Assembly (NCBI GenBank): GCA_022709525.1
Contig: JAKLIQ010000002.1
Coordinates: forward strand, 984 to 64,983
Length of the DNA stretch: 64,000 nt
Direction: 5' to 3'
DNA from: Candidatus Omnitrophota bacterium
GTDB lineage: Bacteria; Omnitrophota; Omnitrophia; Omnitrophales; Aquincolibacteriaceae
The translations under genes and the position numbers were made by a program. The first letter of the stretch is position 1, and the number at the start of each line of letters is the position of its first letter. This document shows, in pieces, positions 1-64,000 of the stretch. The notes beneath the pieces were generated by a model. That model was given only the letters and a program-made list of their open reading frames with translations, had not been told where the DNA came from and did not search any database.

Positions 1-907
1 TCGCGAGATCAAACATCTCCTGGGCGGATTCCATGCGCATGACTCCGGACTGCGTAAAAACGGCGTCATACACCTCGTCGGAGCCCATGAGAGAACCCGT
101 ATGCGAACTCGCGGCCTTCGCGCCTTGGGCGGTACGGCCCGACTTGATCACAAGGATGGGCTTGGTCTTGGCGATATCCCCCGTGATCTCGCGGGCGATC
201 TCGATAAATTCATGCCCCTTCACAATATCTTCCAGGTACATCATGATCACTTCGGTGTTCGGATCATCGCGAAGGTATTCGAGAACTTCCAGCTCCGTCA
301 CATCGACTTTGTTGCCCAAGCTGACAAATTTGGAGAACCCGATATTTTCGCCGCGGGCGTAATCAAGAAGCGCCGTTCCAAGCGCGCCGCTTTGGGAGAT
401 GAAGGCGACCTTTCCGTTCGTCGGGATCGTGCCGGCAAAGCTTGCGTTAAGGTTCAGCGCCGGATCATTATTGATCAATCCGAGGCAATTCGGCCCCACA
501 ACCGCCATGCCGTAGGCGTCCGCGATCCGTTTCACTTCTTTTTCGAGGCGCAACCCTTCCCCGCCGACTTCGCGGAATCCCGCCGAAATGATGATCGCGG
601 CCTTGGCGCCTTTTTTCGCGCACGCCTCAAGCTCCGCGGGCACCGACGCGCTCGGGATAATGAAAACAGCCATATCGATCGGCTCTGGGATCTCCGCAAC
701 CGTCGGAATGCATTTTACGCCGAGGACGTCAGCGGCCTTGGGATTGACCGGATAGATCTTGCCCTTGTAGCCCTGCACCAGGTTTTTTAAAACGGCATAA
801 CCGACCGCTTCCGTACGCCGGGAAGCTCCGACCACCGCGACCACTTTCGGTTCGAACAACGCTTTCAGATCTTTTTTCTTCGATGCCATAACAGTCTCGG
901 CGTTCAT
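1..907 (-). CDS. Acetate--CoA ligase (ADP-forming) / acetyl-CoA synthetase (NDP-forming) alpha domain. Partial: the C-terminus runs off the window start. Not in the ORF track.
   Basis: I translated the reverse complement of 1..907 by hand. It gives MNAETVMASKKKDLKALFEPKVVAVVGASRRTEAVGYAVLKNLVQGYKGKIYPVNPKA...IIISAGFREVGGEGLRLEKEV...GMAVVGPNCLGLIN...ISQSGALGTALLD. This is the classic CoA-binding and succinyl-CoA-synthetase-like signature of ACD alpha. A GGAGG sits 8 nt upstream of the ATG at 907. The gene lies immediately downstream of PFOR. Confidence 0.8.
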   Translation of the reverse strand, partial: MNAETVMASKKKDLKALFEPKVVAVVGASRRTEAVGYAVLKNLVQGYKGKIYPVNPKAADVLGVKCIPTVAEIPEPIDMAVFIIPSASVPAELEACAKKGAKAAIIISAGFREVGGEGLRLEKEVKRIADAYGMAVVGPNCLGLINNDPALNLNASFAGTIPTNGKVAFISQSGALGTALLDYARGENIGFSKFVSLGNKVDVTELEVLEYLRDDPNTEVIMMYLEDIVKGHEFIEIAREITGDIAKTKPILVIKSGRTAQGAKAASSHTGSLMGSDEVYDAVFTQSGVMRMESAQEMFDLA

Positions 908-920
908 GTTCAGCTCCTCC

Positions 921-3900
921 TTACGCGGCTGGGGGTTGGGGAGCTTCGGTTTGAGATTTTGCCTGAGAAAGATACTCGAAAAGCCTCCAGCGCATTTCGA
1001 CATCCTTCTGCGCTAACTGGAAAAGCTTCTTTGCTTCCGACGGATTGCTTTTTACAAGCATCTTGAAACGGTTTTCCATCATCAGGTACTGCTCGAGCGG
1101 GAGCGACGGAGCCCGCGAATCCAGCATCAGCGGATTTTCCCCTTTTTCGACCTTGCGCGGATCGAAGCGGTAGAGGATCCACTGGCCGGAAGCGACTGCG
1201 GCTTTCTGGTCCTGAAGCCCGTTGATCATATTGATGCCATGCGCGATGCAATGGCTGTAGGCGATAATGAGCGAGGGGCCGTCGTAGGACTCCGCCTCCT
1301 GGATCGCTTTAAGCGCCTGCTGGTCGTTAGCGCCCATCGCGATCGAAGCTACATAAACATTGCCGTAGGTCATCGCGATCAGGCCGAGATTCTTTTTTCC
1401 TGTCGGCTTGCCGCCCATCGCGAATCTCGCGATCGCAGAACGCGGCGTGGCCTTGGACGCCTGCCCGCCCGTATTGGAATAAACTTCCGTATCAAGAACG
1501 AATACATTGACGTTCTTGCCGGAAGCGAGCACGTGATCAAGGCCCCCGAATCCGATATCGTAGGCCCAACCGTCCCCGCCGAAAGCCCAGACGCTTTTCT
1601 TGACAAGCGTATCCGCCAGACTCAGAAGCTGGGTCGCGTCGGGATCGTTATTGAGCGCGGCAAGTTTTTTCTTAAGCTGCGCCACGCGTTCACGTTGATC
1701 ATAGATCTCGGATTCCGTCTGCTGGGAAGCGCTCAGGATCGGCTTAACCAGATCCGCGCCGAGCTTATCCTGAAGCTTGACGAGCAATTCGGAAGCGTAT
1801 TCTTTTTGTTTATCGATCGCCATCCGGAAACCGTAAGCGAATTCCGCGGCATCTTCAAAAAGCGAATTGGACCACGCGGGACCGCGCCCGTTGGCGTCTT
1901 TCGCCCACGGCGTGGTCGGAAGGTTCCCCCCATATATAGAAGAACAGCCCGTGGCGTTCGCGATGACCGCCCGGTCACCGAAAAGCTGGGATACGACTTT
2001 AACATAGGGCGTCTCGCCACAACCCGCGCAAGCGCCGGAAAATTCAAAAAGCGGGCGCATGGCCTGCTGCTGATTGATCATCGCGGTCTTGAGTTTCCTG
2101 CGGTCATAATCCGGGATCGAAAGGAAATAATCCCATTTCGGCGCTTCAATGCAGCGAAGCGGCGCCTGGGGATGCATATTGATGGCTTTTTTCTTGGGAT
2201 CCGTTTTGCTCTTGGCCGGACAGACATCGACGCACAAACCGCAGCCCGTGCAATCCTCGGGCGCCGGCTGGATCGTGAATTTCTGGCCCTTGAAATCCGG
2301 CATCTTGGCATCCGCCGACTTGAACCCTTCGGGGGCCTTTTCAAGATACTTCGGATCATAGACCTTCATACGGATCACGGCATGCGGGCAGACAAAATTA
2401 CATTTACCGCACTGGATGCAGATCTCCGGTTCCCAAACCGGGATCTCAAGCGCGATATTGCGTTTCTCATATTGGGTCGTTGCGGTCGGAAATGTCCCGT
2501 CGACCGGCATGGCGCTGACGGGAAGGTCGTCCCCGCGCCCTTCAATGATCGTTCCGAGCACGTCCTTAACGAACGCGGGAGCGTTCGAGGTGACGGGGGC
2601 AAGCCGTTTGATCTTGCTATCGGCCACGGCCGGCACCTTTACCTCATGCAAATGCGCCAGCGTCATATCAACCGCCTGGAGGTTCTGACGGACCACTTCC
2701 TCGCCTTTTTTACCGTAAGTTTTTTCGATGGATTTTTTGATCTCAGCGATCGCTTGTTCGCGCGGCAGGACGCCGGAGATCGCGAAAAAACAGACTTGCA
2801 TGATCGTATTGATCCTCATCCCCATCCCGCTCTCGGCGGCAACCTTGTAGGCGTCGATCACATAGAACTTGAGTTTCTTGGCGATGATCTCGCGCTGCAC
2901 TTCGATCGGAATATTCGGCCAAACCGTCTCGGCGCTCCACGGGGCGTTCAAAAGGAACGTTCCGCCCGGGATCACGTTCCGGAGCATATCGTATTTTTCG
3001 AGGAAAACGGTCTGATGGCACGCGACAAAATGGGCTTTGCTGATGAGATAAGGCGATCGGATCGGTTCGGGGCCGAAGCGAAGATGCGAAACGGTAATGG
3101 CTCCCGATTTTTTGGAATCATAGACGAAATACCCCTGCGCGAAATTTTCCGTGTTCTCGCCGATGATCTTGATCGAATTCTTGTTCGCTCCCACCGTACC
3201 GTCGGAACCGAGCCCGTAGAAAAGAGCGCGAACGACCTTGTCGGATTCAATGGAATAGTCCGGATCATAAGGAAGACTGGTATGGGTCACATCGTCATTA
3301 ATGCCGATCGTAAAACCGTGTTTGGTCTTGCCCGAAGCAAAGAAGTCAAAGACCCCTTTGACCATGGCCGGCGTGAATTCCTTGGAAGAAAGGCCGTAGC
3401 GGCCGCCATAGACCTTCGGCGCCTGTTTGAATTTGGACCAGCCGTTCTGCGCCGCTTCCTGAAGCGCGCTCACGCAGTCAAGATAAAGCGGTTCGCCGAT
3501 CGCGCCAGGCTCTTTGGTGCGGTCCAGCACGATCAAATTCTTGATGGTGGACGGCAAAGCTTCCACAAAGCGTTTCACATCAAAAGGACGGTAAAGCGCG
3601 ACCTTGAGGCAGCCGATCTTCGCGCCTTTCGCGGCGAGGACTTTTACAGCTTCATCCGCCACCTCGACCCCCGAACCCATGATCACGATGACTTGTTCGG
3701 CATCCTTGGCGCCGACATATTCAAAAAGGCGGTATGCGCGGCCCGTGATCCCCGCAAATTTATCCATCGCGCGCTGAACCGCGTCAGGACACGCCTCATA
3801 GAATTTATTGACCGTTTCACGGCCTTGGAAATAAACGTCCGGATTTTGAGCGGTGCCGCGCAAGACAGGGTTGTCCGGCGAGAGCGCGCGGGCGCGGTGC

Positions 3901-4505
3901 TCAAGCACCCTGGCCATGTCGATCATCCCGCGGATCTGATCGTCGGAAAGCATGCTGATCTTCTGGACCTCATGAGAGGTGCGGAAGCCGTCAAAAAAAT
4001 GAAGGAAAGGAATGCGGGATTCTAGGCTCGCCGCTTGCGAGATCAACGCAAAATCAGTGGCCTCCTGAACGGAAGCGGAAGCGAGCATGGCATAGCCGGT
4101 CTGGCGCACCGCCATCACATCGGAGTGATCGCCGAAGATCGAGAGCGCCTGACACGCAAGCGAACGGGCGGAAACATGCATGACCATCGAGGTAAGCTCC
4201 CCCGCGATCTTATACATATTGGGGATCATCAGAAGAAGGCCTTGAGACGCCGTAAAGGTCGTTGTCAGCGCCCCACGCTGAAGAGCCCCGTGCACTGTGC
4301 CGGCGGCGCCGCCTTCGCTTTGGAGTTCGGCAACGGACGGGATCGTTCCCCAGATGTTTTTCCTGCCCTCGGACGCCCATTGGTCCGCCCACTCACCCAT
4401 CGGCGAGGACGGCGTGATCGGGTAGATCGCGATGCACTCGTTGATCCGGTACGCCACATGCGCAACCGCTTCATTGGCGTCCATGGTAATAAAACTTTTA
4501 CTCAT
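921..4505 (-). CDS. por: Pyruvate:ferredoxin (flavodoxin) oxidoreductase, single-polypeptide PFOR
   Basis: ORF of about 1200 aa. N-terminus MSKSFITMDANEAVAHVAYRINECIAIYPITPSS, two 4Fe-4S CxxCxxCxxxCP motifs (CIQCGKCNFVCPHA, CTGCGLCVDVCPA), and a TPP domain GGDGWAYDIGFGG. The ORF track begins 13 codons upstream at 4544; the MSKSF start at 4505 fits PFOR homologs better. Confidence 0.93.
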   Translation of the reverse strand: MSKSFITMDANEAVAHVAYRINECIAIYPITPSSPMGEWADQWASEGRKNIWGTIPSVAELQSEGGAAGTVHGALQRGALTTTFTASQGLLLMIPNMYKIAGELTSMVMHVSARSLACQALSIFGDHSDVMAVRQTGYAMLASASVQEATDFALISQAASLESRIPFLHFFDGFRTSHEVQKISMLSDDQIRGMIDMARVLEHRARALSPDNPVLRGTAQNPDVYFQGRETVNKFYEACPDAVQRAMDKFAGITGRAYRLFEYVGAKDAEQVIVIMGSGVEVADEAVKVLAAKGAKIGCLKVALYRPFDVKRFVEALPSTIKNLIVLDRTKEPGAIGEPLYLDCVSALQEAAQNGWSKFKQAPKVYGGRYGLSSKEFTPAMVKGVFDFFASGKTKHGFTIGINDDVTHTSLPYDPDYSIESDKVVRALFYGLGSDGTVGANKNSIKIIGENTENFAQGYFVYDSKKSGAITVSHLRFGPEPIRSPYLISKAHFVACHQTVFLEKYDMLRNVIPGGTFLLNAPWSAETVWPNIPIEVQREIIAKKLKFYVIDAYKVAAESGMGMRINTIMQVCFFAISGVLPREQAIAEIKKSIEKTYGKKGEEVVRQNLQAVDMTLAHLHEVKVPAVADSKIKRLAPVTSNAPAFVKDVLGTIIEGRGDDLPVSAMPVDGTFPTATTQYEKRNIALEIPVWEPEICIQCGKCNFVCPHAVIRMKVYDPKYLEKAPEGFKSADAKMPDFKGQKFTIQPAPEDCTGCGLCVDVCPAKSKTDPKKKAINMHPQAPLRCIEAPKWDYFLSIPDYDRRKLKTAMINQQQAMRPLFEFSGACAGCGETPYVKVVSQLFGDRAVIANATGCSSIYGGNLPTTPWAKDANGRGPAWSNSLFEDAAEFAYGFRMAIDKQKEYASELLVKLQDKLGADLVKPILSASQQTESEIYDQRERVAQLKKKLAALNNDPDATQLLSLADTLVKKSVWAFGGDGWAYDIGFGGLDHVLASGKNVNVFVLDTEVYSNTGGQASKATPRSAIARFAMGGKPTGKKNLGLIAMTYGNVYVASIAMGANDQQALKAIQEAESYDGPSLIIAYSHCIAHGINMINGLQDQKAAVASGQWILYRFDPRKVEKGENPLMLDSRAPSLPLEQYLMMENRFKMLVKSNPSEAKKLFQLAQKDVEMRWRLFEYLSQAKSQTEAPQPPAA

Positions 4506-4818
4506 TTTTTTCGCTCCGGGTTTTTCCAAGGTTTGCTGGGCCATTTGATGATTCCTTTAGTTGATAAGTTCATATGGTTCGGTCAACACGCGGACAGAAA
4601 CCTGCCGGCGCGAAATACACGAAGAGCTTTTCCCCTTCGCGCTTCATGCCCTCCGGATCTTCCAAAAATGAGGTCTGGAACGAGGAGCTTTGAATGGTCT
4701 TGAAGTCGTTCGAGAGCGCGCTGACGGGCTCTCTTTAAACCCCGCGACTTGTGGGCTGTATTCTATGATTTCAGGGCTGAAGTTTCAAGGACAAAAGCGG
4801 GAAATGGCCCGGCGGAAG

Positions 4819-6108
4819 CTAAACGTTCCACCATCCTTTCACAAAACTTCCCGGACCGTCGTAGAGCTCCCTGTAGTCCTCATTGAATCCGGTAATAGAA
4901 AAAACCTTTCTTCGCCCGGTTCGGCCCCAGGCAAAAACCTGATTATTCGCCTCGACGGAAAGCGTGTTGGTTTCGAAAAGATTGGCAAAAATACTCCCTT
5001 TCGCCGTCGTCGCTACGGCGATACGGCATTTCTTACAGCCAACAAAGACGCAATCCGAAAATTTGCCGTGCAAGTCAACGGTGTCGCAATCGATAAAAAT
5101 GCAATTGGAAGCGTCGCCGGTGACGATCTTGATCCCTTCGGTGCGGATCCAGACATTCCCCTCAAGGTCCGGCGCGCCCATTTGCGGGGCCTGGGCTTTT
5201 ATGAAATCAAAATAGACCGGGAGACTCGATGCCCAGTCCTGCCAAGTTCCCTTGACCTCCAGCCCTCCCAAGCCGATCTTGTGTTTCTTGAGATGTTTTT
5301 TGAAAGCTTTTTGAAAAACATTGAGTTTTGCATCGGGAAGCGTCAGGGTCTCGCTGACGAGCCCGTTAAAATCCCATCCGGCCTCATCCAATTCTTTGGC
5401 GAGTTTCTTTTCTTCCTTGCGGAATTCTTCGAACGCGGCCAGAAGTCCCTGCATCCCCTGGTGACTGAAATAAACCTGGAAGGTATTCCCAAGCGCCGTT
5501 CCTTCGCGAACAAGCGGGATCATCGCCGGATCTTTAGGTTTTTCAAAGAAGGCGACGATCCTCCCCGAAGGGTCCATTTGCGTGACGCCAAGTTGGCCCA
5601 CCGCGGTTGCGACCGGAACGTCTACCTGCAGCATCACCATACCGAATTGCTCGACCCTTTCCCGGAGCCTTTCGACATTGATATCGAAATAATTAAAAAA
5701 TTGATCGATCGGGATGATCATGACGGTGTTCTTCAAAAAAGGAAGGTTATGCGCCATGCAATGGAAAGTCTGGGCGATCGCGGGGCCCTTCGGGACCCGG
5801 ATCAGGGCCTTGCTGGGCTTTCCTGTCGCGTATTGCAGCGGAAAGATCCTCTTCGACATCCCGGCGTCGTGGATATAAACGATCGTATCGGGCAACTGGG
5901 CGCCGTGAGGGTAGAGGTCCAACACCTTCTTGTGGGCTTCCAAAAATCCGAGCAGGTTGCCGTGGATGCTTTCGTCCTCCTCGAGTTTCAGGAACTGGAA
6001 GGAAATATCATCACCGTGCTTGCTGCGCCACATTTCGTCAAAAATGCGTTGAAAGGAATGCTCCTCGAGCGGAGCGTACCCGTTATAGACCACCAGAACG
6101 TTCTGCAT
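4819..6108 (-). CDS. Hypothetical nucleotidyltransferase-like protein. Possibly fucokinase-family GDP-sugar pyrophosphorylase domain plus a C-terminal beta-helix.
   Basis: 429 aa ORF with GAAGGAG 8 nt upstream. The motif IHDAGMSKRIFPLQYATGKP resembles the hAGGxSxRLP...GK motif of L-fucokinase/GDP-fucose pyrophosphorylase N-domains. The C-terminus (IVTGDASNCIFIDCDTVDLHGKFSDCVFVG) looks like a left-handed beta-helix. The product call is tentative. Confidence 0.45.
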   Translation of the reverse strand: MQNVLVVYNGYAPLEEHSFQRIFDEMWRSKHGDDISFQFLKLEEDESIHGNLLGFLEAHKKVLDLYPHGAQLPDTIVYIHDAGMSKRIFPLQYATGKPSKALIRVPKGPAIAQTFHCMAHNLPFLKNTVMIIPIDQFFNYFDINVERLRERVEQFGMVMLQVDVPVATAVGQLGVTQMDPSGRIVAFFEKPKDPAMIPLVREGTALGNTFQVYFSHQGMQGLLAAFEEFRKEEKKLAKELDEAGWDFNGLVSETLTLPDAKLNVFQKAFKKHLKKHKIGLGGLEVKGTWQDWASSLPVYFDFIKAQAPQMGAPDLEGNVWIRTEGIKIVTGDASNCIFIDCDTVDLHGKFSDCVFVGCKKCRIAVATTAKGSIFANLFETNTLSVEANNQVFAWGRTGRRKVFSITGFNEDYRELYDGPGSFVKGWWNV

Positions 6109-6263
6109 AGATAGAAACTCCTTCTCAAGTTGGCGTGCTGAATAAAATGACGCTATCGATCTTTAAAATAAGCCGCACCCATGAAATTTTATTTTAGTGA
6201 AACTACACTTGCAATACCCTTTTGACAACAAAAAAATCCTCCCACGATCGAAAAGGTTCGCGA

Positions 6264-9200
6264 TTAAGCCGCTGTCTCGATCGACTCCTTCGCTTGGAAT
6301 GCGTTGTTAAATTCCTCGACGGCAACCGACCAGCCGCTCTTGCTATTCCGTTTGAGGAATGAGGACCCGGGCATATCTTCCAGATAGGTTTTCAAAAGTT
6401 CTGGATTTTTGGCGATCGCTTGCTGGGCGCTGCGGCTGAGTATCATATATTTGTAAAGCATATGCTGGACAATAAGCTTGACTACCTGTCTTGCCGCCGG
6501 ATCTGCCAATTTAAAATGATCAAGGTTGGAATTGCAGAGCAAAACCCCCAGCTCGCTAAAACCTATATCCTTGCTGGTGATACCAAACCATAATTCTCGA
6601 CTATCGGCGGTTATCTTGTTTGAAGCAAGCCGGTTCACGTCCTTGCCGGAATAGTTCAGCGGCGTGAAACGGTTTGTGACTTTGTGATAGCCGCGACCCG
6701 GCACATTCTCCTTCTCCTTGCCGTCATAAAAGACCACCAACTGGCGCAATTCCTCCAGCGACTCGATGATCCCCAGGATGTCGCTCGAAGTTCCGGGCGT
6801 GTGGTCCATAAGGATATTAATGGGCACGCCTTTCATTTTTGAGAGGAGTTCCGCGTTAGCCGCTACAAGCTGTTTTACGAGAGCGTTAAGTTTTGCGCGA
6901 TCGTACTGCGTCAGCTCAGCTTCTGCGGTAATTGCAACGGGGGCGGTGGTCAATTCGCCTGCGATGATCGTATTGAGACGGCTGAACTCTGCTGCGGTAT
7001 TGACTAGCCGCGCCTTATCTCCCAATCCGGTTTCAAACGCCGCCCAGGCATCCGGAATACCTAAAATGACCGCGTCGGCATTCGGCAGATTATTCAATAT
7101 TTCAACAAACTCTGCTATCGCGAGATTAAAAAGCGGGGCAAGGTTGCTGAAACCACGCTCCCCGCTCCGCTTTAATTGCGCCAGCACATTTTTTACTTCC
7201 GCGTCTGAAGGGTTCCTGCCAAGCGCCGCCAAAATTTGCGCAGAATCAGAACCCGTCAATAAAGTAAACGAATTGTCAGGACTCACTACTGTGCGAACCT
7301 CGGCCCGCTTAAAAGCCTGATTGAAAGCGCTCTCTCCCGCCAGGGTCTTTGTTGCGTCATTCCGGATCATTTCCAATCCTTCGACCATTTTGACAACAAA
7401 ATCATTCGGAAGCCGCTCTGGATCGGGATAACTCGATCGAGCCGTTTCCAGAAAATTCACTACACGCTCATCCAGAAAAGCGCGGTATTTCAGAAAGAAA
7501 GGAACAATGCCCGGCCTACGCCAATCCGACTCATCAAAAAACCTGTCCCATAGGATCTGCTTGGCTCGAGGGTCTTTTACAGATACCCCCCCATCAAGAT
7601 CTCCGCGCCTGAAAACGGGGATTCCATTCTCCCTTTCGCTGCTGCACCAAAAATTATGAACGAAAGAATCTTCAAAATAGAACCCGAGGATCTCGCCTTC
7701 TCTTATCGATCGGAACGCTTGGAGTAAAAACTCAAGGGAATAAAACGCATAGGATGTCTTTTCCGCCCCCGGTTCTTCCGGAGCTCTCAGAAAAAAATCC
7801 ATTATTGTGAACGCGCTTTTCGGAGGAACCCCGTACCTGTCCTCCAATCCTTCGAACGGTATAAGCTGAAATTCATCCAGAAAGTCGCTATCCCTGTAAT
7901 TGCTTACCGCGATAGGCGAAGTCCAATCCGAAATAAGCAAGGGATAAACATTTTCTGCATCCCGCTGGTCGTCCGCCGCTATATTGGACATTACCAAGTG
8001 GGGAATCTCTTTTTGATTTTTACCGATCATCTCATCCGCAGCGTCCAATTCGCTCTGGGTGGGATAGACTTTTATGGCAACGAGTTTTTCAGGAATTTGA
8101 TCCGAGCCCTGTCTCATTTGCATGGCCAACACGATCAGACTGCTGCCATCATATTTGGTCAGGCGTTGCAGCACTTCATAATACATCGAATCAAACTCGA
8201 CTTTTTTGCCCACTTCCGCCCACCCCGGAGACTTTCCATACGGTTTATATTCCCGGGCATTTCTTGGAATGTTCTGAATTACCTTTTCAAATCGTTCTCG
8301 CCACTTCATCCGCATCTCAGCGCGGACCCGAACGCCTTCCTTTGACTCCAGAACCCCCCTTTCGATAGCTGCTGGTTTTTCGAAAGATTCCAGATCCAAC
8401 CCCGCAACGTTCGGCAAAGTGATCTGGGTAGGGTCGGATATGCCGAGAATTCTGAGCAGATCCGCGACCGTTAAATCCCACAACTCCGGATTTTCTCCCG
8501 TCTTCTCCAAAATATCTCGCAGCAACTTTGCGGTAACTATGGTCTGCTCACGTTTTTCTGAAATCGAAACCGTACGAGCGTTATCCGGAATAATAAGGGC
8601 CTTTTTATAGCCGAAATCCAGCGTCGCAGAAACATACCCCCTATTCCATTCCCCCATTTGAGCCTTCCGGGCTAGATCACTATGCGAAGCGGTCAAAAAT
8701 CCCAAAGGTCTTACGGGGCTGACCGCGACCCGGAGGTCCCGCCCGTATTGAATATTCAAAAGAACATTTCTTTTTTTCACGCCGGGTTGAATATAATTTT
8801 TGAGGATCTCCGGCGCGTCTTCGGCGGACATGCCGCTAAAAAGTTTGTCCCCGAGCCACGACAGCGATTCTTCTTTAAAATACCTCTCCTCCGCCGCACG
8901 CGTTTCAGCGCGGGTTTTCGGGCGATCCGTCCGACGAATGGTGATGCGCCCCTTCGTGTCAATTTCTCCTTCGCCCAACAAATCTTCTGCTGCAAAATCT
9001 CCGCTCCTGATCGTTAATTTTCGGAGACCGTCCCTTTCGGGGCTCGAAACGATCAAGTTGATCCCGTAACCGCTCGTAACATCGCTAATGATCTCTCCCT
9101 GCTTATACTGCTTACTAAAACCGGAAATAATTGCGTCGCTAAAATCCGGCTCTTCGGAAGCGCCGTTCATAAATACATGAAAAACAGATCCCTCGCCGAT

Positions 9201-12200
9201 ACCCCGCTCTTGCAAACGACCTATGGCTGTCGCTATCTGTTGTCTTAGCTCCGCGTCAGAAATATATTCGCCTTTTTTACCCGGGAAGAAGTGAGCTGCT
9301 CCGATCCTTTCCCCGTCTTCTGTTTGGATAAGAACGAACACGCATTGCCCTCCCTGCAAAGCGCCGGATTGAAAAAGCTCTTTTTCAAAAACTCGCATCC
9401 TGTTTTCGCGTACCAAGGTCGGCAGATTTCTTTCAATCGCCTGACCGCTGCGAATATCATACATGGGATTATTTGCATAGCCGTCATCTCGGCGCTTTCC
9501 GGTAACGAGTTCGTATGCCAAGTCTTTGAGGGGCTCGATCCCTGTCGTTTTCTGATACCGAAACGCGGCAAAAATATCGAGCATCATCATTCCGAGAACC
9601 GCAAAAACAGCAACCCACCCCATTCTTGCGATCGCTTCTTTTCCTGATATCCGCAGTTCAGAGCGAAATTCCTGGCGCGAAACTCCGGATTCGGGCTTCG
9701 ACTCTCCGGACTTCAAAAATTGCGACCGCTTGCCTTTTAATTCTGGAAAAATTCTTTCAAGGTAGGGCCACGGATCACCAGGAGGAAAAACATAGAGATC
9801 ATAGTCGACGGAGGTGATCGGGGTGCCCGGAGGATACTCGCTTCGAAGGTCTGCTGGGCTAATACCGCCGCCCAAGCTGTCCGCGTCAGGATCGCCATCA
9901 AGGTCCAAATAAACATTTGCTACGTTCTTTCCTCGCGGCACTAACCAAAAAGTCGGAACATCCCGAGCGCGACCTTCGTTGACAAAACCAATCCCGTAGC
10001 GACCCAGCTTATAAGGCGTTTCGGACAAGAGCCCGCTTACGGTTTCAAGTGGTATCTCTTCCCATAGGCCGTCTTCGGTATTGATAATGATCTTATCGGT
10101 ATCATAAATTCCTGCACCAGGCCCGCCGGGACGGACAAACATGGAACTCGGCTGCCATGTTTTTAATGCTTCGCCAAGCCGAATACGGTCTGGGTCAAAC
10201 TTTGCTCCTGAAAAACCAATCCTTGGTGAAGCGGCCCGAACATTATATTTCACATTTATTTTTAAATAATCAAAACGTCCTTCCTTGTCTTTTTTGGATG
10301 GGCTAATGGTCGCTACAAAGCCATCCGTCTGGATCATGCCGTTGTCGTCAATAAAATCACCGGTCACAACAACGCTTCCCTGAAAACCGCGTCTGAATTT
10401 AAGGTTGTCGATCCTCCCTTTATGGTGATAATTGCCATCGCCATCCCAGTATCCCGGAAACGGAATAAAACTCATGCCCCATTCGACCAAGATCGTCTCG
10501 GTCCTTCCGTCTGGCGTCTTGACGGTCACGGGCATGAGCGTTGCGCGCCAGTAATCTGGCTTGATCGAAATAGATTGGAAATAGTCCATAAGCACTTGGA
10601 AATAAATTTGTACTTCCGAGGCCTCGCCGGCCTTTCCCAAATTCATCATAATGGGAGTACCGTCGGTATCGTCGGCGAGTTTAACAAGAGCGCCATCCTT
10701 ATGATACACTTGGCGTTCTTGAGCCATGCTTGGAGTGGGCAAAGCAACAGCGGCGCCCAGCATGACGCCCGCCAAAAGACTAATTAAATTTTTTCGAGAG
10801 AAAAATCCTCCGCGCGAAATCGGGCTTAGTCTTTCCCCTTGCCTAGCGACGGGCAGGCGCACTTCCGCACGGGATTTTTGATCGGCTTCGGCATTGAGGC
10901 GTATCGCCTCTTCGACGGCGCTTGGAGGTAATTGACCCGGATAGGCGTTGATCATGCCGGAGGAGGTCACTCCAAACACAACCACGCCATTTCCGTCTTC
11001 CCCATATCGTTCTGCATGATCAACAATATCGGGAACTCCTCCATAATAATCGGGAGCATCGGGATCCAGCGAACTTGTGTTATAGCGTGTTACGCTATTT
11101 GTATTTCGATCATAAACAAAAAACGCGTCGCCAAAAAATTCGGCGGTTTCAATCCGGGTTACATTTTCTTCGGCGACCCCATAATCAAACTCCTGCTGGA
11201 AATGGGTCGCATGAACCAATTCATGCAAAATGGTCCGGATAAATATTTCCCATGCTTCCGCCCGATCGCTCATGACCCAATCCATCGCGCCTTGATCAAC
11301 CGTTACGATTTGTCCGCCCTGGACGGCATCCCCGCCTGCTCCGCCCTCATCAGGTCTACCCTCCATCTTTGGACTTATAAAAAAATGATCCTTCCAGTTC
11401 TCGCCAAAAAGTAGGGTCTTTAATTCAGGATTCCTCCCATCGCTCGCCAAGGCCTGAAGCTCTTGCCATGCGGCTTCTATGATTCTCCATTCAGCTTCTG
11501 AGGGTTGACGATATCCCTGCGGCACTTTTACTGGCGATTTAGACCAGCCAACATTGCTTTGGGTTGTCTCACACCCTGCCCCTAAAAATCCTACGGCGGC
11601 TCCTGCCGAGGCTAAACCGACTATTTTCAAAAAGGCGCGACGGGATATTTTCTTGGAGCTAAGACCTGCGGCAATAACAGCGGCAAGACCGGCAGCCACC
11701 AAACCTCCCCGTGACGGCCCTACGCGCTTTTGATCCCGCGCAAGAAAACCCCCAAGTGCGGGAACTGCTTCGTAAAGATTTTCACCAGCCCTAATCTCCG
11801 CTCTGAATGGAAAATCGAACCGATCTAAGCCCTCACGATCTTTCCAACCAAATGCGGCAAAATCAACTTTGACACCACCCGCTTTGGCCTTGAGAAGAAA
11901 CTCATCGCGCGGAAGTTTTTGACCGGGAAAACCATTTGCAAAAGATTTCTGCATATTTTCAACATACAAGTTCTCGTGGATATATAAAACGCTTGCCGGT
12001 TTGTATTGATCTAAAAGATTGGAGAGTAACGCATAAACAGGACTTGAAACGTCTCCGGCATACAAATGATGTAATCCGGTTTCTTCCAATCCTATCATCA
12101 AATGGTTGCTCCCGGTCCTACGCTGACGATCTTCAACGAACTCCTCAAGCGAACCATAACCTAAATATTTAGCAACTCCCACGGTTCGTCGAAGTTGAAC

Positions 12201-14708
12201 TTTTAAAGTTTCTTGGACTGCCAGGTCTGTTTTTTTATCTTTGAAAATCTCTCCTGCGCGCACTTTTTCAGCGGTCAATTTAAGCACCGTTGAGGAAACA
12301 TAACGGACTTGCTGGTTTGCTTCTAGCGCAGGAAGCGCGCCCCAAATATGCTGCGCAGCGCCCTCGACAATAATGAGCGCGGGACCCGGATTAGCCCGAA
12401 GATGAGCGCTTACAGCACTTTCGATTTCAGCCCAACTTGTAATATCCCGTGAAATCGCGTTGGAGGGCTGGTTAGCCAAGGCCTCTTTGTAAGCTTCTTC
12501 GACTACTGGATCTTGCAGATCAAAAAGAGGCATTAAATCACTCAAAAACCCTTCTGCGCCTAATTGGCTTGTCAAATATTCCGCCCTTCTGTCCACGCTT
12601 GTTTTCTCCGAAGATTCATCACGAACCTTGGGCAACTCGGAAACCGGTTTTTCGATTGCTGGTGCAACAATGAGTGGCGCTACAACAGAAATCGCCCCTG
12701 TTGGCGCATAACCGAGGGGTATGCTTCTTGCTCCCGGCTCTAAGGGGCGCTGCGGAGGAATCATTGAAGGTTTGGCTTTGGAAACGTTATCTAAAAGCGC
12801 GGAGACGGTTTGGAGATTTAGTTCCTTTTTCGAAACCAACTCCCGGAGTCCCGTTCCGAATTCCTGGAGCTGCGCCTCGAAACGTTTCCAGATCCCGGCC
12901 AAGGATTCGTCGCGGAAGCGTTCGAGCTCTTTCTGGATCGCGGCGATGATCTCTTCTTTGCTTCTCTTCAACGGCGCTTGACCAAAACGTATTTGCGCGG
13001 GCAAAGCTAGGGCGTCGATATAACGGGTGTACTGCCCCACGTCGGCGATGGTTCCCTTTGCCGCAGCGTTGCGGATCAGTTGATCGCGCCAGGATTTTAG
13101 ATTTCTGTCGAGCCCGGCCAGAGGCAACTCCATCAAGAGTTTTTGCATCGCGGCGCGGGCGAACGCGTCATAAAGCGTCGCATTGGGCGACGGCTTATAC
13201 GAAACATCCCCTTTCATCACGCGCGCATAATTTTCGTAGCCCGTCAATGAATGGATCCGGGGCGTTATCACTAAATGCGAAACGCCGTTGGCCCGGAGGA
13301 TCTTTTTAAGCCCTTCCGTGTGGAAACCTCCGGCGACCATGACCGCGGTCTTCTGTCCCTCCTTGTTCATGAGAGAGGTGAGCCGGTCAAAAAATGCCCG
13401 GTCGCGGGCAAGCGCATGCTCATAAAACTCTAAAGCCGGTTTGACCTTCTCGCGAAAATCCCGATCGCCTAACAGCCCGGCGAAGCTCTCGGGATCCTCC
13501 TGATAGGCCTGGAGCTCCTGATGGGTCAGTTCCAACTTAACGAGATCTTCCAGGATGAAGAGGCGCTCATATTTTTTCGCCAGCTCCCGCTCTTCCGGCT
13601 TTTCTGCCAACGCGGCCATGCTCTCCGGAAGGTATTTCTGCAGTTCATCGAAAAGGCGGCTTCCCTTGATCTCGGAAAGCGTTTCCGTATGCCCGAGCAG
13701 TTTCCGCATCTGCGGGGTTAATTTCGGCCGGAACCCTTTCGATTCGCCGATCCGCACCATGTAAAGCAGGAATTGTCCGGCGCTTAATTTCCCCGTCGAG
13801 AACGCCTGATATTTTCCGTAGAAATTCATTTCCTCTTTGACGCCGAACTGGCGGACATACTTCATTTTGAATTCATTCGCCATCTCGCGGATCATGGGCT
13901 CGAGGGCTTTCTCTTTGCCGGAACGGTCATAGCCGACCGAACTCATAACCTTCGAAAGCTCGGCATAGCGGGACGATTTGGAAGGCCTCAACCCAAGCGC
14001 GTTCAAAGCGAGGAAAAGCTCCAGAACGGAGATGCGCTCGCTGCGGAAACCCTGCCACGCTTCCTGGAAATCGTTCAGCTTCTGCGAATAAACCGATCTG
14101 CGTTCACGATCGAGCTTCTCCTTAAACGATGCGAGACTCTTAAGCAAATCGTCCTTAACCGCCTGGACCTGCAAGTAAGCGCGGTAGTTCCGCTCATAGA
14201 GGTCCCAATTCTCGATACCGTAAAAATTATTTTCTTTTTCGCCGAGGATCGCGGCCATCTCGGGCCCTGTCAACTCAGCCTGTTCCAGATAACCCGTCAT
14301 GACCTTTTGCATGACCTTTGCGTCAGGGAACGCGCGGTAAAGCGTCGGGTCCAGCTTCTCCTTGCCGCCTTCCAAAGCAACGAGACGAACGCCCTGCTCC
14401 TTCTGGAGATATTCGATCAGCCGCTGAATGTTTTCCTGCGCGTCATTGACCGCGTGGGCGTCCTGAATGAGAATGACCGTCTTGTCGCTCGCCGGATCCC
14501 GGAACCTCGCCTGGATCTCGCCGAGAGTGTTCGGTATCGCGATTGCCGCGGTTTGCGACGCGGTCGCCGCAACGGATTGCGCAGCGCCCATATCCCCGCC
14601 GCTGGCAGGGACAGACCACGCGCAGTTCGTTGTCGCGAACACAAACGCGACCACGGCAGCGACTATTCGTCTCCCTTTGTTTTTTTGATACATAGTTTCC
14701 GTGTTCAT
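6264..14708 (-). CDS. Giant secreted or membrane-anchored multidomain protein of about 2815 aa. Paralog of the 8256-aa protein in its N-terminal domain. Contains an HExxH metalloprotease-like motif and internal signal-peptide-like segments.
   Basis: Uninterrupted 8.4 kb ORF. After a short leader, the N-terminus MNTETMYQKNKGRRIVAAVVAFVFATTNCAWSV is a signal peptide or TM anchor. The region around 13050-14600 encodes a domain with ...ILIQDAHAVNDAQENIQRLIEYL...VMVAGGFHTEGLKKILRANGVSHLVITPRI. This is clearly homologous to the N-terminus of the 31421..56191 protein (...VLHVQDAHINEEAQRNIANILRYF...IVTGGFHTPGIEKYLREKDISYIVVAPRI). ILHELVHATHF lies at about 11215-11240. Confidence 0.85.
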   Translation of the reverse strand: MNTETMYQKNKGRRIVAAVVAFVFATTNCAWSVPASGGDMGAAQSVAATASQTAAIAIPNTLGEIQARFRDPASDKTVILIQDAHAVNDAQENIQRLIEYLQKEQGVRLVALEGGKEKLDPTLYRAFPDAKVMQKVMTGYLEQAELTGPEMAAILGEKENNFYGIENWDLYERNYRAYLQVQAVKDDLLKSLASFKEKLDRERRSVYSQKLNDFQEAWQGFRSERISVLELFLALNALGLRPSKSSRYAELSKVMSSVGYDRSGKEKALEPMIREMANEFKMKYVRQFGVKEEMNFYGKYQAFSTGKLSAGQFLLYMVRIGESKGFRPKLTPQMRKLLGHTETLSEIKGSRLFDELQKYLPESMAALAEKPEERELAKKYERLFILEDLVKLELTHQELQAYQEDPESFAGLLGDRDFREKVKPALEFYEHALARDRAFFDRLTSLMNKEGQKTAVMVAGGFHTEGLKKILRANGVSHLVITPRIHSLTGYENYARVMKGDVSYKPSPNATLYDAFARAAMQKLLMELPLAGLDRNLKSWRDQLIRNAAAKGTIADVGQYTRYIDALALPAQIRFGQAPLKRSKEEIIAAIQKELERFRDESLAGIWKRFEAQLQEFGTGLRELVSKKELNLQTVSALLDNVSKAKPSMIPPQRPLEPGARSIPLGYAPTGAISVVAPLIVAPAIEKPVSELPKVRDESSEKTSVDRRAEYLTSQLGAEGFLSDLMPLFDLQDPVVEEAYKEALANQPSNAISRDITSWAEIESAVSAHLRANPGPALIIVEGAAQHIWGALPALEANQQVRYVSSTVLKLTAEKVRAGEIFKDKKTDLAVQETLKVQLRRTVGVAKYLGYGSLEEFVEDRQRRTGSNHLMIGLEETGLHHLYAGDVSSPVYALLSNLLDQYKPASVLYIHENLYVENMQKSFANGFPGQKLPRDEFLLKAKAGGVKVDFAAFGWKDREGLDRFDFPFRAEIRAGENLYEAVPALGGFLARDQKRVGPSRGGLVAAGLAAVIAAGLSSKKISRRAFLKIVGLASAGAAVGFLGAGCETTQSNVGWSKSPVKVPQGYRQPSEAEWRIIEAAWQELQALASDGRNPELKTLLFGENWKDHFFISPKMEGRPDEGGAGGDAVQGGQIVTVDQGAMDWVMSDRAEAWEIFIRTILHELVHATHFQQEFDYGVAEENVTRIETAEFFGDAFFVYDRNTNSVTRYNTSSLDPDAPDYYGGVPDIVDHAERYGEDGNGVVVFGVTSSGMINAYPGQLPPSAVEEAIRLNAEADQKSRAEVRLPVARQGERLSPISRGGFFSRKNLISLLAGVMLGAAVALPTPSMAQERQVYHKDGALVKLADDTDGTPIMMNLGKAGEASEVQIYFQVLMDYFQSISIKPDYWRATLMPVTVKTPDGRTETILVEWGMSFIPFPGYWDGDGNYHHKGRIDNLKFRRGFQGSVVVTGDFIDDNGMIQTDGFVATISPSKKDKEGRFDYLKINVKYNVRAASPRIGFSGAKFDPDRIRLGEALKTWQPSSMFVRPGGPGAGIYDTDKIIINTEDGLWEEIPLETVSGLLSETPYKLGRYGIGFVNEGRARDVPTFWLVPRGKNVANVYLDLDGDPDADSLGGGISPADLRSEYPPGTPITSVDYDLYVFPPGDPWPYLERIFPELKGKRSQFLKSGESKPESGVSRQEFRSELRISGKEAIARMGWVAVFAVLGMMMLDIFAAFRYQKTTGIEPLKDLAYELVTGKRRDDGYANNPMYDIRSGQAIERNLPTLVRENRMRVFEKELFQSGALQGGQCVFVLIQTEDGERIGAAHFFPGKKGEYISDAELRQQIATAIGRLQERGIGEGSVFHVFMNGASEEPDFSDAIISGFSKQYKQGEIISDVTSGYGINLIVSSPERDGLRKLTIRSGDFAAEDLLGEGEIDTKGRITIRRTDRPKTRAETRAAEERYFKEESLSWLGDKLFSGMSAEDAPEILKNYIQPGVKKRNVLLNIQYGRDLRVAVSPVRPLGFLTASHSDLARKAQMGEWNRGYVSATLDFGYKKALIIPDNARTVSISEKREQTIVTAKLLRDILEKTGENPELWDLTVADLLRILGISDPTQITLPNVAGLDLESFEKPAAIERGVLESKEGVRVRAEMRMKWRERFEKVIQNIPRNAREYKPYGKSPGWAEVGKKVEFDSMYYEVLQRLTKYDGSSLIVLAMQMRQGSDQIPEKLVAIKVYPTQSELDAADEMIGKNQKEIPHLVMSNIAADDQRDAENVYPLLISDWTSPIAVSNYRDSDFLDEFQLIPFEGLEDRYGVPPKSAFTIMDFFLRAPEEPGAEKTSYAFYSLEFLLQAFRSIREGEILGFYFEDSFVHNFWCSSERENGIPVFRRGDLDGGVSVKDPRAKQILWDRFFDESDWRRPGIVPFFLKYRAFLDERVVNFLETARSSYPDPERLPNDFVVKMVEGLEMIRNDATKTLAGESAFNQAFKRAEVRTVVSPDNSFTLLTGSDSAQILAALGRNPSDAEVKNVLAQLKRSGERGFSNLAPLFNLAIAEFVEILNNLPNADAVILGIPDAWAAFETGLGDKARLVNTAAEFSRLNTIIAGELTTAPVAITAEAELTQYDRAKLNALVKQLVAANAELLSKMKGVPINILMDHTPGTSSDILGIIESLEELRQLVVFYDGKEKENVPGRGYHKVTNRFTPLNYSGKDVNRLASNKITADSRELWFGITSKDIGFSELGVLLCNSNLDHFKLADPAARQVVKLIVQHMLYKYMILSRSAQQAIAKNPELLKTYLEDMPGSSFLKRNSKSGWSVAVEEFNNAFQAKESIETAA

Positions 14709-14890
14709 AATGTCTTCTTTTTTAAGTCGTAAAATCTTTACACAGCCTCCTTCTCTGCATTCCGCAACCCTTTGCAACAACACTCGTTGCCTCTAGAAAT
14801 ATTTGATTTTTCCTCCAATACAAAAGTAGCATGATAGAGAAGATATTACAAGATATTGAAAAGATTTATATATTATTCAGAGGTTATAAT

Positions 14891-14932
14891 AAGCTATAAT
14901 TAGCTATATTTGCTATATATTGCTATGTTAGC
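14891..14932. promoter_or_regulatory. AT-rich upstream region of the 2815-aa gene, containing four tandem ~10 bp units (aagctataat / tagctatatt / tgctatatat / tgctatgtta)
   Basis: Read directly. The units are phased at the DNA helical repeat, inside a <30% GC stretch (14784-14940) immediately 5' of the giant-paralog start at 14708. Confidence 0.4.
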
Positions 14933-14944
14933 AGAGGGCATAAA

Positions 14945-15231
14945 TTGCAGAATTTCCCGCGACCCTGAAGCGCGCTCCCGCGCCCGAGCGGGCATGGAGA
15001 TTAAGACAGGGCTTGCGATTCCGGCACCGGCGGTTCGTCATTCCTGCGATAACGACCGCCTGCGCTCTCGTCCCGCAGATTCCTCCTCTTGAGGAAACCA
15101 AGCTCTGCGGGACTCCGAGAGCTGCCTTCACGCAAGCCCTGTCTTATCGAGCGAGGGCAAGGGTGCGAGTGAGTCCCGCCTCGCCGGCGGCGGGACGAAC
15201 GGCGAGGAAGGAGCGGCGGGAAATTCTGCAA
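14945..15231. repeat. MITE-like ~287 bp palindromic element, copy 1, with 16 bp perfect terminal inverted repeats (ttgcagaatttcccgc ... gcgggaaattctgcaa)
   Basis: The whole element is a long imperfect hairpin (e.g. agacagggcttgcg ... cgcaagccctgtct). It shares ends and internal blocks (agcgcgctcccg, ggcaccggcggttc, gagtcccgcctcgc.ggcggcgggacgaa) with the second copy at 18709..18994. No ORF inside is credible. Confidence 0.65.
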
Positions 15232-15301
15232 TTCTTCCAAAAATTGAAAATGACGGTTACGTTCTTGCATTCGGAGATGGCTTTGTTTAATATTCATACC
15301 A

Positions 15302-15697
15302 ATGAGTCAAGAAAAGATCCGCCTTCTTCAATTCATGATCTGCAAAGACTTTGAGCCGGGAGAGCAAGACGCCTATCAAGCAGGCATGGTCCGCAGCAAC
15401 CTGCATGTCCCCGCCTACCCCTACCGTTTCGACAACCTTTATGCCGTCACCTGCTGGCGGAAAGATAAAATGTTCCACAAGGAAGTGATCGAATATTCCA
15501 CGGAGGATGGGCGCATTTTCAAAACAGCGCCCATGGATATCGAACCCGTGACCTCAAGCGTTCTTTTCCGGTGGCACAAACATGCCTTTCCGCCGGATTT
15601 TGAGATCAAGGAAGACGGGCTGCTCCATTTGCGGGTGATCCTGGATTGGAAAGTTAATTTTGAATCATACCTTATGATCGAGAAAAGGGCGGGGTAA
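15302..15697 (+). CDS. Hypothetical protein (131 aa)
   Basis: One of only two plus-strand ORFs not antisense to a strong gene. It sits 3 nt before the downstream permease gene, forming an operon. No recognisable motif and a weak RBS. Confidence 0.45.
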   Translation: MSQEKIRLLQFMICKDFEPGEQDAYQAGMVRSNLHVPAYPYRFDNLYAVTCWRKDKMFHKEVIEYSTEDGRIFKTAPMDIEPVTSSVLFRWHKHAFPPDFEIKEDGLLHLRVILDWKVNFESYLMIEKRAG

Positions 15698-15700
15698 CGT

Positions 15701-16939
15701 ATGCATCACGAATGGCTGCCGGCGCTTTGGACCACGCTCCCGTTCCTCGGGCTTCTTGTTTCGATCGCGGTCTTCCCGCTCGCTGCCGCAAAATTCTGGC
15801 ATTCGCTCAAAAACCAGGCTTTCGTGGCGGCATTCTTCGCGTTCCCGGTCATCTACCTCTGCCTGGTCTATAATCCCCATCTTCTTTTTTCGGGGCTTGA
15901 ACACTACCTGTCCTTTGTCATCCTTCTAGGATCCCTTTTTATCGTTTCCGGCGGGATCTGCATTACCGGCGACCTGGTCAGCACGCCTTTGGCGAATACG
16001 CTCATGCTTGCCGGGGGCGCGGTGCTCGCGAACTTTATCGGAACCACCGGCGCCAGCATGGTCTTGATCCGACCGCTTCTTCACGCCAATCATTACCGGA
16101 AACACCATATCCATATTCCGATTTTTTTTATCATGCTGGTAAGCAATATCGGCGGCCTGCTGACGCCGCTCGGCGATCCGCCGCTTTTTCTGGGGTTCCT
16201 GCTCGGCGTGCCGTTCTTCTGGACGCTGAAACTTTATCCATTCTGGCTTTTCGCGGGATGCGTGATCCTTGCTTTATTCTTTTTGATCGATCGCCGGGCA
16301 TTTGACCATGAAACAAAACGCCTGCAGCGCGAGGCGCGCTCCGATGAGCCGGTCCGGATCCGCGGGCTTCAAAATCTCGGGTGCCTTATCGCGATCATTG
16401 CCGCGACCATCTGGGCGCCTCAACCCTGGCGGGAGATCGTGATGGTCCTTGCCGCGCTCATTTCTCTTAAGATCACGCCCAAAAGCGTCCATGAGGCGAA
16501 TGGGTTTAATTTTTATCCGATCCTGGAAGTCGCGATCCTTTTCCTCGGGATCTTCATTACGATGGAACCGGCGCTCGAGATCCTCTATCTGCGCGGGCAG
16601 GAGCTGGGCGTGACGCAACCCTGGCAGTTTTTTTGGGTCACGGGGGCTTTTTCGTCTTTTCTGGATAACGCGCCGACTTACCTGACTTTTATCGCGCTCG
16701 CCCAGGGACTAAAATCAATGGGGCCTCATCTCAAGATCCCCGAGCTCCTCTTGACGGCGATCAGCGTGGGGGCGGTTTTTTTCGGGGCGATGACCTACAT
16801 CGGGAACGCGCCTAATTTCATGGTCCGCTCGATCGCGCAGCACCGCGGCTGGAAGATGCCGAGCTTTTTCGGCTACATGCTATGGTCGGCGGGGATCCTG
16901 ATCCCGCTATTCCTGGTGATAACGTTCGTGTTCTTTTAG
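15701..16939 (+). CDS. Integral membrane permease, ArsB/NhaD (CitMHS) superfamily-like. Putative Na+/H+ antiporter.
   Basis: 412 aa with about 11-12 predicted TM helices throughout (e.g. LPFLGLLVSIAVFPLAAA, FVAAFFAFPVIYLCLV, GALGGVSMF-type hydrophobic segments). The shine-dalgarno-like aagggcgggg lies upstream. Family assignment is from overall topology and composition only. Confidence 0.6.
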   Translation: MHHEWLPALWTTLPFLGLLVSIAVFPLAAAKFWHSLKNQAFVAAFFAFPVIYLCLVYNPHLLFSGLEHYLSFVILLGSLFIVSGGICITGDLVSTPLANTLMLAGGAVLANFIGTTGASMVLIRPLLHANHYRKHHIHIPIFFIMLVSNIGGLLTPLGDPPLFLGFLLGVPFFWTLKLYPFWLFAGCVILALFFLIDRRAFDHETKRLQREARSDEPVRIRGLQNLGCLIAIIAATIWAPQPWREIVMVLAALISLKITPKSVHEANGFNFYPILEVAILFLGIFITMEPALEILYLRGQELGVTQPWQFFWVTGAFSSFLDNAPTYLTFIALAQGLKSMGPHLKIPELLLTAISVGAVFFGAMTYIGNAPNFMVRSIAQHRGWKMPSFFGYMLWSAGILIPLFLVITFVFF

Positions 16940-16955
16940 GGATAAGAGAGAGAAA

Positions 16956-17051
16956 TTACTTTTTCCGGAGAACGACGGTAAACGACGCGATCATCAGGAA
17001 GAGAATAAAACTCCAGCTTACGATAAGAAAGATCCAACCCGAAGATGTCAT
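16956..17051 (-). CDS. Small single-TM protein (31 aa, MTSSGWIFLIVSWSFILFLMIASFTVVLRKK). Looks like a MetS-like accessory subunit of the NSS transporter.
   Basis: Its ATG overlaps the TGA of the upstream transporter gene, in an ATGA arrangement at 17048-17051. One hydrophobic helix followed by a basic tail. The pattern resembles the MetP/MetS pairing of NSS transporters with a downstream micro-protein. Confidence 0.55.
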   Translation of the reverse strand: MTSSGWIFLIVSWSFILFLMIASFTVVLRKK

Positions 17052-18664
17052 TCCGGCACCCTCCGCTGGATGACGTGCGGTTTGCGCCAGGCGATATAGA
17101 CCAAGAAAACCATAAACGCGGCGATCCCGATCAGCATAAATCGGGCAAACCATATGTAAGGATAGTCCGCCGCCGAAACGCCTTTCATGGTCAAGACGCC
17201 CCATCCGTCCTGGATGAACCAGAACACCATAAGAGCCACAAGATACGCCAGCGTGACGTATTTCATGAGCGGAAGCACAAAGCGCGGCAAACGGATATCA
17301 GCACCTGAATTGATCTCTTTCCACGCATTGGCGGCGCCGAATACCCAAATAAAGAGGACCACCTCGAGGATCGCGAAAACCACGAGCCCGAACGTGCCGA
17401 TCCAGAAATCGATCTCATTTAAGAATCCGTGCTTCAGGAAAAAGATCACGGGAAGCGTGAAAAAGAACGTCATCGTTCCCACGATCCATGCGGCGACCCT
17501 GCGAGAGGTCTTAAATTCCTCCTGCAAGAAGGCCATGATGGGCTGAGCCATAGCAACTGACGAAGTAACGCCGGCAAGAAAGAGAAGAAAGAACCAGATC
17601 GTTCCGAACACCTGCCCCAGGAACATCTTCTGGAAAATGATGGGCATCGCAAAAAAACCGAGATCGAAAGCTCCTCCGGCCGCGATCGTCTTTGTTTGAG
17701 CAAGGCCGAAAAAGGCCACCGTGACCGGTATCGCGATCGATCCGCCCAGGATCACCTCGCAGAATTCATTGGTCGTGCTTGTCGCGACACCTGAAAGCAC
17801 CACATCATCCTTGGGTTTCAAGTAGCTTGCGTAGGTCTGGATCGCGCCGAATCCGACGCTTAAGGTAAAAAAGATCTGGCCGGTCGCGGCAAGCCAGACC
17901 TTGCTTTCCTTAAGCATGCTGAAATCGGGATTCCAGATAAAACCAAAACCGTTCGCGATGTTGTTCTCCGGCAAAGCCGGATCGGGGGTCCCGAGAAAGA
18001 GAACGCGGATCACAAGAATGGCTCCGAAGACAAAAATAAGCGGCATGGCGGTCTTGGCAAGACGCTCGATCCCTTTGGAAACCCCGCGCGAGATGATCCA
18101 CATCATGCAGAAATGCGTGATACAGAAAAAAAGGAACGCCGTCATGATATTGGGAAAATAATTATTGGAGATCTTTCCCTGATAGGCGGCGAGGAAATCG
18201 GCCATACCCCGGAAGTCCAGGATGCCGGCGTATTTTCCGGTCAAAGAAAAAACGCTATAAGCCAGCGTCCAGGAAACGATGTAGTTGTAATAGATCACAA
18301 GCGCGAAAGGGATCGTCAGGCCGATCGCGCCGACATATTTCGCGAGCGGGTGCTTCCAGAGGTAATGGAACATCCCCGGCGTCGTCCCATGGCCGTATTT
18401 GCCGCCAAAGCGGCCGATCCCCCATTCGATCCACATGAGCGGGATGCCGAGCAGGATGAACGCGATAAAATAAGGGATCATGAACGCCCCGCCCCCATTC
18501 CCGGCGCACTGGACTGGAAAACGGAGAAAATTCCCGAGACCGACGGCGTTGGCAGCCATCGCAAGGATAAGGCCAAGACGGGTCCCCCACTGTTCGCGGG
18601 ATTTTGGCTGGGAAGGCGGCTGATTCATGGAGAGAAGGTTAGCGAAAAAAAAGGCGAGGTTCAA
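17048..18664 (-). CDS. Sodium-dependent transporter, neurotransmitter:sodium symporter (NSS/SNF) family
   Basis: 538 aa. N-terminal signature REQWGTRLGLILAMAANAVGLGNFLRFP plus about 12 TM segments. The exact start is uncertain (MNL.. at 18664 or MNQPP at 18628). Confidence 0.9.
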   Translation of the reverse strand: MNLAFFFANLLSMNQPPSQPKSREQWGTRLGLILAMAANAVGLGNFLRFPVQCAGNGGGAFMIPYFIAFILLGIPLMWIEWGIGRFGGKYGHGTTPGMFHYLWKHPLAKYVGAIGLTIPFALVIYYNYIVSWTLAYSVFSLTGKYAGILDFRGMADFLAAYQGKISNNYFPNIMTAFLFFCITHFCMMWIISRGVSKGIERLAKTAMPLIFVFGAILVIRVLFLGTPDPALPENNIANGFGFIWNPDFSMLKESKVWLAATGQIFFTLSVGFGAIQTYASYLKPKDDVVLSGVATSTTNEFCEVILGGSIAIPVTVAFFGLAQTKTIAAGGAFDLGFFAMPIIFQKMFLGQVFGTIWFFLLFLAGVTSSVAMAQPIMAFLQEEFKTSRRVAAWIVGTMTFFFTLPVIFFLKHGFLNEIDFWIGTFGLVVFAILEVVLFIWVFGAANAWKEINSGADIRLPRFVLPLMKYVTLAYLVALMVFWFIQDGWGVLTMKGVSAADYPYIWFARFMLIGIAAFMVFLVYIAWRKPHVIQRRVPE

Positions 18665-18708
18665 TCATTAAAATCGAATCGATAATTCCCATATTCCCAG
18701 AGATGGGG

Positions 18709-18994
18709 TTGCAGAATTTCCAAGCGATCCGGGAGCGCGCTCCCGAGGCGAAGCGGGCACGGTGCTCTTGAGGTCTCGATTCGGCACCGGCGGTTCTCGA
18801 ATCCAGCGATTCTCACCCGCCTGCGGCCTCGTTCCGCAAATTTTCCGAACGAAAATACGGAAAAACCATGCTTTGCGAAACTCCGGCAGCTGCCTCCGTC
18901 GAGACCTCAAGAGCGAGCGTAGACGAGGGCGCGAAAGAGTCCCGCCTCGCTGGCGGCGGGACGAATGGCGCTGTAGGATGCTTGGAAATTCTGC
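18709..18994. repeat. MITE-like ~286 bp palindromic element, copy 2 (TIR ttgcagaatttccaagc ... gcttggaaattctgc)
   Basis: About 75-80% identical to copy 1 at 14945..15231, in conserved blocks. It has an internal inverted repeat (ctcttgaggtctcga ... tcgagacctcaagag). Confidence 0.65.
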
Positions 18995-19061
18995 GGAATT
19001 TCCAATACGAAACGCGGGAATTGCCAACAAAAATCGTATGGTTTACCGCGAGAGGAGCGGC

Positions 19062-19274
19062 TTAGCGTATTTTGCGGGCCTGGTATTTATTTTTGATATT
19101 GGATTCAAAAAAGCGGCCGTAAGAAGGGGCCGTGAGGAATTCCTGGTAAACCGTTTCGGGGACGTTCTCATATTGGTATATGGAACCGACGATGAATTCG
19201 ACCTGGAGCATGTTGCGTTTATGTTCGTACCCGATCCACTCAATCTCACGAGATAAAACCATATTATTAATCAT
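19062..19274 (-). CDS. KTSC domain-containing protein (70 aa)
   Basis: MINNMVLSREIEWIGYEHKRNMLQVEFIVGSIYQYENVPETVYQEFLTAPSYGRFFESNIKNKYQARKI matches the KTSC fold consensus (...V.Y.....L.VEF..G..Y.Y..VP..VY..L..A.S.G.YF...I...Y). A GGGGGA RBS lies 5 nt upstream of the ATG at 19274. The 167-aa version in the ORF track is an over-extension. Confidence 0.75.
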   Translation of the reverse strand: MINNMVLSREIEWIGYEHKRNMLQVEFIVGSIYQYENVPETVYQEFLTAPSYGRFFESNIKNKYQARKIR

Positions 19275-19482
19275 GTTGTCCCCCTTGGTTACTATGATTA
19301 ACGGACAAAATGATGAAATCTTGAATTTTTTGGAACATTTTTTGTGAAAATCCTGTCCAAGACACACGGATCCCGCGTCATCACACGAGCTAAAAGCATG
19401 TGAGCTTTTTACCAAGATCCCTCGAAGAACTTTTTTCCGCTTCATACCCCAGACGCGGGAAAAAGCGCCCTCATCAGACAGA

Positions 19483-19698
19483 TTAAGAGTTCGGATGTCT
19501 GCGCGGGTTTTCGAGCAGGACGCGTATTTCTTCATCAAGCGCTCCGAATTCTTTTGCGATGGCAATGAACTCGGGGCAGTTCTCGTACCGCTCCTCGATC
19601 AAAGCCTCTCTGAGGTAGATCAGGGCGGTCAACTTCACGGGATTCCGTGACCTCCGCCTGTATCTTGTGTTGATGCCCGGACTTAATGTCGGATTCAT
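19483..19698 (-). CDS. Hypothetical small protein (71 aa)
   Basis: AAGGAG lies 9 nt upstream of the ATG (MNPTLSPGINTRYRRRSRNP...). No recognisable domain. Confidence 0.4.
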   Translation of the reverse strand: MNPTLSPGINTRYRRRSRNPVKLTALIYLREALIEERYENCPEFIAIAKEFGALDEEIRVLLENPRRHPNS

Positions 19699-19725
19699 CT
19701 TTGAATCTCCTTTTATGAGCACGTG

Positions 19726-19756
19726 ACTTACGGAACAAGTGAACGTAAGTCACTGT
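19726..19756. promoter_or_regulatory. Perfect 10 bp inverted repeat GTGACTTACG-N11-CGTAAGTCAC, 30-60 bp upstream of the 71-aa ORF
   Basis: Read directly. Could be an operator or a 5'-UTR hairpin. Confidence 0.4.
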
Positions 19757-19880
19757 GCGAATTAAATCCGCCAACGCTTTGTGGCGGATCTTTTCCCAAT
19801 CTCGAACCATTTCGAGGTCAGGACACCGCGTCCGCCAAATTGCTGGCGGATTCGTCCTACGCCAAAGACCGGCGCAGGCG

Positions 19881-19921
19881 AAAAAAAAGCCCATGACCGC
19901 TTTTCACGATCATGGGCTTTT
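19881..19921. terminator. Bidirectional rho-independent terminator (A8, stem gcccatga/tcatgggc, T4)
   Basis: 8 bp GC-rich stem with a 13 nt loop, flanked by aaaaaaaa on one side and tttt on the other. It is downstream of the minus-strand genes ending at 19955. Confidence 0.6.
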
Positions 19922-19954
19922 GAATGATTCCGTTTTTGTCTTATTACTACCGGC

Positions 19955-20098
19955 TTACGCTTGGTCCTCCCGAGCGTCCCTCAAAAGCCCACGGCCGCGA
20001 ACCGCATGGCGGCATTTCGTGGACAGAAACCACGCCTGCGCCATGACGATGTTCATGGGATATTTCGCTAAGCTATGGATCTGATTGAGGTTACGCTT
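19955..20098 (-). CDS. Hypothetical micro-protein (about 48 aa, MKKRNLNQIHSLAKYPMNIVMAQAWFLSTKCRHAVRGRGLLRDAREDQA)
   Basis: AAGGGA lies 6 nt upstream of the ATG. It is followed by the terminator at 19881-19921. The ORF track gives a longer alternative-start version to 20242. Weakly supported. Confidence 0.3.
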   Translation of the reverse strand, partial: KRNLNQIHSLAKYPMNIVMAQAWFLSTKCRHAVRGRGLLRDAREDQA

Positions 20099-20266
20099 TT
20101 TCATGATTTTCCCTTCGCGATAACTACGCCCCAAATGTAGCAGATTTCGGGATTTTGTCAATCCCTCGACCATCTCCGGCATAAGACCGAAGCTTGCTCG
20201 GGATTGACCCTGAGTGTTTTGAATCGAATGGGCCAACTGCAACGGACGGGAAGAAAAAAGAAAGGA

Positions 20267-21073
20267 TCAGGAGTAAATACGGATACGGCGCCTGAATTCA
20301 CTCCAGGGAAAGAATTTTCCGGGACACTCGGTGGCGGCCCCGGGAACATCGCGGTGACCGTTAATGTTCTGATCCGGAATGCGGTAGAATTTTTTCAGTG
20401 TGATCGTAAGAAAAACAAGGGAATCGAGCATCTTGTCAGGGAGCCCTGTTTCGCTATAGTTGCCCACGACCGCGATCCCGATCGACTTTTTGTTGTAATC
20501 GCTCGCCTTCGTGTGAGCGCCATCCATCTGTTTGATCCAGCGCGGGCCCACCTCGATCTGGCCCATGGTTTTCCCACGAGTGCCGTTGTCGATCAAGAAG
20601 TGATAACCCATCCCGTTCTCCCAGCCTCTCTTTTGGTGTAAACCGTCAATGCTGTAAGCGCTTCCCACATCGGTCGCGGTATGATGGATCGTGATATGCG
20701 TCCAGCGCGTCGTGATATAGAGCGGGATATTCGGCCGCGGGCCGCGCGTGTTGGGAACAAGGAGTTTCTGCCCCCGCTTGATCTGCCTCGGGTCCTTGAT
20801 GTTATTGACCCGCATCAGGGTTGCCATATCCACGCTATAGATGCTGGAAATGCGCCACAGGGTTTCGGAAGGGCCGACTTCGTGGTAGACAGTTCGCAAC
20901 GGGCCTGCGGGAGCCGGCAGGACGGTGCTGATCGCGGAAGAGGGGCCGGAAGGCTGATAAACCGTTTGTCTCGACGATGCGCATCCGGACAGAACGCCAA
21001 CGCTCGCAAAAATAACGAGAAGCGCCCAACCCTGCAGGTTTGAGGATCTCTGTTTGGATATTGGAAGTCGCAC
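20267..21073 (-). CDS. Lipoprotein with a LysM domain and N-acetylmuramoyl-L-alanine amidase (amidase_2/PGRP family)
   Basis: Signal peptide plus lipobox (LLVIFASVGVLSGCAS). LysM-like TLWRISSIYSVDMATLMRVNNIKDPRQIKRGQKLLVP. Amidase_2 motifs GYHFLIDNGTRG, IGIAVVGNY, INGHRDV. Confidence 0.85.
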   Translation of the reverse strand: MRLPISKQRSSNLQGWALLVIFASVGVLSGCASSRQTVYQPSGPSSAISTVLPAPAGPLRTVYHEVGPSETLWRISSIYSVDMATLMRVNNIKDPRQIKRGQKLLVPNTRGPRPNIPLYITTRWTHITIHHTATDVGSAYSIDGLHQKRGWENGMGYHFLIDNGTRGKTMGQIEVGPRWIKQMDGAHTKASDYNKKSIGIAVVGNYSETGLPDKMLDSLVFLTITLKKFYRIPDQNINGHRDVPGAATECPGKFFPWSEFRRRIRIYS

Positions 21074-21137
21074 GTGATATGCCTTTATTGCTAATAATTT
21101 TCGCCCAAATGCTCGAGGACTTTAGCCCCCTTTGTCT

Positions 21138-21173
21138 CAACTAGCGCAGTTAAAATTTTAACTGCGCTAGTTG
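21138..21173. promoter_or_regulatory. 36 bp perfect palindrome caactagcgcagttaaaa|ttttaactgcgctagttg between the tal-pgi and amidase genes
   Basis: Read directly. 18 bp arms and no following U-run, so it looks more like a protein-binding site or RNA hairpin than a canonical terminator. Confidence 0.45.
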
Positions 21174-21179
21174 AAAAGG

Positions 21180-24047
21180 TTAAGGCTTTAAATATGAAGC
21201 AATTTTCCTTTGGAAAGCATTCAATCCGGCCGGCAAATTGGCGCCGAGCTCCACCCCCAAAACAGGGAGTCCTTTGCTTGAGATCGCCTCATAATCCCCC
21301 ATGGCCTGGGCGCGCTTTAGCTGGCTAAACCCGTAGACCTCGCCGGGGATCTTCACATCCTTCGCATCTTGAACGAAAAACTCGATAAAAATACCCTGTT
21401 TGGGACCGCCCTTGTAAAGCTGGCCGATCGAATGAAGGTACCGCGGGCCGAAACCCGACAGGACCGGGACTTTCAAAGCTGACGCGATGGTTTTCTGTAA
21501 ACCCTGCAGAGCTTTTTTGCTGGCCGGAGAACGGTCAAGATAAGCCAAAAGCGACACGAAACCGTTTTTCGGAAGTTTGGCAAAAAAACCATCCAACAAT
21601 TTCTTTTCCGCCGGCGCTAGTTTTGAGCTGCGGGCCGCCAGGATCTTGCCGGGTTTCGGCAAGGCCTTTTTCTTTTTAATGTCGCCCAAAAGACGGCTTG
21701 TGATGTTCTTGGATTCCGTCACATTCGGCTCGTCGAAGGGGTTGACCTTAAGGACCACGCTCGCAAAACTTGTCGCGACTTCCCACCGGAGGAATTCTCC
21801 GCCCACGTTCATGCCGTCATCCCAGACAAAATCCAAAACTGGAAACCCTTTGGTCTTTAATGGCTTGATGCGCGCTGCCCAAAGCTTTTCATTTTCGCCT
21901 TTCAAACGGAGCGTGACGAAAACCCGGTCGCTGCCGTAGCGGTCGAGGTTCAGAGGCGGTTCTCCCGCCACGGGAGTAATGCCCTTCCCTTCCTTGCCCG
22001 TGCTTTCGGCGATCAATTGCTCCGCCCAGTCGGCGAAGGAAGCAAGCGACGGCGATGTCCAAAAAGTCAGTTTATCTTTACCTTTAAGCGCCAGGACGCC
22101 TAAGAGAATACCGAGCGCGATCCCTTCGTTTTTTGAAATATCCGTCACGGCGCGCATTTGATCCAAGAAACGCTTCGCGTCCGCAAGGATTTGCCTGGCA
22201 TCGATCCCAAGAAGCGCCGCCGGCACAAGCCCGAAGAATGAAAGCGCGGAATACCGGCCTCCGATATCCTGGGGATTTAAGAAAAGCCCGCCGAAAGTCT
22301 TTGAGCGACCGAGATCGGCGAGCGGCGAACCTTCATCGGTGACGATCACGAAACGTTCCGCGGCTTTATTCTCATCGCCTTTGTAGAATTTTTTCACCCG
22401 ATCGAAAAAATACTGGTACTGGGACCGCGTTTCGATCGTGGAACCGGATTTGCTCCCCACGATAAAAAGCGTGGAAGGATAACGCACCGCCTTTTCAACC
22501 TTAAGAATGCTGGCCGGGTCGGTGGTATCCAGAAGATGGAACCGAATCCCTTTAAGCGCTCCCTTTATTTTTTGCGAGGGCTTCTTCAGAATGAGCGAAA
22601 GCACTTCGGCAGCCAGACTGGAACCGCCCATGCCAAGCAAGACGATGTCGCGGATCTTCGCCTTGGAGGCCTTTTCCTGGAGCTGGTCGATCTCATAGAG
22701 TTTCCCCATGATCTTCTCGCAGTTATCCACCCATCCCAAGCGGTTAAGGATCACTTTTTGGTGCGCGGCATCATTCGACCAAAGCGTCGGATCTTTGGCC
22801 AGCCAGCGCGCGTGAACGTCTTTCTTGGAAAGCTGCGCGATCGTATCTTTTACCTTTTTTTCAAGATCGGAAGTAAGCGAAACGTTGACTTTCACGGGCG
22901 ATGCCATGGGAGATTCCCTTTTCTGTTCGAGGGTTTTCATGAGAGATTCGAAAGAATTCACGAAAGATTTCACGCCGTCTTTTTGCAGGCGGTCGCAAAC
23001 CGCGTGAATATCAATGCCAAGACCTTTGAGATCCGCGATCGCCGATTCGGCTTCTTGGAGATTTTCTTCGATCGTATCGGGCCGGATCTGGCCGTGGGCC
23101 AAAAGCGCTTCCCACGTCGCCTGCGGCAGCGTGTTGACGGTATCTTTGCCGACAAGCGTCTCCACATAAAGCAAGTCGGGGTACGCGGGGTTTTTTGTGC
23201 TGGTGCTGCCCCAAAGCGCCTTCTGAACATAGGCGCCTTTTTTCTTAAGCGCCTGAAAGCGGCCCGAGCGGAACAGTTCTTTAAAAGAGCGGTAGATCAT
23301 CTTGGAGTTCGCGATCGCGGCCTTGCCCTTGAGGTCCGTGAGAAGCATCCGTTTTGCGGCATCATCTTCGGTCGCCAGTTTCGTATCAAGCTGCTTATCG
23401 ATATCCGTGTCGATGCGGCTGACGAAAACGCTCGCGACGGAATGGACTTTGGAAAGGTCCCCGCCCTTTTTGGCAAAAGTCTCGAGCCCGTCAAGATAGG
23501 CGTTCGCCACGTCGCGGTAGTTTTTCTGAGAGAAAATAAGCGTCACATTGACATTGATGCCGTCCCCAATGAGACGCCGGACCGCGCGGACGCCCGGCTC
23601 GGTCGCGGGAACCTTGATCATCACATTCGGACGGTCCACAAGCCGGAAGAGCCGCTTGGCTTCTTCCACCGTCGCATCCTCATTAAAAGCCAGATTCGGA
23701 AGCACTTCCAAGCTTACGAAACCGTGTTCGCCGCGGGTCTTTTTGAATACCGGCCAAAAAAGATCACAGGTTTCACGGATATCGGCCACTGTCAAAACAT
23801 CGTAAACCTCAAGCGTGCTCGCCCCGCGTTTGAGAAGCTTTTGGATATCCCGCTCGTAACCTTCCCCCTGGCTGATGGCCTGCTGGAAAATGGAAGGATT
23901 GGAAGTGACGCCGAGCAACCCGCTTTCTTCGATATAAGCTTTAAGCATCCCGGACCTTAAGAGCTTCCGGCTGATCGTATCGAGCCAGGGCCCCTGCCCG
24001 GCCTTGTAAAGTTCAATGCTCGGCAAACGCGTCGCTGCGGTTTCCAT
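21180..24047 (-). CDS. Bifunctional transaldolase / glucose-6-phosphate isomerase
   Basis: N-terminal transaldolase motifs (GVTSNPSIF, IKVPATEPG). C-terminal PGI motifs (LGMGGSSLAAEVL, SKSGSTIETRSQY). About 955 aa. I prefer the start at METAATRL (24047) over the ORF-track start at 24065. Confidence 0.85.
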   Translation of the reverse strand: METAATRLPSIELYKAGQGPWLDTISRKLLRSGMLKAYIEESGLLGVTSNPSIFQQAISQGEGYERDIQKLLKRGASTLEVYDVLTVADIRETCDLFWPVFKKTRGEHGFVSLEVLPNLAFNEDATVEEAKRLFRLVDRPNVMIKVPATEPGVRAVRRLIGDGINVNVTLIFSQKNYRDVANAYLDGLETFAKKGGDLSKVHSVASVFVSRIDTDIDKQLDTKLATEDDAAKRMLLTDLKGKAAIANSKMIYRSFKELFRSGRFQALKKKGAYVQKALWGSTSTKNPAYPDLLYVETLVGKDTVNTLPQATWEALLAHGQIRPDTIEENLQEAESAIADLKGLGIDIHAVCDRLQKDGVKSFVNSFESLMKTLEQKRESPMASPVKVNVSLTSDLEKKVKDTIAQLSKKDVHARWLAKDPTLWSNDAAHQKVILNRLGWVDNCEKIMGKLYEIDQLQEKASKAKIRDIVLLGMGGSSLAAEVLSLILKKPSQKIKGALKGIRFHLLDTTDPASILKVEKAVRYPSTLFIVGSKSGSTIETRSQYQYFFDRVKKFYKGDENKAAERFVIVTDEGSPLADLGRSKTFGGLFLNPQDIGGRYSALSFFGLVPAALLGIDARQILADAKRFLDQMRAVTDISKNEGIALGILLGVLALKGKDKLTFWTSPSLASFADWAEQLIAESTGKEGKGITPVAGEPPLNLDRYGSDRVFVTLRLKGENEKLWAARIKPLKTKGFPVLDFVWDDGMNVGGEFLRWEVATSFASVVLKVNPFDEPNVTESKNITSRLLGDIKKKKALPKPGKILAARSSKLAPAEKKLLDGFFAKLPKNGFVSLLAYLDRSPASKKALQGLQKTIASALKVPVLSGFGPRYLHSIGQLYKGGPKQGIFIEFFVQDAKDVKIPGEVYGFSQLKRAQAMGDYEAISSKGLPVLGVELGANLPAGLNAFQRKIASYLKP

Positions 24048-24146
24048 GGTTCCCTTTCTTATCATGAATTATGTAAGAGAATTTAAGGTTTTCAGGAGAG
24101 AAAAACTTGAGAAGTATATCATGAGGGGATGGAGCGCACAACGACA

Positions 24147-25223
24147 TCAAGAGGTTAAATTCTCCCGGACCTTCACGATCAGTTCTTTGACCCCCTGCTT
24201 GCGTGCGGCCGAAACAAGGACGCCCTCCGGAAAATTCTCCTGGGCCCTCGTCTTCTCCGCGTCGTTCAAAAGATCGGCCTTGTTTAGCGCGAGAACTTTT
24301 TTCTTGGCCTCCGCTCCCAATTCTTTCAGGACTTCGTCCACCACATATTTATGCTGGATGAAATGCTCGCTTGCCGCATCGACAACAACCAAGATCAGAT
24401 CGGCATCAACAGCTTCCTCAAGCGTCGCATGGAACGCTTTGACAAGTCCGTGCGGCAGATTCCGGATGAACCCGACCGTATCGGTAAAAAGGATCGCGGG
24501 CTCCGTCCCGTCGTTATAGATCCGCGTCTTCGGATCGAGGGTCGCGAAAAGCCGGTTTTCCACATACGCGTCGGCGCCCGTGAGGGCGTTTAAAAGCGTG
24601 GATTTTCCCGCATTGGTGTAACCGACGATGGCCACCTGCCGCAGCCCTTTTTGCCTGCGGCCTTTGCGGATCTGAGCCCGGTGCGTCCGGAGTTTTTCCA
24701 ATTGCGCTTGAATATACTCCATGCGCCGGCGGATCTTACGGCGGTCCACTTCGAGCTTTTGTTCGCCGGGGCCGCGCGTCCCGATGCCGCCTCCAAGACG
24801 CGACATGATCACGCCCTGTCCGACAAGCCGCGGCAGGAGATACTGCATCTGCGCCAGCTCGACCTGGAGTTTTCCATCGCTTGAAACGGCGCGCCTCGCA
24901 AAAATATCGAGGATCAGTCCCGTCCGGTCGACCACCCGGACGCCGCAATCCTCCTCAAGATTCCGCGCCTGGACAGGCGTCAAGTCGACACTGAAGATCA
25001 GAACATTCGCTCCGGTTTTGACGATCTCGTCGCGAAGCTCCCCGATCTTTCCTTTGCGGATAAAATGACTCGGGCTGGGATGAACCACATTGGCCGTCAC
25101 GCTCGCGACCACGCTCCCTTGGGCGGATTCGGTCAGCTCCGTCATCTCCTCCAGGATGTCGCGAGGTTCGGGACAGTCCTTCGCGCCCGTTTTGATGAGG
25201 ACCAGGCAAACTTTATCGCGCAT
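24147..25223 (-). CDS. hflX: GTPase HflX
   Basis: G-domain motifs GYTNAGKSTLLNALTG, DTVGFI, NKAD. GGAGGG lies 9 nt upstream of the MRDKVCLVLI start at 25223. The ORF-track extension to 25331 runs into a palindromic repeat and is probably not translated. Confidence 0.85.
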   Translation of the reverse strand: MRDKVCLVLIKTGAKDCPEPRDILEEMTELTESAQGSVVASVTANVVHPSPSHFIRKGKIGELRDEIVKTGANVLIFSVDLTPVQARNLEEDCGVRVVDRTGLILDIFARRAVSSDGKLQVELAQMQYLLPRLVGQGVIMSRLGGGIGTRGPGEQKLEVDRRKIRRRMEYIQAQLEKLRTHRAQIRKGRRQKGLRQVAIVGYTNAGKSTLLNALTGADAYVENRLFATLDPKTRIYNDGTEPAILFTDTVGFIRNLPHGLVKAFHATLEEAVDADLILVVVDAASEHFIQHKYVVDEVLKELGAEAKKKVLALNKADLLNDAEKTRAQENFPEGVLVSAARKQGVKELIVKVRENLTS

Positions 25224-25252
25224 AACCGTCACCCTCCGGACGACGCGGAAAG

Positions 25253-25318
25253 TCGGGACTAGGGACTCGGGACTCGCCTTGGATTTGACGCGCAACAAGT
25301 CCCGAGGGACGAGTCCCG
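25253..25318. repeat. Small palindromic element family 1 (gggactcgggactcg ... cgagggacgagtccc), copy A
   Basis: Shares the gggactcg / cgagtccc / gggactaggg core with copies at 28490, 29006, 30086 and 30980. Confidence 0.6.
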
Positions 25319-25360
25319 CCGTCTCGATCAAACATTACATGATCCGGTCTTAAATAACTC

Positions 25361-26377
25361 TCAGAGTCCATTTTTTATCATTCTCAGCGCAAAATCTCGC
25401 ACCAGTTTGATCGAAACGGCTTCGGGCCACCAGATCCAGCGGATACCGCGTTCGCGTTTAAACCACGTCCATTGCCTTTTGGCGAAATGGCGCGTCGCCT
25501 GTTTGATGCGGTCTTTCACTGTCCCCAGCGGCGTCTTCTTCAACCCTGTACACACCGGGTGTGTACAGGGTGCCACACCGGGTGTGTACAGGGTGCCAGG
25601 CGTAAGCCAGTCCAGGACTTCTTTATAGCCAACCCCTTGTAACGCGGTTTGGGAAAGTTTCTTTTTCGCCAGGCGCTTTACTTCGCGCGCAAGGCCTTGA
25701 CGGAACATCCGGTCCACGCGGTCGTTGATCTTCCGGTAAAGCGCGGCCCTGTCCCGGTGGAGGCCGATCACGACCGGCTGGTAGCCAAGTTCTTTAAGTC
25801 CGGGTTTTTTAAGGATTGTTTTGGAAGGCTTCTTCCCCGAAACCTCGTAGATCTCCAAAGCGCGGAGGATCCGCCTCTGGTTATGGGGGCCGATGGCCCT
25901 GGCCCGCTTAGGGTCCAGCTTGAGAAGCTGCTTGTAGAGGGCCGGTAAGCCCTTTTTTAGGGCTTCCCGCTCAAGTTTCCGGCGTATTGGAAGATTGCCC
26001 CCCGGCTGAGGCGAAATCCCCTCTAAAAGCCCCCTAATGTAAAAACCCGTTCCTCCCGCCACAATAGGGGTTTTCCCCCGCTTCACGATGTCCTTGATAG
26101 CCTTGAGGGCAAATTGGCGGTAAGCAAAAACAGAGAAATGCTTTGTCGGCGGGATAAGGTCGATCCCGTGATGCGGGATACCGCCGCGTTCTTTTTTTGT
26201 GGGTTTCGCGGTCCCGACATCCATGTCTTTATAGACCAGCATGGAATCCGCGGAAATAACTTCACCGTTGAGTTTTTTTGCGAGCGCGACGGCCAGCGCT
26301 GATTTTCCGGATGCCGTGGGGCCAACGATGAAAAGAACCAAAGACGGTGTCAAAGTATCAAAGTGTCTGTGTGTCAA
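25361..26377 (-). CDS. miaA: tRNA dimethylallyltransferase MiaA, carrying an in-frame palindromic-repeat insertion
   Basis: P-loop IVGPTASGKSALAVALA plus a C-terminal RHFAKRQWTWFKRE. The extra segment PGTLYTPGVAPCTHPVCTG is encoded by the family-2 repeat at 25544-25596. Confidence 0.88.
   Translation of the reverse strand: MTHRHFDTLTPSLVLFIVGPTASGKSALAVALAKKLNGEVISADSMLVYKDMDVGTAKPTKKERGGIPHHGIDLIPPTKHFSVFAYRQFALKAIKDIVKRGKTPIVAGGTGFYIRGLLEGISPQPGGNLPIRRKLEREALKKGLPALYKQLLKLDPKRARAIGPHNQRRILRALEIYEVSGKKPSKTILKKPGLKELGYQPVVIGLHRDRAALYRKINDRVDRMFRQGLAREVKRLAKKKLSQTALQGVGYKEVLDWLTPGTLYTPGVAPCTHPVCTGLKKTPLGTVKDRIKQATRHFAKRQWTWFKRERGIRWIWWPEAVSIKLVRDFALRMIKNGL
25544..25596. repeat. Small palindromic element family 2 (ccctgtacacaccgggtgtgtacaggg, tandem copy and a half), inserted in-frame in miaA
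   Basis: Near-identical copy at 30463-30516, inside nadE. Confidence 0.65.
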
Positions 26378-26380
26378 AAT

Positions 26381-26788
26381 CTACCTCCTCTCCCTTGAGG
26401 GAGAGGACTGAGGTGAGGGGGATTTTAGCGCCCGGACGATTAACGCAAGCACACTTTCCATATTCTGAAGAATCTCATGATTCCAAAACCGAACGATTTG
26501 ATAACCTTTCTTGGTGAGGTAATCCGCACGCAGGAAATCATTTACAGAATCTCCCGAATGCTGTCCGCCATCCACTTCGATGATCAATCTTCGTTCAAAG
26601 CAACAAAAATCGGCAATATATTTTCCTATGGGGTGCTGTCTGCGAAATTTAAAACCGGAAAGTTGTCTGTTTCGAAGATGTAGCCAAAGTTTCTTTTCCG
26701 TATCAGTTTGGTTACGCCGCAACTTGCGGGCTAACAAACCCTCACCCTTCCCTCTCCCTGAAGGGAGAGGGGTGCGTTTTACCGTCAC
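26381..26788 (-). CDS. DUF559 (Vsr-like) endonuclease-domain protein
   Basis: ARKLRRNQTDTEKKLW...IADFCCFERRLIIEVDGGQHS...QIVRFWNHEI matches the DUF559 consensus. It lies between miaA and argS, with its ATG overlapping the argS stop. GGGAGAGG-type palindromes occur at both ends (26385-26406, 26741-26775). Confidence 0.75.
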   Translation of the reverse strand: MTVKRTPLPSGRGKGEGLLARKLRRNQTDTEKKLWLHLRNRQLSGFKFRRQHPIGKYIADFCCFERRLIIEVDGGQHSGDSVNDFLRADYLTKKGYQIVRFWNHEILQNMESVLALIVRALKSPSPQSSPSRERR

Positions 26789-28482
26789 ATGCTCTCCGGC
26801 TGCGAGATCCCGAGGAGTTCGAGGCCGTTCCGGAGCACGATGCGGGTGGCATCGGAAAGAAGAAGCCGAGCCTTCGTAAGCTCCTGATCTTCCGTCACGA
26901 TACGGTGATGGCTGTAGAATTTATGGAATGACGCGGCGACCTGGCGCAGATAATCCGCCAAACGGTAAGGCTCCATCGACCGGCTGGCCTGGATAAGAAA
27001 ATCCCCGAATTGGGAAAGACAGCCGATCAATTCCGCTTCTTCGGGCGTGTTCAGCAGTTTGAAATCAACTTTTCCCGCCTTCGGACGGGACCCCGCCACA
27101 GGCGGTGGCGTGGTAACGCCCTTTTCCGCGAATTCCAAGAGGCTCGCGATCCGGGCGTGCGCGTATTGAAGATAAAAAACGGGATTTTCCTGCGACTGTT
27201 CCTTTGCGAGATCGAGATCAAAATCCAGATGGCTTTCCTGCCGGCGCATCACAAAGAAAAACCGCGTCGCGTCCACGCCGACTTCCTCGTAAAGCTCCCG
27301 GAGCGACACGAATTCCCCGGCGCGGGTCGACATGCGGACCGGCTGGCCTTTCCTGAAAAGCGTCGTCAGCTGCACGATCCCGATATGGATGGCCTCCGGC
27401 GGATAACCGAGCGCCTGACACGCCGCCTTCAAGCGCGGGATGTAGCCGTGATGATCGGGACCCCAGAAATTCACAAGAACATTGTAGCCGCGCTCATATT
27501 TGGAAAGATGATAAGCGATGTCCGGCGCAAGGTAGGTGTATTCGCCGGTCGATTTTTTGACCACGCGGTCCTTGTCGTCCCCGAAATCGGTCGAACGGAA
27601 CCAAAGCGCGCCTTCGCTCTCGAAAAGATATCCTTTTTTCTTAAGGACCTCGAGCGCGTGCTCGACGGATTTTTTGGCGTAAAGCGTTTTTTCGCTGAAA
27701 TAGTGATCAAAATGAACCTGCATCTTGGCAAGGTCGGCTTCGATGGAATGCATGAGGTATTTCACGGCATAGAGGCCGCAATATTCGACGGCCTTTTCTT
27801 CCGGTTCTTTGAGAAGCGAATCTTTCTTCTCTTTTTCGATGATGTCCCGGGCGATGTCGCGGATATATTCCCCTTGATAACCGTCTTCCGGAAAAGACAT
27901 CTCCATTCCAAGAAGTTCGTTGTAGCGCACCCAGACGCTCCGGCTTAGCATTGTCATCTGCCGGCCGGCGTCGTTCAGATAATATTCCGAATGCACGCCG
28001 TGGCCCGTGAACTTGAGGATGCGGGCAAGGCAGTCTCCGACGGCGGCTTGACGGCCGTGCGCGATCGTAAGAGGCCCTGTGGGGTTCGCGCTGACGAATT
28101 CCAGAATGACTTTTTTGCCGCGCCCGAAATCAGAAGCGCCGTAGCGCGCGCCCTGCTCATGGATCTGGATAAGGATGGAACCCAGGTCTTCTTTCCGGAG
28201 ATAAAGATTGATGAAACCGCCTCCGGCAATTTCGATCTTCTCGACCGGTGAATCTTTGGCTGATTTTTTTTCGAAAAGAGCGGCCAGTTTCGCCGCGATC
28301 TCGGCGGGTTTCTCGCATGTCACCTTGGCGAGCTTGAAAGCGACATTGCACGCCAGATCCCCGTGCTGGGTATCCTTCGGAGGATGAAGATCGTAGGCGA
28401 AATTGTCGGGTCTTACGGCCTTTTTCTGCCCGCAATATTCTTCGACAACGGAATTGATGAGATTTTCGAGTTTAGATTTCAT
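26785..28482 (-). CDS. argS: Arginine--tRNA ligase
   Basis: 565 aa. Class-I motif SANPTGPLTIAHGR, the ArgRS N-terminal domain, and the DALR anticodon-binding C-terminus. Confidence 0.9.
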   Translation of the reverse strand: MKSKLENLINSVVEEYCGQKKAVRPDNFAYDLHPPKDTQHGDLACNVAFKLAKVTCEKPAEIAAKLAALFEKKSAKDSPVEKIEIAGGGFINLYLRKEDLGSILIQIHEQGARYGASDFGRGKKVILEFVSANPTGPLTIAHGRQAAVGDCLARILKFTGHGVHSEYYLNDAGRQMTMLSRSVWVRYNELLGMEMSFPEDGYQGEYIRDIARDIIEKEKKDSLLKEPEEKAVEYCGLYAVKYLMHSIEADLAKMQVHFDHYFSEKTLYAKKSVEHALEVLKKKGYLFESEGALWFRSTDFGDDKDRVVKKSTGEYTYLAPDIAYHLSKYERGYNVLVNFWGPDHHGYIPRLKAACQALGYPPEAIHIGIVQLTTLFRKGQPVRMSTRAGEFVSLRELYEEVGVDATRFFFVMRRQESHLDFDLDLAKEQSQENPVFYLQYAHARIASLLEFAEKGVTTPPPVAGSRPKAGKVDFKLLNTPEEAELIGCLSQFGDFLIQASRSMEPYRLADYLRQVAASFHKFYSHHRIVTEDQELTKARLLLSDATRIVLRNGLELLGISQPESM

Positions 28483-28489
28483 ATTTTTA

Positions 28490-28552
28490 CGAGGGACTCG
28501 GGACTCGCACCTCGGGACTCGTTCTTTTATTTTACGAGTCCCTAGTCCCGAG
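28490..28552. repeat. Small palindromic element family 1, copy B (intergenic, argS-rsfS)
   Basis: gggactcgggactcgcacctcgggactcg ... cgagtccctagtcccgag. Confidence 0.6.
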
Positions 28553-28568
28553 CGACAAGCCCCTTTTT

Positions 28569-28901
28569 TTAGATCTTTTTCGCTTCTCCCCAGAGACGCT
28601 CAAGACCGTAAAATTCTCGGGTTTCGTGGTAAAAGACATGAACGATGACGGGCCCGAAATCAAGAAGCACCCACTTGCCTTCGGTCAGGCCTTCCACATG
28701 CCAGGCCGGCATCTTGCGCTTTTTCATCTCATCTACAAGATGCGCCGCGATGGATTTGACGTGGCGGTCGCTATTCCCGTGGGCGATCAGGAAATAATGG
28801 GCTAAGCTTGATATCTTGGAAATGTCCAGAAGGACGGGATCTTCCGCCTTTTTATCTTCCGCAAGCGTTCGCAATAATTCAGCGATCTTTTTGGGCTGCA
28901 A
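28569..28901 (-). CDS. rsfS: Ribosomal silencing factor RsfS (Iojap)
   Basis: 110 aa with YFLIAHGNSDRHVKSIAAHL ... VIVHVFYHETREFYGLERLW. Confidence 0.85.
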   Translation of the reverse strand: MQPKKIAELLRTLAEDKKAEDPVLLDISKISSLAHYFLIAHGNSDRHVKSIAAHLVDEMKKRKMPAWHVEGLTEGKWVLLDFGPVIVHVFYHETREFYGLERLWGEAKKI

Positions 28902-29005
28902 GCAAACTCCTCTTTTTGAAATTTTGCGAATTATAACACAACTCAGACCGAAGACTGAAGACCAAAGACTATCGCCTCCGAACTCGTTTTAGTTCCTCGT
29001 TTTTT

Positions 29006-29034
29006 CGAGTCCCTAGTCCCGGAGAACGAGTCCC
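29006..29034. repeat. Small palindromic element family 1, copy C, overlapping the 3' end of ogt
   Basis: cgagtccctagtcccggagaacgagtccc. Its reverse complement encodes the last six residues (GLVLRD) and the TAG stop of ogt. Confidence 0.6.
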
Positions 29035-29507
29035 TTTTTTTCGTATTCCAACAACCGGCGCTTCCACTGCTTCCCCGCCGAATACTTACCGATCCCGCCG
29101 GTTGCGGGAATGACGCGGTGACACGGGATCACGATCGGTAACCGGTTTTTCCGCATGGCGCTCCCCACCGCGCGCGCGGCGCCGGGATATCCCGTCCGCC
29201 TGGCAAGCTCGCCGTAGCTGATTACTTGTCCGGCCGGCACTTTTTGAAGTGCGCGATAGATCTTTTTCTCAAAAATTGTGCGGCCCGAAAGATCTAATTT
29301 AAAATTTATTTTTCTAGCCGGATCATTGAAATATTGATTCACGGCTTGGGTTGCCTTTATAGAGAACCGGTCTCTTTTTGTAGAGACCGGGTCTCTGCGG
29401 GGTAAGAATGATCCTGGGAACTTTACGGCATAAAGCCCTTTGGGACTTATTTCAAGCTTAAACGTCCCCCACTTTGTTTTTACAGGTATTGGGTAAAGGC
29501 TCTGCAT
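29013..29507 (-). CDS. ogt: Methylated-DNA--protein-cysteine methyltransferase
   Basis: Active-site PCHRVI. The helix-turn-helix segment YGELARRTGYPGAARAVGSAMRKN. 164 aa. Confidence 0.8.
   Translation of the reverse strand: MQSLYPIPVKTKWGTFKLEISPKGLYAVKFPGSFLPRRDPVSTKRDRFSIKATQAVNQYFNDPARKINFKLDLSGRTIFEKKIYRALQKVPAGQVISYGELARRTGYPGAARAVGSAMRKNRLPIVIPCHRVIPATGGIGKYSAGKQWKRRLLEYEKKGLVLRD
29361..29396. repeat. Tandem palindromes agagaaccggtctct / agagaccgggtctct inside the ogt N-terminal domain
   Basis: Read directly. Encodes RRDPVSTKRDRFSI in-frame. Palindromic element family 3. Confidence 0.45.
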
Positions 29508-29556
29508 TGGTTTCTGGCTATAGTCTGTGGTCTATGGTCTGCGGTCTCCGATTTGC

Positions 29557-31281
29557 CTACCCGGCAAATCGGTTCGTGATCGGCATGCGGCGGCCAAACC
29601 ACGCCTTCGGGGTCACGCGCAGAATGGGCGGCGTCTGGCGGCGTTTATACTCGTTATGGTCGACCTTACGGATGGTGTCGGCCACGATCCCGGAAGAAAC
29701 TTTTTTCCTAAGCTTGCGAATGATCTCATCACAGCTCATATTTTTCTCGATATAAAGCGAGAGCACTTCATCCAGGATCTCGTAAGGCGGGAGCGAATCC
29801 TGGTCTTTCTGATTGGGCCGAAGCTCGGCCGAGGGGGCTTTGGTCAAAATAGGTTCCGGGATCACTTTTTTTATGGTGTTGCGATAGCGAGCTAAGCGGT
29901 AAACATCTGTCTTATAAAGATCGCCGATCACCGCAAGACCCCCCGCCATGTCCCCGTAAAGCGTGCAATAACCCATTGCCAGCTCCGATTTATTGCCGGT
30001 CGTCAGGACCAGCCGGCCTTCGTGGTTGGAAAGGAACATAAGCTCCATGCCGCGGAGGCGCGCCTGAAGATTTTCCATCGCTAAACTCGGGACTTGTTCC
30101 TCGGGACTTGTTCCTCGATTGGGTTCCTCGTTTTTGCGAGTCCCTAGTCCCGAGCCCCGAGTCCCGGCTTGGTTTTGGAGAAATGTTTCATACATTTTTT
30201 TAATCGGACGGGTTTCAAACTGAATACCGAGACGCCGCGCTAATTCCTGTGAATCCTTCCAGCTCCCTTCCGAAGAAAAAGGGCCGGGCATCGTGACGCC
30301 TTTGACCGCGTCTTTACCCAAAGCGTCCGCCGCGATCGCCGCGACAAGCGCGGAATCGATCCCGCCGCTTAAGCCGATCACGGCTTTTTTAAATCCGTTC
30401 TTCCTGAAGTAGTCGCGAACGCCAAGAACCAGCGCGTCATAAATTTCTTTCGCCTCTTCGAACCCTGTACACACCGGGTGTGGCACCTCGGTACACACCC
30501 GGTGTGTACAGGGTGGAGCATCGAAAAAGAAAAGATCCTCCTTAAAGGCAGGCGCGCAGAACTGAACCCGTCCTTTTCCGTCGACAAAGAAACTTCGGCC
30601 GTCAAAGATCAGGTCGTCCTGGCCTCCGACCTGATTCACATAAAGGACCGGGAAACCGTAGCGCGCGGCGTGGCCTTTGACGAGCTTCTCACGAGCCGCG
30701 GCGACATCCCGGTAATAGGGCGAGGCGGAAATATTGATGACCAGGTCGGCTTTTTTGCGCGCGAGCGCGGCGAGCGGCTTCACCTTGTAACGCTCGTCCC
30801 AGATATCCTCGCAAATGGTCAGGCCGATCTTGCGGCCTTTCCACGGAATGACTTTCGTTTCGAAGCCGGGACGAAAGAAGATCTCCTCAAGGAAAACGTC
30901 ATAGGTCGGAAGAAGCTGTTTGTGATAGATCTCGCGGATCTTTCCCTTCTCGATCCAGGCAAGGGCGTTGTATGAATTGCCCGGGACTTGGGACTTGGGA
31001 CTCGAAATCCGCTCAATAAAACCAAGGACCACGGCGATGCGTTTGCCCCTGGTAGCAACAGCAATACGCTTGAGACGCTTTAGGCCTTCATTTAGGAATT
31101 GCTTTTTATTGGCAAGGTCCCAGACCGGATAGCCGCAAAGAGCGCATTCGGGGAAAACGACAAGATCCGCGCCCTGGCGTTCCGCCAGATCGATCCAGCG
31201 CAGGATCCTTGCCGTATTGGACTCGTAGTCCCCCACCGTCGGATCCATCTGCGCAATGGCGAATTTTATAGGGGTTTTCAT
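29557..31281 (-). CDS. nadE: Glutamine-dependent NAD+ synthetase (N-terminal C-N hydrolase domain plus NAD synthase domain), with three in-frame repeat insertions
   Basis: N-terminal nitrilase-like domain (FAIAQMDPTVGDY...VVFPECALCGYP). PP-loop AVIGLSGGIDSALVAAIA. 574 aa. Segments GTRGSGLGTRKNEEPNRGTSPEEQVPS, PCTHRVCTEVPHPVCTG and SSPKSQVPGNSY are encoded by the repeat families. Confidence 0.88.
   Translation of the reverse strand: MKTPIKFAIAQMDPTVGDYESNTARILRWIDLAERQGADLVVFPECALCGYPVWDLANKKQFLNEGLKRLKRIAVATRGKRIAVVLGFIERISSPKSQVPGNSYNALAWIEKGKIREIYHKQLLPTYDVFLEEIFFRPGFETKVIPWKGRKIGLTICEDIWDERYKVKPLAALARKKADLVINISASPYYRDVAAAREKLVKGHAARYGFPVLYVNQVGGQDDLIFDGRSFFVDGKGRVQFCAPAFKEDLFFFDAPPCTHRVCTEVPHPVCTGFEEAKEIYDALVLGVRDYFRKNGFKKAVIGLSGGIDSALVAAIAADALGKDAVKGVTMPGPFSSEGSWKDSQELARRLGIQFETRPIKKMYETFLQNQAGTRGSGLGTRKNEEPNRGTSPEEQVPSLAMENLQARLRGMELMFLSNHEGRLVLTTGNKSELAMGYCTLYGDMAGGLAVIGDLYKTDVYRLARYRNTIKKVIPEPILTKAPSAELRPNQKDQDSLPPYEILDEVLSLYIEKNMSCDEIIRKLRKKVSSGIVADTIRKVDHNEYKRRQTPPILRVTPKAWFGRRMPITNRFAG
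30086..30178. repeat. Small palindromic element family 1, copy D, 93 bp, in-frame inside nadE
   Basis: ctcgggacttgttcctcgggacttgttcc ... gcgagtccctagtcccgagccccgagtcccggc. The length is a multiple of 3. Confidence 0.65.
30463..30516. repeat. Small palindromic element family 2 copy, 54 bp, in-frame inside nadE
   Basis: ccctgtacacaccgggtgtggcacctcggtacacacccggtgtgtacagggtgg. Confidence 0.65.
30980..31004. repeat. Family 1 partial copy (cccgggacttgggacttgggactcg) inside nadE
   Basis: Read directly. Confidence 0.45.
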
Positions 31282-31420
31282 AGGCGAGGATTATATCACA
31301 CGCAGACTGGAGACTACAGACTTCAGCGATCAGCTTTCAGTTATCAGTCGTCAGTCACCAGCCAAAAAGATTTTGCTGAAGACCGAGGCTGTGAGCTGAT
31401 ATCTGATAGCTGTCGATGAA

Positions 31421-34400
31421 TTACGCCGACACTGCGAAGGCCTGGGCGGCCTCAAAGGAGGCTTTGAGGATGCTGTCAATGCTCACTCGAGTTGACCACT
31501 TAAGTGCGCGCCGAACTTTAGCGATCACTACAAATCCTTCCAGTAATGCCGCGGCTTCGTTCTCCATGGAGGAAGCGTCAGCATCCAGCTGGATAACACT
31601 GAGTTTGGCATTTTCATCCCGACGAATACCCATTTTGGCCATCTTGGATTCGACAACCGCGTCAAGGGCATCATCGGACGCAACGATCACTTCAATAGCT
31701 GCGCCAAAATCTTGCTTCGCCAGATCGGCATCGGCTTCTGATGCTACGACAACGGCAACCGTAACGCCTGTGGCTTTCTTGTCTAAGATCTTTTGAATCT
31801 CGCTCGAATCATATTTTTCCTGCCGCAATAAATACTCGCCGCGATCCCTAATATCGGCGACCGGCGTCACAATAATACCTTGACTGCGCAAAGCATCCAC
31901 AACACTCATGGTAAATTTCGCTTCCAATCCTTCGGCTTTAACGCTGGCAAGAAGATCGGGCAATGTCTCGTATTGGAACCTGATCGCTTGAGTCGAAGCG
32001 ACTGCCCGTAACGCGGCTTCCATAGCTGCCCGCTGAGCACCCGCAACTGCCGGCACCTTCGAGGCTTCGGTTACCATGTCCGGAATTTCTTTTTTCTGGA
32101 TCTCAGGAACCTCTTCCACCTCGCGAAGCTCAGCTCTCGATACGGATTCAAACTGTACGGATTCAAACCGTTGAATTTCAGCAGCAAGACGAATAGCATC
32201 AAGTTCTTGGTTTAACCGGGCAATGTTCGGTGCAAGTTGAGCGATTTTGTCCTCATCACCTTGAACCATGGCATTATCCATATCAATATTCAGCCGCTGG
32301 ATCTCTGTCTCGAGTTTCGTAATGTTCAGTTCGGATTGCACCCGCGCCAGATCGCGTTGGGCTTGAGCTAATTCCTGCTGGCGTTTCGCGATCTCCTTGC
32401 TTAAGCGGATGGATTCAGCGGTCTGGCTTGAGATCCTGCTTCTGGCACTCGTCATATCTGCGATCAAGGAACTTAGTTCCTCGATAAGATTTTTGTACTC
32501 TTTGACCTCAAAGGTAAGCGTCTCAAGCGAAGTGACCGGCTCGACCCCCGTCCTCGATTCTGAACGCGCAATGCTCTTCAAGATCGCTTCGGCTCGAGGA
32601 AGCGCTTTCAAATAATTGGCAAATTCGGCTTTCGCTTCGTTGACGATCTCTTCGCCATTTTCCGGCACGGTCACCTTGACACTCCCCTGGCCTTTTGCGA
32701 TCACATCCTTTAGCCCCTGGATCTCGTTACCGCCGTTCAATTTGAACTGCCCGGAAAACTCTTCCGGAAGGCCCGCGATATAAACTCCTAAGCTGATTAG
32801 TTCCCGATCGCTAAGATCGCTCACCTTCAGATCGTAAGTTTTGAAAGCCGTGACATCCAACATCACGCCTAAACGCCCTTTTTGATTCCAGATCGCCTGA
32901 GCGTTGGCTTTGGCGCGAAGAAGCAGATACGGAGCGGTTACAAGCGCAACGACCGTGGGAGGCTTGGCAAAATTGGTTTTATCCACCACAAGCTTCTCGG
33001 TATTCTCCATATTTTCGAGCGTGGTTTTTGAAGGAACCGCTTCCCGGCTCATGGCGGATAACGGAACGCCTTCTTGTTGCAAAATATAAGCCATAATATC
33101 CACCTCGGTATTCCAAGATTTGACCGCTTCCTCAATCTTGGCGTCCTTAGTCCGGTAGTAAACGAACGCGGCTTCCTTAAGAGGCTGATACCCTCTCCCT
33201 TCGCGGCCACCCGTCAAAATGATCGGGGCCTTCTTCTCAGATTTCAGCCAATAATCAGCAAAAAGCGCGTAGGCCCTGACATCCGGCGCACCGAGCAAAA
33301 CAAAGACATCGGCCGGCCATTGATCAAAAACATCGCCTTGCGAAAGCATATCGACCAATTCCTGGAGTTTATCCGTAAATTGTTTCCTGATTTCCGCCAA
33401 GGTTTTTGGCTCTGAAACTTTGGCGTTTTTCATGGCTTCGCGGATCATAACTTCAGCGGCATCGATATTCTGCCAAAACACTATTGGCTGTATCTTTTTC
33501 TTAATACGCGATGAGGGTTGAAAAACATAATGACCCTTTTTATCAAGTGCTTGAACAGGAGCCGGAATATTTTCAGGATTCACAACCGCACGGAAATGCG
33601 TCATAAGCGCCATGAGATACTGCAACCGGGCATCATCCGTCGATGCATTACTAATAAAAACAGCGAAGGCCGAAGAGAACGCGCGCGGATTTGGACTCAT
33701 AAGCGCGGCTTCGATGGCCTGATATTCTTCAAGTTGTGCAGCCAATTCCGGATGCTCCTGTTTCACCTTCGCGATCTCCGCGCTCAGGACGGCATAACTA
33801 GAAATGCCGACACTCCGATTCAACCAATCCCCAAGCGTCTTGACCGGCTGGACGGGAGGGGCGACTTTTTCGACTGGTAGAGGCGCCGGTCTTGTAGCCT
33901 CTTCTCTCGCCTTTTGCGTAGCTTCAGCGGCTTTGCGGATTTTTTCTTTTTCAGCGGCAATTCTAGCTTCCGCGATTATGTCCTCAGCAGCTTTTTGAGA
34001 TGTTTTGTTTTGTTCGTTTAAAGCGGCGATTTTGGCGTCAAGTTGTTCATTCTTCGGGATATTCCCGAGAGTTTCATTAAGCTTTCGGATAACCGAACTC
34101 ATCTCCGCATTCACCTTCGCCAATTCAGACTGCAGGGCTTCCAATGACATCCCGGCCATATCTTTCGCACCTCGCACTTCCGACCTGCCTTCCCGGATCC
34201 TCTTAGCGATTTCTTCAGCTAACAACTTTTGGCGCTCGGCTAAAGCGTCGAGTTTCTTCCCAACTTGCTCGACCGCTTGCATAAGTTTGGCTTGAGCCTC
34301 TTTTTCAACTTCTGGTATTTGAACTAGCTGTTCTTGAACAACAGTTTCGACCACAGGCGCTAGCGGCGGCTCTGGGCCTCGCTCAATTTCTCGAGGATTT

Positions 34401-37400
34401 TCATCGGTATCTCGCTTTAGAGCAATGGGCTCTCCCCACAGTTTATGAAAAAGCCAAAATCCAAATCCCACAAGACTGAAAACGAGCATGCCTACAACCA
34501 AAACCGTCTGCGGTAACATAAAAGCAGGTGTATTTCCCTGTAAAACAGCTGAAAATAGCGGCGGAGCACCATCAGAAAGCATTTGTGAAGAACCTGCAAT
34601 GAACAACGAACCCTTAATGATTTTGGCCATTATGATGGCAAGGATATGCTGGGTGGTCCAATGATAAAAAACAAGCCCTGTGGCCCCCATAATTGCTACG
34701 CCAAGACCCCAAGTTAGCCATTGAGCCGCTCTTTGAGGCAAAAGATAGCCGCCTAAGAAATTTCCTAATGGCGCCAAGGCAAAACCGAGAATCAAAGTAC
34801 TTGCCAAAAGATACCAAGCGGTTGGAATATACAATGCTAAAAATGGAGCGGCAAAACCTATTACGGTTAACGTTAATAGGGAAAAAACCAACTGACTGCC
34901 ATGCAAACGGTAATCAAATAAAGAAAAACGTCCCTTTTCGGCCTTATCATGCTCAGCACTTAAATGTTTATTAATTCCAAACAGGCGATTCACAAAATCA
35001 ACAAGATTTGCTATCGGTTGATATATAAAACTCATGAAAAAAGCTGCGATGTAAAGTTTTATGGCAACCCAAGAACGCTTACCATAGCCTAAGCGATCAT
35101 AGGCAGTGCTTAGCTGCGAAGATTTGTAGGTTATAGTTCCATCAAATTGTTCTCCTAAGATATCTTTTTGAATCCATTGATTCTTCTCTGCCGCTTTGCC
35201 AATGTTTTGCACTATGATTCCTGAGTATAAACCTAGGGAGCTGATAACTATGCCTAGCAATAAACCGATCGTGCCACCCGCCATAGCAATAACAGGTACA
35301 GAAACAAACGAAAAACAGATTTTAGCACCTAAAATAAGCAGGAAAGCCAAAGAAACCGTAAGACCTCTACGCACATCTTCAAGTTTTACATACTGACGGG
35401 CAGCTTGTATTTCATCTTGTGAAAGTGCCGGATTCGCAGTAGCAACAGTACCATATTTATGAAAACGTCTTAGTACGATAAGATATTGAACAACCTCATA
35501 GATTCCCGTAACACGTGAGACCAAACTAAAACCCGTATATACTTTTTCAGCGATGCCAATGGGAACATCTTTAACAACCCACTTGACCGTGTCTAAGCCT
35601 CGCGTGATAAACCAGTCTCCAATTTTCAGAATAAACTTTGGCAACTTTCGTTCAACAGAGCTTGACAAGACCGGTTGTACTGGCCTATTCAAACGATTTA
35701 AAAGTGCTCCGACAAAAGTCATACCGCAAACAACAAAAAGCGTAATCGCAGTTTGGAACATAGCAGCATGAACACCCCCAAGCGCAAATAAACCAGCGAT
35801 AGTGGCTTGAGCTAATGCGATAATAAGCGTAACAGCCCAAAAATCTTTATTGAAAAGACCATGGATTTCAAAATCATTCAGGAATCTTCCGCCATGCGTC
35901 AGAGGAAAAGATTTGCCGATAAATCTCTCATATAACGCGATGATATCGTTAATAAATTTCCACTTACTCTCTTGCTCATCTTGCTTGACTAAATTCTTTG
36001 TTCTATCATCGATTCCCATCGCTTTTTCATCGGCTCGCTTCATCCGTACCGTCTTGCCCGCATAATTTGAAATCTGAATATTGGCAAGATCTTGCCAATA
36101 TTGAACCGGCATAACATCCAAGGCCTTACGACTAGCTGGGAACGGGCGTCCGAGAAACGTTAGATCGAGAACAAAATAGAAATAAATACCAAGTTGCAAT
36201 TGAAGCAGAATTTTTTTGAGACCAGTACTTGTCGTCGCTCTCTCTTGAATGCCTTTATAACTCTCAATTCGTGTGAGAAGCGTCGGCATATACTGTTTTA
36301 ATTTTTTAACATCATCCCACGTAGCGCTAACAATTTCATCTTCACCGTTAACTTTTGTTGGAATACCGTTTCCGGAATTCATCAACTGATCAAGCTGCTG
36401 TTGCGTCAAGTTACCCCCACGCTCTTTTAGCTCTTGCCCCAAAATCCTGAAAAGAATCCCCGAAAGAAGAATGGTTCGGGTATAGTAAGCTCCGTAAGGT
36501 AATCCTTTTTGCGGCTTGGACATTTCGGCTGACGATTCGGTTCTCGCAGTATATTTCCCACCGGCGCGATCGACGCCGGCAACTAGCGCATTTGCTTCCT
36601 GAAGCGAAGCATAGGATCGATGAGCAAAAACTCCGGACTCATAGTGAACCGTCGTTTTTGATTCACGATAGTCTTGTACGCCTTGTGCTAAGCCGATGTC
36701 TGGACGCAACATAAAGGCTTTCGCCTGATATCGGGTTGTTCCTGAAGTAACGTAATTGCCGCCATCGGCGGTTGTTGAAATAATGACTTTTGCTTTAAAT
36801 TTCCTTTCTTCGGCCGATCGTGTTTCGCTTCTTGTCGGTAAAAATTGACCTAATTGTGGCAGATTTCGTCTCACGGCTTCCCCATACGAAACAAAAGGTT
36901 CATCTTCTGTGGCAATGCCGGCAAAGAAAGGTTCGCTTGAAAACGGCAGGTAAAGCTCAAGAATATCTTTCGTTTCTCCGGACGCTATCATTTCAGCTTT
37001 TGCCTTTTCAGTGGCATATTTAGGCCCAACTAAGAAAATTTTCCCGCCAAGCTCCACAGGGTAGACAATGCCTTCGTCAGGATTGGAAAGCTCTCCTACG
37101 CGTTTGCCAGGAGTACCATCTTCGCCATAACCAGTGAACGCCCCCCATTTGATTACGTTATGTTCCGGTTTTCGACCACCCGGCAGATAAGCCAGGACAA
37201 CAATTTCGCTGCCTGGATGATAAACTCCTTTTTCATCGGTATAGGATAAAACACTCCAATATGGCTTCATGGCTCTTTGTAATTCGGCAAAAACACTCTC
37301 TAACAAAACGTTGCTATTATCGTCCATTGACATTTCGCGACGCTCTTGTTGCGTCCTCGCTTTCTGATATTTGGTAATTTCAGGACCGTTCACTAAAAGA

Positions 37401-40400
37401 ACGCTCCGTTTTTGCTTCAAAAGATTGCCAAGAACGTTGCGCGCGGCTGCTTTCACCGCATCAATCATATCATCTTCTACGCTGCTTATTTTAACCGGAC
37501 ACACATCGGCTACCAATTGGCCTTCTTCGGCAAATGGCACCCTTTCGCCGTTCAGCCCTGTTTGATAAACATGGTCATTGATATCAAAAATATTCAATTG
37601 ACGCCGCAAGCTCGCCTTTTCTTCGGTAACATCCACTCCACCTTGTTCTCTTTCGTAGATGCGATGTATTTCGTTATCAATTTTGTCGAGCTCACTTTCC
37701 TCAAGTTCAGGATGGCCGCCTTGCACCTGACTTACCTCCACAAGACCGCCCTGTCTATCGACGGAGGGCAAGGTAAGAATAACTAGGAGAACCATTGCTG
37801 CAATAGGAACCAATGCGATGGGATATGCCAAGAAAAACGTTCCAAAACCAGCGCTAAGACTTACATGCGCAAATAATTTAAATCCAACGATGGTAAGCGC
37901 GCCCATTGCAAATGCCTGGACTACGCCTTTCCAACGCGCTGGTGCGATAAACGTAGGCAAATAACTCAAATTGTCATACAAAATTTTATAAAGAAGAGCC
38001 ACGCTAAAAACCACCAAAGGGTTAAAAGCAACACTATAGGGTTGAATGGTTGCCAAAAATAAAAGTACGTTGGTCCATGACAAGCTACTCATTACAAATT
38101 TTGCCAAAGCAATACGAAAATCACCCAAGCGTCGTGCGTAGGCCGATTGCCTTTCTGCAGCATCTCTTTTATTGAACAGCGGATAGGGATCAATAAACAA
38201 GTAGCGGATAGCCCGAATTAAAAAGGCAATGGCCGCCAGTATAATTCCAAGAAGAAAGACGCGCTGAAATGGACGCGTTTTATTGTCAAACCGGAGTATT
38301 TTGGAAAGCCACGTCTTTTCACTTTCGCTGACAGGAGAATAATGATCGGCAAACTGAGTGTCAAGTCGGCGAGAAGCAGCGGCTAAACTCGAATTGCCAT
38401 AATCATCGAGCAGTAAAATACCCTGCTCGTCATAGTTGGGGAACAAAATATCAAGAACTCCGATACGTTTTGCAGGATCTGGATTCTGTAAATCTGCCAA
38501 AACAAGAAGTGTTAAAGGAGAAATGAGAGACGGCTTGGGAAGATCCTGCTGCTGAAAACCTTCATGCTGTCCTTGATAATAGTGGTTAATGAGTCGTTGA
38601 TAGTTTTGCATCAATCGGTCATTAAACTCGTAAAGATCCACGGGTTCCAGGCCGCCCTTACGCTTCATAAGAAATTGAATACGTTCTAACAGTTCTCGAA
38701 GCATCTTTTCTTTTAAGGTCGGATCGGCTTTCCATTTTTTATATAAAATGCCTTCTAGCGTGTCTTTACCTTCGAAAGCATTGCGAGCATATTGACGCGC
38801 ATCTTTACTTTGTGGAGTAACGCCTTCGGGCAAGAAGCTATAAGGGTTAACGGTGGATTTTTCACCAAAAATCCATCCCAGCGTATTCTGCATAACGGTT
38901 TGAATTTCGGGATTTTGCCATTCGGATGCCGGCACACTGGCCGCAATACCTAAATCCAGAAGACCATCTGCGGTATACAACATCCTAAAGAAATCAGGTC
39001 GACTGCCCGAATTTACTTTGTGGTGAGCCTGATAAAGCTCCCAAGCTAAATCAAACCAACTATCGACTTTTGCCTGATCAATGTCTTTATTAAAGGCATC
39101 GCTTGAAATCCTGGTAATTTCACTTTCCCGAGTCTTCGCGGTATCAAAAAGCGTAAAACTCTCACCGGCTTGTTCGCGAATCTGTTTTTCAATATTATTG
39201 AAATGATCGGAAACGCTTTTTTCCAAAACTTGAAGTTTTTCAAAAGCTTCTATTTCACGGTAAATAGCATCGAGCTTGTCAGCGCCCCCCGCTCTATCAA
39301 GAACCTGAAGCGCCCAATTATCAACCTTAGCGATTGTGCTAACGTCGCTTAAATCTAATTTAACGTTTTGGATCTTTTCTATAGCCGCCACAATATGGGG
39401 ACGAATATAACCTCGCAACAAAACAACTTCGCCAGCAGAATAACCCTGGCTTAGCATTTGATCGGCAAACATCTTGATTTGACGCAAATCTAGTTTAATC
39501 GGATTCCCTTTAAACAATGTCATCTGATTTAATGCTTCGATGGCAGCTTTAATTTCAGCAATTTTCTCCTTGTGAATCGCGGCATAGTCAACTTCGCCTT
39601 GAGTAAGACGTTTACTAATCTCGTCTAAGCGCTGTTCTCTTGCGCCGCGAAGAGCTTTTCGGTTTTTTGCAATTTCAACATCACGAGCTGCCAATTGCCC
39701 AGATTCAAACTTTTCTTTGCGTGCTTTTTCTGCTAAATATGTTTTTATATAGTTATTGGCCCATTGCTCAATGAAATGAGACATGTCAGCATCGACATCT
39801 TTATGCCGGGCACTTAGCTTTTCGGGGGTGCTGATATTATAAAAAGTCGTTTGCAGAAAAATCTCATAGGCTCGTCGCATTTCGATCATGAATTCATAAC
39901 GCGCCGCTGAAGTCTCAGCAAAGCTGAGCCCGGCTCCTTTCATCATGACATCGATTTGACTAAATTTTTCTGCCCACCAAAGTGACTGTAAAGGTTTGCG
40001 GTGATCACTCGCAGGCAGTTCGTCAACGGGAAGGTCTTGTTGAAAGATTAGTTTATACATTTTACGAATAGCTCGCAAATCATCGAGATTGACGGTTTCG
40101 CCACTTTTAGGAAAAACACCTTCGCCGAGACCGCGGAGATCCGCATCAAAGAAAAGACTTGTTCTAAATTCCCGCTCTAGAATTTTGCCAAGGGTAGGAT
40201 GAATGACGGGTTCACCCTTCCGTGCATATTTTATAAAACCATCGAGCGTTTCGTAAGGAACAAAATAGTCGTGATTTTTATAAATCAATGCTTCAATTAA
40301 CGCGGCGTCTTGAACCCAATAATAAACCATCTGAAGAACGCCTTCTGGAGTCTTCGGCGCATATTGGTAATCCCACTGTTGCATTTCGAGTAAACGAGAT

Positions 40401-43400
40401 AACATGCCAATAATTTTGTCGCGAGGCATCTGAAAGCTATTTTGTGTTGCCCAATCTTTATCCCGAGGAATTCCGAGTCGAGTCAATTCATTCGACAACA
40501 GCTGAGGATAATCCACGGCAATTTCCTGATAGGGATTATTTTTGAGCTTTTTTCCTTCGAGAGCAGCGGAAAATAATCCATCGAGTTTTAGAAGTTGTGC
40601 GTAAAATTCGCGGGCAGTTTTTCCGTCTTTTTGTTCTTTTGAAAAACCCTCACGGATCATAACGATTCTTGAATAAGCTGCCAAATCACCTGTTTGTAAG
40701 CGTTTAGGCATCCCATCATCACCAACGTGGTACAACATATGTGCCGCTTGTAAATACATTTCGATTTGTGTACGCTGCAAAATATCGTTAAGGGTTACTT
40801 CGGCATTCGTTGCAGAAATCTCACGATTACGAATAAGCTCGGCAAGCCATGCTTTGGCCTGATCCTCACTGTACATGTCGGCTTTTAGGCCCGGTATTCC
40901 ATCGGTTCCTTCTATAAAATTGCGAATTCGTTTCGCCTCACCAAGACTCATCCAAAATGGTTTTTCGCTGGGATTAGAAAGATAGCCGTCCAATTCTCTG
41001 ATAAGGTTCTCTCCTGCCGTGTTGCGGGAATCTAAAACAAAACGAACCCAACGATAATATTGTTCTGCGGTAAGCCCAGGTAACTTTGTTTTAAGTTCTT
41101 GTAAAACCTCATCTTCATATTTAAGGTCTTCGCGCTTAACCAAAATGTTATTGTTTTTAGCTGCTTGATAGATTGTTTCCCGTCGTGTCAAAATTTGTTT
41201 TATTTCATCAAGAACTTGTTGCTGAGCCTTAGCTTCGGTCTTAGGCACCTCTTTCCCAAGCTCTCCTTTTTTCATACTCAACGCCAATTCACGAGCTAAT
41301 GCAATAACATCGCCTTGCCGTGTTCGCAAATCTTTTGAGGTATAAAGACGGCTTCGGTCAGTGTTAATTAAATATTCATTAATCCGCTTTACACCTTCAT
41401 TAGAAAGAATATTGTGAAAGAGCATGTGGATGAGAGGTAAATCAACAGCATTTCCTTCTTTATCAAAAAATTCAGCCCATGTGTTGTCCTCTAAACCCAC
41501 TTCACGGGCAATGGCAATTAACCTCCCAATTCTATTTTCGGGGTCTTCATTTAAATTCCACTTAATAGATTCATTAATTTTAAAAGCTATTTTTAGAAGC
41601 TGCTCGGTTTTTACCAGTCGTTCTAAAACATCAACTCTCATCCATTCTTCACGTTCCTCTACTTCATAGGAAGCATACCCGGAACCATAAAGAATGGTCG
41701 GCAAAATACCCATGGCGCGGCCGATTTCGACACCGATGCGGACTTCTTCGATATTTTCCGCGTAACGGGTTTCGAGCTCCGCTCGATAACTTTTCTTAAA
41801 GTAATCGTGTACCGTTTTGTCTAGAGCAAGGCGTTCCTCCGGCGAGGCTTTTTGATAATTCTCGCGAAGACTTTTTCCCTCGCCGGATTGAAAGAATAGC
41901 GGATAGTGTTTGAGAAGGTCTTCCGCAGACATCGTATCAAAGGAACCGTTCAGTTCGCCGCTATCAAAACGCTTCAGGAGGAGTTTTGCTTGACGCGCAA
42001 TGTAAGCGCCGGGATATTTAAGAATTTCGTCGTCTGTTAAAGGCGTGTAGTCCTTCATGGCATTCCGAAGACGAGCGATGATGTAACCGATCAAAGGCCA
42101 CTGTTCGGCCGGGGCTCCGACGCCGCGCAAGGCGGCGATGGTCGCCTGAATATTAGCTTCTTCTTTGCGCTGAGTGGCATTGGATTGATAAGGAGTAAGA
42201 GTTCCATTCTTATCAACCGTCCCGCGAAAATAGGAGTAAGCGAGTTGGCCCATAAAATAATCAGGGTCGCGATCGCCCTTGCTGATATTGGCATCAAAAA
42301 TCGAGCCCCATGTTTTATTTAAATTAAACGTAGGAAGCATAAGCTCCACTTTTCCACGGAAAGAGTCATCTTTGAGGGCTTCTTCTACCGTTTTCCCATA
42401 CCGCTTCGCATAAAAAGCCCAAGCAAAAATAGTTCCAAATTCATTGGGGCTGTTGATGCTATACGGCAGGAAATCTTTCCGATAAAATTGATCTAAACTT
42501 TCTTTCGCATCTTTTAAGGACGCCGCGAGTTCCCTGACCCATTGCTGGGCATCTTCGCGGGTCAAAAGATTTAAAGTTGTTCTCATGCTTGTTTGGTTAT
42601 AAATACGATTTGCAAATTGCGTTTGATAATCCCAAAAACCTACCCTTTCAAAATCAAATCCCTTTTTCCCTTTTGCCGGATCTCCCGATACCAAAGCATC
42701 CTGAACGTCAGCCGGAGCCGCATACGAAGTCCTCCACGGTATTCCCCAAGAGCGGTCGAGCGTTTCGCCTGGATTCAGCAATCCAGCGGTAATATTTTTT
42801 TCATCATCAAACTTCAAACCCGCAACTAAGGGCTGGGTATTCGTTTCTGAAAATTGTCCGTTTGCGGTTGTAAAGCGCTTAAAACGATCCCCCACGCGAC
42901 CTATCACATTGCCTACCACGTTTTGCAGATAAGGATCCGATGGCATATTCAAAGCGTTCATTAAAAGCACCGCATCATCCGCCAAATCTGGATAAAGCAA
43001 GCGGCTTCCGTCAATTTGTTCCACCGTATGGGTAAACTTCATACGACTAAATTCCGAAAGCGAGACTTGTTCGGGGGCACTGACAGCCGGCTTAGCGGGT
43101 TCTGCCGGCAAAGAACCTGCAAATTCTTCTTCCAGTGGAGTTACCGCTTTTTGAGTGGCCGACACAGCTTCTCTGCTGAGTTTGTGTTGCTGTTCAAACC
43201 GCGCTAACTGCATTACGACCGAAAGATGCGTTCGGTAGGCAAAGTGAAACGCCAAATTCGCGCTCTGCACTTGATAGGTCAATGACGCAATGGAATCAAG
43301 ACCTTCGTTATCTGTGGCTTGATTTTCTTTGACGGCTTTTTGCCATGCCTGAGTAAGCATTGTAACCGATTCCTGTCGGTTAAGAGCTTCTTGGGCCGTA

Positions 43401-46400
43401 GTCCCAAAACTATCCAAAAGCTCCAAATATTGCCGCTCGAGCGAATGCCTTTGTTTGAGTCCTTGGAATTGAATTCTTGCTTGTTCGAGTTTTTTAGTTT
43501 CCCAGTCTTCGCGAAAATTGCCGCCCCAAACCCGTAAGTCTTTCCCGATTGTCAAGTCATCCTGATCATCGATAACACCTGCGCGAACCCAGAAAGTTGA
43601 AAGCTGCGATAATATTTCTAAACGCTCAACGCCCGCTATCTCCAGGGCGGATTGATATTGTTTCATGACGGGACTATTCTTGAAAAACTCTTCCCAATCC
43701 ATCCCCGGCAAGAGTTCGTCCGTAAAGGACAGAGTCTCCTTAGAAAGGGTGTCGCTTTCTACGCCTTTTGAAAGTTCAAAAATGTAGACCGAAGCGTCAC
43801 GAATCCCCATAACAGTAAGGAGCTGCATTTTGGCGCGATTAAGAGCTTCTTCGGCTTCGAGTTCGGCAAGGGCGCGGTTACGAACAATTTGACTGACTTC
43901 AAAATCTTCCAGATTCGTAAGAGTATTTAACCTCTGGGCGCTTTTCATCAATTGTTTGAGATTTGCCACTTGCGCTTGCTCCATCGGCGTCAGAGCTTCC
44001 GTCACGATTCTTTCAGTTTCATAATCAAAAAGAGCCTGATTCAAATTTCCGAGTTGACTCTCTAAAGCAATTTGAGCCTTTTCACCGGCATTTTTGAGAA
44101 CGATACGGTATTTTCTTCCTTGCAAGTTTAGGAGAGTTTCTACGGGATTAACATCTGCAACAATAGCGTTGTCATAGGGGGCGCGTTCTTCTTCAAAAGC
44201 CTCTAAGGAAGAAAGGGGGTTGACGGGGTTGTCTAAAAAACCCCGTATTTCAATGCCGGACCACCGATGAGTTTTTTCTCGGGCTTCGAACGCTTTTAAT
44301 TCTTTTTCCAAAAAGGCAACTTGCACGGCCGGATGTTCACGAGCCATTTGATCGAGCGTTTTTCTGTCATCTACCTTCTTAGCGGCCTCCTGACGAATTA
44401 ATTCATAATCAAAAACCATATGGGCGCGCAGCTGAGCTTCGGTCATCGTGCGATCGGTCTCTAATTTTTTCAATTTTTCGTTTAATTCAAATCGAATCAC
44501 TTTGTAGCGATCGATCGTGGTTTCATCCCGATCAAAAATCCGGTTGGCATCCTGCTCCAATTCTCCAACTTGAATGCGTCCTTCAATATTGACACCCCAT
44601 TGCTCAACGGCATCGCAAAGATTTCTGATGTGCTTTTCCTCTTCTACCAAGAAAGAGAAATGATCGACCAACGGGGACGCTTCACGCTCCAAACGATTCA
44701 AATCCGAGTCCTGCCATATGGCAAGATTTTGAGAATCCGTCGAGAGTCGTTCAATTTCATCTAAAATATTATAGACGCGTCTTGTCAAAACCTGCGCTGC
44801 GGGTTTCCCGATTTTTGACCAATTCAGGAATCGATTGGCGCCGTAGGCAATACCATTAAAGAAAGGGATTACCGGGGACAATTTATTCTTAAGGCCATAG
44901 CCGACTTGAAGACCGCCTTCCCATTTCCACAATTTTAAAATTTTAATATAAGATTGCTGCCTCCACTGAGCGGCAAACCGGCTTAATATCGCCTTCAATT
45001 CGGGCGCATCTGACGCGGCCGCAATAGCATTTCGAGAATTTTCAAATTCTTCGTGCAGAAATAGCTCTCCATGATATTCAAGAAATTTGCTTCTCAAGTA
45101 ATCATTTTGCGCACGAAGCGCCGTAAAGAACGACTGACCCAAACGAGTAAGGCGGGCACCTTTTGAAAGGTTCTCATTTTGAGCCTGTTTTAACCAGTCG
45201 CGGGCCTCGACAAGTTGCGCTTTTACACTTTTAAGTTCCTTTTTCTCGAGCTCACGAATATCTCGGCTTACAAAATGCCGGCTCCACCAACTATCAAGAC
45301 CCTTTTCGGCTTTATCAAATTTATCGATAAGATTATCGAGGGATCTTTGAAATGCTTGGAGCTTTTGAAGATCGATATTCCCTTCTGCATCCAGCAAGCG
45401 CGCAAAAGGGTCCAGGGGCGCCGCTCTGAGCGCTTCGTCGGATTCCCACAGAGGCACACGGTAAAGCGGAACCGGCTGCTGCGCTTCTTCTTCAGGCGTG
45501 AGCACTTTTTTCGGGGGCAGGGGCATGCCTTTAGCGTCATCATAAGCTTCTTTAATCGACCGGTGAGTCCCGAGCGTGAGAGACTTCCACTCCAGCATTG
45601 TTTTGGCAATTAAATACTCGAGTCCCTTAATTTTAATATCCATTTCCTTAATCGATTCATCCGCTGAAGCAAGTTCGATTTCGTAATGGTAGTAAGGAGC
45701 ATTTCCTTTAGTGTCTGCTTTCTCTTCCTCGAGTTTGGCAAGAATTCCCTCTCGTATTACTTTTTTGGTATCCCGATTGTCCTGAGCGTTTTTCAGTTGT
45801 CCCACCAACATCTGAATAACATTTTGATAGGTTTCGATGTTATGAATGAGAGCGAGTTTTCTGTATTCGTACTGGCGTTCCGCTTCTTCGCGGCTGAAGG
45901 CTTGTTCAGCACCATAAGCTCCCGAAAAATAGGCGGGATTAAAAAGCGTTGCGCGCAGATAGATTGACAGATTCCATTCCCAATCCTGCCAATCGTAGTC
46001 TTCAAAAATTGAATTCAAGTTATCGGATGAGACATTGCCGTAGCTGATACCGTAACCCGCGCGCAAGCCAACGCGCAATACTTCGGGAACGTGATAACGC
46101 ACATCTGTAACGCCAGCCTCTTGCTGGCCCAAAGTAAGTTGTGAGGTGCTACCTTCCGCTACAATTGAGGCTAAATTTTCAAAGGTCTTACGTTCCGCGA
46201 GAATCGGAGCGATCGCTTTTGCTTCTTCAACTTGAGCCAAAACGTCAGTTTTAAGAAAAGCGTCTTCAGAAACGTAAGCTTTTTCCAGAGCTTGTTTAAA
46301 AATTTCAAAGCGCTCCTTATTTTTATCTTTCCGGTCTTCAAGCTCCTTAAGAATTTTGGATTTCACTTCATCGAGCGTCTTTAACTGAAGTTCCATGCGT

Positions 46401-49400
46401 AAAATAGCGAGCTCCGTTCTTTCGATGTTTTGCTCCAGGCGCCCTCTTTTTTCAAGGGCCGCAAGATATTCCATGGCTTCTTTTGGCATGATGCCTTTTT
46501 CGTCCGGAGTCTTACGATAGCGAAGCAGGGCCACAACCTCGGGATTTTTTTCAAGTTTTGTAATCGTGCTATTGACTAGCGCCAGCTGATCGCGAAAATC
46601 TGTCAAGCTTTCTTTCTTATTTGCATAGTCTAGAGTCATGAGTTGTTGCAAGTCCCAAAATTCACGGATCCGCTGCGCAACCTGTTGAGCTAAAAACTCG
46701 AATTTTGCGTCATCGACCTGTGCGTCAAAGAGGTTGGTTGATTTCCAACCGGCATCCGCCTGAAGGACATGGACGGTAAAAGGAGACCCGATGGTATAGT
46801 ATTCAGCGATCATCAAAACGTCGGCGCTCATGGCGGGGGTGGCCACACTTACGTCGGCTGCGGGTCGCTTCTGCGCGGCTCCTTTTTCCAACTGGGTTAA
46901 AATTTCGCTTAAGGCGATGTCAATAAATTCGTCATTAATGCCCAATCTTTCCGCATGACCACGAAGTGAATCCAGCGTAATGACTTCAAGCGGCGTCGTA
47001 AAAGCAGCGATTTGAGACCGGCCCAAGCTTTCTTTAATCCTTCTAATATAATCCCGTTGTTCTTTCTCCAAATTGCCGCGATCCGCTACCGCGGAAGCGA
47101 TTTTAGCTTCAAAAATCCGAATGATTCCAAGGTCATCTTCAACGCCTTCGAGGTTCGTCCAAAACTTGACGGCGTTTTGAAGATCCGCAATCCGAGCGTT
47201 TATAATCTTTATTTCGGCATTGAGACGCCCTAATTGCCCGTAATAACCGAGAACTTCGCCCATAGCGGAATTTTGAAACGCCTTAAAAGCTAATTTGGCT
47301 AACTTTTCCTCAGCGCCGAACTGACCTTCAAGCCACGAGCGGATTGAATTGTAAACTTCAAACCGCAAAGAAAGCTCGAGGCTCTTATCGCGCTCTTCAT
47401 AAAGCTCTTCCACATTCAAATCCGGATCCAAATCCACCTTGGCGTAATATTCCACAAGCCAGTTATCGCTGGGATTATTGACGGGATCGAGAGGATGGTC
47501 TCGTTGCAGTTTTTTATCGATCAGTTCACGGTGTTTCCCCAGAGCTTCCATAATCTCTGAAAGTGAAGCGCCGCTAAAATCATTTTTGATTTTGTCGTAT
47601 TGCGCCGCGTAATAAGACGCCCAATAAAAAGCCTGTTGATACGCTGGATTGGTTGCAACCTCAGCGGGACTAACAGGAGACATCTCAACTGCCTTCCAAA
47701 AACCAGGACTAGTGAGAATTTCCTGCAAGCGTTGTTCTAAAACCCCGGCCGTTATTGGAGGAGTGTCCGGTAAATTAATCACGGTATCATCACTGATAGA
47801 ATTCACACCGCTCAGGATCCATCTCCCTGTAGAGGAGGGATCTTTCGCGCCGGTGGGCACAATGTCTGGGCCGTGCTCTTCATAGGCGGGGGTCCCCTCT
47901 TCAGGGTGAGTAGTTGTGGCCACAAGATCAACTCCCTCATCCTGGCCTGTCTCTGTATTAACAAGACTGATCGCTTCAGCATCCCCGGGAACCGGTTCGC
48001 CCGTGGTGTCCGTTCCCTCGAGCGCAGCTGTAGAAGGAGCTCCGGCTTGAGCGTAAGTAGGAGAGCCCAGCTGAATACTGCCATCTGGTCCTGCATACCA
48101 TGCATACGGAAAATTGATCGATTGTGATGTTGTCGTCGTGGTTTTATCCTGCGTAATGATTTTCTCGCGTGTGAAAATGCTCCAGGAACCCTTAAGATCC
48201 GCCTGGAACCATCGGCGATAGAGCTGAAAAGCCCGCATATGCGCCATCGCCATTTCGTAAGTTTTTAAAGCGATCAGAACATCCAGATTCTGATTTTTTG
48301 CTTCTTCTAAAGCATCGCCGATATCTTCCGGAACCGGCAAAAACTCAACCGCAAAAGGACTTTTACTTGTCATTTCCGCGGCACCACCCATCAAACCTGA
48401 CGTCGCCGTTGCTCCGGCTACTTCTTTCTTAGCGGTAGTTTCTTCTTTTCTCTTCTCAAGGAAAATGCCCGGAGTCCCACTTGGAGGAGGAACCGTAGGC
48501 GGCAATATATCTGAACCTCCAGGACCGCCACCAGGACCAGTAGGGCCGGGACCACCTCCGCCTCCACCCGGACCCGTCGGTGGCAATGTAGGCTCACCAG
48601 GAATTTCGGGCTTTATCGGTGTTTTCTCAGGAATTTGGGTCGGCGTTGCTTCGGCGACTTGAGCTTGAGTAACTGCTTGACTTGCTTGAGACGACGCGTT
48701 TACAGCTGCCGGCGTGACTGTTGTCGTCGCTATGGGGAGAGCTGCTACGGCAGATGCGACTCTTTGCGCAAGAATTTGCAACATAGGGAGCGTTGTCGCC
48801 TGACGGACCGCGCTCTCAAGTTCGATCCGATTCGTAGATACTTGCGGCAAATTCCCTTGTATTTCTTCTAATAGTTCGATACGTTTTGCTTCTACTTCTT
48901 TGGAAATAGACGGCGTAGCTCCAGTCGCCTGATAAAAAGCACCGGCCTTGGCGGTTAGGGCAGCGATGAAAGCTTCCCTTTCAGCCTCATCCATTTGTTC
49001 GATTTGTTCAGGCGTTGTCGTGCCGAGGAGCGCGGCCAAATCTTCACCCAACTCGCGCTGCCTCACCAAAGTCTCCGCATCAACAGAGCGCATAACTTCA
49101 GGTGCGGCTTGAGCGCTTTGGGCGCCAAGCGACATGAACATACTAACCCCACCCAGGGCTCCAACCCATTTCAGTAAATCTTTTCCGCCAAAGGTATGGA
49201 TTGCAGCCGCTTTGTTTTTGCGGGCAGCATAAAAAGCATTTACAGCTAGAAAAGCAATAAGAACTCCCCCTGCCATTCCTAAAATCGGCAAGGCGGGTGC
49301 GAGGGTCATCATGACTTGAAGAGAAGTCGTAACCCATGCCCCGGAAATTCCTACCTTAAAAACTAAGCCAACCACAGGAGCGACAAAAATAGCAATCGCG

Positions 49401-52400
49401 GCGGCATTATAAATACCAATCCGTTCGACGCCTTTAACTAAAATCCGCGCCAACAATCGCCATTTGTTAGTATCGCGATAAAAAGTTTGCTCTTTTTTGG
49501 CTAACGAAGTTGCTCCTTTAGATTGGGCGAAAAGTTGCAGTAAAGTAGAACCAAAATAAAATATGCCAAATACAGCTGCAAGCGTCCCGAGCACCATCGA
49601 AGCAGACGCGCCTAACGCAATGGCTAGCCATGCGGCAACGCCGACCCCAATGCCGACATAGGAACCTGCGCGAACCGGAGCATCTCCATAAATATCTTTT
49701 GCGGCTTGAAAGCTTCCTTCCTGTGCTTTAAAAAAACGCTGCTGAATGACATTACTTCCGTACCAAACCACGAGAATAAGCGCAACCGGCAAAAGCGCGA
49801 GAAGAGCTCCCGAAGCTGTAAAAATTGAAAAAACAGCATAGACAGTCCCGGCTGTGATTAAGGTTTTGATGATCGCTGCCTTATCGATATTGATATACTT
49901 AGTAAAGACGGGGAAGGAAAAATAATCCGGTTGGATTAAAATGGGCTTTTCCTTGACGGGACGACCCATCACCGCATAATGCGATTTGAGAGCTTTATTG
50001 AAACCCAAAATAGCCGCTGCAAGAATAACGGCAATTCCACCCATAATAAGCGCGAAAGAAGCGGTCAAACCAAGACTTACACCGAGAATGCCGAGCGCGC
50101 CCGGGATCGCAATTGCAAACAGGGCAATACCTAACGCCACTGTGGTTACATTAAAAAGCAGGTTTAATGTAGAATAAATAATGTAAGCCCCGAGGTCGAC
50201 TGTCATTTGGACAAACGGTTTTTCGCCGGAGGGAGCCCAAAGACCCTCGATGCTTTCTTTTAATTTTGTCTGGGCGATATTTTCGGCAGAAATTTTCTTC
50301 ATGATAAGATTCTTAAAAAGAAGGATTCCCAGGAAAATAGCAACTGCACCCACAAGTATCCCCGAAATAGTCAGCAATGAAAGCGTTGTAGCGCCTGCCA
50401 CCAAAGAGGAGTTAGCTAAAAAGGCTGGGACAAATTTAAGAATGCCGGCGCTAAGGCTGCCCACGGAAACCCACTTCATAACAATGCCAAAAATCACTCC
50501 ACTCCAAATGGCAACATTGACCCCTGCCATAACTAAAATACGTGCGGCTTTTGCTTTCCCAATGGGAGCCGCAGGTTTTGGCATTTCCAATTTCGGCATC
50601 TCAAGACGGATGATGTTTTTCCTCGCGATGCTTCTAATAGAAGCCTCGACCATTCCCAAATGGAGATCGAGTTCTGTACGCATCTTCCCTTTGTAATCCC
50701 CGACACGAACCTGATCGACCGCCATTTCTATTCCGGACCCGCGGAACATTTCGGCTTTAATATCTTCCGCACGCGTAATATAAGAAGACCGTAACACATT
50801 TACTGTATCTTGAATCGACATTGCTGCCACTTCACGAACCCGTTCTAAAATCAAAGCCTGAATTGCGGCATCGACGGAAAGATCTGCGGGGGTATTTGCA
50901 AAAAGCGCAATGAGACGATTCAGCATTTCAGGATTCATCCCTTGAATAAAAGCATCTGCAAACACAAGCTCCACAACAATGCGCGCACGGGCAGTGTCAT
51001 CTTTTGCGGCCTTGAGACTGGCAAGCAGTGCGGTTTCTTTTTCGGGTGAGATTTTTATGCCTCTACTTTTTAAAAACTCGAGGGCTTCTTGAGGGGTTTT
51101 CCCTTTTAGCCCGGAGATTATTTCAGTCCGTGCGCCATAAATCACACGCTGAAATTCAGGCGAACTCAGTGCGGCATTCGCCTCAGAAATTGCGGCTTCA
51201 ATCAGCTCGTTTCGTTTCGCATTATCCCAAACAAATTCATCAAACCGATTGATATCTGCATAGGCGGCATCATCCATTTCTTCTCTTTGGGCATCGGCTT
51301 GCATTTTCTCGGCAAGGATCGTATCCAAAATGGCTACGATTTCAGATTCAAATCCGCTTAAACCAATCCCGCGCTCGAAATTGCGCGGATGCTGTTCGGA
51401 ACCGGCCTCCCACCATTTTTCCCGCCAACCTTCTCCTTTCATGGCAGCAATGCGTCCGGCCTCTTCGGCTTGATAACTTTTGCTGGGCATCCAATCTTGA
51501 ACCGTGCCGTCCTTTTGAGCGTTCTTCCTTAATTTCGCGATCAAGGCAAGAAGGGGCTTGCGGTTCGAATCGCTGACGACCTGCGATAATTTTTCAAGGT
51601 CGGCGATGGAATAATACTGCTTTACGTGACCATAGGTCCCTTCACGGCCAACGCGACCGATTAATTGATCCATAATAATTTTCAGGGTATGAATACGGGT
51701 GAGATACAATGTTAAGCCGGTCACGAGCCCTGTTTCGGGGCTAACGATTTGCTCCAGAATTCTTACGTTAATACCGCGCGTTAGCGTCGCGTCGATCAGA
51801 AGCACGTGCCCAGGTTTTCCGGCCCTGGCAAGGACTGCGCTCCGCTCATCTGCCGAAAGCGTATCGCTATAAATCTCAACTGTTATTTTTCCTTCCATGC
51901 CTCGAGCTTTAACAACTGCTTCGATCTCGGCTTTTAAAGACGCTGCATCTTGAGAATCGATATCAATAAGATGGGGACGGTCGGGATTTTCCACAACATC
52001 AGCAACCACCTCATTCATCTTTTTGATATTGCCAACAAAAAGATTGGGCTTATAAATTTCTTTCGTGTATTTAAAAAGCCCGTCAACATGTTCGACTTCA
52101 AGCCCTTGCCCTGTTGCAGCGTATTTGATAGCTAAAGCTCGATCTCCCGTGGCTGTCATCAAAACACTTCCTGCTATAGCGGGCAATTTGCTCATTTGCG
52201 CCAAACTCATCCGGCTTACCGTCTTTGTTTTAGCCTGACGCTCAAGGCCCGCTTTTTCACGCAGTGGGTTTTGAAGCTCCTGCAAATGCATTCCATACAT
52301 CGCCCGTTCGTCGCTTGAAAATGGAACGACCTCCCCGTTCACCACTATGAATTCTCGGAAAACTCTCTTTCCTTGATACTCGGAACCCATCACCTGACCT

Positions 52401-55400
52401 TTTTGAATAAAGCATTCATGCGCTGTCAGCTCAGACTCAACCATGGCTTTCCAGTGGTCGAAAGTAATGCCTTTTTCCTGGATTTTGCTCTTCTTATATT
52501 CACGACCGGCTGCCAGCGCTGCGGACCAAGTCAAAGTGACTTTGGCATTTTGGTCATCAATGGTGTAGCGATTGGTTTTTCGTTCCGTAGACGGAGCGTC
52601 CGAATTCTTTCTCAAGGTTCTCGCAAATGCCGCCGCGACTCCTTCGGCTTCAAGGAGCAATTTCGCGTTATCCGCTTCTCCGCCTGAAATAATGGCTTGG
52701 CTGGGGTCGGTAACTTCGGCTTGGTCTGCTTCATCTTTAATAAGTGCGATCTTTCCCCTGTTGCCCTCGTAATTTACAAAATGACGGCCGCCATCACTCT
52801 GTGCATAGAACTGAAATTCCTCATACCGGGCATAAACCGCATCGGCTTTACGCATGATGTAGTCGATCGGATCCTGATAATACCTTCCTTCCGCTGCTTC
52901 TCGCGTGATGTCTTCAGCGGTAATTTCGACCATGGCGCCTTTAGCGCGATTCCAAATCATGGCATGTTTGCCTTTAACATCGCTTACGATATACCCCACA
53001 TGGAATGGTTCGTCAGGGTCGGCTTGCGTGAAATATTTCTGGCTTTCGCGCGCGCCATCCTCGGCATTTTTGTCGCTATTGGTTGCTATGAACACCTTGC
53101 GGCCCGCTTGAGCTTTAAGCCAAAGATAAGTTGTCAGAATTCCGATAATGGTTTTTCCCGCGCCGGTTACGGCCAAATCTAAGATATTTTGATTTTTATT
53201 GAGCGCTTCGAGATTTTTGAGGGCGGCTTTTAATTGACCTCGCACAATACGAAAAGCAACGGCTGCAACAGCATTAAAAATCTTCTGAAGTACGAGATTC
53301 TCTGTTAGCAGAGCATCGTTATCCTGAACTTCCTGATCGTGATCTTTTACATCAATTACCTCGACGGGCTTAACCTCTTCAGGTTTTGCGACTTCTGCGG
53401 TGGGCTGAGCTTCAACTTTAGGGGCTTCCTCGACTTTAACAGCTTCGGTTGCTGGTTTTGCTTCTTCAACTGGCTCGGCAACAGCTTGTTTTGCTCCTTT
53501 AATGGGCTTAGCGTAGTGTGCGACGGCATAAGGACTAAGACGCATGGTATAGGTGTTAAGCGACACATCATTCTCATAAAGAAGCCAAATCTGCTTCTCA
53601 ATATGTTCAGCGCTGTGATTCAGGAGTAAGTGTTTAATGAACGGCTCAAAAGAACGCTGGGAAAGAATGGTCAAAACGCGATCTTTTTGTTCTTGTGAAT
53701 ATGTCGTATCACCGCGAATTCTTCCTCCCACATTCGCAAGCGCAACCAGCTTGTCTCGAAGGGTTGGAAACTCTATGGCATTCCCGTCTTTTCTGTATGC
53801 AAAACGCAAAAAGAGAATGTCTTTGGGTTCAAAATCTGGTTTTTCAGGATCGAGCAATATGGATCTCAGCGCATCAATCTTCTCTTTGATATCTGTGCTC
53901 TTGAGAAGCATCGCCTTGAATTTTGCATCCCTAAGGTTCTCGAATGTTCCTTCGCCAAAGGCATCCTCCATAAGCTTATGATTTTTTGTTACGAGATCAG
54001 AAACCGGCTGGATCATCGGCGGCTGAGCTTCTTCCACCGCTCGGGCCTCGGAACGGGTGCGAATCGAAGCGCCTTCAAGACTTCCCTTGACGAGATAAAA
54101 CGACACGACACGTCCGTCCTGGGCGGGAATTGATCCGCGCCTGCCGGGGACAACTCCGGTCACCTCCGGTTTTTTGTTGGGCTCATGCAGGACAAACACG
54201 ATGTCATGCCTATTCCCCGCAAAAATCCGCAGCGACGGATTTCCGTTAATCGTCGTATCAGATTTAGGATCAAACTTGGCTAAAAACTTTTTTAGTTCGC
54301 CTAGCGCTTTTTTCTCTTCGACGGTAGCGCTTCCATCAAGCTGCGAAAGTCTGTCTTCCATATCGTTAAAAACGCGAATCCGGTCCGGTCCTTGCGCAAG
54401 TAAAAGAGTTTCCGCAATCACAAGAGGGAAATAAAAGACCTCCATCCGAAGCTGCGAAAAATCCAGCGTCTGTCCTTCAGAAAGGATCATGCGCCATGCA
54501 GCCAATTGAAACCGCGGGTCATTCAGGACCGGCGACTTAGGCTGGAGGAAGGCCTCCGAAAGGACCTGCTCGATCGGGAGCGGGGTTTCGCGCAAAGCGG
54601 CGTCATAAAGCGCGCTTTCTTTCTTCTTATCGATGGTCTTGGTGATGCGCGGAGCGACTACTATATAAGAGATGTCCTTCTCGCGAAGGTATTTCTCGAT
54701 ACCGGGCGTATGGAAACCGCCGGTCACGATAGCGGATATCTTCTGCCCGCTTGAAAGGGTTTTCTCAACCGCTCGCTCGATCAGTACCTGGTCGCGCTCG
54801 AGAGCGGCTTTATAGAAGCGCTCCACACGCGGCAGATCCTGATCGAGGTACTCCACTTGGGACGGCAATCCGTAGGTGAAGTGGTACTTCTGCATGAGCG
54901 GTTTGAGAAAACTGACGAATGTTGCGGACTTGAATTCATCCTGATAGGTGTAGAAGAATTCAGCATCCTGCTTGGTAAGCGTGAAATCGAACATTTTGCT
55001 GTAGATATCATAAATGCGGAGGATGTGGTCGAGCTGGACTTGTTCGGGGGTGGTCAAGAGTTTGCTTTTGACGGTCTTTTCGAGGAATTCGATCTCATCA
55101 AAGATCGAGACATCGATCGCGTCATAAAGTTTCATGTACCGGATATAGGCGATCACATTCGCGTATTTGGCGTTCAGGTCTTCCCCGCCGGTCTGCGTCA
55201 CGCTTAATCCCTTGATCTCATCTTCCAGATAACCGTAATAAGCGGCGCGTTTCATTTTCTTCATGCGGAAGTGGACGGTGTTGGTAAGGAAACGGGACAG
55301 TTTTTCGCGGGAGAGCATGCGCTTCAGGTCGTTGATCAGCTCATCGGTCTCTTTTTCGGCCTTCTCAAAATCGACCTGCTTTTCAAGATCGACCAGCTGA

Positions 55401-56191
55401 AGAAGCGAATGCATGCCGGGATATTCATCGAGCGCGATATTGTGGCTGCGGCCAAGCTCGACGAGATAGCGGACGTAAGCGACCAACTCCGGTCCGCCTT
55501 CCTGGAACGCGCTGCGGCGGCGGATCAGCTCGCGCATTTCATCGGAAAAAACAAAGCGGGTTACTCCCTCGAGAGCCTTGTTCAAGCCGGCCAGGACTTT
55601 CTCGTCCCGGTCTTTGAACTGAAGCGCGTCGACATAGGCCTGACGGTTCTCCTCGTAAAGCTCCTTATCTTCGACGCCATAAAGCGTCATGACGGGCTTT
55701 TCGACGATGGCCAGATATTCGGGCCCAGTGAGGCGCCCTTCTTTCAGGAAATAATCCGCGACATTGCGCCGCGCTTCTTTGTTCGGGAAGAAAGAAAAAA
55801 GTTCCGTGTAAAGTTCGCCGGAAGCGCCCTCAAGATTGACAAGTCCGAGCTGATATTTTTCGGAAAAGTAGCGGAGGATATTGGCGATATTGCGCTGGGC
55901 TTCTTCGTTGATGTGCGCGTCCTGAACATGAAGAACGACATGGTCCCGGTTTCCTTGGAAACTCGCTTTGACCGTCCCGTAGCTTTCCGGAAGATCCGGG
56001 CGTTCGACTAACGACGCGATGGTATTAATTTGTGAGGATTGAACGGAGGCGAGATTCCCGGGTTTTGCGGCCGCGGCGTAAGCATTGGCGCCGCCATCCC
56101 AGACAACCGAAGTGAAGGTAAACACAAAAACCGTAATAAAAGCTACGGTCCGTAGCCACGGCTTAAAGCTATGTGTTTGCCAGCTGATCAT
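31421..56191 (-). CDS. Giant multidomain membrane protein (8256 aa). Architecture: signal/anchor; conserved N-domain shared with the 2815-aa paralog; SecA/SF2-like ATPase; TM cluster 1; Pro/Gly linker; long coiled coils; TM cluster 2 (20 or more helices); C-terminal coiled-coil and alpha/beta region.
   Basis: Single uninterrupted 24,771 bp ORF. ATG at 56191 with gagagga about 10 nt upstream. N-terminus MISWQTHSFKPWLRTVAFITVFVFTFTSVVW. Walker A LAVTGAGKT, then KDEADQ, MTATG and DATLTRGINV. Hydrophobic clusters at about 49130-50560 and 34430-38260. All plus-strand ORFs inside are short and antisense. Confidence 0.9.
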   Translation of the reverse strand: MISWQTHSFKPWLRTVAFITVFVFTFTSVVWDGGANAYAAAAKPGNLASVQSSQINTIASLVERPDLPESYGTVKASFQGNRDHVVLHVQDAHINEEAQRNIANILRYFSEKYQLGLVNLEGASGELYTELFSFFPNKEARRNVADYFLKEGRLTGPEYLAIVEKPVMTLYGVEDKELYEENRQAYVDALQFKDRDEKVLAGLNKALEGVTRFVFSDEMRELIRRRSAFQEGGPELVAYVRYLVELGRSHNIALDEYPGMHSLLQLVDLEKQVDFEKAEKETDELINDLKRMLSREKLSRFLTNTVHFRMKKMKRAAYYGYLEDEIKGLSVTQTGGEDLNAKYANVIAYIRYMKLYDAIDVSIFDEIEFLEKTVKSKLLTTPEQVQLDHILRIYDIYSKMFDFTLTKQDAEFFYTYQDEFKSATFVSFLKPLMQKYHFTYGLPSQVEYLDQDLPRVERFYKAALERDQVLIERAVEKTLSSGQKISAIVTGGFHTPGIEKYLREKDISYIVVAPRITKTIDKKKESALYDAALRETPLPIEQVLSEAFLQPKSPVLNDPRFQLAAWRMILSEGQTLDFSQLRMEVFYFPLVIAETLLLAQGPDRIRVFNDMEDRLSQLDGSATVEEKKALGELKKFLAKFDPKSDTTINGNPSLRIFAGNRHDIVFVLHEPNKKPEVTGVVPGRRGSIPAQDGRVVSFYLVKGSLEGASIRTRSEARAVEEAQPPMIQPVSDLVTKNHKLMEDAFGEGTFENLRDAKFKAMLLKSTDIKEKIDALRSILLDPEKPDFEPKDILFLRFAYRKDGNAIEFPTLRDKLVALANVGGRIRGDTTYSQEQKDRVLTILSQRSFEPFIKHLLLNHSAEHIEKQIWLLYENDVSLNTYTMRLSPYAVAHYAKPIKGAKQAVAEPVEEAKPATEAVKVEEAPKVEAQPTAEVAKPEEVKPVEVIDVKDHDQEVQDNDALLTENLVLQKIFNAVAAVAFRIVRGQLKAALKNLEALNKNQNILDLAVTGAGKTIIGILTTYLWLKAQAGRKVFIATNSDKNAEDGARESQKYFTQADPDEPFHVGYIVSDVKGKHAMIWNRAKGAMVEITAEDITREAAEGRYYQDPIDYIMRKADAVYARYEEFQFYAQSDGGRHFVNYEGNRGKIALIKDEADQAEVTDPSQAIISGGEADNAKLLLEAEGVAAAFARTLRKNSDAPSTERKTNRYTIDDQNAKVTLTWSAALAAGREYKKSKIQEKGITFDHWKAMVESELTAHECFIQKGQVMGSEYQGKRVFREFIVVNGEVVPFSSDERAMYGMHLQELQNPLREKAGLERQAKTKTVSRMSLAQMSKLPAIAGSVLMTATGDRALAIKYAATGQGLEVEHVDGLFKYTKEIYKPNLFVGNIKKMNEVVADVVENPDRPHLIDIDSQDAASLKAEIEAVVKARGMEGKITVEIYSDTLSADERSAVLARAGKPGHVLLIDATLTRGINVRILEQIVSPETGLVTGLTLYLTRIHTLKIIMDQLIGRVGREGTYGHVKQYYSIADLEKLSQVVSDSNRKPLLALIAKLRKNAQKDGTVQDWMPSKSYQAEEAGRIAAMKGEGWREKWWEAGSEQHPRNFERGIGLSGFESEIVAILDTILAEKMQADAQREEMDDAAYADINRFDEFVWDNAKRNELIEAAISEANAALSSPEFQRVIYGARTEIISGLKGKTPQEALEFLKSRGIKISPEKETALLASLKAAKDDTARARIVVELVFADAFIQGMNPEMLNRLIALFANTPADLSVDAAIQALILERVREVAAMSIQDTVNVLRSSYITRAEDIKAEMFRGSGIEMAVDQVRVGDYKGKMRTELDLHLGMVEASIRSIARKNIIRLEMPKLEMPKPAAPIGKAKAARILVMAGVNVAIWSGVIFGIVMKWVSVGSLSAGILKFVPAFLANSSLVAGATTLSLLTISGILVGAVAIFLGILLFKNLIMKKISAENIAQTKLKESIEGLWAPSGEKPFVQMTVDLGAYIIYSTLNLLFNVTTVALGIALFAIAIPGALGILGVSLGLTASFALIMGGIAVILAAAILGFNKALKSHYAVMGRPVKEKPILIQPDYFSFPVFTKYINIDKAAIIKTLITAGTVYAVFSIFTASGALLALLPVALILVVWYGSNVIQQRFFKAQEGSFQAAKDIYGDAPVRAGSYVGIGVGVAAWLAIALGASASMVLGTLAAVFGIFYFGSTLLQLFAQSKGATSLAKKEQTFYRDTNKWRLLARILVKGVERIGIYNAAAIAIFVAPVVGLVFKVGISGAWVTTSLQVMMTLAPALPILGMAGGVLIAFLAVNAFYAARKNKAAAIHTFGGKDLLKWVGALGGVSMFMSLGAQSAQAAPEVMRSVDAETLVRQRELGEDLAALLGTTTPEQIEQMDEAEREAFIAALTAKAGAFYQATGATPSISKEVEAKRIELLEEIQGNLPQVSTNRIELESAVRQATTLPMLQILAQRVASAVAALPIATTTVTPAAVNASSQASQAVTQAQVAEATPTQIPEKTPIKPEIPGEPTLPPTGPGGGGGGPGPTGPGGGPGGSDILPPTVPPPSGTPGIFLEKRKEETTAKKEVAGATATSGLMGGAAEMTSKSPFAVEFLPVPEDIGDALEEAKNQNLDVLIALKTYEMAMAHMRAFQLYRRWFQADLKGSWSIFTREKIITQDKTTTTTSQSINFPYAWYAGPDGSIQLGSPTYAQAGAPSTAALEGTDTTGEPVPGDAEAISLVNTETGQDEGVDLVATTTHPEEGTPAYEEHGPDIVPTGAKDPSSTGRWILSGVNSISDDTVINLPDTPPITAGVLEQRLQEILTSPGFWKAVEMSPVSPAEVATNPAYQQAFYWASYYAAQYDKIKNDFSGASLSEIMEALGKHRELIDKKLQRDHPLDPVNNPSDNWLVEYYAKVDLDPDLNVEELYEERDKSLELSLRFEVYNSIRSWLEGQFGAEEKLAKLAFKAFQNSAMGEVLGYYGQLGRLNAEIKIINARIADLQNAVKFWTNLEGVEDDLGIIRIFEAKIASAVADRGNLEKEQRDYIRRIKESLGRSQIAAFTTPLEVITLDSLRGHAERLGINDEFIDIALSEILTQLEKGAAQKRPAADVSVATPAMSADVLMIAEYYTIGSPFTVHVLQADAGWKSTNLFDAQVDDAKFEFLAQQVAQRIREFWDLQQLMTLDYANKKESLTDFRDQLALVNSTITKLEKNPEVVALLRYRKTPDEKGIMPKEAMEYLAALEKRGRLEQNIERTELAILRMELQLKTLDEVKSKILKELEDRKDKNKERFEIFKQALEKAYVSEDAFLKTDVLAQVEEAKAIAPILAERKTFENLASIVAEGSTSQLTLGQQEAGVTDVRYHVPEVLRVGLRAGYGISYGNVSSDNLNSIFEDYDWQDWEWNLSIYLRATLFNPAYFSGAYGAEQAFSREEAERQYEYRKLALIHNIETYQNVIQMLVGQLKNAQDNRDTKKVIREGILAKLEEEKADTKGNAPYYHYEIELASADESIKEMDIKIKGLEYLIAKTMLEWKSLTLGTHRSIKEAYDDAKGMPLPPKKVLTPEEEAQQPVPLYRVPLWESDEALRAAPLDPFARLLDAEGNIDLQKLQAFQRSLDNLIDKFDKAEKGLDSWWSRHFVSRDIRELEKKELKSVKAQLVEARDWLKQAQNENLSKGARLTRLGQSFFTALRAQNDYLRSKFLEYHGELFLHEEFENSRNAIAAASDAPELKAILSRFAAQWRQQSYIKILKLWKWEGGLQVGYGLKNKLSPVIPFFNGIAYGANRFLNWSKIGKPAAQVLTRRVYNILDEIERLSTDSQNLAIWQDSDLNRLEREASPLVDHFSFLVEEEKHIRNLCDAVEQWGVNIEGRIQVGELEQDANRIFDRDETTIDRYKVIRFELNEKLKKLETDRTMTEAQLRAHMVFDYELIRQEAAKKVDDRKTLDQMAREHPAVQVAFLEKELKAFEAREKTHRWSGIEIRGFLDNPVNPLSSLEAFEEERAPYDNAIVADVNPVETLLNLQGRKYRIVLKNAGEKAQIALESQLGNLNQALFDYETERIVTEALTPMEQAQVANLKQLMKSAQRLNTLTNLEDFEVSQIVRNRALAELEAEEALNRAKMQLLTVMGIRDASVYIFELSKGVESDTLSKETLSFTDELLPGMDWEEFFKNSPVMKQYQSALEIAGVERLEILSQLSTFWVRAGVIDDQDDLTIGKDLRVWGGNFREDWETKKLEQARIQFQGLKQRHSLERQYLELLDSFGTTAQEALNRQESVTMLTQAWQKAVKENQATDNEGLDSIASLTYQVQSANLAFHFAYRTHLSVVMQLARFEQQHKLSREAVSATQKAVTPLEEEFAGSLPAEPAKPAVSAPEQVSLSEFSRMKFTHTVEQIDGSRLLYPDLADDAVLLMNALNMPSDPYLQNVVGNVIGRVGDRFKRFTTANGQFSETNTQPLVAGLKFDDEKNITAGLLNPGETLDRSWGIPWRTSYAAPADVQDALVSGDPAKGKKGFDFERVGFWDYQTQFANRIYNQTSMRTTLNLLTREDAQQWVRELAASLKDAKESLDQFYRKDFLPYSINSPNEFGTIFAWAFYAKRYGKTVEEALKDDSFRGKVELMLPTFNLNKTWGSIFDANISKGDRDPDYFMGQLAYSYFRGTVDKNGTLTPYQSNATQRKEEANIQATIAALRGVGAPAEQWPLIGYIIARLRNAMKDYTPLTDDEILKYPGAYIARQAKLLLKRFDSGELNGSFDTMSAEDLLKHYPLFFQSGEGKSLRENYQKASPEERLALDKTVHDYFKKSYRAELETRYAENIEEVRIGVEIGRAMGILPTILYGSGYASYEVEEREEWMRVDVLERLVKTEQLLKIAFKINESIKWNLNEDPENRIGRLIAIAREVGLEDNTWAEFFDKEGNAVDLPLIHMLFHNILSNEGVKRINEYLINTDRSRLYTSKDLRTRQGDVIALARELALSMKKGELGKEVPKTEAKAQQQVLDEIKQILTRRETIYQAAKNNNILVKREDLKYEDEVLQELKTKLPGLTAEQYYRWVRFVLDSRNTAGENLIRELDGYLSNPSEKPFWMSLGEAKRIRNFIEGTDGIPGLKADMYSEDQAKAWLAELIRNREISATNAEVTLNDILQRTQIEMYLQAAHMLYHVGDDGMPKRLQTGDLAAYSRIVMIREGFSKEQKDGKTAREFYAQLLKLDGLFSAALEGKKLKNNPYQEIAVDYPQLLSNELTRLGIPRDKDWATQNSFQMPRDKIIGMLSRLLEMQQWDYQYAPKTPEGVLQMVYYWVQDAALIEALIYKNHDYFVPYETLDGFIKYARKGEPVIHPTLGKILEREFRTSLFFDADLRGLGEGVFPKSGETVNLDDLRAIRKMYKLIFQQDLPVDELPASDHRKPLQSLWWAEKFSQIDVMMKGAGLSFAETSAARYEFMIEMRRAYEIFLQTTFYNISTPEKLSARHKDVDADMSHFIEQWANNYIKTYLAEKARKEKFESGQLAARDVEIAKNRKALRGAREQRLDEISKRLTQGEVDYAAIHKEKIAEIKAAIEALNQMTLFKGNPIKLDLRQIKMFADQMLSQGYSAGEVVLLRGYIRPHIVAAIEKIQNVKLDLSDVSTIAKVDNWALQVLDRAGGADKLDAIYREIEAFEKLQVLEKSVSDHFNNIEKQIREQAGESFTLFDTAKTRESEITRISSDAFNKDIDQAKVDSWFDLAWELYQAHHKVNSGSRPDFFRMLYTADGLLDLGIAASVPASEWQNPEIQTVMQNTLGWIFGEKSTVNPYSFLPEGVTPQSKDARQYARNAFEGKDTLEGILYKKWKADPTLKEKMLRELLERIQFLMKRKGGLEPVDLYEFNDRLMQNYQRLINHYYQGQHEGFQQQDLPKPSLISPLTLLVLADLQNPDPAKRIGVLDILFPNYDEQGILLLDDYGNSSLAAASRRLDTQFADHYSPVSESEKTWLSKILRFDNKTRPFQRVFLLGIILAAIAFLIRAIRYLFIDPYPLFNKRDAAERQSAYARRLGDFRIALAKFVMSSLSWTNVLLFLATIQPYSVAFNPLVVFSVALLYKILYDNLSYLPTFIAPARWKGVVQAFAMGALTIVGFKLFAHVSLSAGFGTFFLAYPIALVPIAAMVLLVILTLPSVDRQGGLVEVSQVQGGHPELEESELDKIDNEIHRIYEREQGGVDVTEEKASLRRQLNIFDINDHVYQTGLNGERVPFAEEGQLVADVCPVKISSVEDDMIDAVKAAARNVLGNLLKQKRSVLLVNGPEITKYQKARTQQERREMSMDDNSNVLLESVFAELQRAMKPYWSVLSYTDEKGVYHPGSEIVVLAYLPGGRKPEHNVIKWGAFTGYGEDGTPGKRVGELSNPDEGIVYPVELGGKIFLVGPKYATEKAKAEMIASGETKDILELYLPFSSEPFFAGIATEDEPFVSYGEAVRRNLPQLGQFLPTRSETRSAEERKFKAKVIISTTADGGNYVTSGTTRYQAKAFMLRPDIGLAQGVQDYRESKTTVHYESGVFAHRSYASLQEANALVAGVDRAGGKYTARTESSAEMSKPQKGLPYGAYYTRTILLSGILFRILGQELKERGGNLTQQQLDQLMNSGNGIPTKVNGEDEIVSATWDDVKKLKQYMPTLLTRIESYKGIQERATTSTGLKKILLQLQLGIYFYFVLDLTFLGRPFPASRKALDVMPVQYWQDLANIQISNYAGKTVRMKRADEKAMGIDDRTKNLVKQDEQESKWKFINDIIALYERFIGKSFPLTHGGRFLNDFEIHGLFNKDFWAVTLIIALAQATIAGLFALGGVHAAMFQTAITLFVVCGMTFVGALLNRLNRPVQPVLSSSVERKLPKFILKIGDWFITRGLDTVKWVVKDVPIGIAEKVYTGFSLVSRVTGIYEVVQYLIVLRRFHKYGTVATANPALSQDEIQAARQYVKLEDVRRGLTVSLAFLLILGAKICFSFVSVPVIAMAGGTIGLLLGIVISSLGLYSGIIVQNIGKAAEKNQWIQKDILGEQFDGTITYKSSQLSTAYDRLGYGKRSWVAIKLYIAAFFMSFIYQPIANLVDFVNRLFGINKHLSAEHDKAEKGRFSLFDYRLHGSQLVFSLLTLTVIGFAAPFLALYIPTAWYLLASTLILGFALAPLGNFLGGYLLPQRAAQWLTWGLGVAIMGATGLVFYHWTTQHILAIIMAKIIKGSLFIAGSSQMLSDGAPPLFSAVLQGNTPAFMLPQTVLVVGMLVFSLVGFGFWLFHKLWGEPIALKRDTDENPREIERGPEPPLAPVVETVVQEQLVQIPEVEKEAQAKLMQAVEQVGKKLDALAERQKLLAEEIAKRIREGRSEVRGAKDMAGMSLEALQSELAKVNAEMSSVIRKLNETLGNIPKNEQLDAKIAALNEQNKTSQKAAEDIIAEARIAAEKEKIRKAAEATQKAREEATRPAPLPVEKVAPPVQPVKTLGDWLNRSVGISSYAVLSAEIAKVKQEHPELAAQLEEYQAIEAALMSPNPRAFSSAFAVFISNASTDDARLQYLMALMTHFRAVVNPENIPAPVQALDKKGHYVFQPSSRIKKKIQPIVFWQNIDAAEVMIREAMKNAKVSEPKTLAEIRKQFTDKLQELVDMLSQGDVFDQWPADVFVLLGAPDVRAYALFADYWLKSEKKAPIILTGGREGRGYQPLKEAAFVYYRTKDAKIEEAVKSWNTEVDIMAYILQQEGVPLSAMSREAVPSKTTLENMENTEKLVVDKTNFAKPPTVVALVTAPYLLLRAKANAQAIWNQKGRLGVMLDVTAFKTYDLKVSDLSDRELISLGVYIAGLPEEFSGQFKLNGGNEIQGLKDVIAKGQGSVKVTVPENGEEIVNEAKAEFANYLKALPRAEAILKSIARSESRTGVEPVTSLETLTFEVKEYKNLIEELSSLIADMTSARSRISSQTAESIRLSKEIAKRQQELAQAQRDLARVQSELNITKLETEIQRLNIDMDNAMVQGDEDKIAQLAPNIARLNQELDAIRLAAEIQRFESVQFESVSRAELREVEEVPEIQKKEIPDMVTEASKVPAVAGAQRAAMEAALRAVASTQAIRFQYETLPDLLASVKAEGLEAKFTMSVVDALRSQGIIVTPVADIRDRGEYLLRQEKYDSSEIQKILDKKATGVTVAVVVASEADADLAKQDFGAAIEVIVASDDALDAVVESKMAKMGIRRDENAKLSVIQLDADASSMENEAAALLEGFVVIAKVRRALKWSTRVSIDSILKASFEAAQAFAVSA
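48465..48640 (-). other. Pro/Gly-rich low-complexity linker (PTGPGGGGGGPGPTGPGGGPGG...PPTVPPPSGTPG) in the giant protein
   Basis: Read directly. Explains the antisense Gly/Pro ORF at 48465..48662. Confidence 0.6.
51700..53200 (-). other. SecA-like / SF2 DEAD-motif ATPase module within the giant protein
   Basis: Order and spacing of the motifs: LAVTGAGKTIIG (Walker A, about 53160), ALIKDEADQAEVTDPSQAIISG (about 52730; compare SecA ILIDEARTPLIISG), VLMTATGD (about 52160; compare SecA GMTGTA), HVLLIDATLTRGINV (about 51775; compare SecA ATNMAGRGTDI). Confidence 0.5.
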
Positions 56192-56219
56192 CGGATTGCC
56201 GTCCTCTCTTAAAGCTGAT

Positions 56220-56560
56220 TAATACTTTGAATGCTGTAAGGAAAAAGGTTCATAATGTAAAACTTATTTTAAATGCTTATAAACCTCAATAGAAATATAC
56301 ACAGTGACCCTCACGAAGTCAAGGAAACCTAAAAAAATTTTAATGCTGTAACCCATTATTTAAGATATGGTTATGATAATATTAAAAAAAATTTTAGATT
56401 AGTTTGACTTATTTTATATTCCTTATAGCAATATATAGCGTATTAAAAGTCGTATTTTTAAATACAAAAAAGGCCAAATCAGTAAACAATTTTATCTATT
56501 TAATAAAAAGTCTTTTGAAATCAACACTTTGAGAAAACAAAGTCGTGGGTCTGGAGAAAA
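56220..56560. promoter_or_regulatory. Extremely AT-rich (about 25% GC) upstream region of the giant gene
   Basis: Strong compositional contrast with the 55-60% GC genes. Analogous to the AT-rich block upstream of the paralog (14784-14940). Confidence 0.4.
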
Positions 56561-57080
56561 AAATTGACTAGCAATTCCCTCTTTGTTGCAGGAAAAAACA
56601 TGACTGGAATTTCCAAGCGATTTTTGAAAATTTCCGCCAGTATTTTTCGAGGACAGGCGCACCCCATTTTGAGCAGTAGTTTCTAACCCGCCCCTTGCTT
56701 CAACGAAAACCGTGTTTCGCGAACGCTTGCCATGCCCCACCGAGGCATGGCGGCACTCGAGCGTCGGCCCTCGCTAAAGAGGAAACCGTGGCACTCGGGC
56801 TTCCTTACGTCGCTTAAACACACTTTCCGTCTTCGCTCTCCTGAACAAAAGGCGGAGGGTTGAGCCCAAGGCGCGTTCGAACGACGAGCGGGCAGGGTCC
56901 TGCTTTAGCAGGGAGCGAGGAGTGAGACCGAACGAGGGAATCCACGCCGGGGATTCCCGAAGTGTTGACGAGGGCTCGAGCCCGAAGCCTTTTGAATGGC
57001 CGTCACAAAGAAGGATTGGCTCTTAAGGACCTAGGAATTAACGGATGCAGAGTCGCAGAAGCGGATGAGGCGCTCAAAAT

Positions 57081-57156
57081 TGGTGGACCTGAGGAGAGTC
57101 GAACTCCTGGCCTCTGCAATGCGAATGCAGCGCTCTACCAGCTGAGCTACAGGCCC
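57081..57156 (-). tRNA. tRNA-Ala (anticodon CGC)
   Basis: Reverse complement: GGGCCTGTAGCTCAGCTGGTAGAGCGCTGCATTCGCATTGCAGAGGCCAGGAGTTCGACTCTCCTCAGGTCCACCA. Cloverleaf with a 7 bp acceptor stem including G3:U70, D-arm GCTC/GAGC, anticodon stem CTGCA/TGCAG with loop TTCGCAT, T-arm AGGAG/CTCCT with loop TTCGACT, and an encoded CCA. Confidence 0.85.
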
Positions 57157-57193
57157 CCGATTTTGAGCAAAAAATTAGAAAGCAGGACGCGTA

Positions 57194-58111
57194 TTATACA
57201 CAATCTTCGATGATTGTCTTCAAAACATTGAACACTTTTTGCTGGTCGATTTCATTGAAGATCTCGTGATAAAAACCTTCGAAAACAAACCGCTCCTTGC
57301 GCGGCGCCACTAACCGATCGAAGAACTTGCGCGATGCCACGGGGTCCACCACCCGCTCATCCCCCGCCGAAAGCATCGCGACCGGAAAAGGCACCGAAAG
57401 GATCGGCCGTTTGCGCAGATCCTCGATCGAACGCATGATCTCGCCCGCAAGGCGGGCGGAGATAAAGCGAAGGATCAACGGATCTTGAGTGTGGGTCGCG
57501 ATCTCATCGGGTTGATGGGTTAACGTTTTGACGCGGACAGGATTCCAGAAAATAAATCGCGGAATGAACACAGCGAAAAACCAGTTCAGGATCCTAGCGA
57601 GCCACTCCGTCCGGAAATTAAAAAACGGCGCCGAAAGGACCAGCATGCGGACCGGTTCCGGATTCTTGAGAGCCCAATGGACCGCCACGAGACCCCCCAT
57701 GCTGTGACCAAAAAGAATGAATTGCTTGGGAATGCCGTGCTTGACGCGAAGATGCTCGACAAAAGCCGAAATGTCGCGGAAATAGTCCTCAAAATGATGG
57801 ATATCCCCGCGGGCGCCCTCGGAACGCCCCATGCCGCGAAAATCCATGATCGCCATTTGCGCCGGAAGGCCTTTTAAACGTTCCGAGAATTTTTGGTACC
57901 GCTCGGAATGCTCGCCATAACCGTGCAACAGGATCATCGTATGCTTGGCGCCGGGAGCAGCGAAGAACCGGTAAAAAATCCTGGTCCCGTCCCAGCTTTT
58001 AAAATAGTCCTGCGTCCAACCTTTGACGGCGGGATAGAACGAACGTGTCCCGGCTTTCCCGGAAAAGATCTGTCCGGACCCCTGATTGTCTTTTGAGCTC
58101 TGAAATGGCAT
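57194..58111 (-). CDS. Alpha/beta-fold hydrolase (lysophospholipase/monoacylglycerol-lipase-like)
   Basis: ILLHGYGEHSERY and a nucleophile elbow GHSMGG. About 305 aa from MPFQSS. The ORF-track start at 58168 would overlap the upstream ligase gene. Confidence 0.75.
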   Translation of the reverse strand: MPFQSSKDNQGSGQIFSGKAGTRSFYPAVKGWTQDYFKSWDGTRIFYRFFAAPGAKHTMILLHGYGEHSERYQKFSERLKGLPAQMAIMDFRGMGRSEGARGDIHHFEDYFRDISAFVEHLRVKHGIPKQFILFGHSMGGLVAVHWALKNPEPVRMLVLSAPFFNFRTEWLARILNWFFAVFIPRFIFWNPVRVKTLTHQPDEIATHTQDPLILRFISARLAGEIMRSIEDLRKRPILSVPFPVAMLSAGDERVVDPVASRKFFDRLVAPRKERFVFEGFYHEIFNEIDQQKVFNVLKTIIEDCV

Positions 58112-58131
58112 GTTTTTAAAAATCCAGGTAA

Positions 58132-60000
58132 TTAACGAGAGGTGCCGGACTTTTGGCGGACTTCCCACGCTTGATCGGTCTGCCGGTAAAGTTCGTCGAT
58201 CTCTTTCTGATATTCTTTCATCACGATGCGGCGCTTGATCTTCAAGGTCGGCGTCATCTCTCCGGCCGCGAGCGTGAATTCTTTGGGAAGCAACATGAAC
58301 GCCTTGACCGTTTCATAGCTGGCCAAACCCTCCATTTTTTGACTAAGCCGCTCCGAGATCCATGCCCGGATCTCGGGACATCCCAGCATCTTTTCGTACG
58401 TCATGTCCCCAAGTTGATGTTCTTGAGCATAGCGAAGCACTTCCTGCTGCTGGGGCACAAGCAAAGCGCAGAGATACGGCCGCTTATCACCGAGAACGAT
58501 GGCCTGAACAAAAAGATTGTCCTGCAAGATGCGGCTTTCGATATTTTGCGGCGAGACGTTCTTGCCGCCCGCCGTCACGATCATATCTTTTTTTCTGTCC
58601 GTGATATGCAAAAACCCCTCATCGTCGAAGCGGCCGATATCGCCCGTGTGGAACCAGCCGTCTTTGATGCATTCCGAGGTCGCCTGCGGATTCCTGTAAT
58701 ACCCCTTCATCACGCAGGGACCGGATGTCAGGATCTCGCCGTCTTCGGCGATCTTCACGCGGATTCCGGCGATGGGCTTTCCTACCGTTCCGAATTTGAA
58801 ATCATCCAGCGCGTTCACCGCGATCACAGGCGATGTCTCCGTCAGACCGTAACCTTCAAGGATCATGATGTCGGCGGCGTAAAAAAAGCGGGCCAGGTCT
58901 TTGGAAAGCGGCGCCCCGCCGGAGATAAAGAAGCGGATCCTTCCGCCCATCGCCCGCTTGATCTTTTTAAAAACGATCGCCTTGGCGATGCTGTTATAAA
59001 AAGCGAGCCAAAGGGGGATTTTTTGTTTCCGGATCTTCATTTGCGCCGTCCTCATCCCAACCCGGACTCCCCAGTGAAAAAGTTTTTGCTTCCAAGCCGG
59101 CGCCTTGGCGACTTCTTCAAAAATGCGGCTGTAAGTCTTCTCATAGAACCGGGGGACCGCGACCACAATGGTCGGACGGACTTTCCGGATATCCTCCCCG
59201 ACCGACATCAGACTTTCGGCGTAGGCGATCGAAACTCCGTAGGCAGCCTGGTAATAATACCCCGCTAATCGCTCAAAAACATGGCTTAAGGGAAGAAATG
59301 ACAGCACGGAATCCCGGTCGTCGATCTGGATGCGCTGAAAGGAGCCCTGATAATTCGCGATGAAATTGCGGTGCGTCAGCATGACCCCCTTCGGCGCCCC
59401 GGTGGTCCCTGAGGTATAAATAATAGTCGCAAGATCATCGGGGCTGACGTTCTTAACGCATTGCTCATAAAGACCAGGGTGACTTGACTCGTAAGACCGT
59501 CCCCCGTCGCGGAATTTTTCCAGACCCGGAACATTGGCAAAACCACCGCGATCGAACATGATGATCCCGGCCGGAAGGAACCGGGAGCGAAAACCCTCGA
59601 TCTTGCGATACTGTTCTTGGGAAGAGACGAATAGGGCCTTCAAGTCCGAATGTTCGATGATATGGCGGGTGTCTTCAAGGGAGGCGGTCGGGTAGATCGG
59701 AACGGTCACGGCGCCCAAGCTTAAGATCCCCAGGTCCGCAAATGTCCATTCGGGCCTGTTCTCCGAAAGAATACCGACATGATCCCCTTTGCGGATCCCG
59801 AGAGCATGGAGCGCGAGGGCTACTTCCTTCGCGATTACCATCCATTCCTGCCAGTTATAGGAGCCGGCATACCCGCCTTCAACCTTATAGAAAAGGGCTT
59901 TCTTGGAGCCGAAAAAACGGGCGCGATCCTGAAAAACCTGGATCAAATTACCATTTTCTTCAACACAATCGGGAGGAAATTCGGAACGCTTGGTGGCCAT
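58132..60000 (-). CDS. Long-chain-fatty-acid--CoA ligase (AMP-dependent synthetase/ligase)
   Basis: AMP-binding motif IYTSGTTGAPKGVMLTHRNF, plus TGD and GWFHTGDIG motifs. Start taken at MATKRSEF (60000) to avoid a 67 nt overlap with the upstream gene. Confidence 0.85.
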   Translation of the reverse strand: MATKRSEFPPDCVEENGNLIQVFQDRARFFGSKKALFYKVEGGYAGSYNWQEWMVIAKEVALALHALGIRKGDHVGILSENRPEWTFADLGILSLGAVTVPIYPTASLEDTRHIIEHSDLKALFVSSQEQYRKIEGFRSRFLPAGIIMFDRGGFANVPGLEKFRDGGRSYESSHPGLYEQCVKNVSPDDLATIIYTSGTTGAPKGVMLTHRNFIANYQGSFQRIQIDDRDSVLSFLPLSHVFERLAGYYYQAAYGVSIAYAESLMSVGEDIRKVRPTIVVAVPRFYEKTYSRIFEEVAKAPAWKQKLFHWGVRVGMRTAQMKIRKQKIPLWLAFYNSIAKAIVFKKIKRAMGGRIRFFISGGAPLSKDLARFFYAADIMILEGYGLTETSPVIAVNALDDFKFGTVGKPIAGIRVKIAEDGEILTSGPCVMKGYYRNPQATSECIKDGWFHTGDIGRFDDEGFLHITDRKKDMIVTAGGKNVSPQNIESRILQDNLFVQAIVLGDKRPYLCALLVPQQQEVLRYAQEHQLGDMTYEKMLGCPEIRAWISERLSQKMEGLASYETVKAFMLLPKEFTLAAGEMTPTLKIKRRIVMKEYQKEIDELYRQTDQAWEVRQKSGTSR

Positions 60001-60010
60001 AGGCCGTTTC

Positions 60011-60676
60011 TCAGGAAGCGGAAGTTTTCGCTTTTTCGGCGGAATTTTCTGTTTTGGCGGGCATTCCTTCAAGTTCACTGATCATCTGGGCGTTCCGCTG
60101 GGTCTCTTCGTGGATGATCCTCAATTTTTCCTGCGCCAGAAGAGCGCTCTTGGTCGGGGCTTTCTGGCTGGAGACCTGCTTCTGGGACGTCTCAAGCTCA
60201 TTTAAGATCTTCTGATGAATGCGCGCCTGCTCCTGAACGCGCTGAAGCTGGGAGGACCGCCCGCTTTGCACGCTCTGGATTTTTTTGTTCAACTCCAGGA
60301 TCTTCTGGATCTCCTGACGGATCTGCGGTACCGAGGTGCGGGGTTTGGGCGGAGGCGGTACATAACCCGGTTTTACAGTAGAAACTTTGGAGGATTTCCC
60401 TTCGGGCTTTGCGGCGAACATTTGGGTTGCGCCGGCGCCCGCAGTCGCGACGCTTTTAACCCTTTCGGCCATCAATTCCTTGCCGGTCTTGCGGCCGAAG
60501 AATTTCACGATCTGATCGCCCACGGCTTGCGGGGTAGCCACGGCGGCAAGTGCGCTTTGGGTTTTGGATCCCTTTGAAGCCGGAGAAGATTCCTTAGCGG
60601 CGCCGGGTTCCTGCGGACTGGAAACTCCCAAATGAAGCATGCACAGCACAAGGACCCCAATGCTCAATTTACGCAT
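60011..60676 (-). CDS. Secreted coiled-coil protein, hypothetical
   Basis: Signal peptide MRKLSIGVLVLCMLHLGVSS, then a low-complexity A/S/K/Q-rich segment and a proline tract PGYVPPPPKP. No known domain. Confidence 0.5.
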   Translation of the reverse strand: MRKLSIGVLVLCMLHLGVSSPQEPGAAKESSPASKGSKTQSALAAVATPQAVGDQIVKFFGRKTGKELMAERVKSVATAGAGATQMFAAKPEGKSSKVSTVKPGYVPPPPKPRTSVPQIRQEIQKILELNKKIQSVQSGRSSQLQRVQEQARIHQKILNELETSQKQVSSQKAPTKSALLAQEKLRIIHEETQRNAQMISELEGMPAKTENSAEKAKTSAS

Positions 60677-60780
60677 GATACCCTTTCTTCTTTCAGTGGG
60701 CCGTATTCGAATTTTGAGGGTTCATTATAGCTTAATTTATTATCGAAAAAATCTGTTTTTTCTTGAGAATTCCGCTTATA

Positions 60781-61968
60781 TCACCTTCGTTCAAAAATAA
60801 GGGCGCTTCCCTGCCCGCCGCCCACGCATAAAGCCGCAAGGCCGAGCGAGGAACCGCGGCGTTTCATTTCGTGTAACAGCGTCACAGCGATCCTTGCTCC
60901 TGTCGCTCCTACGGGATGTCCGAGGGCGATCGCGCCGCCGTTCACGTTAACGATCCCCCGGTCGATCGCAAGCGATCTCTCGACCGCTAAATACTGAGCG
61001 GCAAAGGCTTCATTGATCTCGGCTAGCTTGATGTCTTTCAAGTTGAGTTTCGCTTTTTGAAGCGCTTTTTCAGTCGCAGGGACCGGCCCGATCCCCATTC
61101 GGCGAGGTTCGACCCCCGAAAAAGCCCAGCTTCGAACTATCGCAAGGACCGGCAGGCCAAGATCCTTCGCTTTCTCGCGATGCGTCACAATGAGCGCGGC
61201 CGCTCCGTCCGAGATCGAGCAGGCATTGCCGGCCGTCACGGTTCCTTGCTCCTTAAAAGCGGGGGGATATCCCTGAAGTTCTTTCAGAGTTAAAGAAGGG
61301 TTTGGACCTTCATCCTCGATAAAAGGGGGCGGCATTTTATCCCGTTTTGATCTTGGAGGAAGCGTTACCGGAATGATCTCATCTTTGAATTTCCCGGACT
61401 TCCCGGCCTGGACGGCTTTTTGGTGCGAACTTAGCGCAAATTCATCCTGCTCCGCGCGTCCGACCTTGAATTCCTGCGCCAATACCTCCGCCGTTTCCCC
61501 CATCATCATTCCCGACACGGGGTCGCGCAGGCCTTCCCAGAGCGCATCGATCATATGGGAATCACGGAGTCTTTTGCCGAACCGGAGATCGCGATTCACA
61601 AAAGGGGCTGAGGACATCACCTCCACGCCGCCGGCGATCACGAGATCGGCCGCCCCTGTTTCGATCATTTGAGCCGCGCTCACGATCGCCTGACTTCCGG
61701 AAGCGCAGTTTCGGTCGACTGTAAAGGCCGGGACATGCGGAGGGATACCCGCCATCAGGGCGATGACGCGAGCGACATTATGCGCGTCGGATTGCTGGCC
61801 CACGCAGCCAAAAATAACTTCATCCACCGCTTCGGGCGATAATCCCGTACGCTCTAAAAGCCCCCGAAGCACGACCTCGCCGAGCTTCTGGTTCGTGAGG
61901 TCTTTTAGCGCCCCGCCTAGCTTTGCCTGCGCCGTGCGAACAGCGCCTGCGATCACCACATCTCTCAT
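60781..61968 (-). CDS. Acetyl-CoA C-acetyltransferase (thiolase II)
   Basis: 395 aa. Thiolase signatures VDRNCASGSQAI, GNACSISDGAAALIV, AALCVGGGQGSALIFE. Confidence 0.9.
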   Translation of the reverse strand: MRDVVIAGAVRTAQAKLGGALKDLTNQKLGEVVLRGLLERTGLSPEAVDEVIFGCVGQQSDAHNVARVIALMAGIPPHVPAFTVDRNCASGSQAIVSAAQMIETGAADLVIAGGVEVMSSAPFVNRDLRFGKRLRDSHMIDALWEGLRDPVSGMMMGETAEVLAQEFKVGRAEQDEFALSSHQKAVQAGKSGKFKDEIIPVTLPPRSKRDKMPPPFIEDEGPNPSLTLKELQGYPPAFKEQGTVTAGNACSISDGAAALIVTHREKAKDLGLPVLAIVRSWAFSGVEPRRMGIGPVPATEKALQKAKLNLKDIKLAEINEAFAAQYLAVERSLAIDRGIVNVNGGAIALGHPVGATGARIAVTLLHEMKRRGSSLGLAALCVGGGQGSALIFERR

Positions 61969-62006
61969 AGAGAAGTCTCCGATGGAATAAGAACGATCAG
62001 CGGGGG

Positions 62007-64000
62007 TTATTCTAGCAGAAGCTGGCGTATATCCGCCAGCTGTTCACGGGCCTTTTTCATGCCTTCCGTGATGAACTTGTCAGCCGAAAAAAATTCGATC
62101 CAGTGAGCGTCCGGCACGGAAGCGTGGATAAAAATATCGGCCTCGCTTCCTTCCATCCGCGCGATCTCAAATTCGGTGAACATGATGGTATTCATGAGGG
62201 CATTGAAGATATTCGAAGTATAGCGCCGCTGGATCCTGTCCTTCGTTTTCATCCACATGCGCTTCCAATATCCTTTTTGCTGGAAATTCTGGTGAAAGGC
62301 CTTGCGGCGGAGCTCGTTGCGTTCGATCAGGTCTTTGGGAGCCGGCAGCACATTGACCGCGATGATCTTGCGCACCCCCATGTTCGAGAGGATCTTGACG
62401 GGCAACGGGTCCACGATCCCGCCATCGATGAGATAACTTCCCTTGTAGGGATAAGGCCTGAAAAAACCGGGAATGGAGATCGAGGCGCGGATCGCATTGA
62501 TCACATTGCCGGATTCCAGCACGACTTCTTCGGAGGTCAGCAGATTGGCCGCCACCATTTTGACCGGGATCTTCAGGTCCTGAAAAGTCATGTCCTTAAG
62601 ATGGGCGGATAGAAAACGCCCGATCTGGTCCCCTTTAAAAAACCCCCGGTGGATCGCCGAGATATCCCGGAACCCGAGCAGCTTGAAGAACGCGTTGTTC
62701 TTTTCAACCGACTTGGCGATCTTTTCGATCTCATAAGAATTGTAGCCCGCGGCCCAAAGCGCGCCGAGCAGGGCGCCGATGCTGGAGCCCGCGATGATAT
62801 CGACGGGGATCTTTTCCTGCTCGAGGACCCGGAGAACGCCGATATGCGCAAGGCCGTACGCAGCGCCGCTTCCGAGCGCTAGGCCGACAAGCCGCTCCGA
62901 CCACTCCTTAGCGAGAAAAGTAAGTGTTTTCTCATATTGGTAGCGCTGGTATTGAAGAGAGGGTAATGTGGAAAAAAGCTGAAGTTCCGCCGCTGATTCC
63001 GCAGGGATCTCTTTGCCTTCCTGGGACGGCAGGATGATCTTGATCTCATTGCGGTTAAATCCGAAATCCTGGCAAAGCTCGGCGACTTTCTTGGCAGCGA
63101 AAGTAAAAACATCGGCGCGCTTTTCGGCCCAAAGATAAACGCGGTCCGAGTAATTAAGCGCTTTGACGGCCACGGGGGTATTCCGGTCCGGCAGCGCGAT
63201 CACGAGATAGTCGTAGCGGTAGGTCAGAAGGGTTAAAAGCGCCGTGAACTTCGTCTCCTCCTCGTCCAGGGCGGCATTCACGGGAAAGGACAGAAAATCG
63301 AAATTTTGATCGTCCGTCTGGATGGCCTTCTGGACGGCCGATTCGCTCGAGGGGTCCATGGTCTTGAGATCAAAACCCGCAATATCGCCTCGACGGAATT
63401 CCGCCGGCAAAAGACTTTTGATCTTCCCGGAGAGGTCCATCAAAAGCACTTTGCTTTGGGTTTCCTTCCGGAGGGCTTTGATAAAGTCCGTGAGAAAACG
63501 GGCCATCCCCTCTGACGAAGCCGCAAAATAAAATGAGGCGATGCGGACCTCGCGCCGGTGCTGGCTGTAGCCGAGCTCCTCACGCGTCAGATGCCGTCCG
63601 AGCGAACGGCTCAGGTGGAGGGCCAGCGTCGGGATCTGATGAAGAAGTTTCTGGAAATCCTCGGCGCCTATCTTGAGCGCGACGGCGTCCGTTTTGGCCT
63701 CGACCGAGGCGCTGTGGACGCTGCCTGTCAAAAGCGAGGTTTCTCCGAAATGTTCGCCACGGTAAAAATAAAGGAGTGTGGATTCTTTGTCGGGCCCTCT
63801 GGCGCGGGTAAAGAGGCGGAAGCGGCCGGAAATAATGATGTAAAAAGCGTCAGGAACCGCCCCTTCCTCATAGACGATATCGCCCCGCTTGAAGCCGACA
63901 AGACGAGAATGCTGCTCGATCAGCGCCTGCTCCTCGGAGGTCAGGGACGAAAAAAGCGGGATCGGGTCCAGAAGACGGGTTTCCTTGGATTCGGGCTTGT
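62007..64000 (-). CDS. Cyclic-nucleotide-binding domain plus patatin-like phospholipase. The N-terminus runs off the window end.
   Basis: Patatin motifs GLALGSGAAYGLAHIGVL and GSSIGAL. Hand translation of 63732-64000 continues in-frame with no stop (..EQHSRLVGFKRGDIVYEEGAVPDAFYIIISGRFRLF..YFYRGEHFGETSLL), so the cNMP-binding domain continues past the window. The ORF-track start at 63731 is a TTG. Confidence 0.85.
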   Translation of the reverse strand, partial: KPESKETRLLDPIPLFSSLTSEEQALIEQHSRLVGFKRGDIVYEEGAVPDAFYIIISGRFRLFTRARGPDKESTLLYFYRGEHFGETSLLTGSVHSASVEAKTDAVALKIGAEDFQKLLHQIPTLALHLSRSLGRHLTREELGYSQHRREVRIASFYFAASSEGMARFLTDFIKALRKETQSKVLLMDLSGKIKSLLPAEFRRGDIAGFDLKTMDPSSESAVQKAIQTDDQNFDFLSFPVNAALDEEETKFTALLTLLTYRYDYLVIALPDRNTPVAVKALNYSDRVYLWAEKRADVFTFAAKKVAELCQDFGFNRNEIKIILPSQEGKEIPAESAAELQLFSTLPSLQYQRYQYEKTLTFLAKEWSERLVGLALGSGAAYGLAHIGVLRVLEQEKIPVDIIAGSSIGALLGALWAAGYNSYEIEKIAKSVEKNNAFFKLLGFRDISAIHRGFFKGDQIGRFLSAHLKDMTFQDLKIPVKMVAANLLTSEEVVLESGNVINAIRASISIPGFFRPYPYKGSYLIDGGIVDPLPVKILSNMGVRKIIAVNVLPAPKDLIERNELRRKAFHQNFQQKGYWKRMWMKTKDRIQRRYTSNIFNALMNTIMFTEFEIARMEGSEADIFIHASVPDAHWIEFFSADKFITEGMKKAREQLADIRQLLLE

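Follow-up and report, generated by a model that had tools for sequence, protein, structure and literature searches.

Giant Omnitrophota proteins with a predicted TIKI-like N-terminal domain and a short arginine motif at cassette borders

The window (the whole 64,000-nucleotide stretch of DNA analysed) contains two giant genes with housekeeping genes on their flanks, and it raises the question of what the two proteins share and whether such long chains work whole or in pieces. The original prediction was that the first 550 or so residues of both proteins align, and that this part is a family-specific N-terminal module for export or anchoring, its function unknown, followed by divergent C-terminal cargo. 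The two genes are:

6264..14708, minus strand: g2, 2814 amino acids from the ATG at 14708, stop codon at 6264-6266
31421..56191, minus strand: g1, giant open reading frame of 8256 amino acids, paralogue of g2 in the N-terminal domain

The open reading frame of g2 covers 6264..14783 (minus strand) and is opened by a GTG at 14783; the start at ATG 14708 is also called by NCBI (GCA_035389965.1, contig DAOOSW010000019.1).

The N-terminal domain and its family

We compared the first ~700 residues of each protein by BLASTP with composition-based statistics, and found that residues 14-516 of g1 align with residues 14-485 of g2 (133/517 identities, 26%; 44% positives; E = 5e-38). The predicted homology therefore stands, with a shared length of about 500 residues rather than 550. 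Both conserved blocks quoted in the original prediction are present in both giants and in identical order, g2 LIQDAHAVNDAQENIQRLIEYL...ALEGG corresponding to g1 HVQDAHINEEAQRNIANILRYF...NLEGA, and g2 AGGFHTEGLKKILR...VITPRI to g1 TGGFHTPGIEKYLR...VVAPRI. The conserved order, together with 20 invariant columns in an alignment of 14 homologues (alignment A1; 21-47% identity to g2), rules out similarity of composition only; the invariant columns include Q82, D83, H85, E113, R435, G460, G461, F462 and H463. Full-length BLASTP of g2 against g1 returned no other significant homology, and the one notable match beyond the N-terminal domain was a 14-residue junction peptide (TRAETRAAEERYF in g2, TRSETRSAEERKF in g1). 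The features of the N-terminal regions are:

14610..14666, minus strand: g2 residues 15-33, signal/anchor helix IVAAVVAFVFATTNCAWSV, topology read by eye
13209..14543, minus strand: g2 residues 56-500, shared N-terminal domain with a predicted TIKI/TraB/erythromycin-esterase-like alpha/beta core
14448..14474, minus strand: g2 ILIQDAHAV, putative first active-site motif (D83-x-H85), directly after a beta strand, invariant
14364..14378, minus strand: g2 ALEGG with invariant E113, 28 residues past H85
13311..13337, minus strand: g2 VAGGFHTEG, second motif, GxxH (H463), with invariant R435 28 residues upstream
12729..13031, minus strand: g2 residues 560-660, helical extension common only to the subfamily bearing the junction motif described below
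54599..56014, minus strand: g1 residues 60-531, predicted TIKI/TraB-like N-terminal domain, from the alignment with g2
55907-55933, minus strand: g1 LHVQDAHIN, first motif of the domain
54701-54727, minus strand: g1 VTGGFHTPG, second motif of the domain

Since K9, K11, R13 and R14 precede the helix of g2, the domain probably lies outside the cytoplasm. A profile of the domain matched 10,170 clusters (50% identity) at E<=1e-3 and 7,169 at E<=1e-30. The proteins in the best 150 of the 10,170 clusters are 519-7853 residues long, and with a single exception their domain begins between residues 2 and 63, which bears out a family-specific module at the N-terminus. Stand-alone homologues of ~520 residues begin with classical signal peptides. 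Species-representative genomes contain at least 483 loci with this domain; among the best 80 of these, nearly every named record belongs to Candidatus Omnitrophota, and more than one copy is present in several of the genomes. Neither Pfam nor NCBIfam has a model for the family. Thus g1 and g2 are two distant paralogues within one very large, uncatalogued family that is found almost only in Omnitrophota.

A predicted hydrolase core

The AlphaFold model of the N-terminal domain (pLDDT 78.5, pTM 0.68) has an alpha/beta core in which helices flank a parallel beta-sheet, the arrangement expected of the TIKI/TraB/erythromycin-esterase/ChaN/RRSP hydrolase superfamily. The catalytic set of RRSP consists of E3900, H3902, E3930, R4001 and H4030 (PMC6254334). 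By sequence pattern, D83, H85, E113, R435 and H463 of g2 reproduce this set with the same spacing (+28 from His to Glu, +28 or +29 from Arg to His), except that the first acidic residue is Asp instead of the Glu of RRSP. The His-85/Glu-113 pair of Bcr135 (PMC6254334) also matches the domain. We thus predict from the model that the core has the fold of this superfamily with the catalytic residues kept, and the domain may be an active hydrolase. Export or anchoring remains an apt description of the helix in front of the domain, but it undersells the hydrolase-type core, and in view of the invariant superfamily catalytic residues, "unknown function" gives way to a predicted TIKI/TraB/erythromycin-esterase-type hydrolase fold.

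Sequence profiles of TraB, ChaN and Ere did not reach their thresholds in the domain. The weak Pfam hints were only to ChaN (PF04187, Cofac_haem_bdg: E 0.054, 13.9 bits against a cut-off of 27.7) and erythromycin esterase (PF05139, Erythro_esteras: E 0.12, below threshold), both at the GGFH motif; no NCBIfam model reached threshold, and a profile search of PDB sequences gave no match. Foldseek with the domain model found nothing significant in the PDB, Bcr135 being at rank 6 with E 0.28. An insert of helices, roughly 260-280 residues long (roughly residues 168-450 in g2), divides the alpha/beta core, a split that sets the domain apart from the superfamily of TIKI/TraB/PrgY/GumN, erythromycin esterase (EreA/B/C, Bcr135/136), ChaN, RRSP and HopBA1; this insert dominates the Foldseek search.

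The superfamily contains non-enzymatic members, ChaN and PMT being non-catalytic proteins of the same fold (PMC6254334). An N-terminal domain that only binds a ligand or anchors the chain, like the haem-binding ChaN or the inactive C1/C2 of PMT, and serves as export or anchor head only, as first predicted, would agree with the lack of a significant Foldseek match. Nevertheless, the five catalytic-type residues are invariant across the 14 homologues at 21-47% identity to g2, whereas PMT is without that catalytic motif (PMC6254334), and we consider a non-catalytic domain very unlikely. Like TIKI and PrgY, the domain is predicted to be membrane-tethered and to face outward; unlike its TIKI/TraB/Ere/ChaN relatives, it heads multi-kilodalton modular proteins.

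Cassettes, junction motif and C-terminal module

The regions behind the N-terminal domains of g2 and g1 contain copies of a short motif, R-[SA]-E-x-R, which the original prediction had not noticed:

11790..11804, minus strand: g2 junction motif 1, RAEIR, residues 969-973
10857..10871, minus strand: g2 junction motif 2, RAEVR, residues 1280-1284
9651..9665, minus strand: g2 junction motif 3, RSELR, residues 1682-1686
8898..8912, minus strand: g2 junction motif 4, RAETR, residues 1933-1937, whose context TRAETRAAEERYF matches TRSETRSAEERKF of g1
8310..8324, minus strand: g2 junction motif 5, RAEMR, residues 2129-2133
7293..7307, minus strand: g2 junction motif 6, RAEVR, residues 2468-2472, adjoining the conserved C-terminal module
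54041..54055, minus strand: g1 junction motif RSEAR, residue 713
36818..36832, minus strand: g1 junction motif RSETR, residue 6454
34172..34186, minus strand: g1 junction motif RSEVR, residue 7336
32552..32566, minus strand: g1 junction motif RSESR, residue 7876
32123..32137, minus strand: g1 junction motif RAELR, residue 8019

One example of the junction peptide is DQKSRAEVRLPVAR. The six copies in g2 compare with 0.17 expected and the five in g1 with 0.29. Among 31 members of the clade of g1 and g2, RSE.R was observed 196 times (2.5 expected) and RAE.R 61 times (3.8 expected); the enrichment of R-[SA]-E-x-R is 35-78-fold, with about 78-fold for the clade, and the motif ranks top in an unbiased k-mer scan of clade members. 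The same scan of 93 proteins found no comparable junction motif in other clades. The motif is absent from the window's 18 ordinary genes (8,423 amino acids), and motif-rich open reading frames at related loci are family frames only. Across the window's 11 copies, Arg, Ser/Ala and Glu are encoded by varying synonymous codons, indicating that selection acts on the motif peptide; the same variation excludes a nucleotide-level signal, be it an internal start of Shine-Dalgarno type or a site of recombination.

The motifs, with a median spacing of 286 residues, mark the borders of cassettes. Among aligned BLAST segments between relatives, 42% of the starts lay no more than 10 residues from a motif (random: 5.7%), as did 64% of the ends (random: 6.7%). 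Only 24% of the segments crossed a motif, compared with 60% at random. The cassette position differed between the two proteins in 48/50 aligned segments. Cassettes are thus shuffled between relatives with the motifs as borders, and a conserved short site stands at every module junction, as in a polyprotein. The Pfam domains in relatives (methyltransferase, APH kinase, HATPase_c) each lie within a single cassette, and PGM/PMM and cupin domains are also found. A large share of the cassettes of relatives are ATP- or SAM-dependent enzymes, while the N-terminal domain is predicted to be extracytoplasmic, which counts against the polyprotein reading given below. The features of the g2 cargo are:

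11571..11708, minus strand: residues 1001-1046, internal hydrophobic hairpin, Tat-signal-like/lipobox-like SRRAFLKIVGLASAGAAVGFLGAGC, about 50 residues past motif 1
11211..11225, minus strand: residues 1162-1166, HELVH (HExxH) in cassette 2, motif-level evidence
10722..10796, minus strand: residues 1305-1329, Sec-signal-peptide-like RKNLISLLAGVMLGAAVALPTPSMA, 21 residues past motif 2, by eye
9561..9623, minus strand: residues 1696-1716, transmembrane/anchor helix, 10 residues past motif 3

Signal-like or anchor-like stretches thus follow motifs 1, 2 and 3 of g2, the Tat-type signal of the hairpin being sub-threshold (TAT_signal E 0.019; TIGR01409 15.6 bits, cut-off 16.7). No match above threshold came from searches of Pfam, NCBIfam and PDB sequences with g2, g1 and parts of either. 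In a word-indexed search of 5.8 billion proteins, the 1505-residue middle of g2 and its C-terminal module each matched a single near-identical fragment only, so that at this sensitivity the g2 cargo is effectively orphan. The expected divergence of cargo is borne out by the HExxH motif of g2 on the one side, and by clusters of transmembrane segments and weak SecA-like ATPase matches in g1 (SecA_DEAD E 0.013; P-loop_SecA E 0.031) on the other. The "protease-like module" of g2, however, comes down to the HExxH motif and sub-threshold Pfam/NCBIfam matches (E 0.065-0.083), and the cargo is not C-terminal, since it sits between the N-terminal domain and a conserved C-terminal module or ending:

6267..7292, minus strand: g2 residues 2473-2814, conserved C-terminal module, Rossmann-like alpha/beta core, ending FQAKESIETAA-COOH
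31424..31456, minus strand: C-terminus of g1, FEAAQAFAVSA-COOH, with the [SA][LVAM] ending seen family-wide

The [SA][LVAM] ending is common to complete family members and co-occurs with the N-terminal domain even between clades whose C-modules show no detectable relationship. One universal C-terminal domain was not supported, as jackhmmer separates the C-modules into several groups. With hhalign, the C-module of g2 was linked to that of P0161 (96%), and weak links joined P0116 with P0048 (48%) and P0048 with P0014 (30%); no further C-module links were found. As judged by these comparisons, the C-module of g1 is not demonstrably related to that of g2, and the terminal [SA][LVAM] ending alone is general.

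The build plan of the family would consist of a signal/anchor helix at the N-terminus, a hydrolase-type domain of ~450-500 residues with the catalytic residues D/E-x-H, E, R and H, unrelated cassettes that vary in number and measure about 200-400 residues each, and a conserved C-terminal module with [SA][LVAM]-COOH as its last residues. One relative (L016, 964 residues) consists of the N-terminal domain and a g2-type C-module only, with zero cassettes. The giants may have grown from such a two-module ancestor by cassette insertion.

Proposed polyprotein processing and known systems

We lean slightly toward the view that these giants are exported modular polyproteins, with a TIKI-like head, shuffled cassettes, motif-marked junctions as cut sites and a conserved C-module. 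[quoted passage not shown] The N-terminal TIKI-like hydrolase would be the foremost candidate for the enzyme that does the cutting; both this assignment and the export topology are inferred. A stronger form, in which the motif is a true processing code and the giants process themselves, a TIKI-like protease acting in cis or as paralogues in trans and freeing independently targeted modules for secretion, lipid anchoring or delivery to the inside of prey or host cells, is conceivable, though we doubt it. Since the N-terminal domain is present in thousands of motif-less proteins and in stand-alone proteins of ~520 residues, its general role cannot be the cutting of R-[SA]-E-x-R.

Alternatively, the motif could be a structural or recombination-tolerant linker in an uncleaved, membrane-tethered multi-domain chain, with the internal signal-like stretches as start/stop-transfer helices. 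The motif does lie in short, less hydrophobic linkers, the hydrophobic fraction falling from 0.33 to 0.22 within 10 residues on both sides, and tandem or overlapping motifs in the family (RSETRRSEAR, RAETRSELR) look like joins of cassettes each bringing a motif. Hydrophobic signal-like segments were found after 11/120 motifs and before 3/120 (5.9% at random, p 0.17), an enrichment that is not significant family-wide; we dropped such signal/TM segments as a general follower of the motif, and regard them as anecdotal for g2 and a few relatives. Nielsen & Lui 2026 also treats Omnitrophota long proteins as single chains, with a signal peptide and transmembrane helices. On the other hand, a linker with a passive role would have no need to hold three charged positions strictly constant in about 260 instances despite codon variation, and at related loci the motif is confined to proteins whose hydrolase domain retains its catalytic residues. 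Furthermore, cassette 3 of g2 opens with a normal-polarity signal-peptide-like stretch right after a segment predicted to be extracellular, which is the wrong orientation for an uncleaved chain. We hold the uncleaved chain to be a tentative alternative.

The cutting may also be done by another enzyme, either an HExxH cassette of these proteins or an independent protease with arginine specificity like that of the gingipain polyproteins, while the N-terminal domain acts elsewhere, on prey or host envelope substrates, esters or the conserved C-terminal ending. The domain is far more widespread than the motif and exists by itself, the C-terminal ending accompanies it across unrelated-looking C-modules, and HExxH modules recur (g2 residue 1162; a conserved HELAHLD near residues 770-810 in other clades). 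However, no dedicated protease gene adjoins g1 or g2, whose neighbours are housekeeping genes, and HExxH is missing from some motif-bearing proteins. We consider cutting by another enzyme rather unlikely.

The proposed polyproteins have precedents in gingipain/HagA and viral polyproteins, in which one open reading frame encodes several functional units with short conserved Arg-rich sites between them. Processing is experimentally established there, whereas in the g1/g2 family it is putative, and to our knowledge there is no sequence or domain relationship between them.

Giant proteins have been described in Omnitrophota, as Archaeovorin and Dockerin types of tens of kAA (West-Roberts et al. 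2023, bioRxiv 10.1101/2023.11.21.568195) and as "multi-enzyme" long proteins of at least 10 kAA, the chain being tiled by many enzyme Pfam domains with a signal peptide and/or transmembrane helices (Nielsen & Lui 2026, bioRxiv 10.64898/2026.06.07.730766). C39 or S8 peptidases are proposed for the giants (both reports), and cleavage is suspected with the cleavage points stated to be unknown (West-Roberts et al. 2023). The present family shares with them the phylum, a predicted membrane association and unrelated enzyme domains, which here come from relatives (methyltransferase, HATPase, PGM/PMM) and, as weak SecA-like matches, from g1. It differs in that g2 (2.8 kAA) and g1 (8.3 kAA) are below 10 kAA, g2 is without any Pfam match, and a Pfam search found neither a C39/S8 peptidase near the N-terminus nor dockerin/TSP3 repeats in g1 or g2. 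The searched passages of the two reports make no mention of a TIKI-like N-terminal domain, the junction motif or the C-terminal ending; new here are the motif enrichment, the motifs at cassette borders, the [SA][LVAM] ending and the 964-residue two-module relative. A family of over 10,000 clusters (50% identity) for which neither Pfam nor NCBIfam has a model is now tied, by predicted fold, to a superfamily that includes site-specific endopeptidases (TIKI, RRSP). The defined junction peptide makes the question of whole or cut giants testable in one large branch of Omnitrophota, as the motif splits the proteins into cassette-sized units that can each be modelled, expressed and searched for in proteomes singly; a proteome dataset exists for V. 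archaeovorus (PRIDE PXD025008, cited in PMC12583861). If the motif is a processing code, cleavage of giant proteins in Omnitrophota would for the first time be mapped at the level of residues.

A further comparison in architecture is with the MARTX toxins, in which effector cassettes lie between conserved N- and C-terminal regions and are freed by a built-in protease. As in MARTX, shuffled cassettes stand between conserved ends with a hydrolase domain in the same chain, and the cassettes of relatives are enzymes that would require a cytoplasm (kinase, methyltransferase, HATPase). Unlike MARTX, g1 and g2 have no RTX/glycine-rich repeats or C80 cysteine protease domain in a Pfam search, their junctions carry the defined R-[SA]-E-x-R peptide, and secretion, delivery and processing are putative. 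Should the processing code hold, the N-terminal head and the C-terminal tail would form a cassette-carrying delivery chassis comparable to that of the MARTX toxins.

Two giant paralogues and their family

The window carries two giant genes on the minus strand, termed g2 and g1:

6264..14783, minus strand: g2, ORF call
31421..56191, minus strand: g1, ORF call, 8256 aa

From the ATG at 14708, g2 encodes 2814 aa, and the NCBI start of an identical protein on contig DAOOSW010000019.1 of GCA_035389965.1 is the same ATG. BLASTP of the N-terminal ~700 residues of both proteins aligned g2 aa 14-485 with g1 aa 14-516 (26% identity, 44% positives, E = 5e-38), which confirmed the original prediction that the two N-termini are paralogous; all the sequence blocks that it had quoted were found in both proteins in unchanged order. 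The common N-terminus is long as predicted, but spans about 500 residues, not 550. The shared module (N-domain) is indeed family-specific and N-terminal; on the other hand, it is no longer a module without a suggested function, as a TIKI/TraB-type fold is predicted, and the divergent cargo described as C-terminal is followed by a conserved C-terminal module (C-module) or ending. Full-length comparison of g2 and g1 found nothing else in common except one 14-residue peptide, TRAETRAAEERYF in g2 (8898-8936) and TRSETRSAEERKF in g1 (36794-36832), near-identical over 13-14 residues and followed by unrelated sequences.

The neighbours of g1 and g2 are housekeeping genes (PFOR, transaldolase-PGI, HflX, MiaA, ArgRS, NadE and thiolase). 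Between the giants lie a LysM + Amidase_2 peptidoglycan amidase gene (window 20267-21073, minus strand) and a fused transaldolase-phosphoglucose isomerase gene (961 aa; 21180-24065, minus strand). The G+C content is 0.42-0.47 inside g1 (34000-48000), compared with 0.52-0.56 for the housekeeping genes on either side; the low value could reflect a transmembrane-rich composition or acquired modules. g1 has a Walker-A sequence (AVTGAGKT), weak matches to SecA_DEAD (E 0.013) and P-loop_SecA (E 0.031) at window about 50500-53190 (aa ~1000-1900), and transmembrane segments in three clusters (aa ~1880-2310, 5970-6130 and 6780-7240), and these features agree with the SecA-like modules that have been described for Omnitrophota giants.

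In a profile search of 1.84 billion representative proteins with the N-domain alignment, 10,170 clusters passed the limit of E<=1e-3, and 7,169 of them also passed E<=1e-30. In all but one of the best 150 matches (519 to 7853 aa in length), the N-domain starts at residue 2-63. Using one degenerate pattern and one genome per species, we confirmed at least 483 family loci; among the best 80, named records are almost all Candidatus Omnitrophota, and several genomes have two or three loci. One Omnitrophota contig (locus L022) has a tandem pair of family genes (nt 2444-8131 and 9818-21640), both with an N-domain and 5-6 junction motifs (R-[SA]-E-x-R) in the sequence covered; the upstream gene has the C-terminal ending described below. 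In this upstream copy, GGFHE replaces GGFHT. The closest relatives of g2 have 44-47% N-domain identity, and P0067 is a long collinear relative of g1 (E down to 1e-118). There is very little doubt that the N-domain homology and the family are real. Since several genomes have two to three loci and family genes occur in tandem, g1 and g2 are ancient paralogues inside a multi-copy family.

Predicted fold and active site of the N-domain

Neither g2, g1 nor their pieces had a match above threshold in Pfam, NCBIfam or PDB sequences. Sub-threshold Pfam matches at the GGFH motif of the N-domain were ChaN (PF04187, E 0.054) and erythromycin esterase (PF05139, E 0.12). A word-indexed search returned 18 N-domain homologues, all hypothetical proteins; the named ones are mostly from Omnitrophota/Omnitrophica MAGs, one being labelled Verrucomicrobiae, and in several of the 18 the N-domain alone is a complete protein of ~520-530 aa. 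Fourteen sequences with 21-47% identity to g2 were aligned, and the columns Q82, D83, H85, A90, Q91, E113, G148, G164, E166, Y171, N174, Y429, R435, G460, G461, F462, H463 and P483 are invariant.

The AlphaFold2 model from this alignment (pLDDT 78.5, pTM 0.68) has the order beta strand, D-x-H, helix, beta strand ending at E113, helix and strand, all-helical insert (~aa 168-450), beta strand, GGFH, helix and last beta strand. Fold comparison gave 9.7 for the TraB family protein 8bqs_DQ, 9.3 for HopBA1, 9.2 for Ere-like 2rad, 9.1 for RRSP, and 8.8 each for ChaN, Ere-like 2qgm and EreC. The catalytic 2His/2Glu set of RRSP is E3900, H3902, E3930 and H4030, plus the essential R4001, and the His-Glu pair of Bcr135 is H85/E113 (PMC6254334). 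g2 has D83-x-H85, E113 (+28), R435 and H463 (+28), equal to RRSP in pattern and spacing. Foldseek of the N-domain against PDB found no significant match, the comparison being dominated by the helical insert; the placement therefore relies on the predicted fold and the pattern of active-site residues, and not on membership in a sequence model. From the model, the N-domain probably belongs to the TIKI/TraB/Ere/ChaN superfamily, with a TIKI-type fold and the catalytic pattern. This head is a new, uncatalogued family inside the known TIKI/TraB/Ere superfamily.

A hydrophobic helix with Lys/Arg upstream (g2 aa 15-33) precedes the N-domain, and stand-alone homologues start with classical signal peptides; we therefore infer that the N-domain is outside the cytoplasm. 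TIKI and PrgY are likewise located outside the cytoplasm.

The junction motif, the cassettes and the conserved C-terminus

The junction motif R-[SA]-E-x-R has six copies in g2 (aa 969, 1280, 1682, 1933, 2129 and 2468; 0.17 expected from shuffles) and five in g1 (aa 713, 6454, 7336, 7876 and 8019; 0.29 expected), and 0 copies in the 18 ordinary window genes (8,423 aa). An unbiased gapped k-mer scan of 31 relatives placed it first among multi-copy patterns (RSE.R, 196 copies vs 2.5 expected; RAE.R, 61 vs 3.8), and the scan of 93 proteins from other clades found no comparable pattern. Motif-bearing proteins are those with N-domains nearest g1 and g2, and every fully assessable motif-rich ORF in related loci has an N-domain. 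The codons of the motif vary synonymously, thus selection acts on the peptide. Motif spacing has a median of 286 aa (interquartile range 166-409), with 14% of spacings < 60 aa, and the hydrophobic fraction drops from 0.33 to 0.22 within ±10 residues of the motif, as expected for a short linker. Doubled or overlapping motifs (RSETRRSEAR, RAETRSELR) are found in P0145 (aa 2419-2428), P0124 (aa 1178-1186) and P0085 (aa 5411-5423), as expected if each inserted module carried its own flanking motif.

Between the motifs lie unrelated middle modules (cassettes). In an all-vs-all BLASTP of motif-rich proteins with the N-domain excluded, 42% of aligned segments start within 10 aa of a motif (random 5.7%), 64% have their end no more than 10 aa away from a motif or from the C-terminus (random 6.7%), and 24% cross a motif (random 60%). 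For example, P0144 995-1342 matches P0145 1720-2070 (motifs at 995/1333 and 1720/2061), and P0155 3127-3388 matches P0161 4689-4962 (motifs at 3129/3383 and 4691/4957). The cassette position differs between the two proteins in 48 of the 50 aligned segments. It is very likely that the junction motif marks the cassette borders. Pfam domains in relatives (methyltransferase, APH-type kinase and HATPase_c) each lie within one cassette; other clades have PGM/PMM and cupin domains. The g2 cassettes had no match in Pfam and a single match, a 93%-identical fragment, in a word-indexed search of 5.8 billion proteins. In many members of motif-less clades (P0022, P0032, P0048, P0074, P0126 and others), a small conserved HExxH module (...LQAHID...HELAHLDI.N) lies right after the N-domain at aa ~760-810.

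The last g2 cassette (aa 2473-2814) begins directly after motif 6 and has homologues in the C-termini of P0145, P0109, P0121 and P0155. L016, a complete 964-aa protein, consists of an N-domain (40% identical to g2) and a g2-type C-module without cassettes, which suggests that the giants grew via cassette insertion between two conserved ends. A conserved C-terminal helix ending in [SA][LVAM]-COOH is present in 101 of 166 family sequences (WSV, RSL, xAA such as KAA, and VSA types, among others); g2 ends SIETAA (window 6267-6299) and g1 ends AFAVSA (31424-31456). The C-modules with this ending in relatives P0006-P0163 do not all show detectable homology to one another. Sequences without it are mostly < 2,000 aa and are N-domain-only or, probably, fragments. 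It could be that the ending is recognised by a tail-binding protease or by the N-domain, or that it directs sorting.

Possible processing and comparison with known systems

Three g2 cassettes have targeting-like sequences at their start, soon after a motif:

g2 aa 1001-1046: hydrophobic hairpin with near-threshold Tat-signal and lipobox-like stretch
g2 aa 1305-1329: Sec-signal-like stretch ending SMA
g2 aa 1696-1716: anchor helix

The Tat-signal-like/lipobox-like stretch SRRAFLKIVGLASAGAAVGFLGAGC (aa 1022-1046, window 11571-11645) lies mid-protein, ~50 aa after a junction motif, and scored 15.6 bits against TIGR01409, near the cut-off of 16.7. Family-wide enrichment of targeting-like sequences after the motif was not significant. 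That a signal peptide of normal orientation comes directly after a segment with a predicted location outside the cell makes most sense if the cassettes become separate polypeptides. Because the charged junction pentapeptide is strictly kept, the cassettes are modular, and the motif co-occurs exclusively with a hydrolase head in which the catalytic residues are conserved, a processed polyprotein is the best-supported reading. The chance of proteolytic processing at the motif is put at slightly below even, and an uncleaved multi-domain chain is a serious rival. That the N-domain would itself be the processing enzyme is unlikely: it occurs much more widely than the motif, it is also found as a stand-alone protein, and its predicted location is outside the cell, yet many cassettes in relatives are ATP- or SAM-requiring enzymes. 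Cleavage by another enzyme is a further serious rival, and the recurrence of HExxH modules across the family speaks for it.

In West-Roberts et al. 2023 (10.1101/2023.11.21.568195), cleavage of Omnitrophota giants by C39 or S8 domains is suspected and the cleavage points are described as unknown. The words cleavage, motif and linker are absent from the searched passages of the 2026 survey (Nielsen & Lui, 10.64898/2026.06.07.730766), and a loose literature search for Omnitrophota with TraB, TIKI or erythromycin esterase had no such paper among its top-ranked matches. Within the literature searched, there appears to be no earlier description of the junction motif, the TIKI-like head or the C-terminal ending. 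The finding leads to a protein family that is large and structured, and for which the hypothesis of processing can be tested. Its chassis-plus-cassettes logic is like that of MARTX toxins; however, g2 and g1 lack the RTX repeats and C80 protease that define these toxins, and the likeness is therefore an analogy, not membership. According to Nielsen & Lui 2026, Omnitrophota proteins of at least 10 thousand amino acids have the same "multi-enzyme" content as the relatives in this family.

Follow-up and report, generated by a model that had tools for sequence, protein, structure and literature searches.

A twin-arginine- and lipoprotein-like segment 1,000 residues inside a giant modular Omnitrophota protein may be the built-in leader of a protease-like cassette

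We analysed a 64-kb stretch of Omnitrophota DNA (64,000 nt, hereafter the window), whose minus strand carries a giant modular ORF (Table 1). Its 2,814 aa and the stop amount to 2,815 codons, the length given by an earlier reading made from the DNA alone. The segment described in that sequence-only reading, SRRAFLK followed by a cysteine about 1000 residues inside the 2815-codon ORF and preceded by no stop codon, was found as described, on the minus strand. Straight readthrough of the Tat-like segment without a stop was seen in three independent assemblies, namely the window, P0001 (a 2,809-aa protein 98% identical to the giant ORF product) and the JGI contig L001. The window also contains a longer, paralogous giant ORF.

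Table 1. Features of the giant ORF and its paralogue, with residues numbered along the 2,814-aa product and nucleotide positions counted in the window
Feature	Residues	Window position	Strand	Remarks
Giant modular ORF		6264..14708	(-)	2,814 aa counted from first ATG; frame open from GTG at 14783
N-terminal hydrophobic helix RRIVAAVVAFVFATTNCAW	13-31	14616..14672	(-)	basic KNKGRR ahead of helix
Family-defining N-terminal domain	~36-690	12639..14603	(-)	TIKI/TraB/ChaN/erythromycin-esterase-like fold
Junction pentapeptide RAEIR	969-973	11790..11804	(-)	upstream boundary of zincin cassette
cgg gga ggt ttg gtg (R G G L V)		11697..11711	(-)	GGAGG with in-frame TTG and GTG
Hydrophobic stretch 1 GGLVAAGLAAVIAAGL	1001-1016	11661..11708	(-)	Ala/Gly-rich, weakly hydrophobic; putative first hairpin arm
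Basic loop SSKKISRRAFLK	1017-1028	11625..11660	(-)	five positive charges; holds SRRAFLK
SRRAFLK	1022-1028	11625-11645	(-)	Tat consensus S/T-R-R-x-F-L-K, 7/7 match
Hydrophobic region IVGLASAGAAVGFLGAG and lipobox-like Cys1046		11571..11624	(-)	Cys codon 11571-11573
Zincin-like metallopeptidase module	1047-1279	10872..11570	(-)	HELVH, EENVTRIE
HELVH	1162-1166	11211-11225	(-)	in zincin-like module
EENVTRIE		11148-11171	(-)	in zincin-like module
Junction pentapeptide RAEVR	1280-1284	10857..10871	(-)	downstream end of zincin cassette
Second leader SRKNLISLLAGVMLGAAVALPTPSMA	1304-1329	10722..10799	(-)	Sec-type, SMA|QE c-region
Junction pentapeptide RSELR	1682-1686	9651..9665	(-)	
Third module-initial hydrophobic segment MGWVAVFAVLGMMMLDIFAAF	1696-1716	9561..9623	(-)	
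Junction pentapeptide RAETR	1933-1937	8898..8912	(-)	
Junction pentapeptide RAEMR	2129-2133	8310..8324	(-)	
Junction pentapeptide RAEVR	2468-2472	7293..7307	(-)	
Paralogous giant ORF, 8,256 aa		31421..56191	(-)	same N-terminal helix and domain (26% identity), four junction pentapeptides

Read along the ORF, the leader segment runs GGLVAAGLAAVIAAGL-SSKKISRRAFLK-IVGLASAGAAVGFLGAG-C1046 and begins 28 residues downstream of RAEIR. SRRAFLK is the sole match to [ST]RR.FLK across all six frames of the window; this pattern has an expected count of 3.3e-4 for the giant protein and of 0.05 for 392 kaa of family sequence, and it has two independent occurrences, one in the window lineage and one in the relative P0054. 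On a 98-aa piece spanning the leader, the NCBIfam model TIGR01409 (TAT_signal_seq) scored 18.1 bits (cutoff 16.7) and Pfam TAT_signal (PF10518) 17.6 bits (15.4–17.6 over the scans made, below its GA of 22.7), while a scan of the whole protein returned a weak TIGR02811 match and did not report TIGR01409. Charges of the flanks, read from the sequence, were +5 on the N-terminal and +1 on the C-terminal side. The location is not the N-terminal one of a Tat signal, the leader lying ~1,000 residues into an uninterrupted ORF, and no tat genes were present among the scanned ORFs of the 64-kb window. The label 'textbook' that had been given to the signal does not hold for its lipobox: F-L-G-A-G-C has Gly instead of Leu, Val or Ile at −3, departs from [LVI][ASTVI][GAS]C and fits a permissive PROSITE-style lipoprotein pattern only. 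A canonical L-S-G-C lipoprotein signal is found at the N-terminus of an amidase/LysM ORF in the same window, from which the organism appears to use lipoproteins.

The ORF belongs to an Omnitrophota family of 1.5–8 kaa proteins whose only common parts are an N-terminal hydrophobic helix and a TIKI/erythromycin-esterase-like hydrolase domain, the rest being variable cassettes. Among the 120 matches listed of 290, 119 were non-identical homologues (25–49% identity) covering residues ~14–650. The helix is conserved in sequence across the family (FVFT.TSV.W) and is placed at residues 6–29 by a structure model. The domain that follows has a parallel beta-sheet core, as in the TIKI/TraB/ChaN/erythromycin-esterase superfamily, for which its Pfam scores lie below threshold, and its invariant positions are D83-x-H85, E113, E166, R435 and GGFH463. 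A 2His/2Glu catalytic motif marks this superfamily, which includes site-specific endopeptidases (PMC6254334). D83-x-H85, E113 and GGFH463 fit the motif by sequence, with Asp replacing the first Glu, and E113 is at +28 from H85, the same spacing as in Bcr135 and RRSP. Cytoplasm-type enzymes (SAM methyltransferases, APH and GT2) are among the cassettes of the relatives.

A junction pentapeptide, R[SAT]E[hydrophobic]R, scored as R[SAT]E[LVIMFTA]R, recurs along these proteins. It occurred 442 times in 122 family proteins, compared with 2–29 times for patterns of the same composition or with conservative substitutions; 76 of the 122 carry it and 46 lack it altogether. The giant ORF has six copies (0.07 expected), and it is absent from the remaining 17 ORFs of the window (8,258 aa). 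In the 122 proteins, the pentapeptide never falls inside the first 500 aa, and its median spacing is 310 aa. It lies in linkers that are first Pro/Ala/Ser-rich and then acidic; no extended motif was found around it, the flanks being merely biased in composition, and every Pfam domain checked falls between junction motifs. Since its codons vary, selection acts on the peptide; the same free variation also rules out that it is a repeat at the DNA level or marks recoding through a special Arg codon. Literature searches on the pentapeptide, and on Tat in Omnitrophota, returned nothing relevant.

One cassette, delimited by RAEIR969 and RAEVR1284, is made up of a short linker, the two-part hydrophobic leader with its lipobox-like Cys and a zincin-type domain, which we classify as a zincin-like metallopeptidase fold and a putative protease. 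The cassette was seen in three sequence contexts. Homology between the window and L001 (94.5% DNA identity) starts exactly at RAEIR (969–973), stops 5 aa past RSELR (1682–1686) and resumes 5 aa before RAETR (1933–1937), and the cassettes flanking the shared block are unrelated on both sides. The twin arginine is kept in P0001 and in P0121, whose module is 90% identical and reads SRRGFLK. In P0122 (6,270 aa), the leader-plus-zincin cassette occupies residues 3575–3891, between RSEMR and RSEIR, and is 43% identical. Homologues without the RR motif had been named in advance as grounds for giving up the idea of a signal, and this applies in part: the P0122 copy has KLKRN in place of the twin arginine, and the segment that MAFFT aligned to hydrophobic stretch 1 is polar, but the hydrophobic stretch and the Cys are kept. 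A Cys after an uncharged hydrophobic stretch, itself preceded by basic residues, is present in both P0121 (LGVGC) and P0122 (...VMTAGTAC, within two alignment columns). The conservation of the leader is partial, and with four differences in 47 residues relative to P0121, at ~90% identity overall, it does not stand out from the remainder of the cassette.

A metagenome scan with the zincin alignment gave no confirmed locus, and a genome scan recovered just the locus of P0122 and a single relative that is not giant. Word-index protein searches with the leader-plus-zincin piece and with the module behind the second leader gave no match at all, missing even the 98%-identical P0001, and so carry no weight as to absence. 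The only further relatives of the zincin domain, P0123 and P0124, have Sec-type, signal-like N-termini as judged by eye, which suggests that the domain is extracytoplasmic in these proteins. The proposal of a fused former gene gains from the cassette being self-contained, pre-protein-like and exchanged as a unit between relatives; against it, 1.84 billion representative proteins, searched exhaustively, yielded no stand-alone or split version, the domain being embedded in large proteins in each of the four matches.

Leaders recur on other cassettes. The Sec-like segment that had been noticed after the HExxH module (~10725–10810) is there and is of Sec type (Table 1). The module behind it has no significant homology to the module behind the Tat-like SRRGFLK leader of P0054, which follows RAEMR and scores 23.2 bits with TIGR01409. 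An independent lipobox-type leader (...VAGVFVGC|EGGGSDSG) with two hydrophobic stretches is found in P0116, leaders precede the envelope-type domains PG_binding_1 in P0025 and NAGPA in P0122, and signal-peptidase-type c-regions, AxA-like or lipobox, are recurrent behind the hydrophobic segments of cassettes. Within the giant ORF, the four segments at residues 13–31, 1029–1046, 1304–1329 and 1696–1716 are each biased in charge towards N-in, as signal peptides are. We rejected the generalization that most modules start with a hydrophobic leader, as a hydrophobic segment comes within 60 aa after only 27 of the 441 junction motifs, modestly enriched relative to random (14% vs 10.5%). In P0025, RSEVR1520 stands between PG_binding_1 (1166–1197) and GT2 (1547–1651, with a TM hairpin behind it), and no hydrophobic segment does.

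A Tat- and lipoprotein-like signal would lie 1,000 residues inside this protein because the protein is a chain of gene-sized cassettes, one of which, the zincin-protease module, comes with a leader of its own; it can be accounted for by the modular family together with its junction pentapeptide and the leaders that other cassettes have. Our preferred reading, tentative at a probability of about 0.4, is that SRRAFLK...GAGC is the built-in export leader of one cassette, inserted as a hairpin and probably lipid-anchoring at Cys1046. We read the leader as working in export and lipid anchoring, either as a stop/start hairpin in the intact chain or after cleavage at the junction. We infer the following orientation of insertion, lipidation and cleavage. 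The five positive charges of SSKKISRRAFLK would keep the loop at the cytoplasmic face; hydrophobic stretch 1 would act as a stop-transfer segment that brings the chain in, and the Ala/Gly-rich second stretch as a start-transfer segment that leads it out again, so that the protease module would come to sit at the outer surface of the cytoplasmic membrane. Cys1046, at the outer end of the helix, would then be the site of Lgt and signal peptidase II, by which the module would probably be lipid-anchored and the chain severed. If the chain stays intact, 1,770 residues and two hydrophobic segments lie downstream; the translocase would have to be Sec/YidC, and the perfect Tat consensus would reflect ancestry and positive-inside charge. 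The earlier suggestion of helical hairpins threading modules across the membrane is plausible, as one of two leading readings; the lipobox-type leader of P0116 is likewise two-part, and its two hydrophobic stretches are what a hairpin-plus-lipobox device would need.

Several points count against the built-in leader. They include the Gly at −3, the loss of RR together with the polar counterpart of stretch 1 in the 43%-identical P0122, and the small share of junctions followed by hydrophobic segments. Furthermore, an intact chain would force the leader at residues 1304–1329 into an N-out orientation opposed to its charge bias and leave its SMA|QE c-region without use. Under the positive-inside rule, both the intact-chain and the cleaved-chain model need an extra assumption to fit all segments. 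With the N-terminal helix as a normal signal anchor, the cytoplasm-type enzymes of the relatives would come to lie outside the cytoplasm, which makes the topology of the family puzzling.

In a rival account, which we consider possible but doubtful, the giant chain would initially be cleaved at its R[SAT]E[hydrophobic]R junctions, perhaps by the TIKI-type domain that it carries, and the modules would then be sorted by their own leaders. The zincin cassette would be released as a ~311-residue pre-lipoprotein (974–1284) with a free N-terminus, on which SRRAFLK would be a genuine Tat (or Sec) lipoprotein signal; 1285–1686 would be an ordinary Sec pre-protein and the next product type-II anchored, and leaderless modules would stay where they were made. 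The specificity of the pentapeptide relative to control patterns and other ORFs, its selection at the peptide level, its linker setting, its spacing outside the first 500 aa and the placement of all checked Pfam domains between its copies are in line with cutting, as is the TIKI/Ere fold of the sole universally conserved domain, with D-x-H...E(+28)...GxxH and a superfamily that contains endopeptidases. The N-in bias of the four ORF segments points the same way, and a 7/7 Tat consensus has been gained or kept twice, which charge bias alone does not demand. In an uncut P0025, PG_binding_1 or GT2 would be in the wrong compartment, as no hydrophobic segment separates them. Cutting is harder to reconcile with the 46 of 122 family members that have no junction motif, with the non-conservation of RR in P0122, and with the helix ahead of RR, unusual in a Tat signal and needless in this case; moreover, an N-terminal helix that exports the TIKI-like domain would put it across the membrane from cytoplasmic junctions. 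We know of no established bacterial polyproteins on such a scale. There is perhaps a chance of one in three at best, to our mind, that the Omnitrophota giant ORFs are true bacterial polyproteins, with a Tat-lipoprotein leader for the zincin, a Sec leader for the next module and none for cytoplasm-type enzymes. In an extreme variant, an effector array would be delivered into prey and processed there, the export machinery of the prey reading the leaders and sending envelope-degrading modules to the prey envelope, which would also account for cytoplasm-type enzymes behind an N-terminal signal.

The segment could instead be a plain TM hairpin or the relic of a captured Tat-lipoprotein gene, in which RR supplies no more than positive-inside charge and the Cys undergoes neither lipidation nor cleavage. 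The missing RR in P0122, the non-canonical −3 position and the unexceptional conservation relative to P0121 are what such an anchor would lead one to expect, and published surveys of long Omnitrophota proteins class such segments simply as TM helices. We nevertheless consider this unlikely, as the Cys persists at 43% identity, leaders stand ahead of envelope-type domains, signal-peptidase-type c-regions recur and the independent P0116 cassette has the same hairpin-plus-Cys arrangement followed by a Gly/Ser-rich stretch. Such a stretch after the Cys is typical of mature lipoproteins. Internal translation initiation, yielding an independent pre-lipoprotein, had been suggested by GGAGG and the in-frame TTG and GTG behind it. 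These are present, identically in L001, which is uninformative at 94.5% DNA identity and with the same amino acids; they are not special either, as the CDS has 13 GGAGG, three of them with an in-frame start codon within 12 nt. The spacing is 1 nt to TTG and 4 nt to GTG, shorter than the usual optimum, no promoter-like site above chance was found on the coding strand, the product would have a hydrophobic helix at its start, before the RR motif, and the P0122 copy has different residues at this site, all of which leaves the suggestion unsupported and very improbable. Finally, a chance resemblance in an Ala/Gly/Leu-rich stretch could be argued from the modest scores of both Tat HMMs, the Pfam score below threshold and the whole-protein scan with its weak TIGR02811 match alone. 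With the 7-mer expected 3e-4 times in the giant protein, a second independent family instance (P0054) at the same position relative to the junction motif, TIGR01409 above its cutoff, and a hydrophobic region and Cys at signal-peptide distance, we regard the odds of coincidence as negligible.

Published work on long and giant Omnitrophota proteins describes their cleavage points as unknown, their topology predictions as unreliable, and the presence of both cytoplasm-type enzymes and signal peptides as contradictory. Three handles now make this puzzle testable, namely the junction pentapeptide, the Sec-, Tat- and lipoprotein-type leaders on some modules and the conserved TIKI-type N-terminal hydrolase domain. 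If the leaders are used, one gene would give rise to products for both sides of the membrane, either through a very unusual insertion pathway (an internal hairpin plus signal peptidase II cleavage) or as a bacterial polyprotein. Topology and signal-peptide pipelines that treat non-N-terminal signal peptides as artefacts would miss internal leaders.

Among known systems, Tat-dependent lipoproteins have been described in haloarchaea and Streptomyces, with N-terminal leaders. The segment resembles them in its SRRxFLK n-region, Ala/Gly-rich h-region and Cys at the end of the h-region, and differs in starting at residue ~1001 of 2,814 and in the Gly at lipobox position −3. In the Bradyrhizobium FbcH cytochrome b-c1 precursor and in flavivirus polyproteins, a mid-chain signal-peptide-like segment inserts N-in/C-out and signal peptidase cuts on its far side, giving two membrane-associated proteins. 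Their sites are of the signal peptidase I type, whereas the giant ORF leader offers a lipobox-like (signal peptidase II) candidate site; to our knowledge, no lipobox site after an internal hairpin has been described. MARTX toxins are similar in being multi-kiloresidue chains whose effector modules can be exchanged and are set free by a built-in protease (for the giant ORF, processing is only hypothesised), and one MARTX effector, RRSP, shares the TIKI fold of the N-terminal domain. MARTX processing relies on a cysteine protease domain and Leu-X sites. The giant ORF, in contrast, has RxExR junctions and no RTX-type repeats, and MARTX modules are not known to have leaders of the Sec, Tat or lipobox kind.

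Dual Sec/Tat-targeted polytopic membrane proteins include the actinobacterial Rieske protein Sco2149, Sco3746, polyferredoxins and long YkuE (Keller 2012 PMC3471235; Tooke 2017 PMC5449189). In these, the Tat-dependent segment is the last and its passenger C-terminal, whereas the giant ORF continues for 1,770 residues and two hydrophobic segments; its loop between helix 1 and RR has 6 residues, compared with a reported minimum of ~8. It also differs in having no positive charge after the segment (C-E-T-T-Q), in the loss of RR in a distant homologue and in its lipobox-like Cys. Common to both, given the insertion proposed above for the giant ORF, are an RR consensus in a cytoplasmic loop right before a low-hydrophobicity TM segment that carries a metal-dependent domain outward, and a preceding hydrophobic helix that tethers the signal; the low hydrophobicity of the TM segments is matched by the Ala/Gly-rich leader. 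The closest setting is that of the long or giant 'multi-enzyme' proteins of Omnitrophota (West-Roberts 2023 bioRxiv 10.1101/2023.11.21.568195; 2026 bioRxiv 10.64898/2026.06.07.730766; Seymour 2023 PMC10066038). Term searches of these papers gave no mention of a junction motif, internal signal peptides, twin-arginine motifs, cassette exchange or a TIKI-like N-terminal domain; one paper states that cleavage points are unknown, and another that signal-peptide calls on later chunks of its four proteins of at least 100 kAA were dropped as chunking artefacts. The giant ORF is like these proteins in its phylum, its great length, its N-terminal signal-like helix and its scattered TM helices, and they are likewise tiled, with methyltransferase, kinase, GNAT, PGM and glycosyltransferase domains.

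The Tat-like SRRAFLK segment is present inside the giant minus-strand ORF, as the sequence-only reading had claimed, and reading through it is uninterrupted, with no stop ahead of it, in three independent assemblies: the window, the 98%-identical protein P0001 and the JGI contig L001 (3300038675, Ga0416708_017472). A chance resemblance is exceedingly improbable, since by composition 3.3e-4 occurrences of [ST]RR.FLK are expected in the ORF and the family holds a second, independent instance; translated in six frames, the window has no other occurrence of the pattern. Scanned on its own as 98 residues, the leader reached 18.1 bits against a cutoff of 16.7 on NCBIfam TIGR01409, and 17.6 bits against a GA of 22.7 on Pfam TAT_signal. 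A second, Sec-like leader does lie past the HExxH module. The lipobox is not textbook: it reads G-A-G-C, with a non-canonical Gly at -3, and a canonical example is found instead on a LysM and N-acetylmuramoyl-L-alanine amidase ORF (20267..21073, minus strand), whose N-terminal lipoprotein signal is ...ALLVIFASVGVLSGC/ASS. This ...VGVLSGC/ASS signal points to an organism that produces lipoproteins of the conventional kind. The GGAGG and the in-frame TTG and GTG codons that had suggested internal translation initiation are also there, but their spacing is 1 and 4 nt, and they form one of three such pairs in the gene (13 GGAGG, 3 of them with an in-frame start ≤12 nt away). Internal initiation at TTG/GTG thus gains no support from the spacing or frequency of GGAGG, nor from promoter-like sites.

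The 2,814-aa protein is clearly one of the already described Omnitrophota long modular proteins. Against Pfam, the whole protein gave no match above threshold. A protein search returned 290 matches, and the 120 listed were 1,553–4,904 residues long, all those with a source name being labelled Omnitrophota or Omnitrophica. Among these 120, bar one near-identical protein, similarity was confined to the first ~650 residues, with six also matching the last ~300. A paralogue in the window (31421..56191, minus strand, 8,256 residues) also opens with the family's N-terminal helix and shares 26% identity over the N-terminal module; two dense hydrophobic-segment clusters lie at its residues ~1884–2323 and ~5974–7249. 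The neighbours are ordinary chromosomal genes (PFOR, HflX, MiaA, ArgRS, NadE, thiolase), and a 961-aa ORF (21180–24065, minus strand) holds transaldolase (27–378) and phosphoglucose isomerase (468–692) domains in one. The sole domain common to the whole family is the TIKI-like N-terminal domain, which has long helical insertions and is a candidate hydrolase or protease. Its family-invariant residues, D83-x-H85, E113 (28 residues past H85) and GGFH463, appear compatible with the 2His/2Glu catalytic motif of the TIKI superfamily, whose members include site-specific endopeptidases (PMC6254334).

Beyond this domain follow cassettes with a junction pentapeptide between them, and the Tat-like segment, which starts 28 residues past RAEIR969, is the leader of one cassette, that of a putative zincin-type metallopeptidase domain. 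An exhaustive phmmer search with residues 1047–1300 against 1.84 billion representatives gave four matches only (P0121–P0124), none of them a stand-alone cassette domain; the split versions of the gene sought in homologues did not turn up among them. Word-index searches with residues 985–1335 and 1330–1681 gave 0 matches and are uninformative, as they missed even P0001, which the full-length query recovered. In P0122, a family member of 6,270 residues, RSEMR3575 and RSEIR3891 flank a 43%-identical copy of this cassette. The non-giant proteins P0123 and P0124 both have Sec-type N-terminal signal-like starts (by eye) and an internal zincin domain, and from their sequences the zincin-domain relatives look Sec-exported. 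P0121 is an N-terminally truncated fragment from the 3.9-kb contig L001, which shares 94.5% DNA identity with the window over two cassettes, exactly from RAEIR to 5 residues past RSELR1682. Upstream of RAEIR the two are unrelated; beyond RSELR1682 an unrelated cassette replaces residues ~1692–1927, and identity returns, at 100%, 5 residues ahead of RAETR1933 (compared stretch, window 8749–11801). Each break in identity falls no more than 5 residues from a junction motif, which shows that cassettes are swapped at the motifs. Over its last ~170 nt L001 runs into divergent, AT-rich sequence, which may be an assembly chimera.

The pentapeptide occurs six times in the giant ORF (0.07 expected), four times in the 8,256-residue paralogue and not once in the 8,258 residues of the window's 17 other ORFs. 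In 122 family proteins, 76 of which carry it, it was found 442 times, against 2–29 for same-composition or Asp/Lys/Gln-substituted controls. Its codons vary, which indicates that the constraint acts on the peptide, not the DNA. The linkers around it are Pro/Ala/Ser-rich, then acidic, and no extended consensus was found around the pentapeptide itself. It never falls in the first 500 residues, first occurs most often at residues 650–700 and has a median spacing of 310 residues; in the three relatives checked, all Pfam domains lie between motifs. At residues 2134–2467 (window 7308–8309, minus strand), which have no Pfam match, 'LVAIKVYP' recalls the VAIK of protein-kinase-like folds.

Features of the giant ORF and cassette leaders of other family proteins (a slash marks the putative end of a leader)
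Feature	Residues	Window	Strand	Sequence or match
Giant ORF	2,814, from first ATG (14708)	6264..14783, 2,839 codons from GTG	minus	
Family-wide domain	~36-690	12639-14603	minus	TIKI/TraB/ChaN/erythromycin-esterase-like fold
Junction motifs	969, 1280, 1682, 1933, 2129, 2468	11790-11804, 10857-10871, 9651-9665, 8898-8912, 8310-8324, 7293-7307	minus	R[SAT]E[LVIMFTA]R
Tat-like segment	1001-1046	11571-11708	minus	GGLVAAGLAAVIAAGL-SSKKISRRAFLK-IVGLASAGAAVGFLGAG-C, then ETTQSNVGW
HELVH	1162-1166		minus	N-terminal to second leader
Second leader	1304-1329	10722-10799	minus	SRKNLISLLAGVMLGAAVALPTPSMA/QE
P0054 leader				RAEMR-qpll-SRRGFLKGLGAAAVVVPGTSVA; TIGR01409 23.2 bits, Pfam 22.1 bits
P0122 leader				RSEMR-...-FSRRNLLLGALGLSLGIGVA/QKA, then NAGPA phosphodiester glycosidase domain, 25.2 bits (GA 25)
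P0025 leader				RAEVR-...-KILMAGILSIAMMSSAIAM/SP, then PG_binding_1
P0050 leader				...MRRHWVQLALGLVAAPAATIGEALA/QP, then weak methyltransferase-like match
P0116 leader				...AVSIALVMLAPNVQNPALVARLLVAGLQVGAVVTVAGVFVGC/EGGGSDSG; independent lipobox-type leader, two hydrophobic stretches

Leaders directly after junction motifs were also found in P0054, P0122, P0025, P0050 and P0116. They are the exception, not the rule: a leader lies within 60 residues at 27 of 441 junctions, a modest enrichment over random. Two of the three nameable domains behind leaders are envelope-type (PG_binding_1, NAGPA), the P0050 match being at odds with this pattern. At ~90% identity, retention of the leader in P0121 (SRRGFLK, with the x position altered, and LGVGC) seems to say little. 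In the P0122 copy of the cassette (...SAKLKRN-ASLVLLAASLNF-SNPVFWART-APVAAFVMTAGTAC/SQG) the twin arginine is absent and hydrophobic stretch 1 aligns to a polar segment. Homologues with a simple TM hairpin here and no conserved RR had been named as a refutation; the pair is indeed gone in P0122, but the copy still has a basic n-region and two hydrophobic stretches, and its Cys aligns to within two columns. Constraint thus appears stronger on the Cys and the membrane-active part than on the RR pair.

In our working reading, at a probability of roughly 0.4, the chain stays intact, with export begun by the N-terminal helix, halted at hydrophobic stretch 1 and resumed at the leader. In this reading and the polyprotein one alike, the loop SSKKISRRAFLK, with five positive charges, would stay cytoplasmic and the Ala/Gly-rich stretch after it would span the membrane N-in/C-out. 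The protease module would then come to lie, together with Cys1046, on the outer face, the side on which Lgt and signal peptidase II work. In the intact chain, hairpin and lipobox together would be the minimal device to cut and lipid-anchor one module of a chain under export; two-part hydrophobic leaders ahead of a Cys recur in the giant ORF, P0122 and P0116, which is consistent with such a device. However, the second leader would be forced in against its own charge bias, its SMA/QE site useless, and by tethered-Tat rules (PMC5449189) it is implausible that Tat moves a passenger with 1,770 further residues. Alternatively, and only somewhat less probably, the protein may be a polyprotein in which putative RxExR cleavage frees each cassette as an ordinary pre-protein. 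The extremely specific junction peptide and the conserved TIKI-type hydrolase domain are consistent with this, as are a full Tat consensus exceeding what charge bias needs and the signal-peptide-like charge bias of the N-terminal helix and all three cassette-initial segments in the giant ORF. P0025 (residues 1120–1896) points the same way: its leader and PG_binding_1 (1166–1197) are parted by RSEVR1520, with no hydrophobic segment between, from GT2 (1547–1651) and a TM hairpin (1778–1825), so that an uncut chain would misplace either the periplasm-type PG_binding_1 or the cytoplasm-type GT2. A C-terminal TM hairpin behind the GT2 domain is typical of GtrB/ArnC-type enzymes. Cleavage would nevertheless leave the 46 of 122 family members without the motif unaccounted for and make the hydrophobic helix ahead of the RR needless.

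A plain membrane anchor or relic would suit the missing RR of P0122 and a lipobox that departs from the canonical form, but is less probable than either model, as the Cys is kept, P0116 is an independent case and leaders are tied to envelope-type domains. Neither the intact chain nor the polyprotein explains the enzyme content of some relatives, in which the signal-like helix at the N-terminus is the sole hydrophobic segment and is followed by SAM-, ATP- and UDP-sugar-dependent enzymes. Delivery into prey, a purely speculative variant, would remove this difficulty. A 2026 bioRxiv preprint describes a similar clash of enzyme content and predicted topology in a 147-kAA protein (10.64898/2026.06.07.730766).

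Term searches of Omnitrophota long-protein papers found no mention of motif, linker, polyprotein or twin-arginine signal, and the pentapeptide appeared in the literature only in unrelated alginate lyase papers. Among these Omnitrophota papers (10.1101/2023.11.21.568195, 10.64898/2026.06.07.730766, PMC10066038), one calls the cleavage points unknown and another sets aside, as chunking artefacts, the signal peptides called on later chunks of four proteins of at least 100 kAA. The Omnitrophota papers that could be searched are silent on the junction motif, cassette exchange, cassette-borne leaders and TIKI-like N-terminal domain. Closest in working are the tethered Tat signals found inside dual Sec/Tat-targeted membrane proteins, along with Tat lipoprotein signals. 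Unlike the former, the segment of the giant ORF does not stand ahead of the last TM segment; unlike the latter, it is not N-terminal; and its RR, in contrast to both, is not conserved in the P0122 copy.

What the first reader, a model, noticed from the sequence alone, without database searches (positions are those of the whole stretch)
14945..18994. Two diverged copies of a ~287 bp MITE-like hairpin element bracket a 3.4 kb transporter segment
Copies at 14945-15231 and 18709-18994 share 16-17 bp terminal inverted repeats (ttgcagaatttcc...) and internal conserved blocks, and each folds into a long imperfect hairpin. They flank 15302-18664 in the same orientation. That segment holds a hypothetical gene, an NhaD-like permease, and the NSS transporter with its micro-ORF. 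This could be a composite mobile cassette. Alternatively the elements are insulators or terminators, or structured RNAs sitting at giant-gene boundaries; copy 1 directly follows the giant paralog's upstream region.
Basis: seen in the sequence. Interest (0 to 1): 0.65.

Follow-up and report, generated by a model that had tools for sequence, protein, structure and literature searches.

The report
Widespread structured non-coding insertion element
The two ~290-bp "hairpins" are real, but they are separate insertions of a non-coding element whose branched fold, not its ends, is conserved from Omnitrophota to Saccharibacteria, so they look like an undescribed structured-RNA-like mobile element, not a transposon carrying the transporter genes.

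Summary
Copies at 14943-15233 and 18709-18996 lie in the same orientation, are about 80% identical, and close with perfect 18-bp and 15-bp terminal stems.

They are not simple hairpins. Each is a branched fold, and 36 of 72 base pairs change on both sides across just four relatives.

Related elements occur in other Omnitrophota, in Saccharibacteria, in one Gammaproteobacteria MAG and in unclassified MAGs. In these, the terminal stem sequence differs, while the core is kept. The core has tandem-GA loops, a GGSCAYGG bulge, and a hairpin whose loop covaries with the bulge (a 3-bp pseudoknot, paired in 18 of 18). No Rfam family matches.

A covariance model found two more short members in the window, at about 56702-56831 (-) and 56857-56982 (+).

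Six sister Omnitrophota contigs keep KTSC-NSS-microORF-giant gene but lack copy 2. They also lack the block copy 1 + 131-aa gene + CitMHS_2. The NSS gene is therefore ancestral, and the 3.4-kb "composite cassette" is not supported.

The best reading is a low-copy family of structured RNA-like elements that is gained and lost. Its function and its means of spread are unknown.

The parts
14930..15250 (+). Long-form element, copy 1, taken to the full extent of homology with copies 2 and 3. The terminal stem P1 pairs 14943-14960 with 15216-15233.
14986..14998 (+). Conserved 5' side of the core internal loop, GAGC + bulge GGGCAUGGA. Bulge bases 14991-14993 (GGC) are proposed to pair with P5 loop bases 15183-15185 (GCC).
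15002..15146 (+). P3 arm. A perfect 16-bp stem pairs 15002-15017 with 15131-15146; its sequence is entirely different in copy 2 but is still perfectly paired there. The stem encloses a three-way-junction domain of about 113 nt with conserved blocks, including CGGCACCGGCGGUUC and the bulge AACCAAGC.
15149..15154 (+). Conserved 3' side of the core internal loop, GAGCGA.
15171..15199 (+). P5 module of copy 1: GA-GUCCCGCC-UCGCCGGC-GGCGGGAC-GAA.
18695..19010 (+). Long-form element, copy 2. P1 pairs 18711-18725 with 18980-18994, P3 pairs 18764-18779 with 18899-18914, and the P5 module is at 18937-18965. It is an insertion in the KTSC-NSS spacer.
56857..56982 (+). Short-form family member S1. The core is at 56878-56969 and the P5 stem is GGGAAUCC/GGAUUCCC.
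56702..56831 (-). Short-form family member S2, head-to-head with S1. The core is at 56718-56804 and the P5 stem is GCCAUGCC/GGCAUGGC. This is a weaker match, at 34 bits.
14930..16940 (.). Block absent from the sister genomes: copy 1 + the 131-aa gene (15302-15697) + the CitMHS_2 permease (15701-16939). It lies between the NSS micro-ORF and the ancestral upstream region of the giant gene.
15265..15293 (+). Sigma-70-like promoter candidate of the 131-aa/CitMHS_2 operon, TTGCAT-N17-TAATAT, 8 nt before the ATG. It lies downstream of copy 1, so copy 1 is probably outside that transcript. This is an inference.
   Evidence: Read. L140 has the same geometry (TTGAAA-N17-TAGTAT). The site falls below the threshold of the scan.
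16956..18628 (-). The NSS/SNF transporter (17048-18628) and its overlapping 31-aa micro-ORF (16956-17051). Both are ancestral at this locus.
6264..14708 (-). Giant gene 1, about 2814 aa. Its AT-rich upstream region (14709-14925, with TAGCAAT-type repeats) is homologous to that of the sisters right up to the outer end of copy 1.

Best explanation
The two elements are paralogous members of an undescribed family of non-coding, highly structured elements that are gained and lost. Selection acts on the fold of one strand, most likely as an RNA read from the + strand of the window.

The fold is as follows. A long, nearly perfect terminal stem (P1) closes a three-way junction. One arm runs P2, then a tandem G.A motif with a 2-bp GC clamp, then a 9-nt bulge GGSCAYGGN, then P3. 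The other arm is a hairpin (P5) flanked by GA and GAA, and its loop pairs with the bulge. In the two flagged copies, P3 also carries a second junction domain of about 113 nt.

The copies entered this Omnitrophota lineage as separate insertions. Copy 2 went into the KTSC-NSS spacer. Copy 1 sits at the edge of a block that carries the 131-aa/CitMHS_2 operon.

Shown here: the conserved fold, the pseudoknot covariation, the presence/absence polymorphism, and conservation above that of the flanks in orthologous loci. Inferred: that the element is transcribed, that P1 serves to insulate or process the core out of whatever transcript it lies in, that the GA-rich core binds a conserved partner, and that spread needs a factor supplied in trans. 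No such factor was identified.
For: Structure:
- Four long forms give 72 pairs that are 94% paired. 36 pairs change on both sides, against 17.6 +/- 2.7 in shuffles (0 of 500 reach the observed value). Controls with the partner slid by 1-3 columns pair only about 40%.
- In 18 core sequences, with the P3 arm cut to 6+6 nt, 94.9% of cells pair.
- The 3-bp pseudoknot pairs in 18 of 18. Its pairs are G-C 10 / C-G 8; G-U 13 / G-C 5; and C-G 18. The rule also holds in the four members found later with other P5 stems.
- The G-U pairs of the pseudoknot and the G/A-rich conserved loops fit the + strand only. Short forms fold 3-21 kcal/mol better on the + strand.

Termini and coding:
- The terminal stems are 9-27 bp, and their sequence differs between subfamilies.
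- Indels of 5 and 7 nt between copies 1 and 2 rule out a shared reading frame.

Selection and turnover:
- In orthologous loci the element is 95-96% identical while the flanks are 60-78% identical.
- Six sister contigs show an empty site.
- Copy 3 is nearly identical to copy 1 inside but differs at the ends, with an insertion in each P1 arm (G on the left, C on the right) that keeps them paired.

Other:
- No Rfam family matches, even at E <= 10.
- No protein family recurs next to the members.
Against: - There are no expression data, and no convincing promoter was found upstream of either copy.
- S1 and S2 lie head-to-head with only about 25 nt between them, which leaves little room for two promoters.
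- The nested helices are almost purely Watson-Crick. G-U pairs are about as rare as A-C mismatches (4 v 5 in the core alignment; 4 v 6 in the long forms; 3.9% G-U on either strand). That is unusual for RNA-level selection, and only the pseudoknot and the loop composition indicate a strand.
- Most neighbouring genes are on the opposite strand: 15 of 18 on the left and 11 of 18 on the right. Read-through transcripts would therefore usually carry the complement of the element.
- The pseudoknot rests on a single two-state covarying pair.
- Members were first found by demanding an exact P5 sequence, so the sample is biased.
Confidence: 0.5

Rival explanations
1. The element works as folded single-stranded DNA. 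It would be a non-autonomous element in the manner of REPINs, IS200/IS605-derived palindromic elements or attC sites. A recombinase or HUH nuclease encoded elsewhere would recognise its hairpins on one DNA strand during replication.
For: - The helices are nearly all Watson-Crick, with no excess of G-U over A-C.
- Neither a conserved TIR nor a target-site duplication is present.
- Orientation is biased relative to the neighbouring genes, and so possibly relative to replication.
- Contigs often break inside the element, and one contig shows a junction recombined between copies 1 and 3.
- Two lineages carry adjacent head-to-head pairs.
Against: - A loop-bulge tertiary pairing that uses G-T wobble, and conserved purine-rich junctions, are not known requirements of such systems.
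- Orthologous copies are held at 95-96% identity while their flanks drift.
- Copy number appears low. I did not see the dozens to hundreds of copies typical of REPs.
- No Y1/HUH or integrase gene lies within about 10 kb of the copies.
- No R''/R' attC boxes are present, judged by reading the sequence.
Confidence: 0.2
2. The elements are ordinary host ncRNA genes. They would be paralogues of an unrecognised housekeeping or regulatory RNA that are inherited vertically, and the presence/absence differences would reflect losses in the sister lineages.
For: - Purifying selection acts in orthologous loci.
- The core is conserved across phyla.
- L148 carries a member after tRNA-Ala in the same place and orientation as S1.
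Against: - Six sister lineages have a compact 69-124-nt spacer that is homologous to the flank of copy 2. Loss would have had to be exact, and repeated or ancestral.
- Copies 1 and 3 are nearly identical at unlinked loci.
- Copy number and positions vary within one phylum.
Confidence: 0.13
3. The elements are cis-acting mRNA or DNA signals at gene boundaries. Candidates are a leader or riboswitch for the transporters, a terminator or insulator, or a giant-gene control element.
For: - Copy 1, S1 and S2 lie upstream of the two giant genes. Copy 2 lies upstream of NSS and copy 3 upstream of hisI-trpE, all on the minus strand.
- Several short forms start 9-12 nt after the stop codon of a gene on the opposite strand.
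Against: - Sister genomes run the same genes without the elements.
- The candidate promoters of the 131-aa operon and of the pilin gene in L066, L022 and L007 lie between the element and the gene.
- The neighbours have no common function.
- No U-tract follows P1 on either strand, and the terminator scan finds no site at the elements.
Confidence: 0.07
4. The elements are a classical MITE pair forming a composite transposon that moves the 3.4-kb transporter segment.
For: - The two copies are in direct orientation and bracket 15302-18664.
- The 131-aa/CitMHS_2 pair does sit at different loci in different Omnitrophota.
Against: - NSS and its micro-ORF are in the ancestral position in six sister contigs.
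- The novel DNA is two separate pieces.
- The TIR sequence is not conserved in the family, whereas the interior is.
- No target-site duplication is supported. The right flank of copy 2 scores 21 against the sister spacers, with 17 +/- 3.3 expected by chance.
- No transposase gene lies nearby.
Confidence: 0.03

Closest known systems
Bacterial MITE-like intergenic repeats such as ERIC and Correia elements (my own knowledge of these families)
   Same: - Size of about 100-300 bp and non-coding.
- Terminal inverted repeats.
- The whole element folds back on itself.
- Located in intergenic regions, with presence/absence polymorphism between relatives.
- Size variants produced by internal insertions.
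   Different: - In MITEs the terminal repeats are the conserved, transposase-recognised part, and a target-site duplication flanks them.
- Here the termini differ between subfamilies, no duplication is seen, and the conserved part is an internal branched fold with a pseudoknot.
- That fold is shared across phyla.
REPINs (REP doublets mobilised by RAYT transposases; my own knowledge)
   Same: - G+C-rich hairpin-forming intergenic repeats.
- No TIR/TSD signature.
- Compensatory maintenance of the stems.
   Different: - REPINs are symmetric doublets of a 20-35-nt REP carrying a conserved GTAG-type tetranucleotide.
- They are species-specific and usually present in tens to hundreds of copies next to a single RAYT gene.
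- This element is asymmetric, branched, low-copy as far as I could see, and conserved across phyla. I could not test for a RAYT gene.
HEARO RNA / IscB omega-RNA (Rfam RF02033; my own knowledge), a structured ncRNA that travels with mobile DNA and often occurs as orphan copies
   Same: - About 200-300 nt, with many stems and pseudoknots.
- Several copies per genome and a patchy distribution.
- Behaves like a mobile element.
   Different: - There is no sequence or structure match to any Rfam model, HEARO included, at E <= 10.
- No IscB, TnpB or other recurrent ORF lies beside any of about 20 members.
- A long closing stem joins the two ends here, which omega-RNAs lack.
Integron attC sites (my own knowledge)
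   Same: - Structure is conserved rather than sequence.
- The two ends pair with each other.
- The central part is variable and sometimes branched.
- The site often lies just after a stop codon, with the folded strand antisense to the gene.
   Different: - No RYYYAAC / GTTRRRY boxes are present.
- P1 has no extrahelical bases.
- The neighbours are housekeeping genes rather than cassette arrays, and no integrase is nearby.
Orphan large structured bacterial ncRNAs of unknown function, such as raiA, ROOL and GOLLD (my own knowledge; all are in Rfam)
   Same: - A conserved multi-helix fold supported by covariation.
- Conserved junction nucleotides.
- Function unknown.
   Different: - No match to any of these families.
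- Much shorter in its minimal form, at about 120 nt.
- A long, perfect closing stem, and clear insertion polymorphism.

Membership tests
Classical MITE (non-autonomous DDE-transposon derivative) | Terminal inverted repeats whose sequence is conserved across the family, because the transposase recognises them. | tested here: not met
   The terminal stems of 22 members are 9-27 bp and share no common sequence beyond a frequent GGAA near the start. The interior is what is conserved.
Classical MITE (non-autonomous DDE-transposon derivative) | A short target-site duplication flanking each copy. | tested here: inconclusive
   No direct repeat flanks copies 1-3. The apparent duplication of the spacer around copy 2 is no better than chance (score 21 v 17 +/- 3.3). 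The five Saccharibacteria copies are all flanked by GA on both sides, but this GA can equally continue the helix as a tandem G.A motif.
Classical MITE (non-autonomous DDE-transposon derivative) | Presence/absence polymorphism at otherwise syntenic sites. | tested here: met
   Copy 2 is absent from six sister contigs, which have a 69-124-nt spacer instead.
Composite transposon | The whole bracketed segment is absent, or moves as a unit, in related genomes. | tested here: not met
   NSS and the micro-ORF are ancestral at this locus. Only copy 2, and separately copy 1 + the 131-aa gene + CitMHS_2, are new.
Known RNA family (Rfam 15, 4227 models) | A covariance-model match at or near the gathering score. 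| tested here: not met
   Only a tRNA is found in the window. Nothing is found over the elements at E <= 10, either in the window or on a short member.
Conserved structured RNA (generic) | Helices supported by compensatory changes beyond what shuffled and slid controls give. | tested here: met
   94-95% of cells pair. 36 of 72 pairs in the long forms and 13 of 23 in the core change on both sides. No shuffle out of 500 reaches the observed values, and slid controls pair 35-49%.
Conserved structured RNA (generic) | Strand asymmetry: G-U pairs tolerated on the transcribed strand. | tested here: inconclusive
   The nested helices show G-U about as often as A-C (4 v 5 and 4 v 6). The pseudoknot has 13 G-U and no A-C. 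The loops are purine-rich on the + strand.
Conserved structured RNA (generic) | Evidence of transcription: a promoter, a terminator or transcript data. | not testable with these tools
   The consensus scan finds nothing convincing, and no expression data were available.
Riboswitch / cis-regulatory leader | Sits in the 5' UTR, on the same strand, of functionally related genes and is kept with them in relatives. | tested here: not met
   The neighbours are unrelated in function. 15 of 18 left neighbours are on the opposite strand. Orthologous genes in the sisters lack the element.
Intrinsic terminator | A G+C-rich stem followed by a U-tract. | tested here: not met
   No T-run follows P1 on either strand. 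The scan reports no site at the elements.
REP/REPIN-RAYT system | A symmetric REP doublet, high copy number, and a cognate RAYT gene in the genome. | not tested
   The element is asymmetric. Genome-wide copy number and the presence of a RAYT gene could not be assessed, because only about 64 kb plus fragments of the genome were available.
Integron attC | R''/R' boxes (RYYYAAC...GTTRRRY), extrahelical bases, a cassette-array context and an IntI gene. | tested here: not met
   The boxes are absent from the ends read. P1 is perfectly paired. The neighbours are housekeeping genes and no integrase was called.

The most novel reading that the evidence does not exclude
This is a previously undescribed class of compact structured RNA: a P1-closed three-way junction with tandem-GA motifs and a loop-bulge pseudoknot, with an optional second junction domain. 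It behaves as a mobile genetic element without an adjacent protein gene, and it is shared by Omnitrophota, Saccharibacteria (CPR) and at least one gammaproteobacterium. It would be either a new ribozyme or guide-like RNA that exploits a trans-acting enzyme, or a new host-beneficial ncRNA that spreads horizontally.
Probability: 0.35. Interest if true: 0.8.

Novelty: new variant of a known kind. Interest (0 to 1): 0.62.

Why it matters
If the fold is an RNA, this is a new cross-phylum ncRNA class. It is found in lineages (Omnitrophota, CPR) where almost no non-coding biology has been characterised. It also has the unusual property of appearing and disappearing like a mobile element while being conserved better than neighbouring genes in orthologous loci.

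The family gives a concrete target for experiment: a minimal form of about 120 nt and a long form of about 290 nt. Both can be tested for self-cleavage, for processing at P1, and for protein partners.

There are practical points too. These elements break metagenome contigs, and at least one public 166-kb contig shows a junction recombined between two copies. Their G+C-rich sequence also attracts spurious ORF calls. Recognising the family would therefore improve the assembly and annotation of these genomes.

For this window specifically, the result removes the idea that the transporter genes are carried on a composite transposon.

Tried and rejected
- Rfam was run on the whole window at gathering scores, on 14700-19300 at E <= 10, on 20 related loci, and on a short member at E <= 10. 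Only tRNAs and chance-level hits came back.
- nhmmer with the two-copy profile found no more copies in the window. Only the covariance model did.
- The first genome-collection scan used too strict a hairpin pattern and found nothing.
- The relaxed pattern also pulled in two unrelated repeat families that merely share the module GA-GUCCCGCC...GGCGGGAC-GAA.
- The relaxed-hairpin pattern scan of viral contigs, and BLAST of copy 1 against the plasmid and phage collections, gave no match.
- Clustering the ORFs within 4 kb of 22 members found no shared protein family.
- A protein search with the spurious ORF called over the element found only itself.
- Full-text searches for the conserved sequence strings and for Omnitrophota ncRNA returned only irrelevant papers.
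- A duplication of 35-60 nt of the target spacer around copy 2 looked plausible by eye but failed a shuffle test.
- I checked by eye for a hammerhead core (CUGANGA...GAA), a K-turn, a T-box, attC boxes and a retron msr/msd layout. None fits. These comparisons rest on my memory of the consensus sequences and are not formal tests.
- The promoter/terminator scan found nothing at the elements.

Full report
**1. The observation**

Both copies are present as described. Copy 1 (14943-15233) ends in a perfect 18-bp inverted repeat and copy 2 (18709-18996) in a perfect 15-bp one. They lie in the same orientation and share long conserved blocks, with 82% mean column identity.

The shared 12-mer of the repeat occurs five times in the window against 0.8 expected. 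A 29-nt conserved hairpin occurs only in the two copies. Both fold much better than shuffled sequence, with z = -8.3 and -5.9. They are islands of 61-63% G+C in flanks of 28-48% G+C.

They are a 131-aa hypothetical gene, a CitMHS_2 permease that NCBI names a sodium:proton antiporter, and an SNF/NSS transporter followed by a 31-aa micro-ORF. The organism is a Candidatus Omnitrophota MAG from anaerobic digesters.

**2. The elements are not simple hairpins**

One inner 16-bp stem is completely different in sequence in the two copies, yet it is perfectly paired in each (15002-17/15131-46 v 18764-79/18899-914). That was the first sign of selection on structure.

Scans of public metagenome and genome collections for the conserved hairpin brought in relatives. 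Two of them, L091 and L085, align with the window copies over their whole length. On these four sequences the consensus fold has 72 pairs and 94% of cells are paired. 36 pairs change on both sides, against 17.6 +/- 2.7 in shuffles (0 of 500 reach the observed value). Sliding the partners by 1-3 columns drops pairing to about 40%.

The fold is branched. It has a terminal stem P1, an irregular stem leading to a three-way junction, a long P3 arm that carries a second junction domain with conserved bulges, and a hairpin P5.

**3. A wider family defined by its interior**

Shorter relatives of 96-225 nt have the same core but only a short hairpin in place of the large P3 arm. They come from other Omnitrophota (L095, L134), from one Saccharibacteria MAG with at least four copies (L111, L116 with two, L132), from an unclassified MAG with three copies (L103, L120, L122), from another unclassified MAG (L138), and more weakly from a Gammaproteobacteria chromosome (L125).

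The core has four parts:
- P2.
- A tandem G.A motif with a 2-bp G-C clamp (GAGC...GCGA).
- A 9-nt bulge, GGSCAYGGN.
- The P5 hairpin flanked by GA and GAA, with loop NCGSYGG.

I aligned 18 core sequences. The P3 arm was cut to its outer 6+6 nt and nothing was added, so every column holds natural bases. In this alignment 94.9% of cells are paired.

Three bases of the bulge can pair with three bases of the P5 loop, and they do so in 18 of 18 sequences. The middle pair is G-C in 10 and C-G in 8. The outer pair is G-U in 13 and G-C in 5. Both states of the middle pair occur within one subfamily (L023 v L015), so there was more than one change.

The terminal stem is always long (9-27 bp) and nearly perfect, but its sequence differs between subfamilies. 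This is the reverse of a transposase-defined MITE family.

No Rfam 15 family matches, even at E <= 10.

**4. More copies in the window**

A covariance model built from the core alignment recovered the known members and found two more in the window. S1 has its core at 56878-56969 (+) and scores 51.9 bits. S2 has its core at 56718-56804 (-) and scores 34.2 bits.

They lie head-to-head between the 8256-aa giant gene and a tRNA-Ala gene. Their P5 stems are different sequences (GGGAAUCC/GGAUUCCC and GCCAUGCC/GGCAUGGC), and both obey the pseudoknot rule. So do the second copies found in L134 and L116. The invariance of P5 in the first sample was therefore an artefact of how I searched.

A third long copy, almost identical to copy 1 inside but with a variant terminal stem, lies next to a his/trp gene cluster of the same species (L047). 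Its P1 differs by an insertion in each arm, G on the left and C on the right, which keeps the arms complementary.

**5. Synteny: the bracketed segment is not a unit**

Six sister Omnitrophota contigs (NSS 80-88% identical) all show the same order. TAL-PGI, amidase and KTSC come first. A spacer of 69-124 nt separates KTSC from NSS. The micro-ORF follows NSS. About 330-450 nt further on comes a giant gene.

Copy 2 is absent from all six. The left flank of copy 2 is significantly homologous to the sister spacer (score 50 against 18.6 +/- 3.7), so copy 2 is an insertion of about 330-360 nt into that spacer.

The AT-rich upstream region of giant gene 1 is homologous to the sisters' right up to the outer end of copy 1. 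On the other side, the CitMHS_2 stop codon lies about 15 nt from the micro-ORF. The second novelty is therefore a block of about 2.0 kb, made of copy 1 + the 131-aa gene + CitMHS_2, with an element at only one end.

In another relative (L140) the 131-aa/CitMHS_2 pair sits at a different locus and has no element upstream.

NSS is ancestral in its place, so the 3.4-kb composite-cassette idea fails. I could not establish a target-site duplication.

**6. Is the element functional or merely selfish?**

In orthologous loci the element is 95-96% identical while the flanking DNA is 60-78% identical, and one of those flanks is coding (L066/L022). In the second pair (L048/L111) the intergenic flank is 59.5% identical and the coding flank about 90%. 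This argues for purifying selection in place, or for frequent conversion between copies.

L148, the closest sister at the tRNA-Ala locus, has a member in the position and orientation of S1. A more distant sister, L150, has none. Contigs repeatedly end inside the elements (L004, L005, L148).

One 166-kb public contig (L003) joins the left flank of copy 3 to the right part of copy 1, with the switch inside the element. This is either real recombination between copies or an assembly chimera.

**7. Which strand, and is it RNA or DNA?**

The pseudoknot's G-U pairs and the purine-rich conserved loops point to the + strand. Short forms fold 3-21 kcal/mol better on that strand.

The nested helices are almost purely Watson-Crick, however. 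G-U pairs are as rare as A-C mismatches (4 v 5 and 4 v 6; 3.9% G-U on either strand). The helices therefore say nothing about strand, and a fold of single-stranded DNA remains possible.

Most neighbouring genes lie on the opposite strand: 15 of 18 on the left and 11 of 18 on the right. Several short forms begin 9-12 nt after the stop codon of such a gene.

Copy 1 lies between two divergent promoter regions. One is the ancestral giant-gene upstream region. The other is a candidate promoter, TTGCAT-N17-TAATAT, that sits 8 nt before the ATG of the 131-aa gene, with the same geometry in L140. In L066, L022 and L007 a near-consensus promoter for the pilin gene (TTGCAA-N17-TATAAT) lies between the element and the gene.

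These elements are thus unlikely to be leaders of their neighbours. No convincing promoter or terminator of their own was found.

**8. Verdict**

It is partly wrong: they are neither a composite cassette nor a classical MITE, and they are not tied to giant genes.

The best-supported reading is a family of structured RNA-like elements that is absent from Rfam and, as far as I could find, undescribed. It is low-copy and is gained and lost. Its defining feature is a conserved branched fold with a loop-bulge pairing.

The function and the mechanism of spread are unknown. A form recognised as single-stranded DNA is the main rival. No expression data were available, and the sample of relatives is biased by the pattern used to find them.

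Noticed in passing
window 56702-56982: Two short members of the same family, S2 on the minus strand and S1 on the plus strand. They lie head-to-head about 25 nt apart, between the 8256-aa giant gene (31421-56191) and tRNA-Ala (57084-57156). The same head-to-head pairing occurs in the Omnitrophota contig L134/L093.
   Followed up: partly
L003 9236-9545 (Ga0116241, 166-kb contig) v window 14935-15245 and L047 2248-2533: This public contig joins the his/trp flank of copy 3 to the interior and right flank of copy 1, with the switch inside the element. It is either a real rearrangement by recombination between copies or an assembly chimera at a 290-bp repeat.
   Followed up: partly
L008-L090 and L094-L139 (many loci; for example L009 11759, L096 457-484, L100 567-595): Two other multi-copy repeat families share the module GA-GUCCCGCC-loop-GGCGGGAC-GAA. 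One has the form GUCAUUSY...GAA-RSAAUC and occurs in Omnitrophota, Ignavibacteriota, Bacteroidota, Planctomycetota and Patescibacteria. The other is a hairpin of about 75 nt, CUAACGUUCAGGCUGAGCAGCC...CCUCAAGCCGGUGGUUAG, with at least 9 copies in one Binatia MAG. The representatives I scanned had no Rfam match.
   Followed up: no
window 16956-17051 (-): A 31-aa hydrophobic micro-ORF whose ATG overlaps the NSS stop codon (ATGA). It is conserved in position in most sister Omnitrophota contigs examined and looks like a real small membrane-protein gene coupled to the transporter.
   Followed up: partly
window 14709-14925 (-): The AT-rich upstream region of giant gene 1 carries 4-5 tandem copies of a motif of about 10 nt (TAGCAAT / TAGCTAT type). 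The region is conserved upstream of the much longer giant genes (4597-6431 aa) in the sister genomes, so it is a candidate regulatory array for giant-gene expression.
   Followed up: no
window 6264-14783 v L144-L147: The giant gene after NSS is about 2810-2840 aa here but 4597-6431 aa (and running off the locus) in the sisters. The gene differs greatly in length between close relatives.
   Followed up: no
window 15302-16939; L140 8001-9642: The 131-aa hypothetical gene and the CitMHS_2 permease form a conserved pair that occupies different loci in different Omnitrophota. The 131-aa protein has 127 members in its 90% identity cluster and no Pfam domain. The candidate promoter sits 8 nt before the ATG, which suggests a leaderless transcript.
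   Followed up: partly
L044 1183-1266, L077 4526-4606, L122 3489-3584: Minimal relatives made only of a terminal stem plus the P5 module (L044, L077), or of a stem, a small hairpin and P5 (L122). In L044 and L077 the stem is UGCAGGAA...UUCCUGCA, close to the window's P1. The P2-P3 arm therefore looks like an optional module.
   Followed up: no
L001/L003 20777-20983 v L002 20681-21037: The same DNA between miaA and argS is called as a 118-aa DUF559/MTES_1575 gene in the NCBI record and as a 68-aa ORF on the other strand in the ENA and JGI records. The annotation is inconsistent and was not examined.
   Followed up: no
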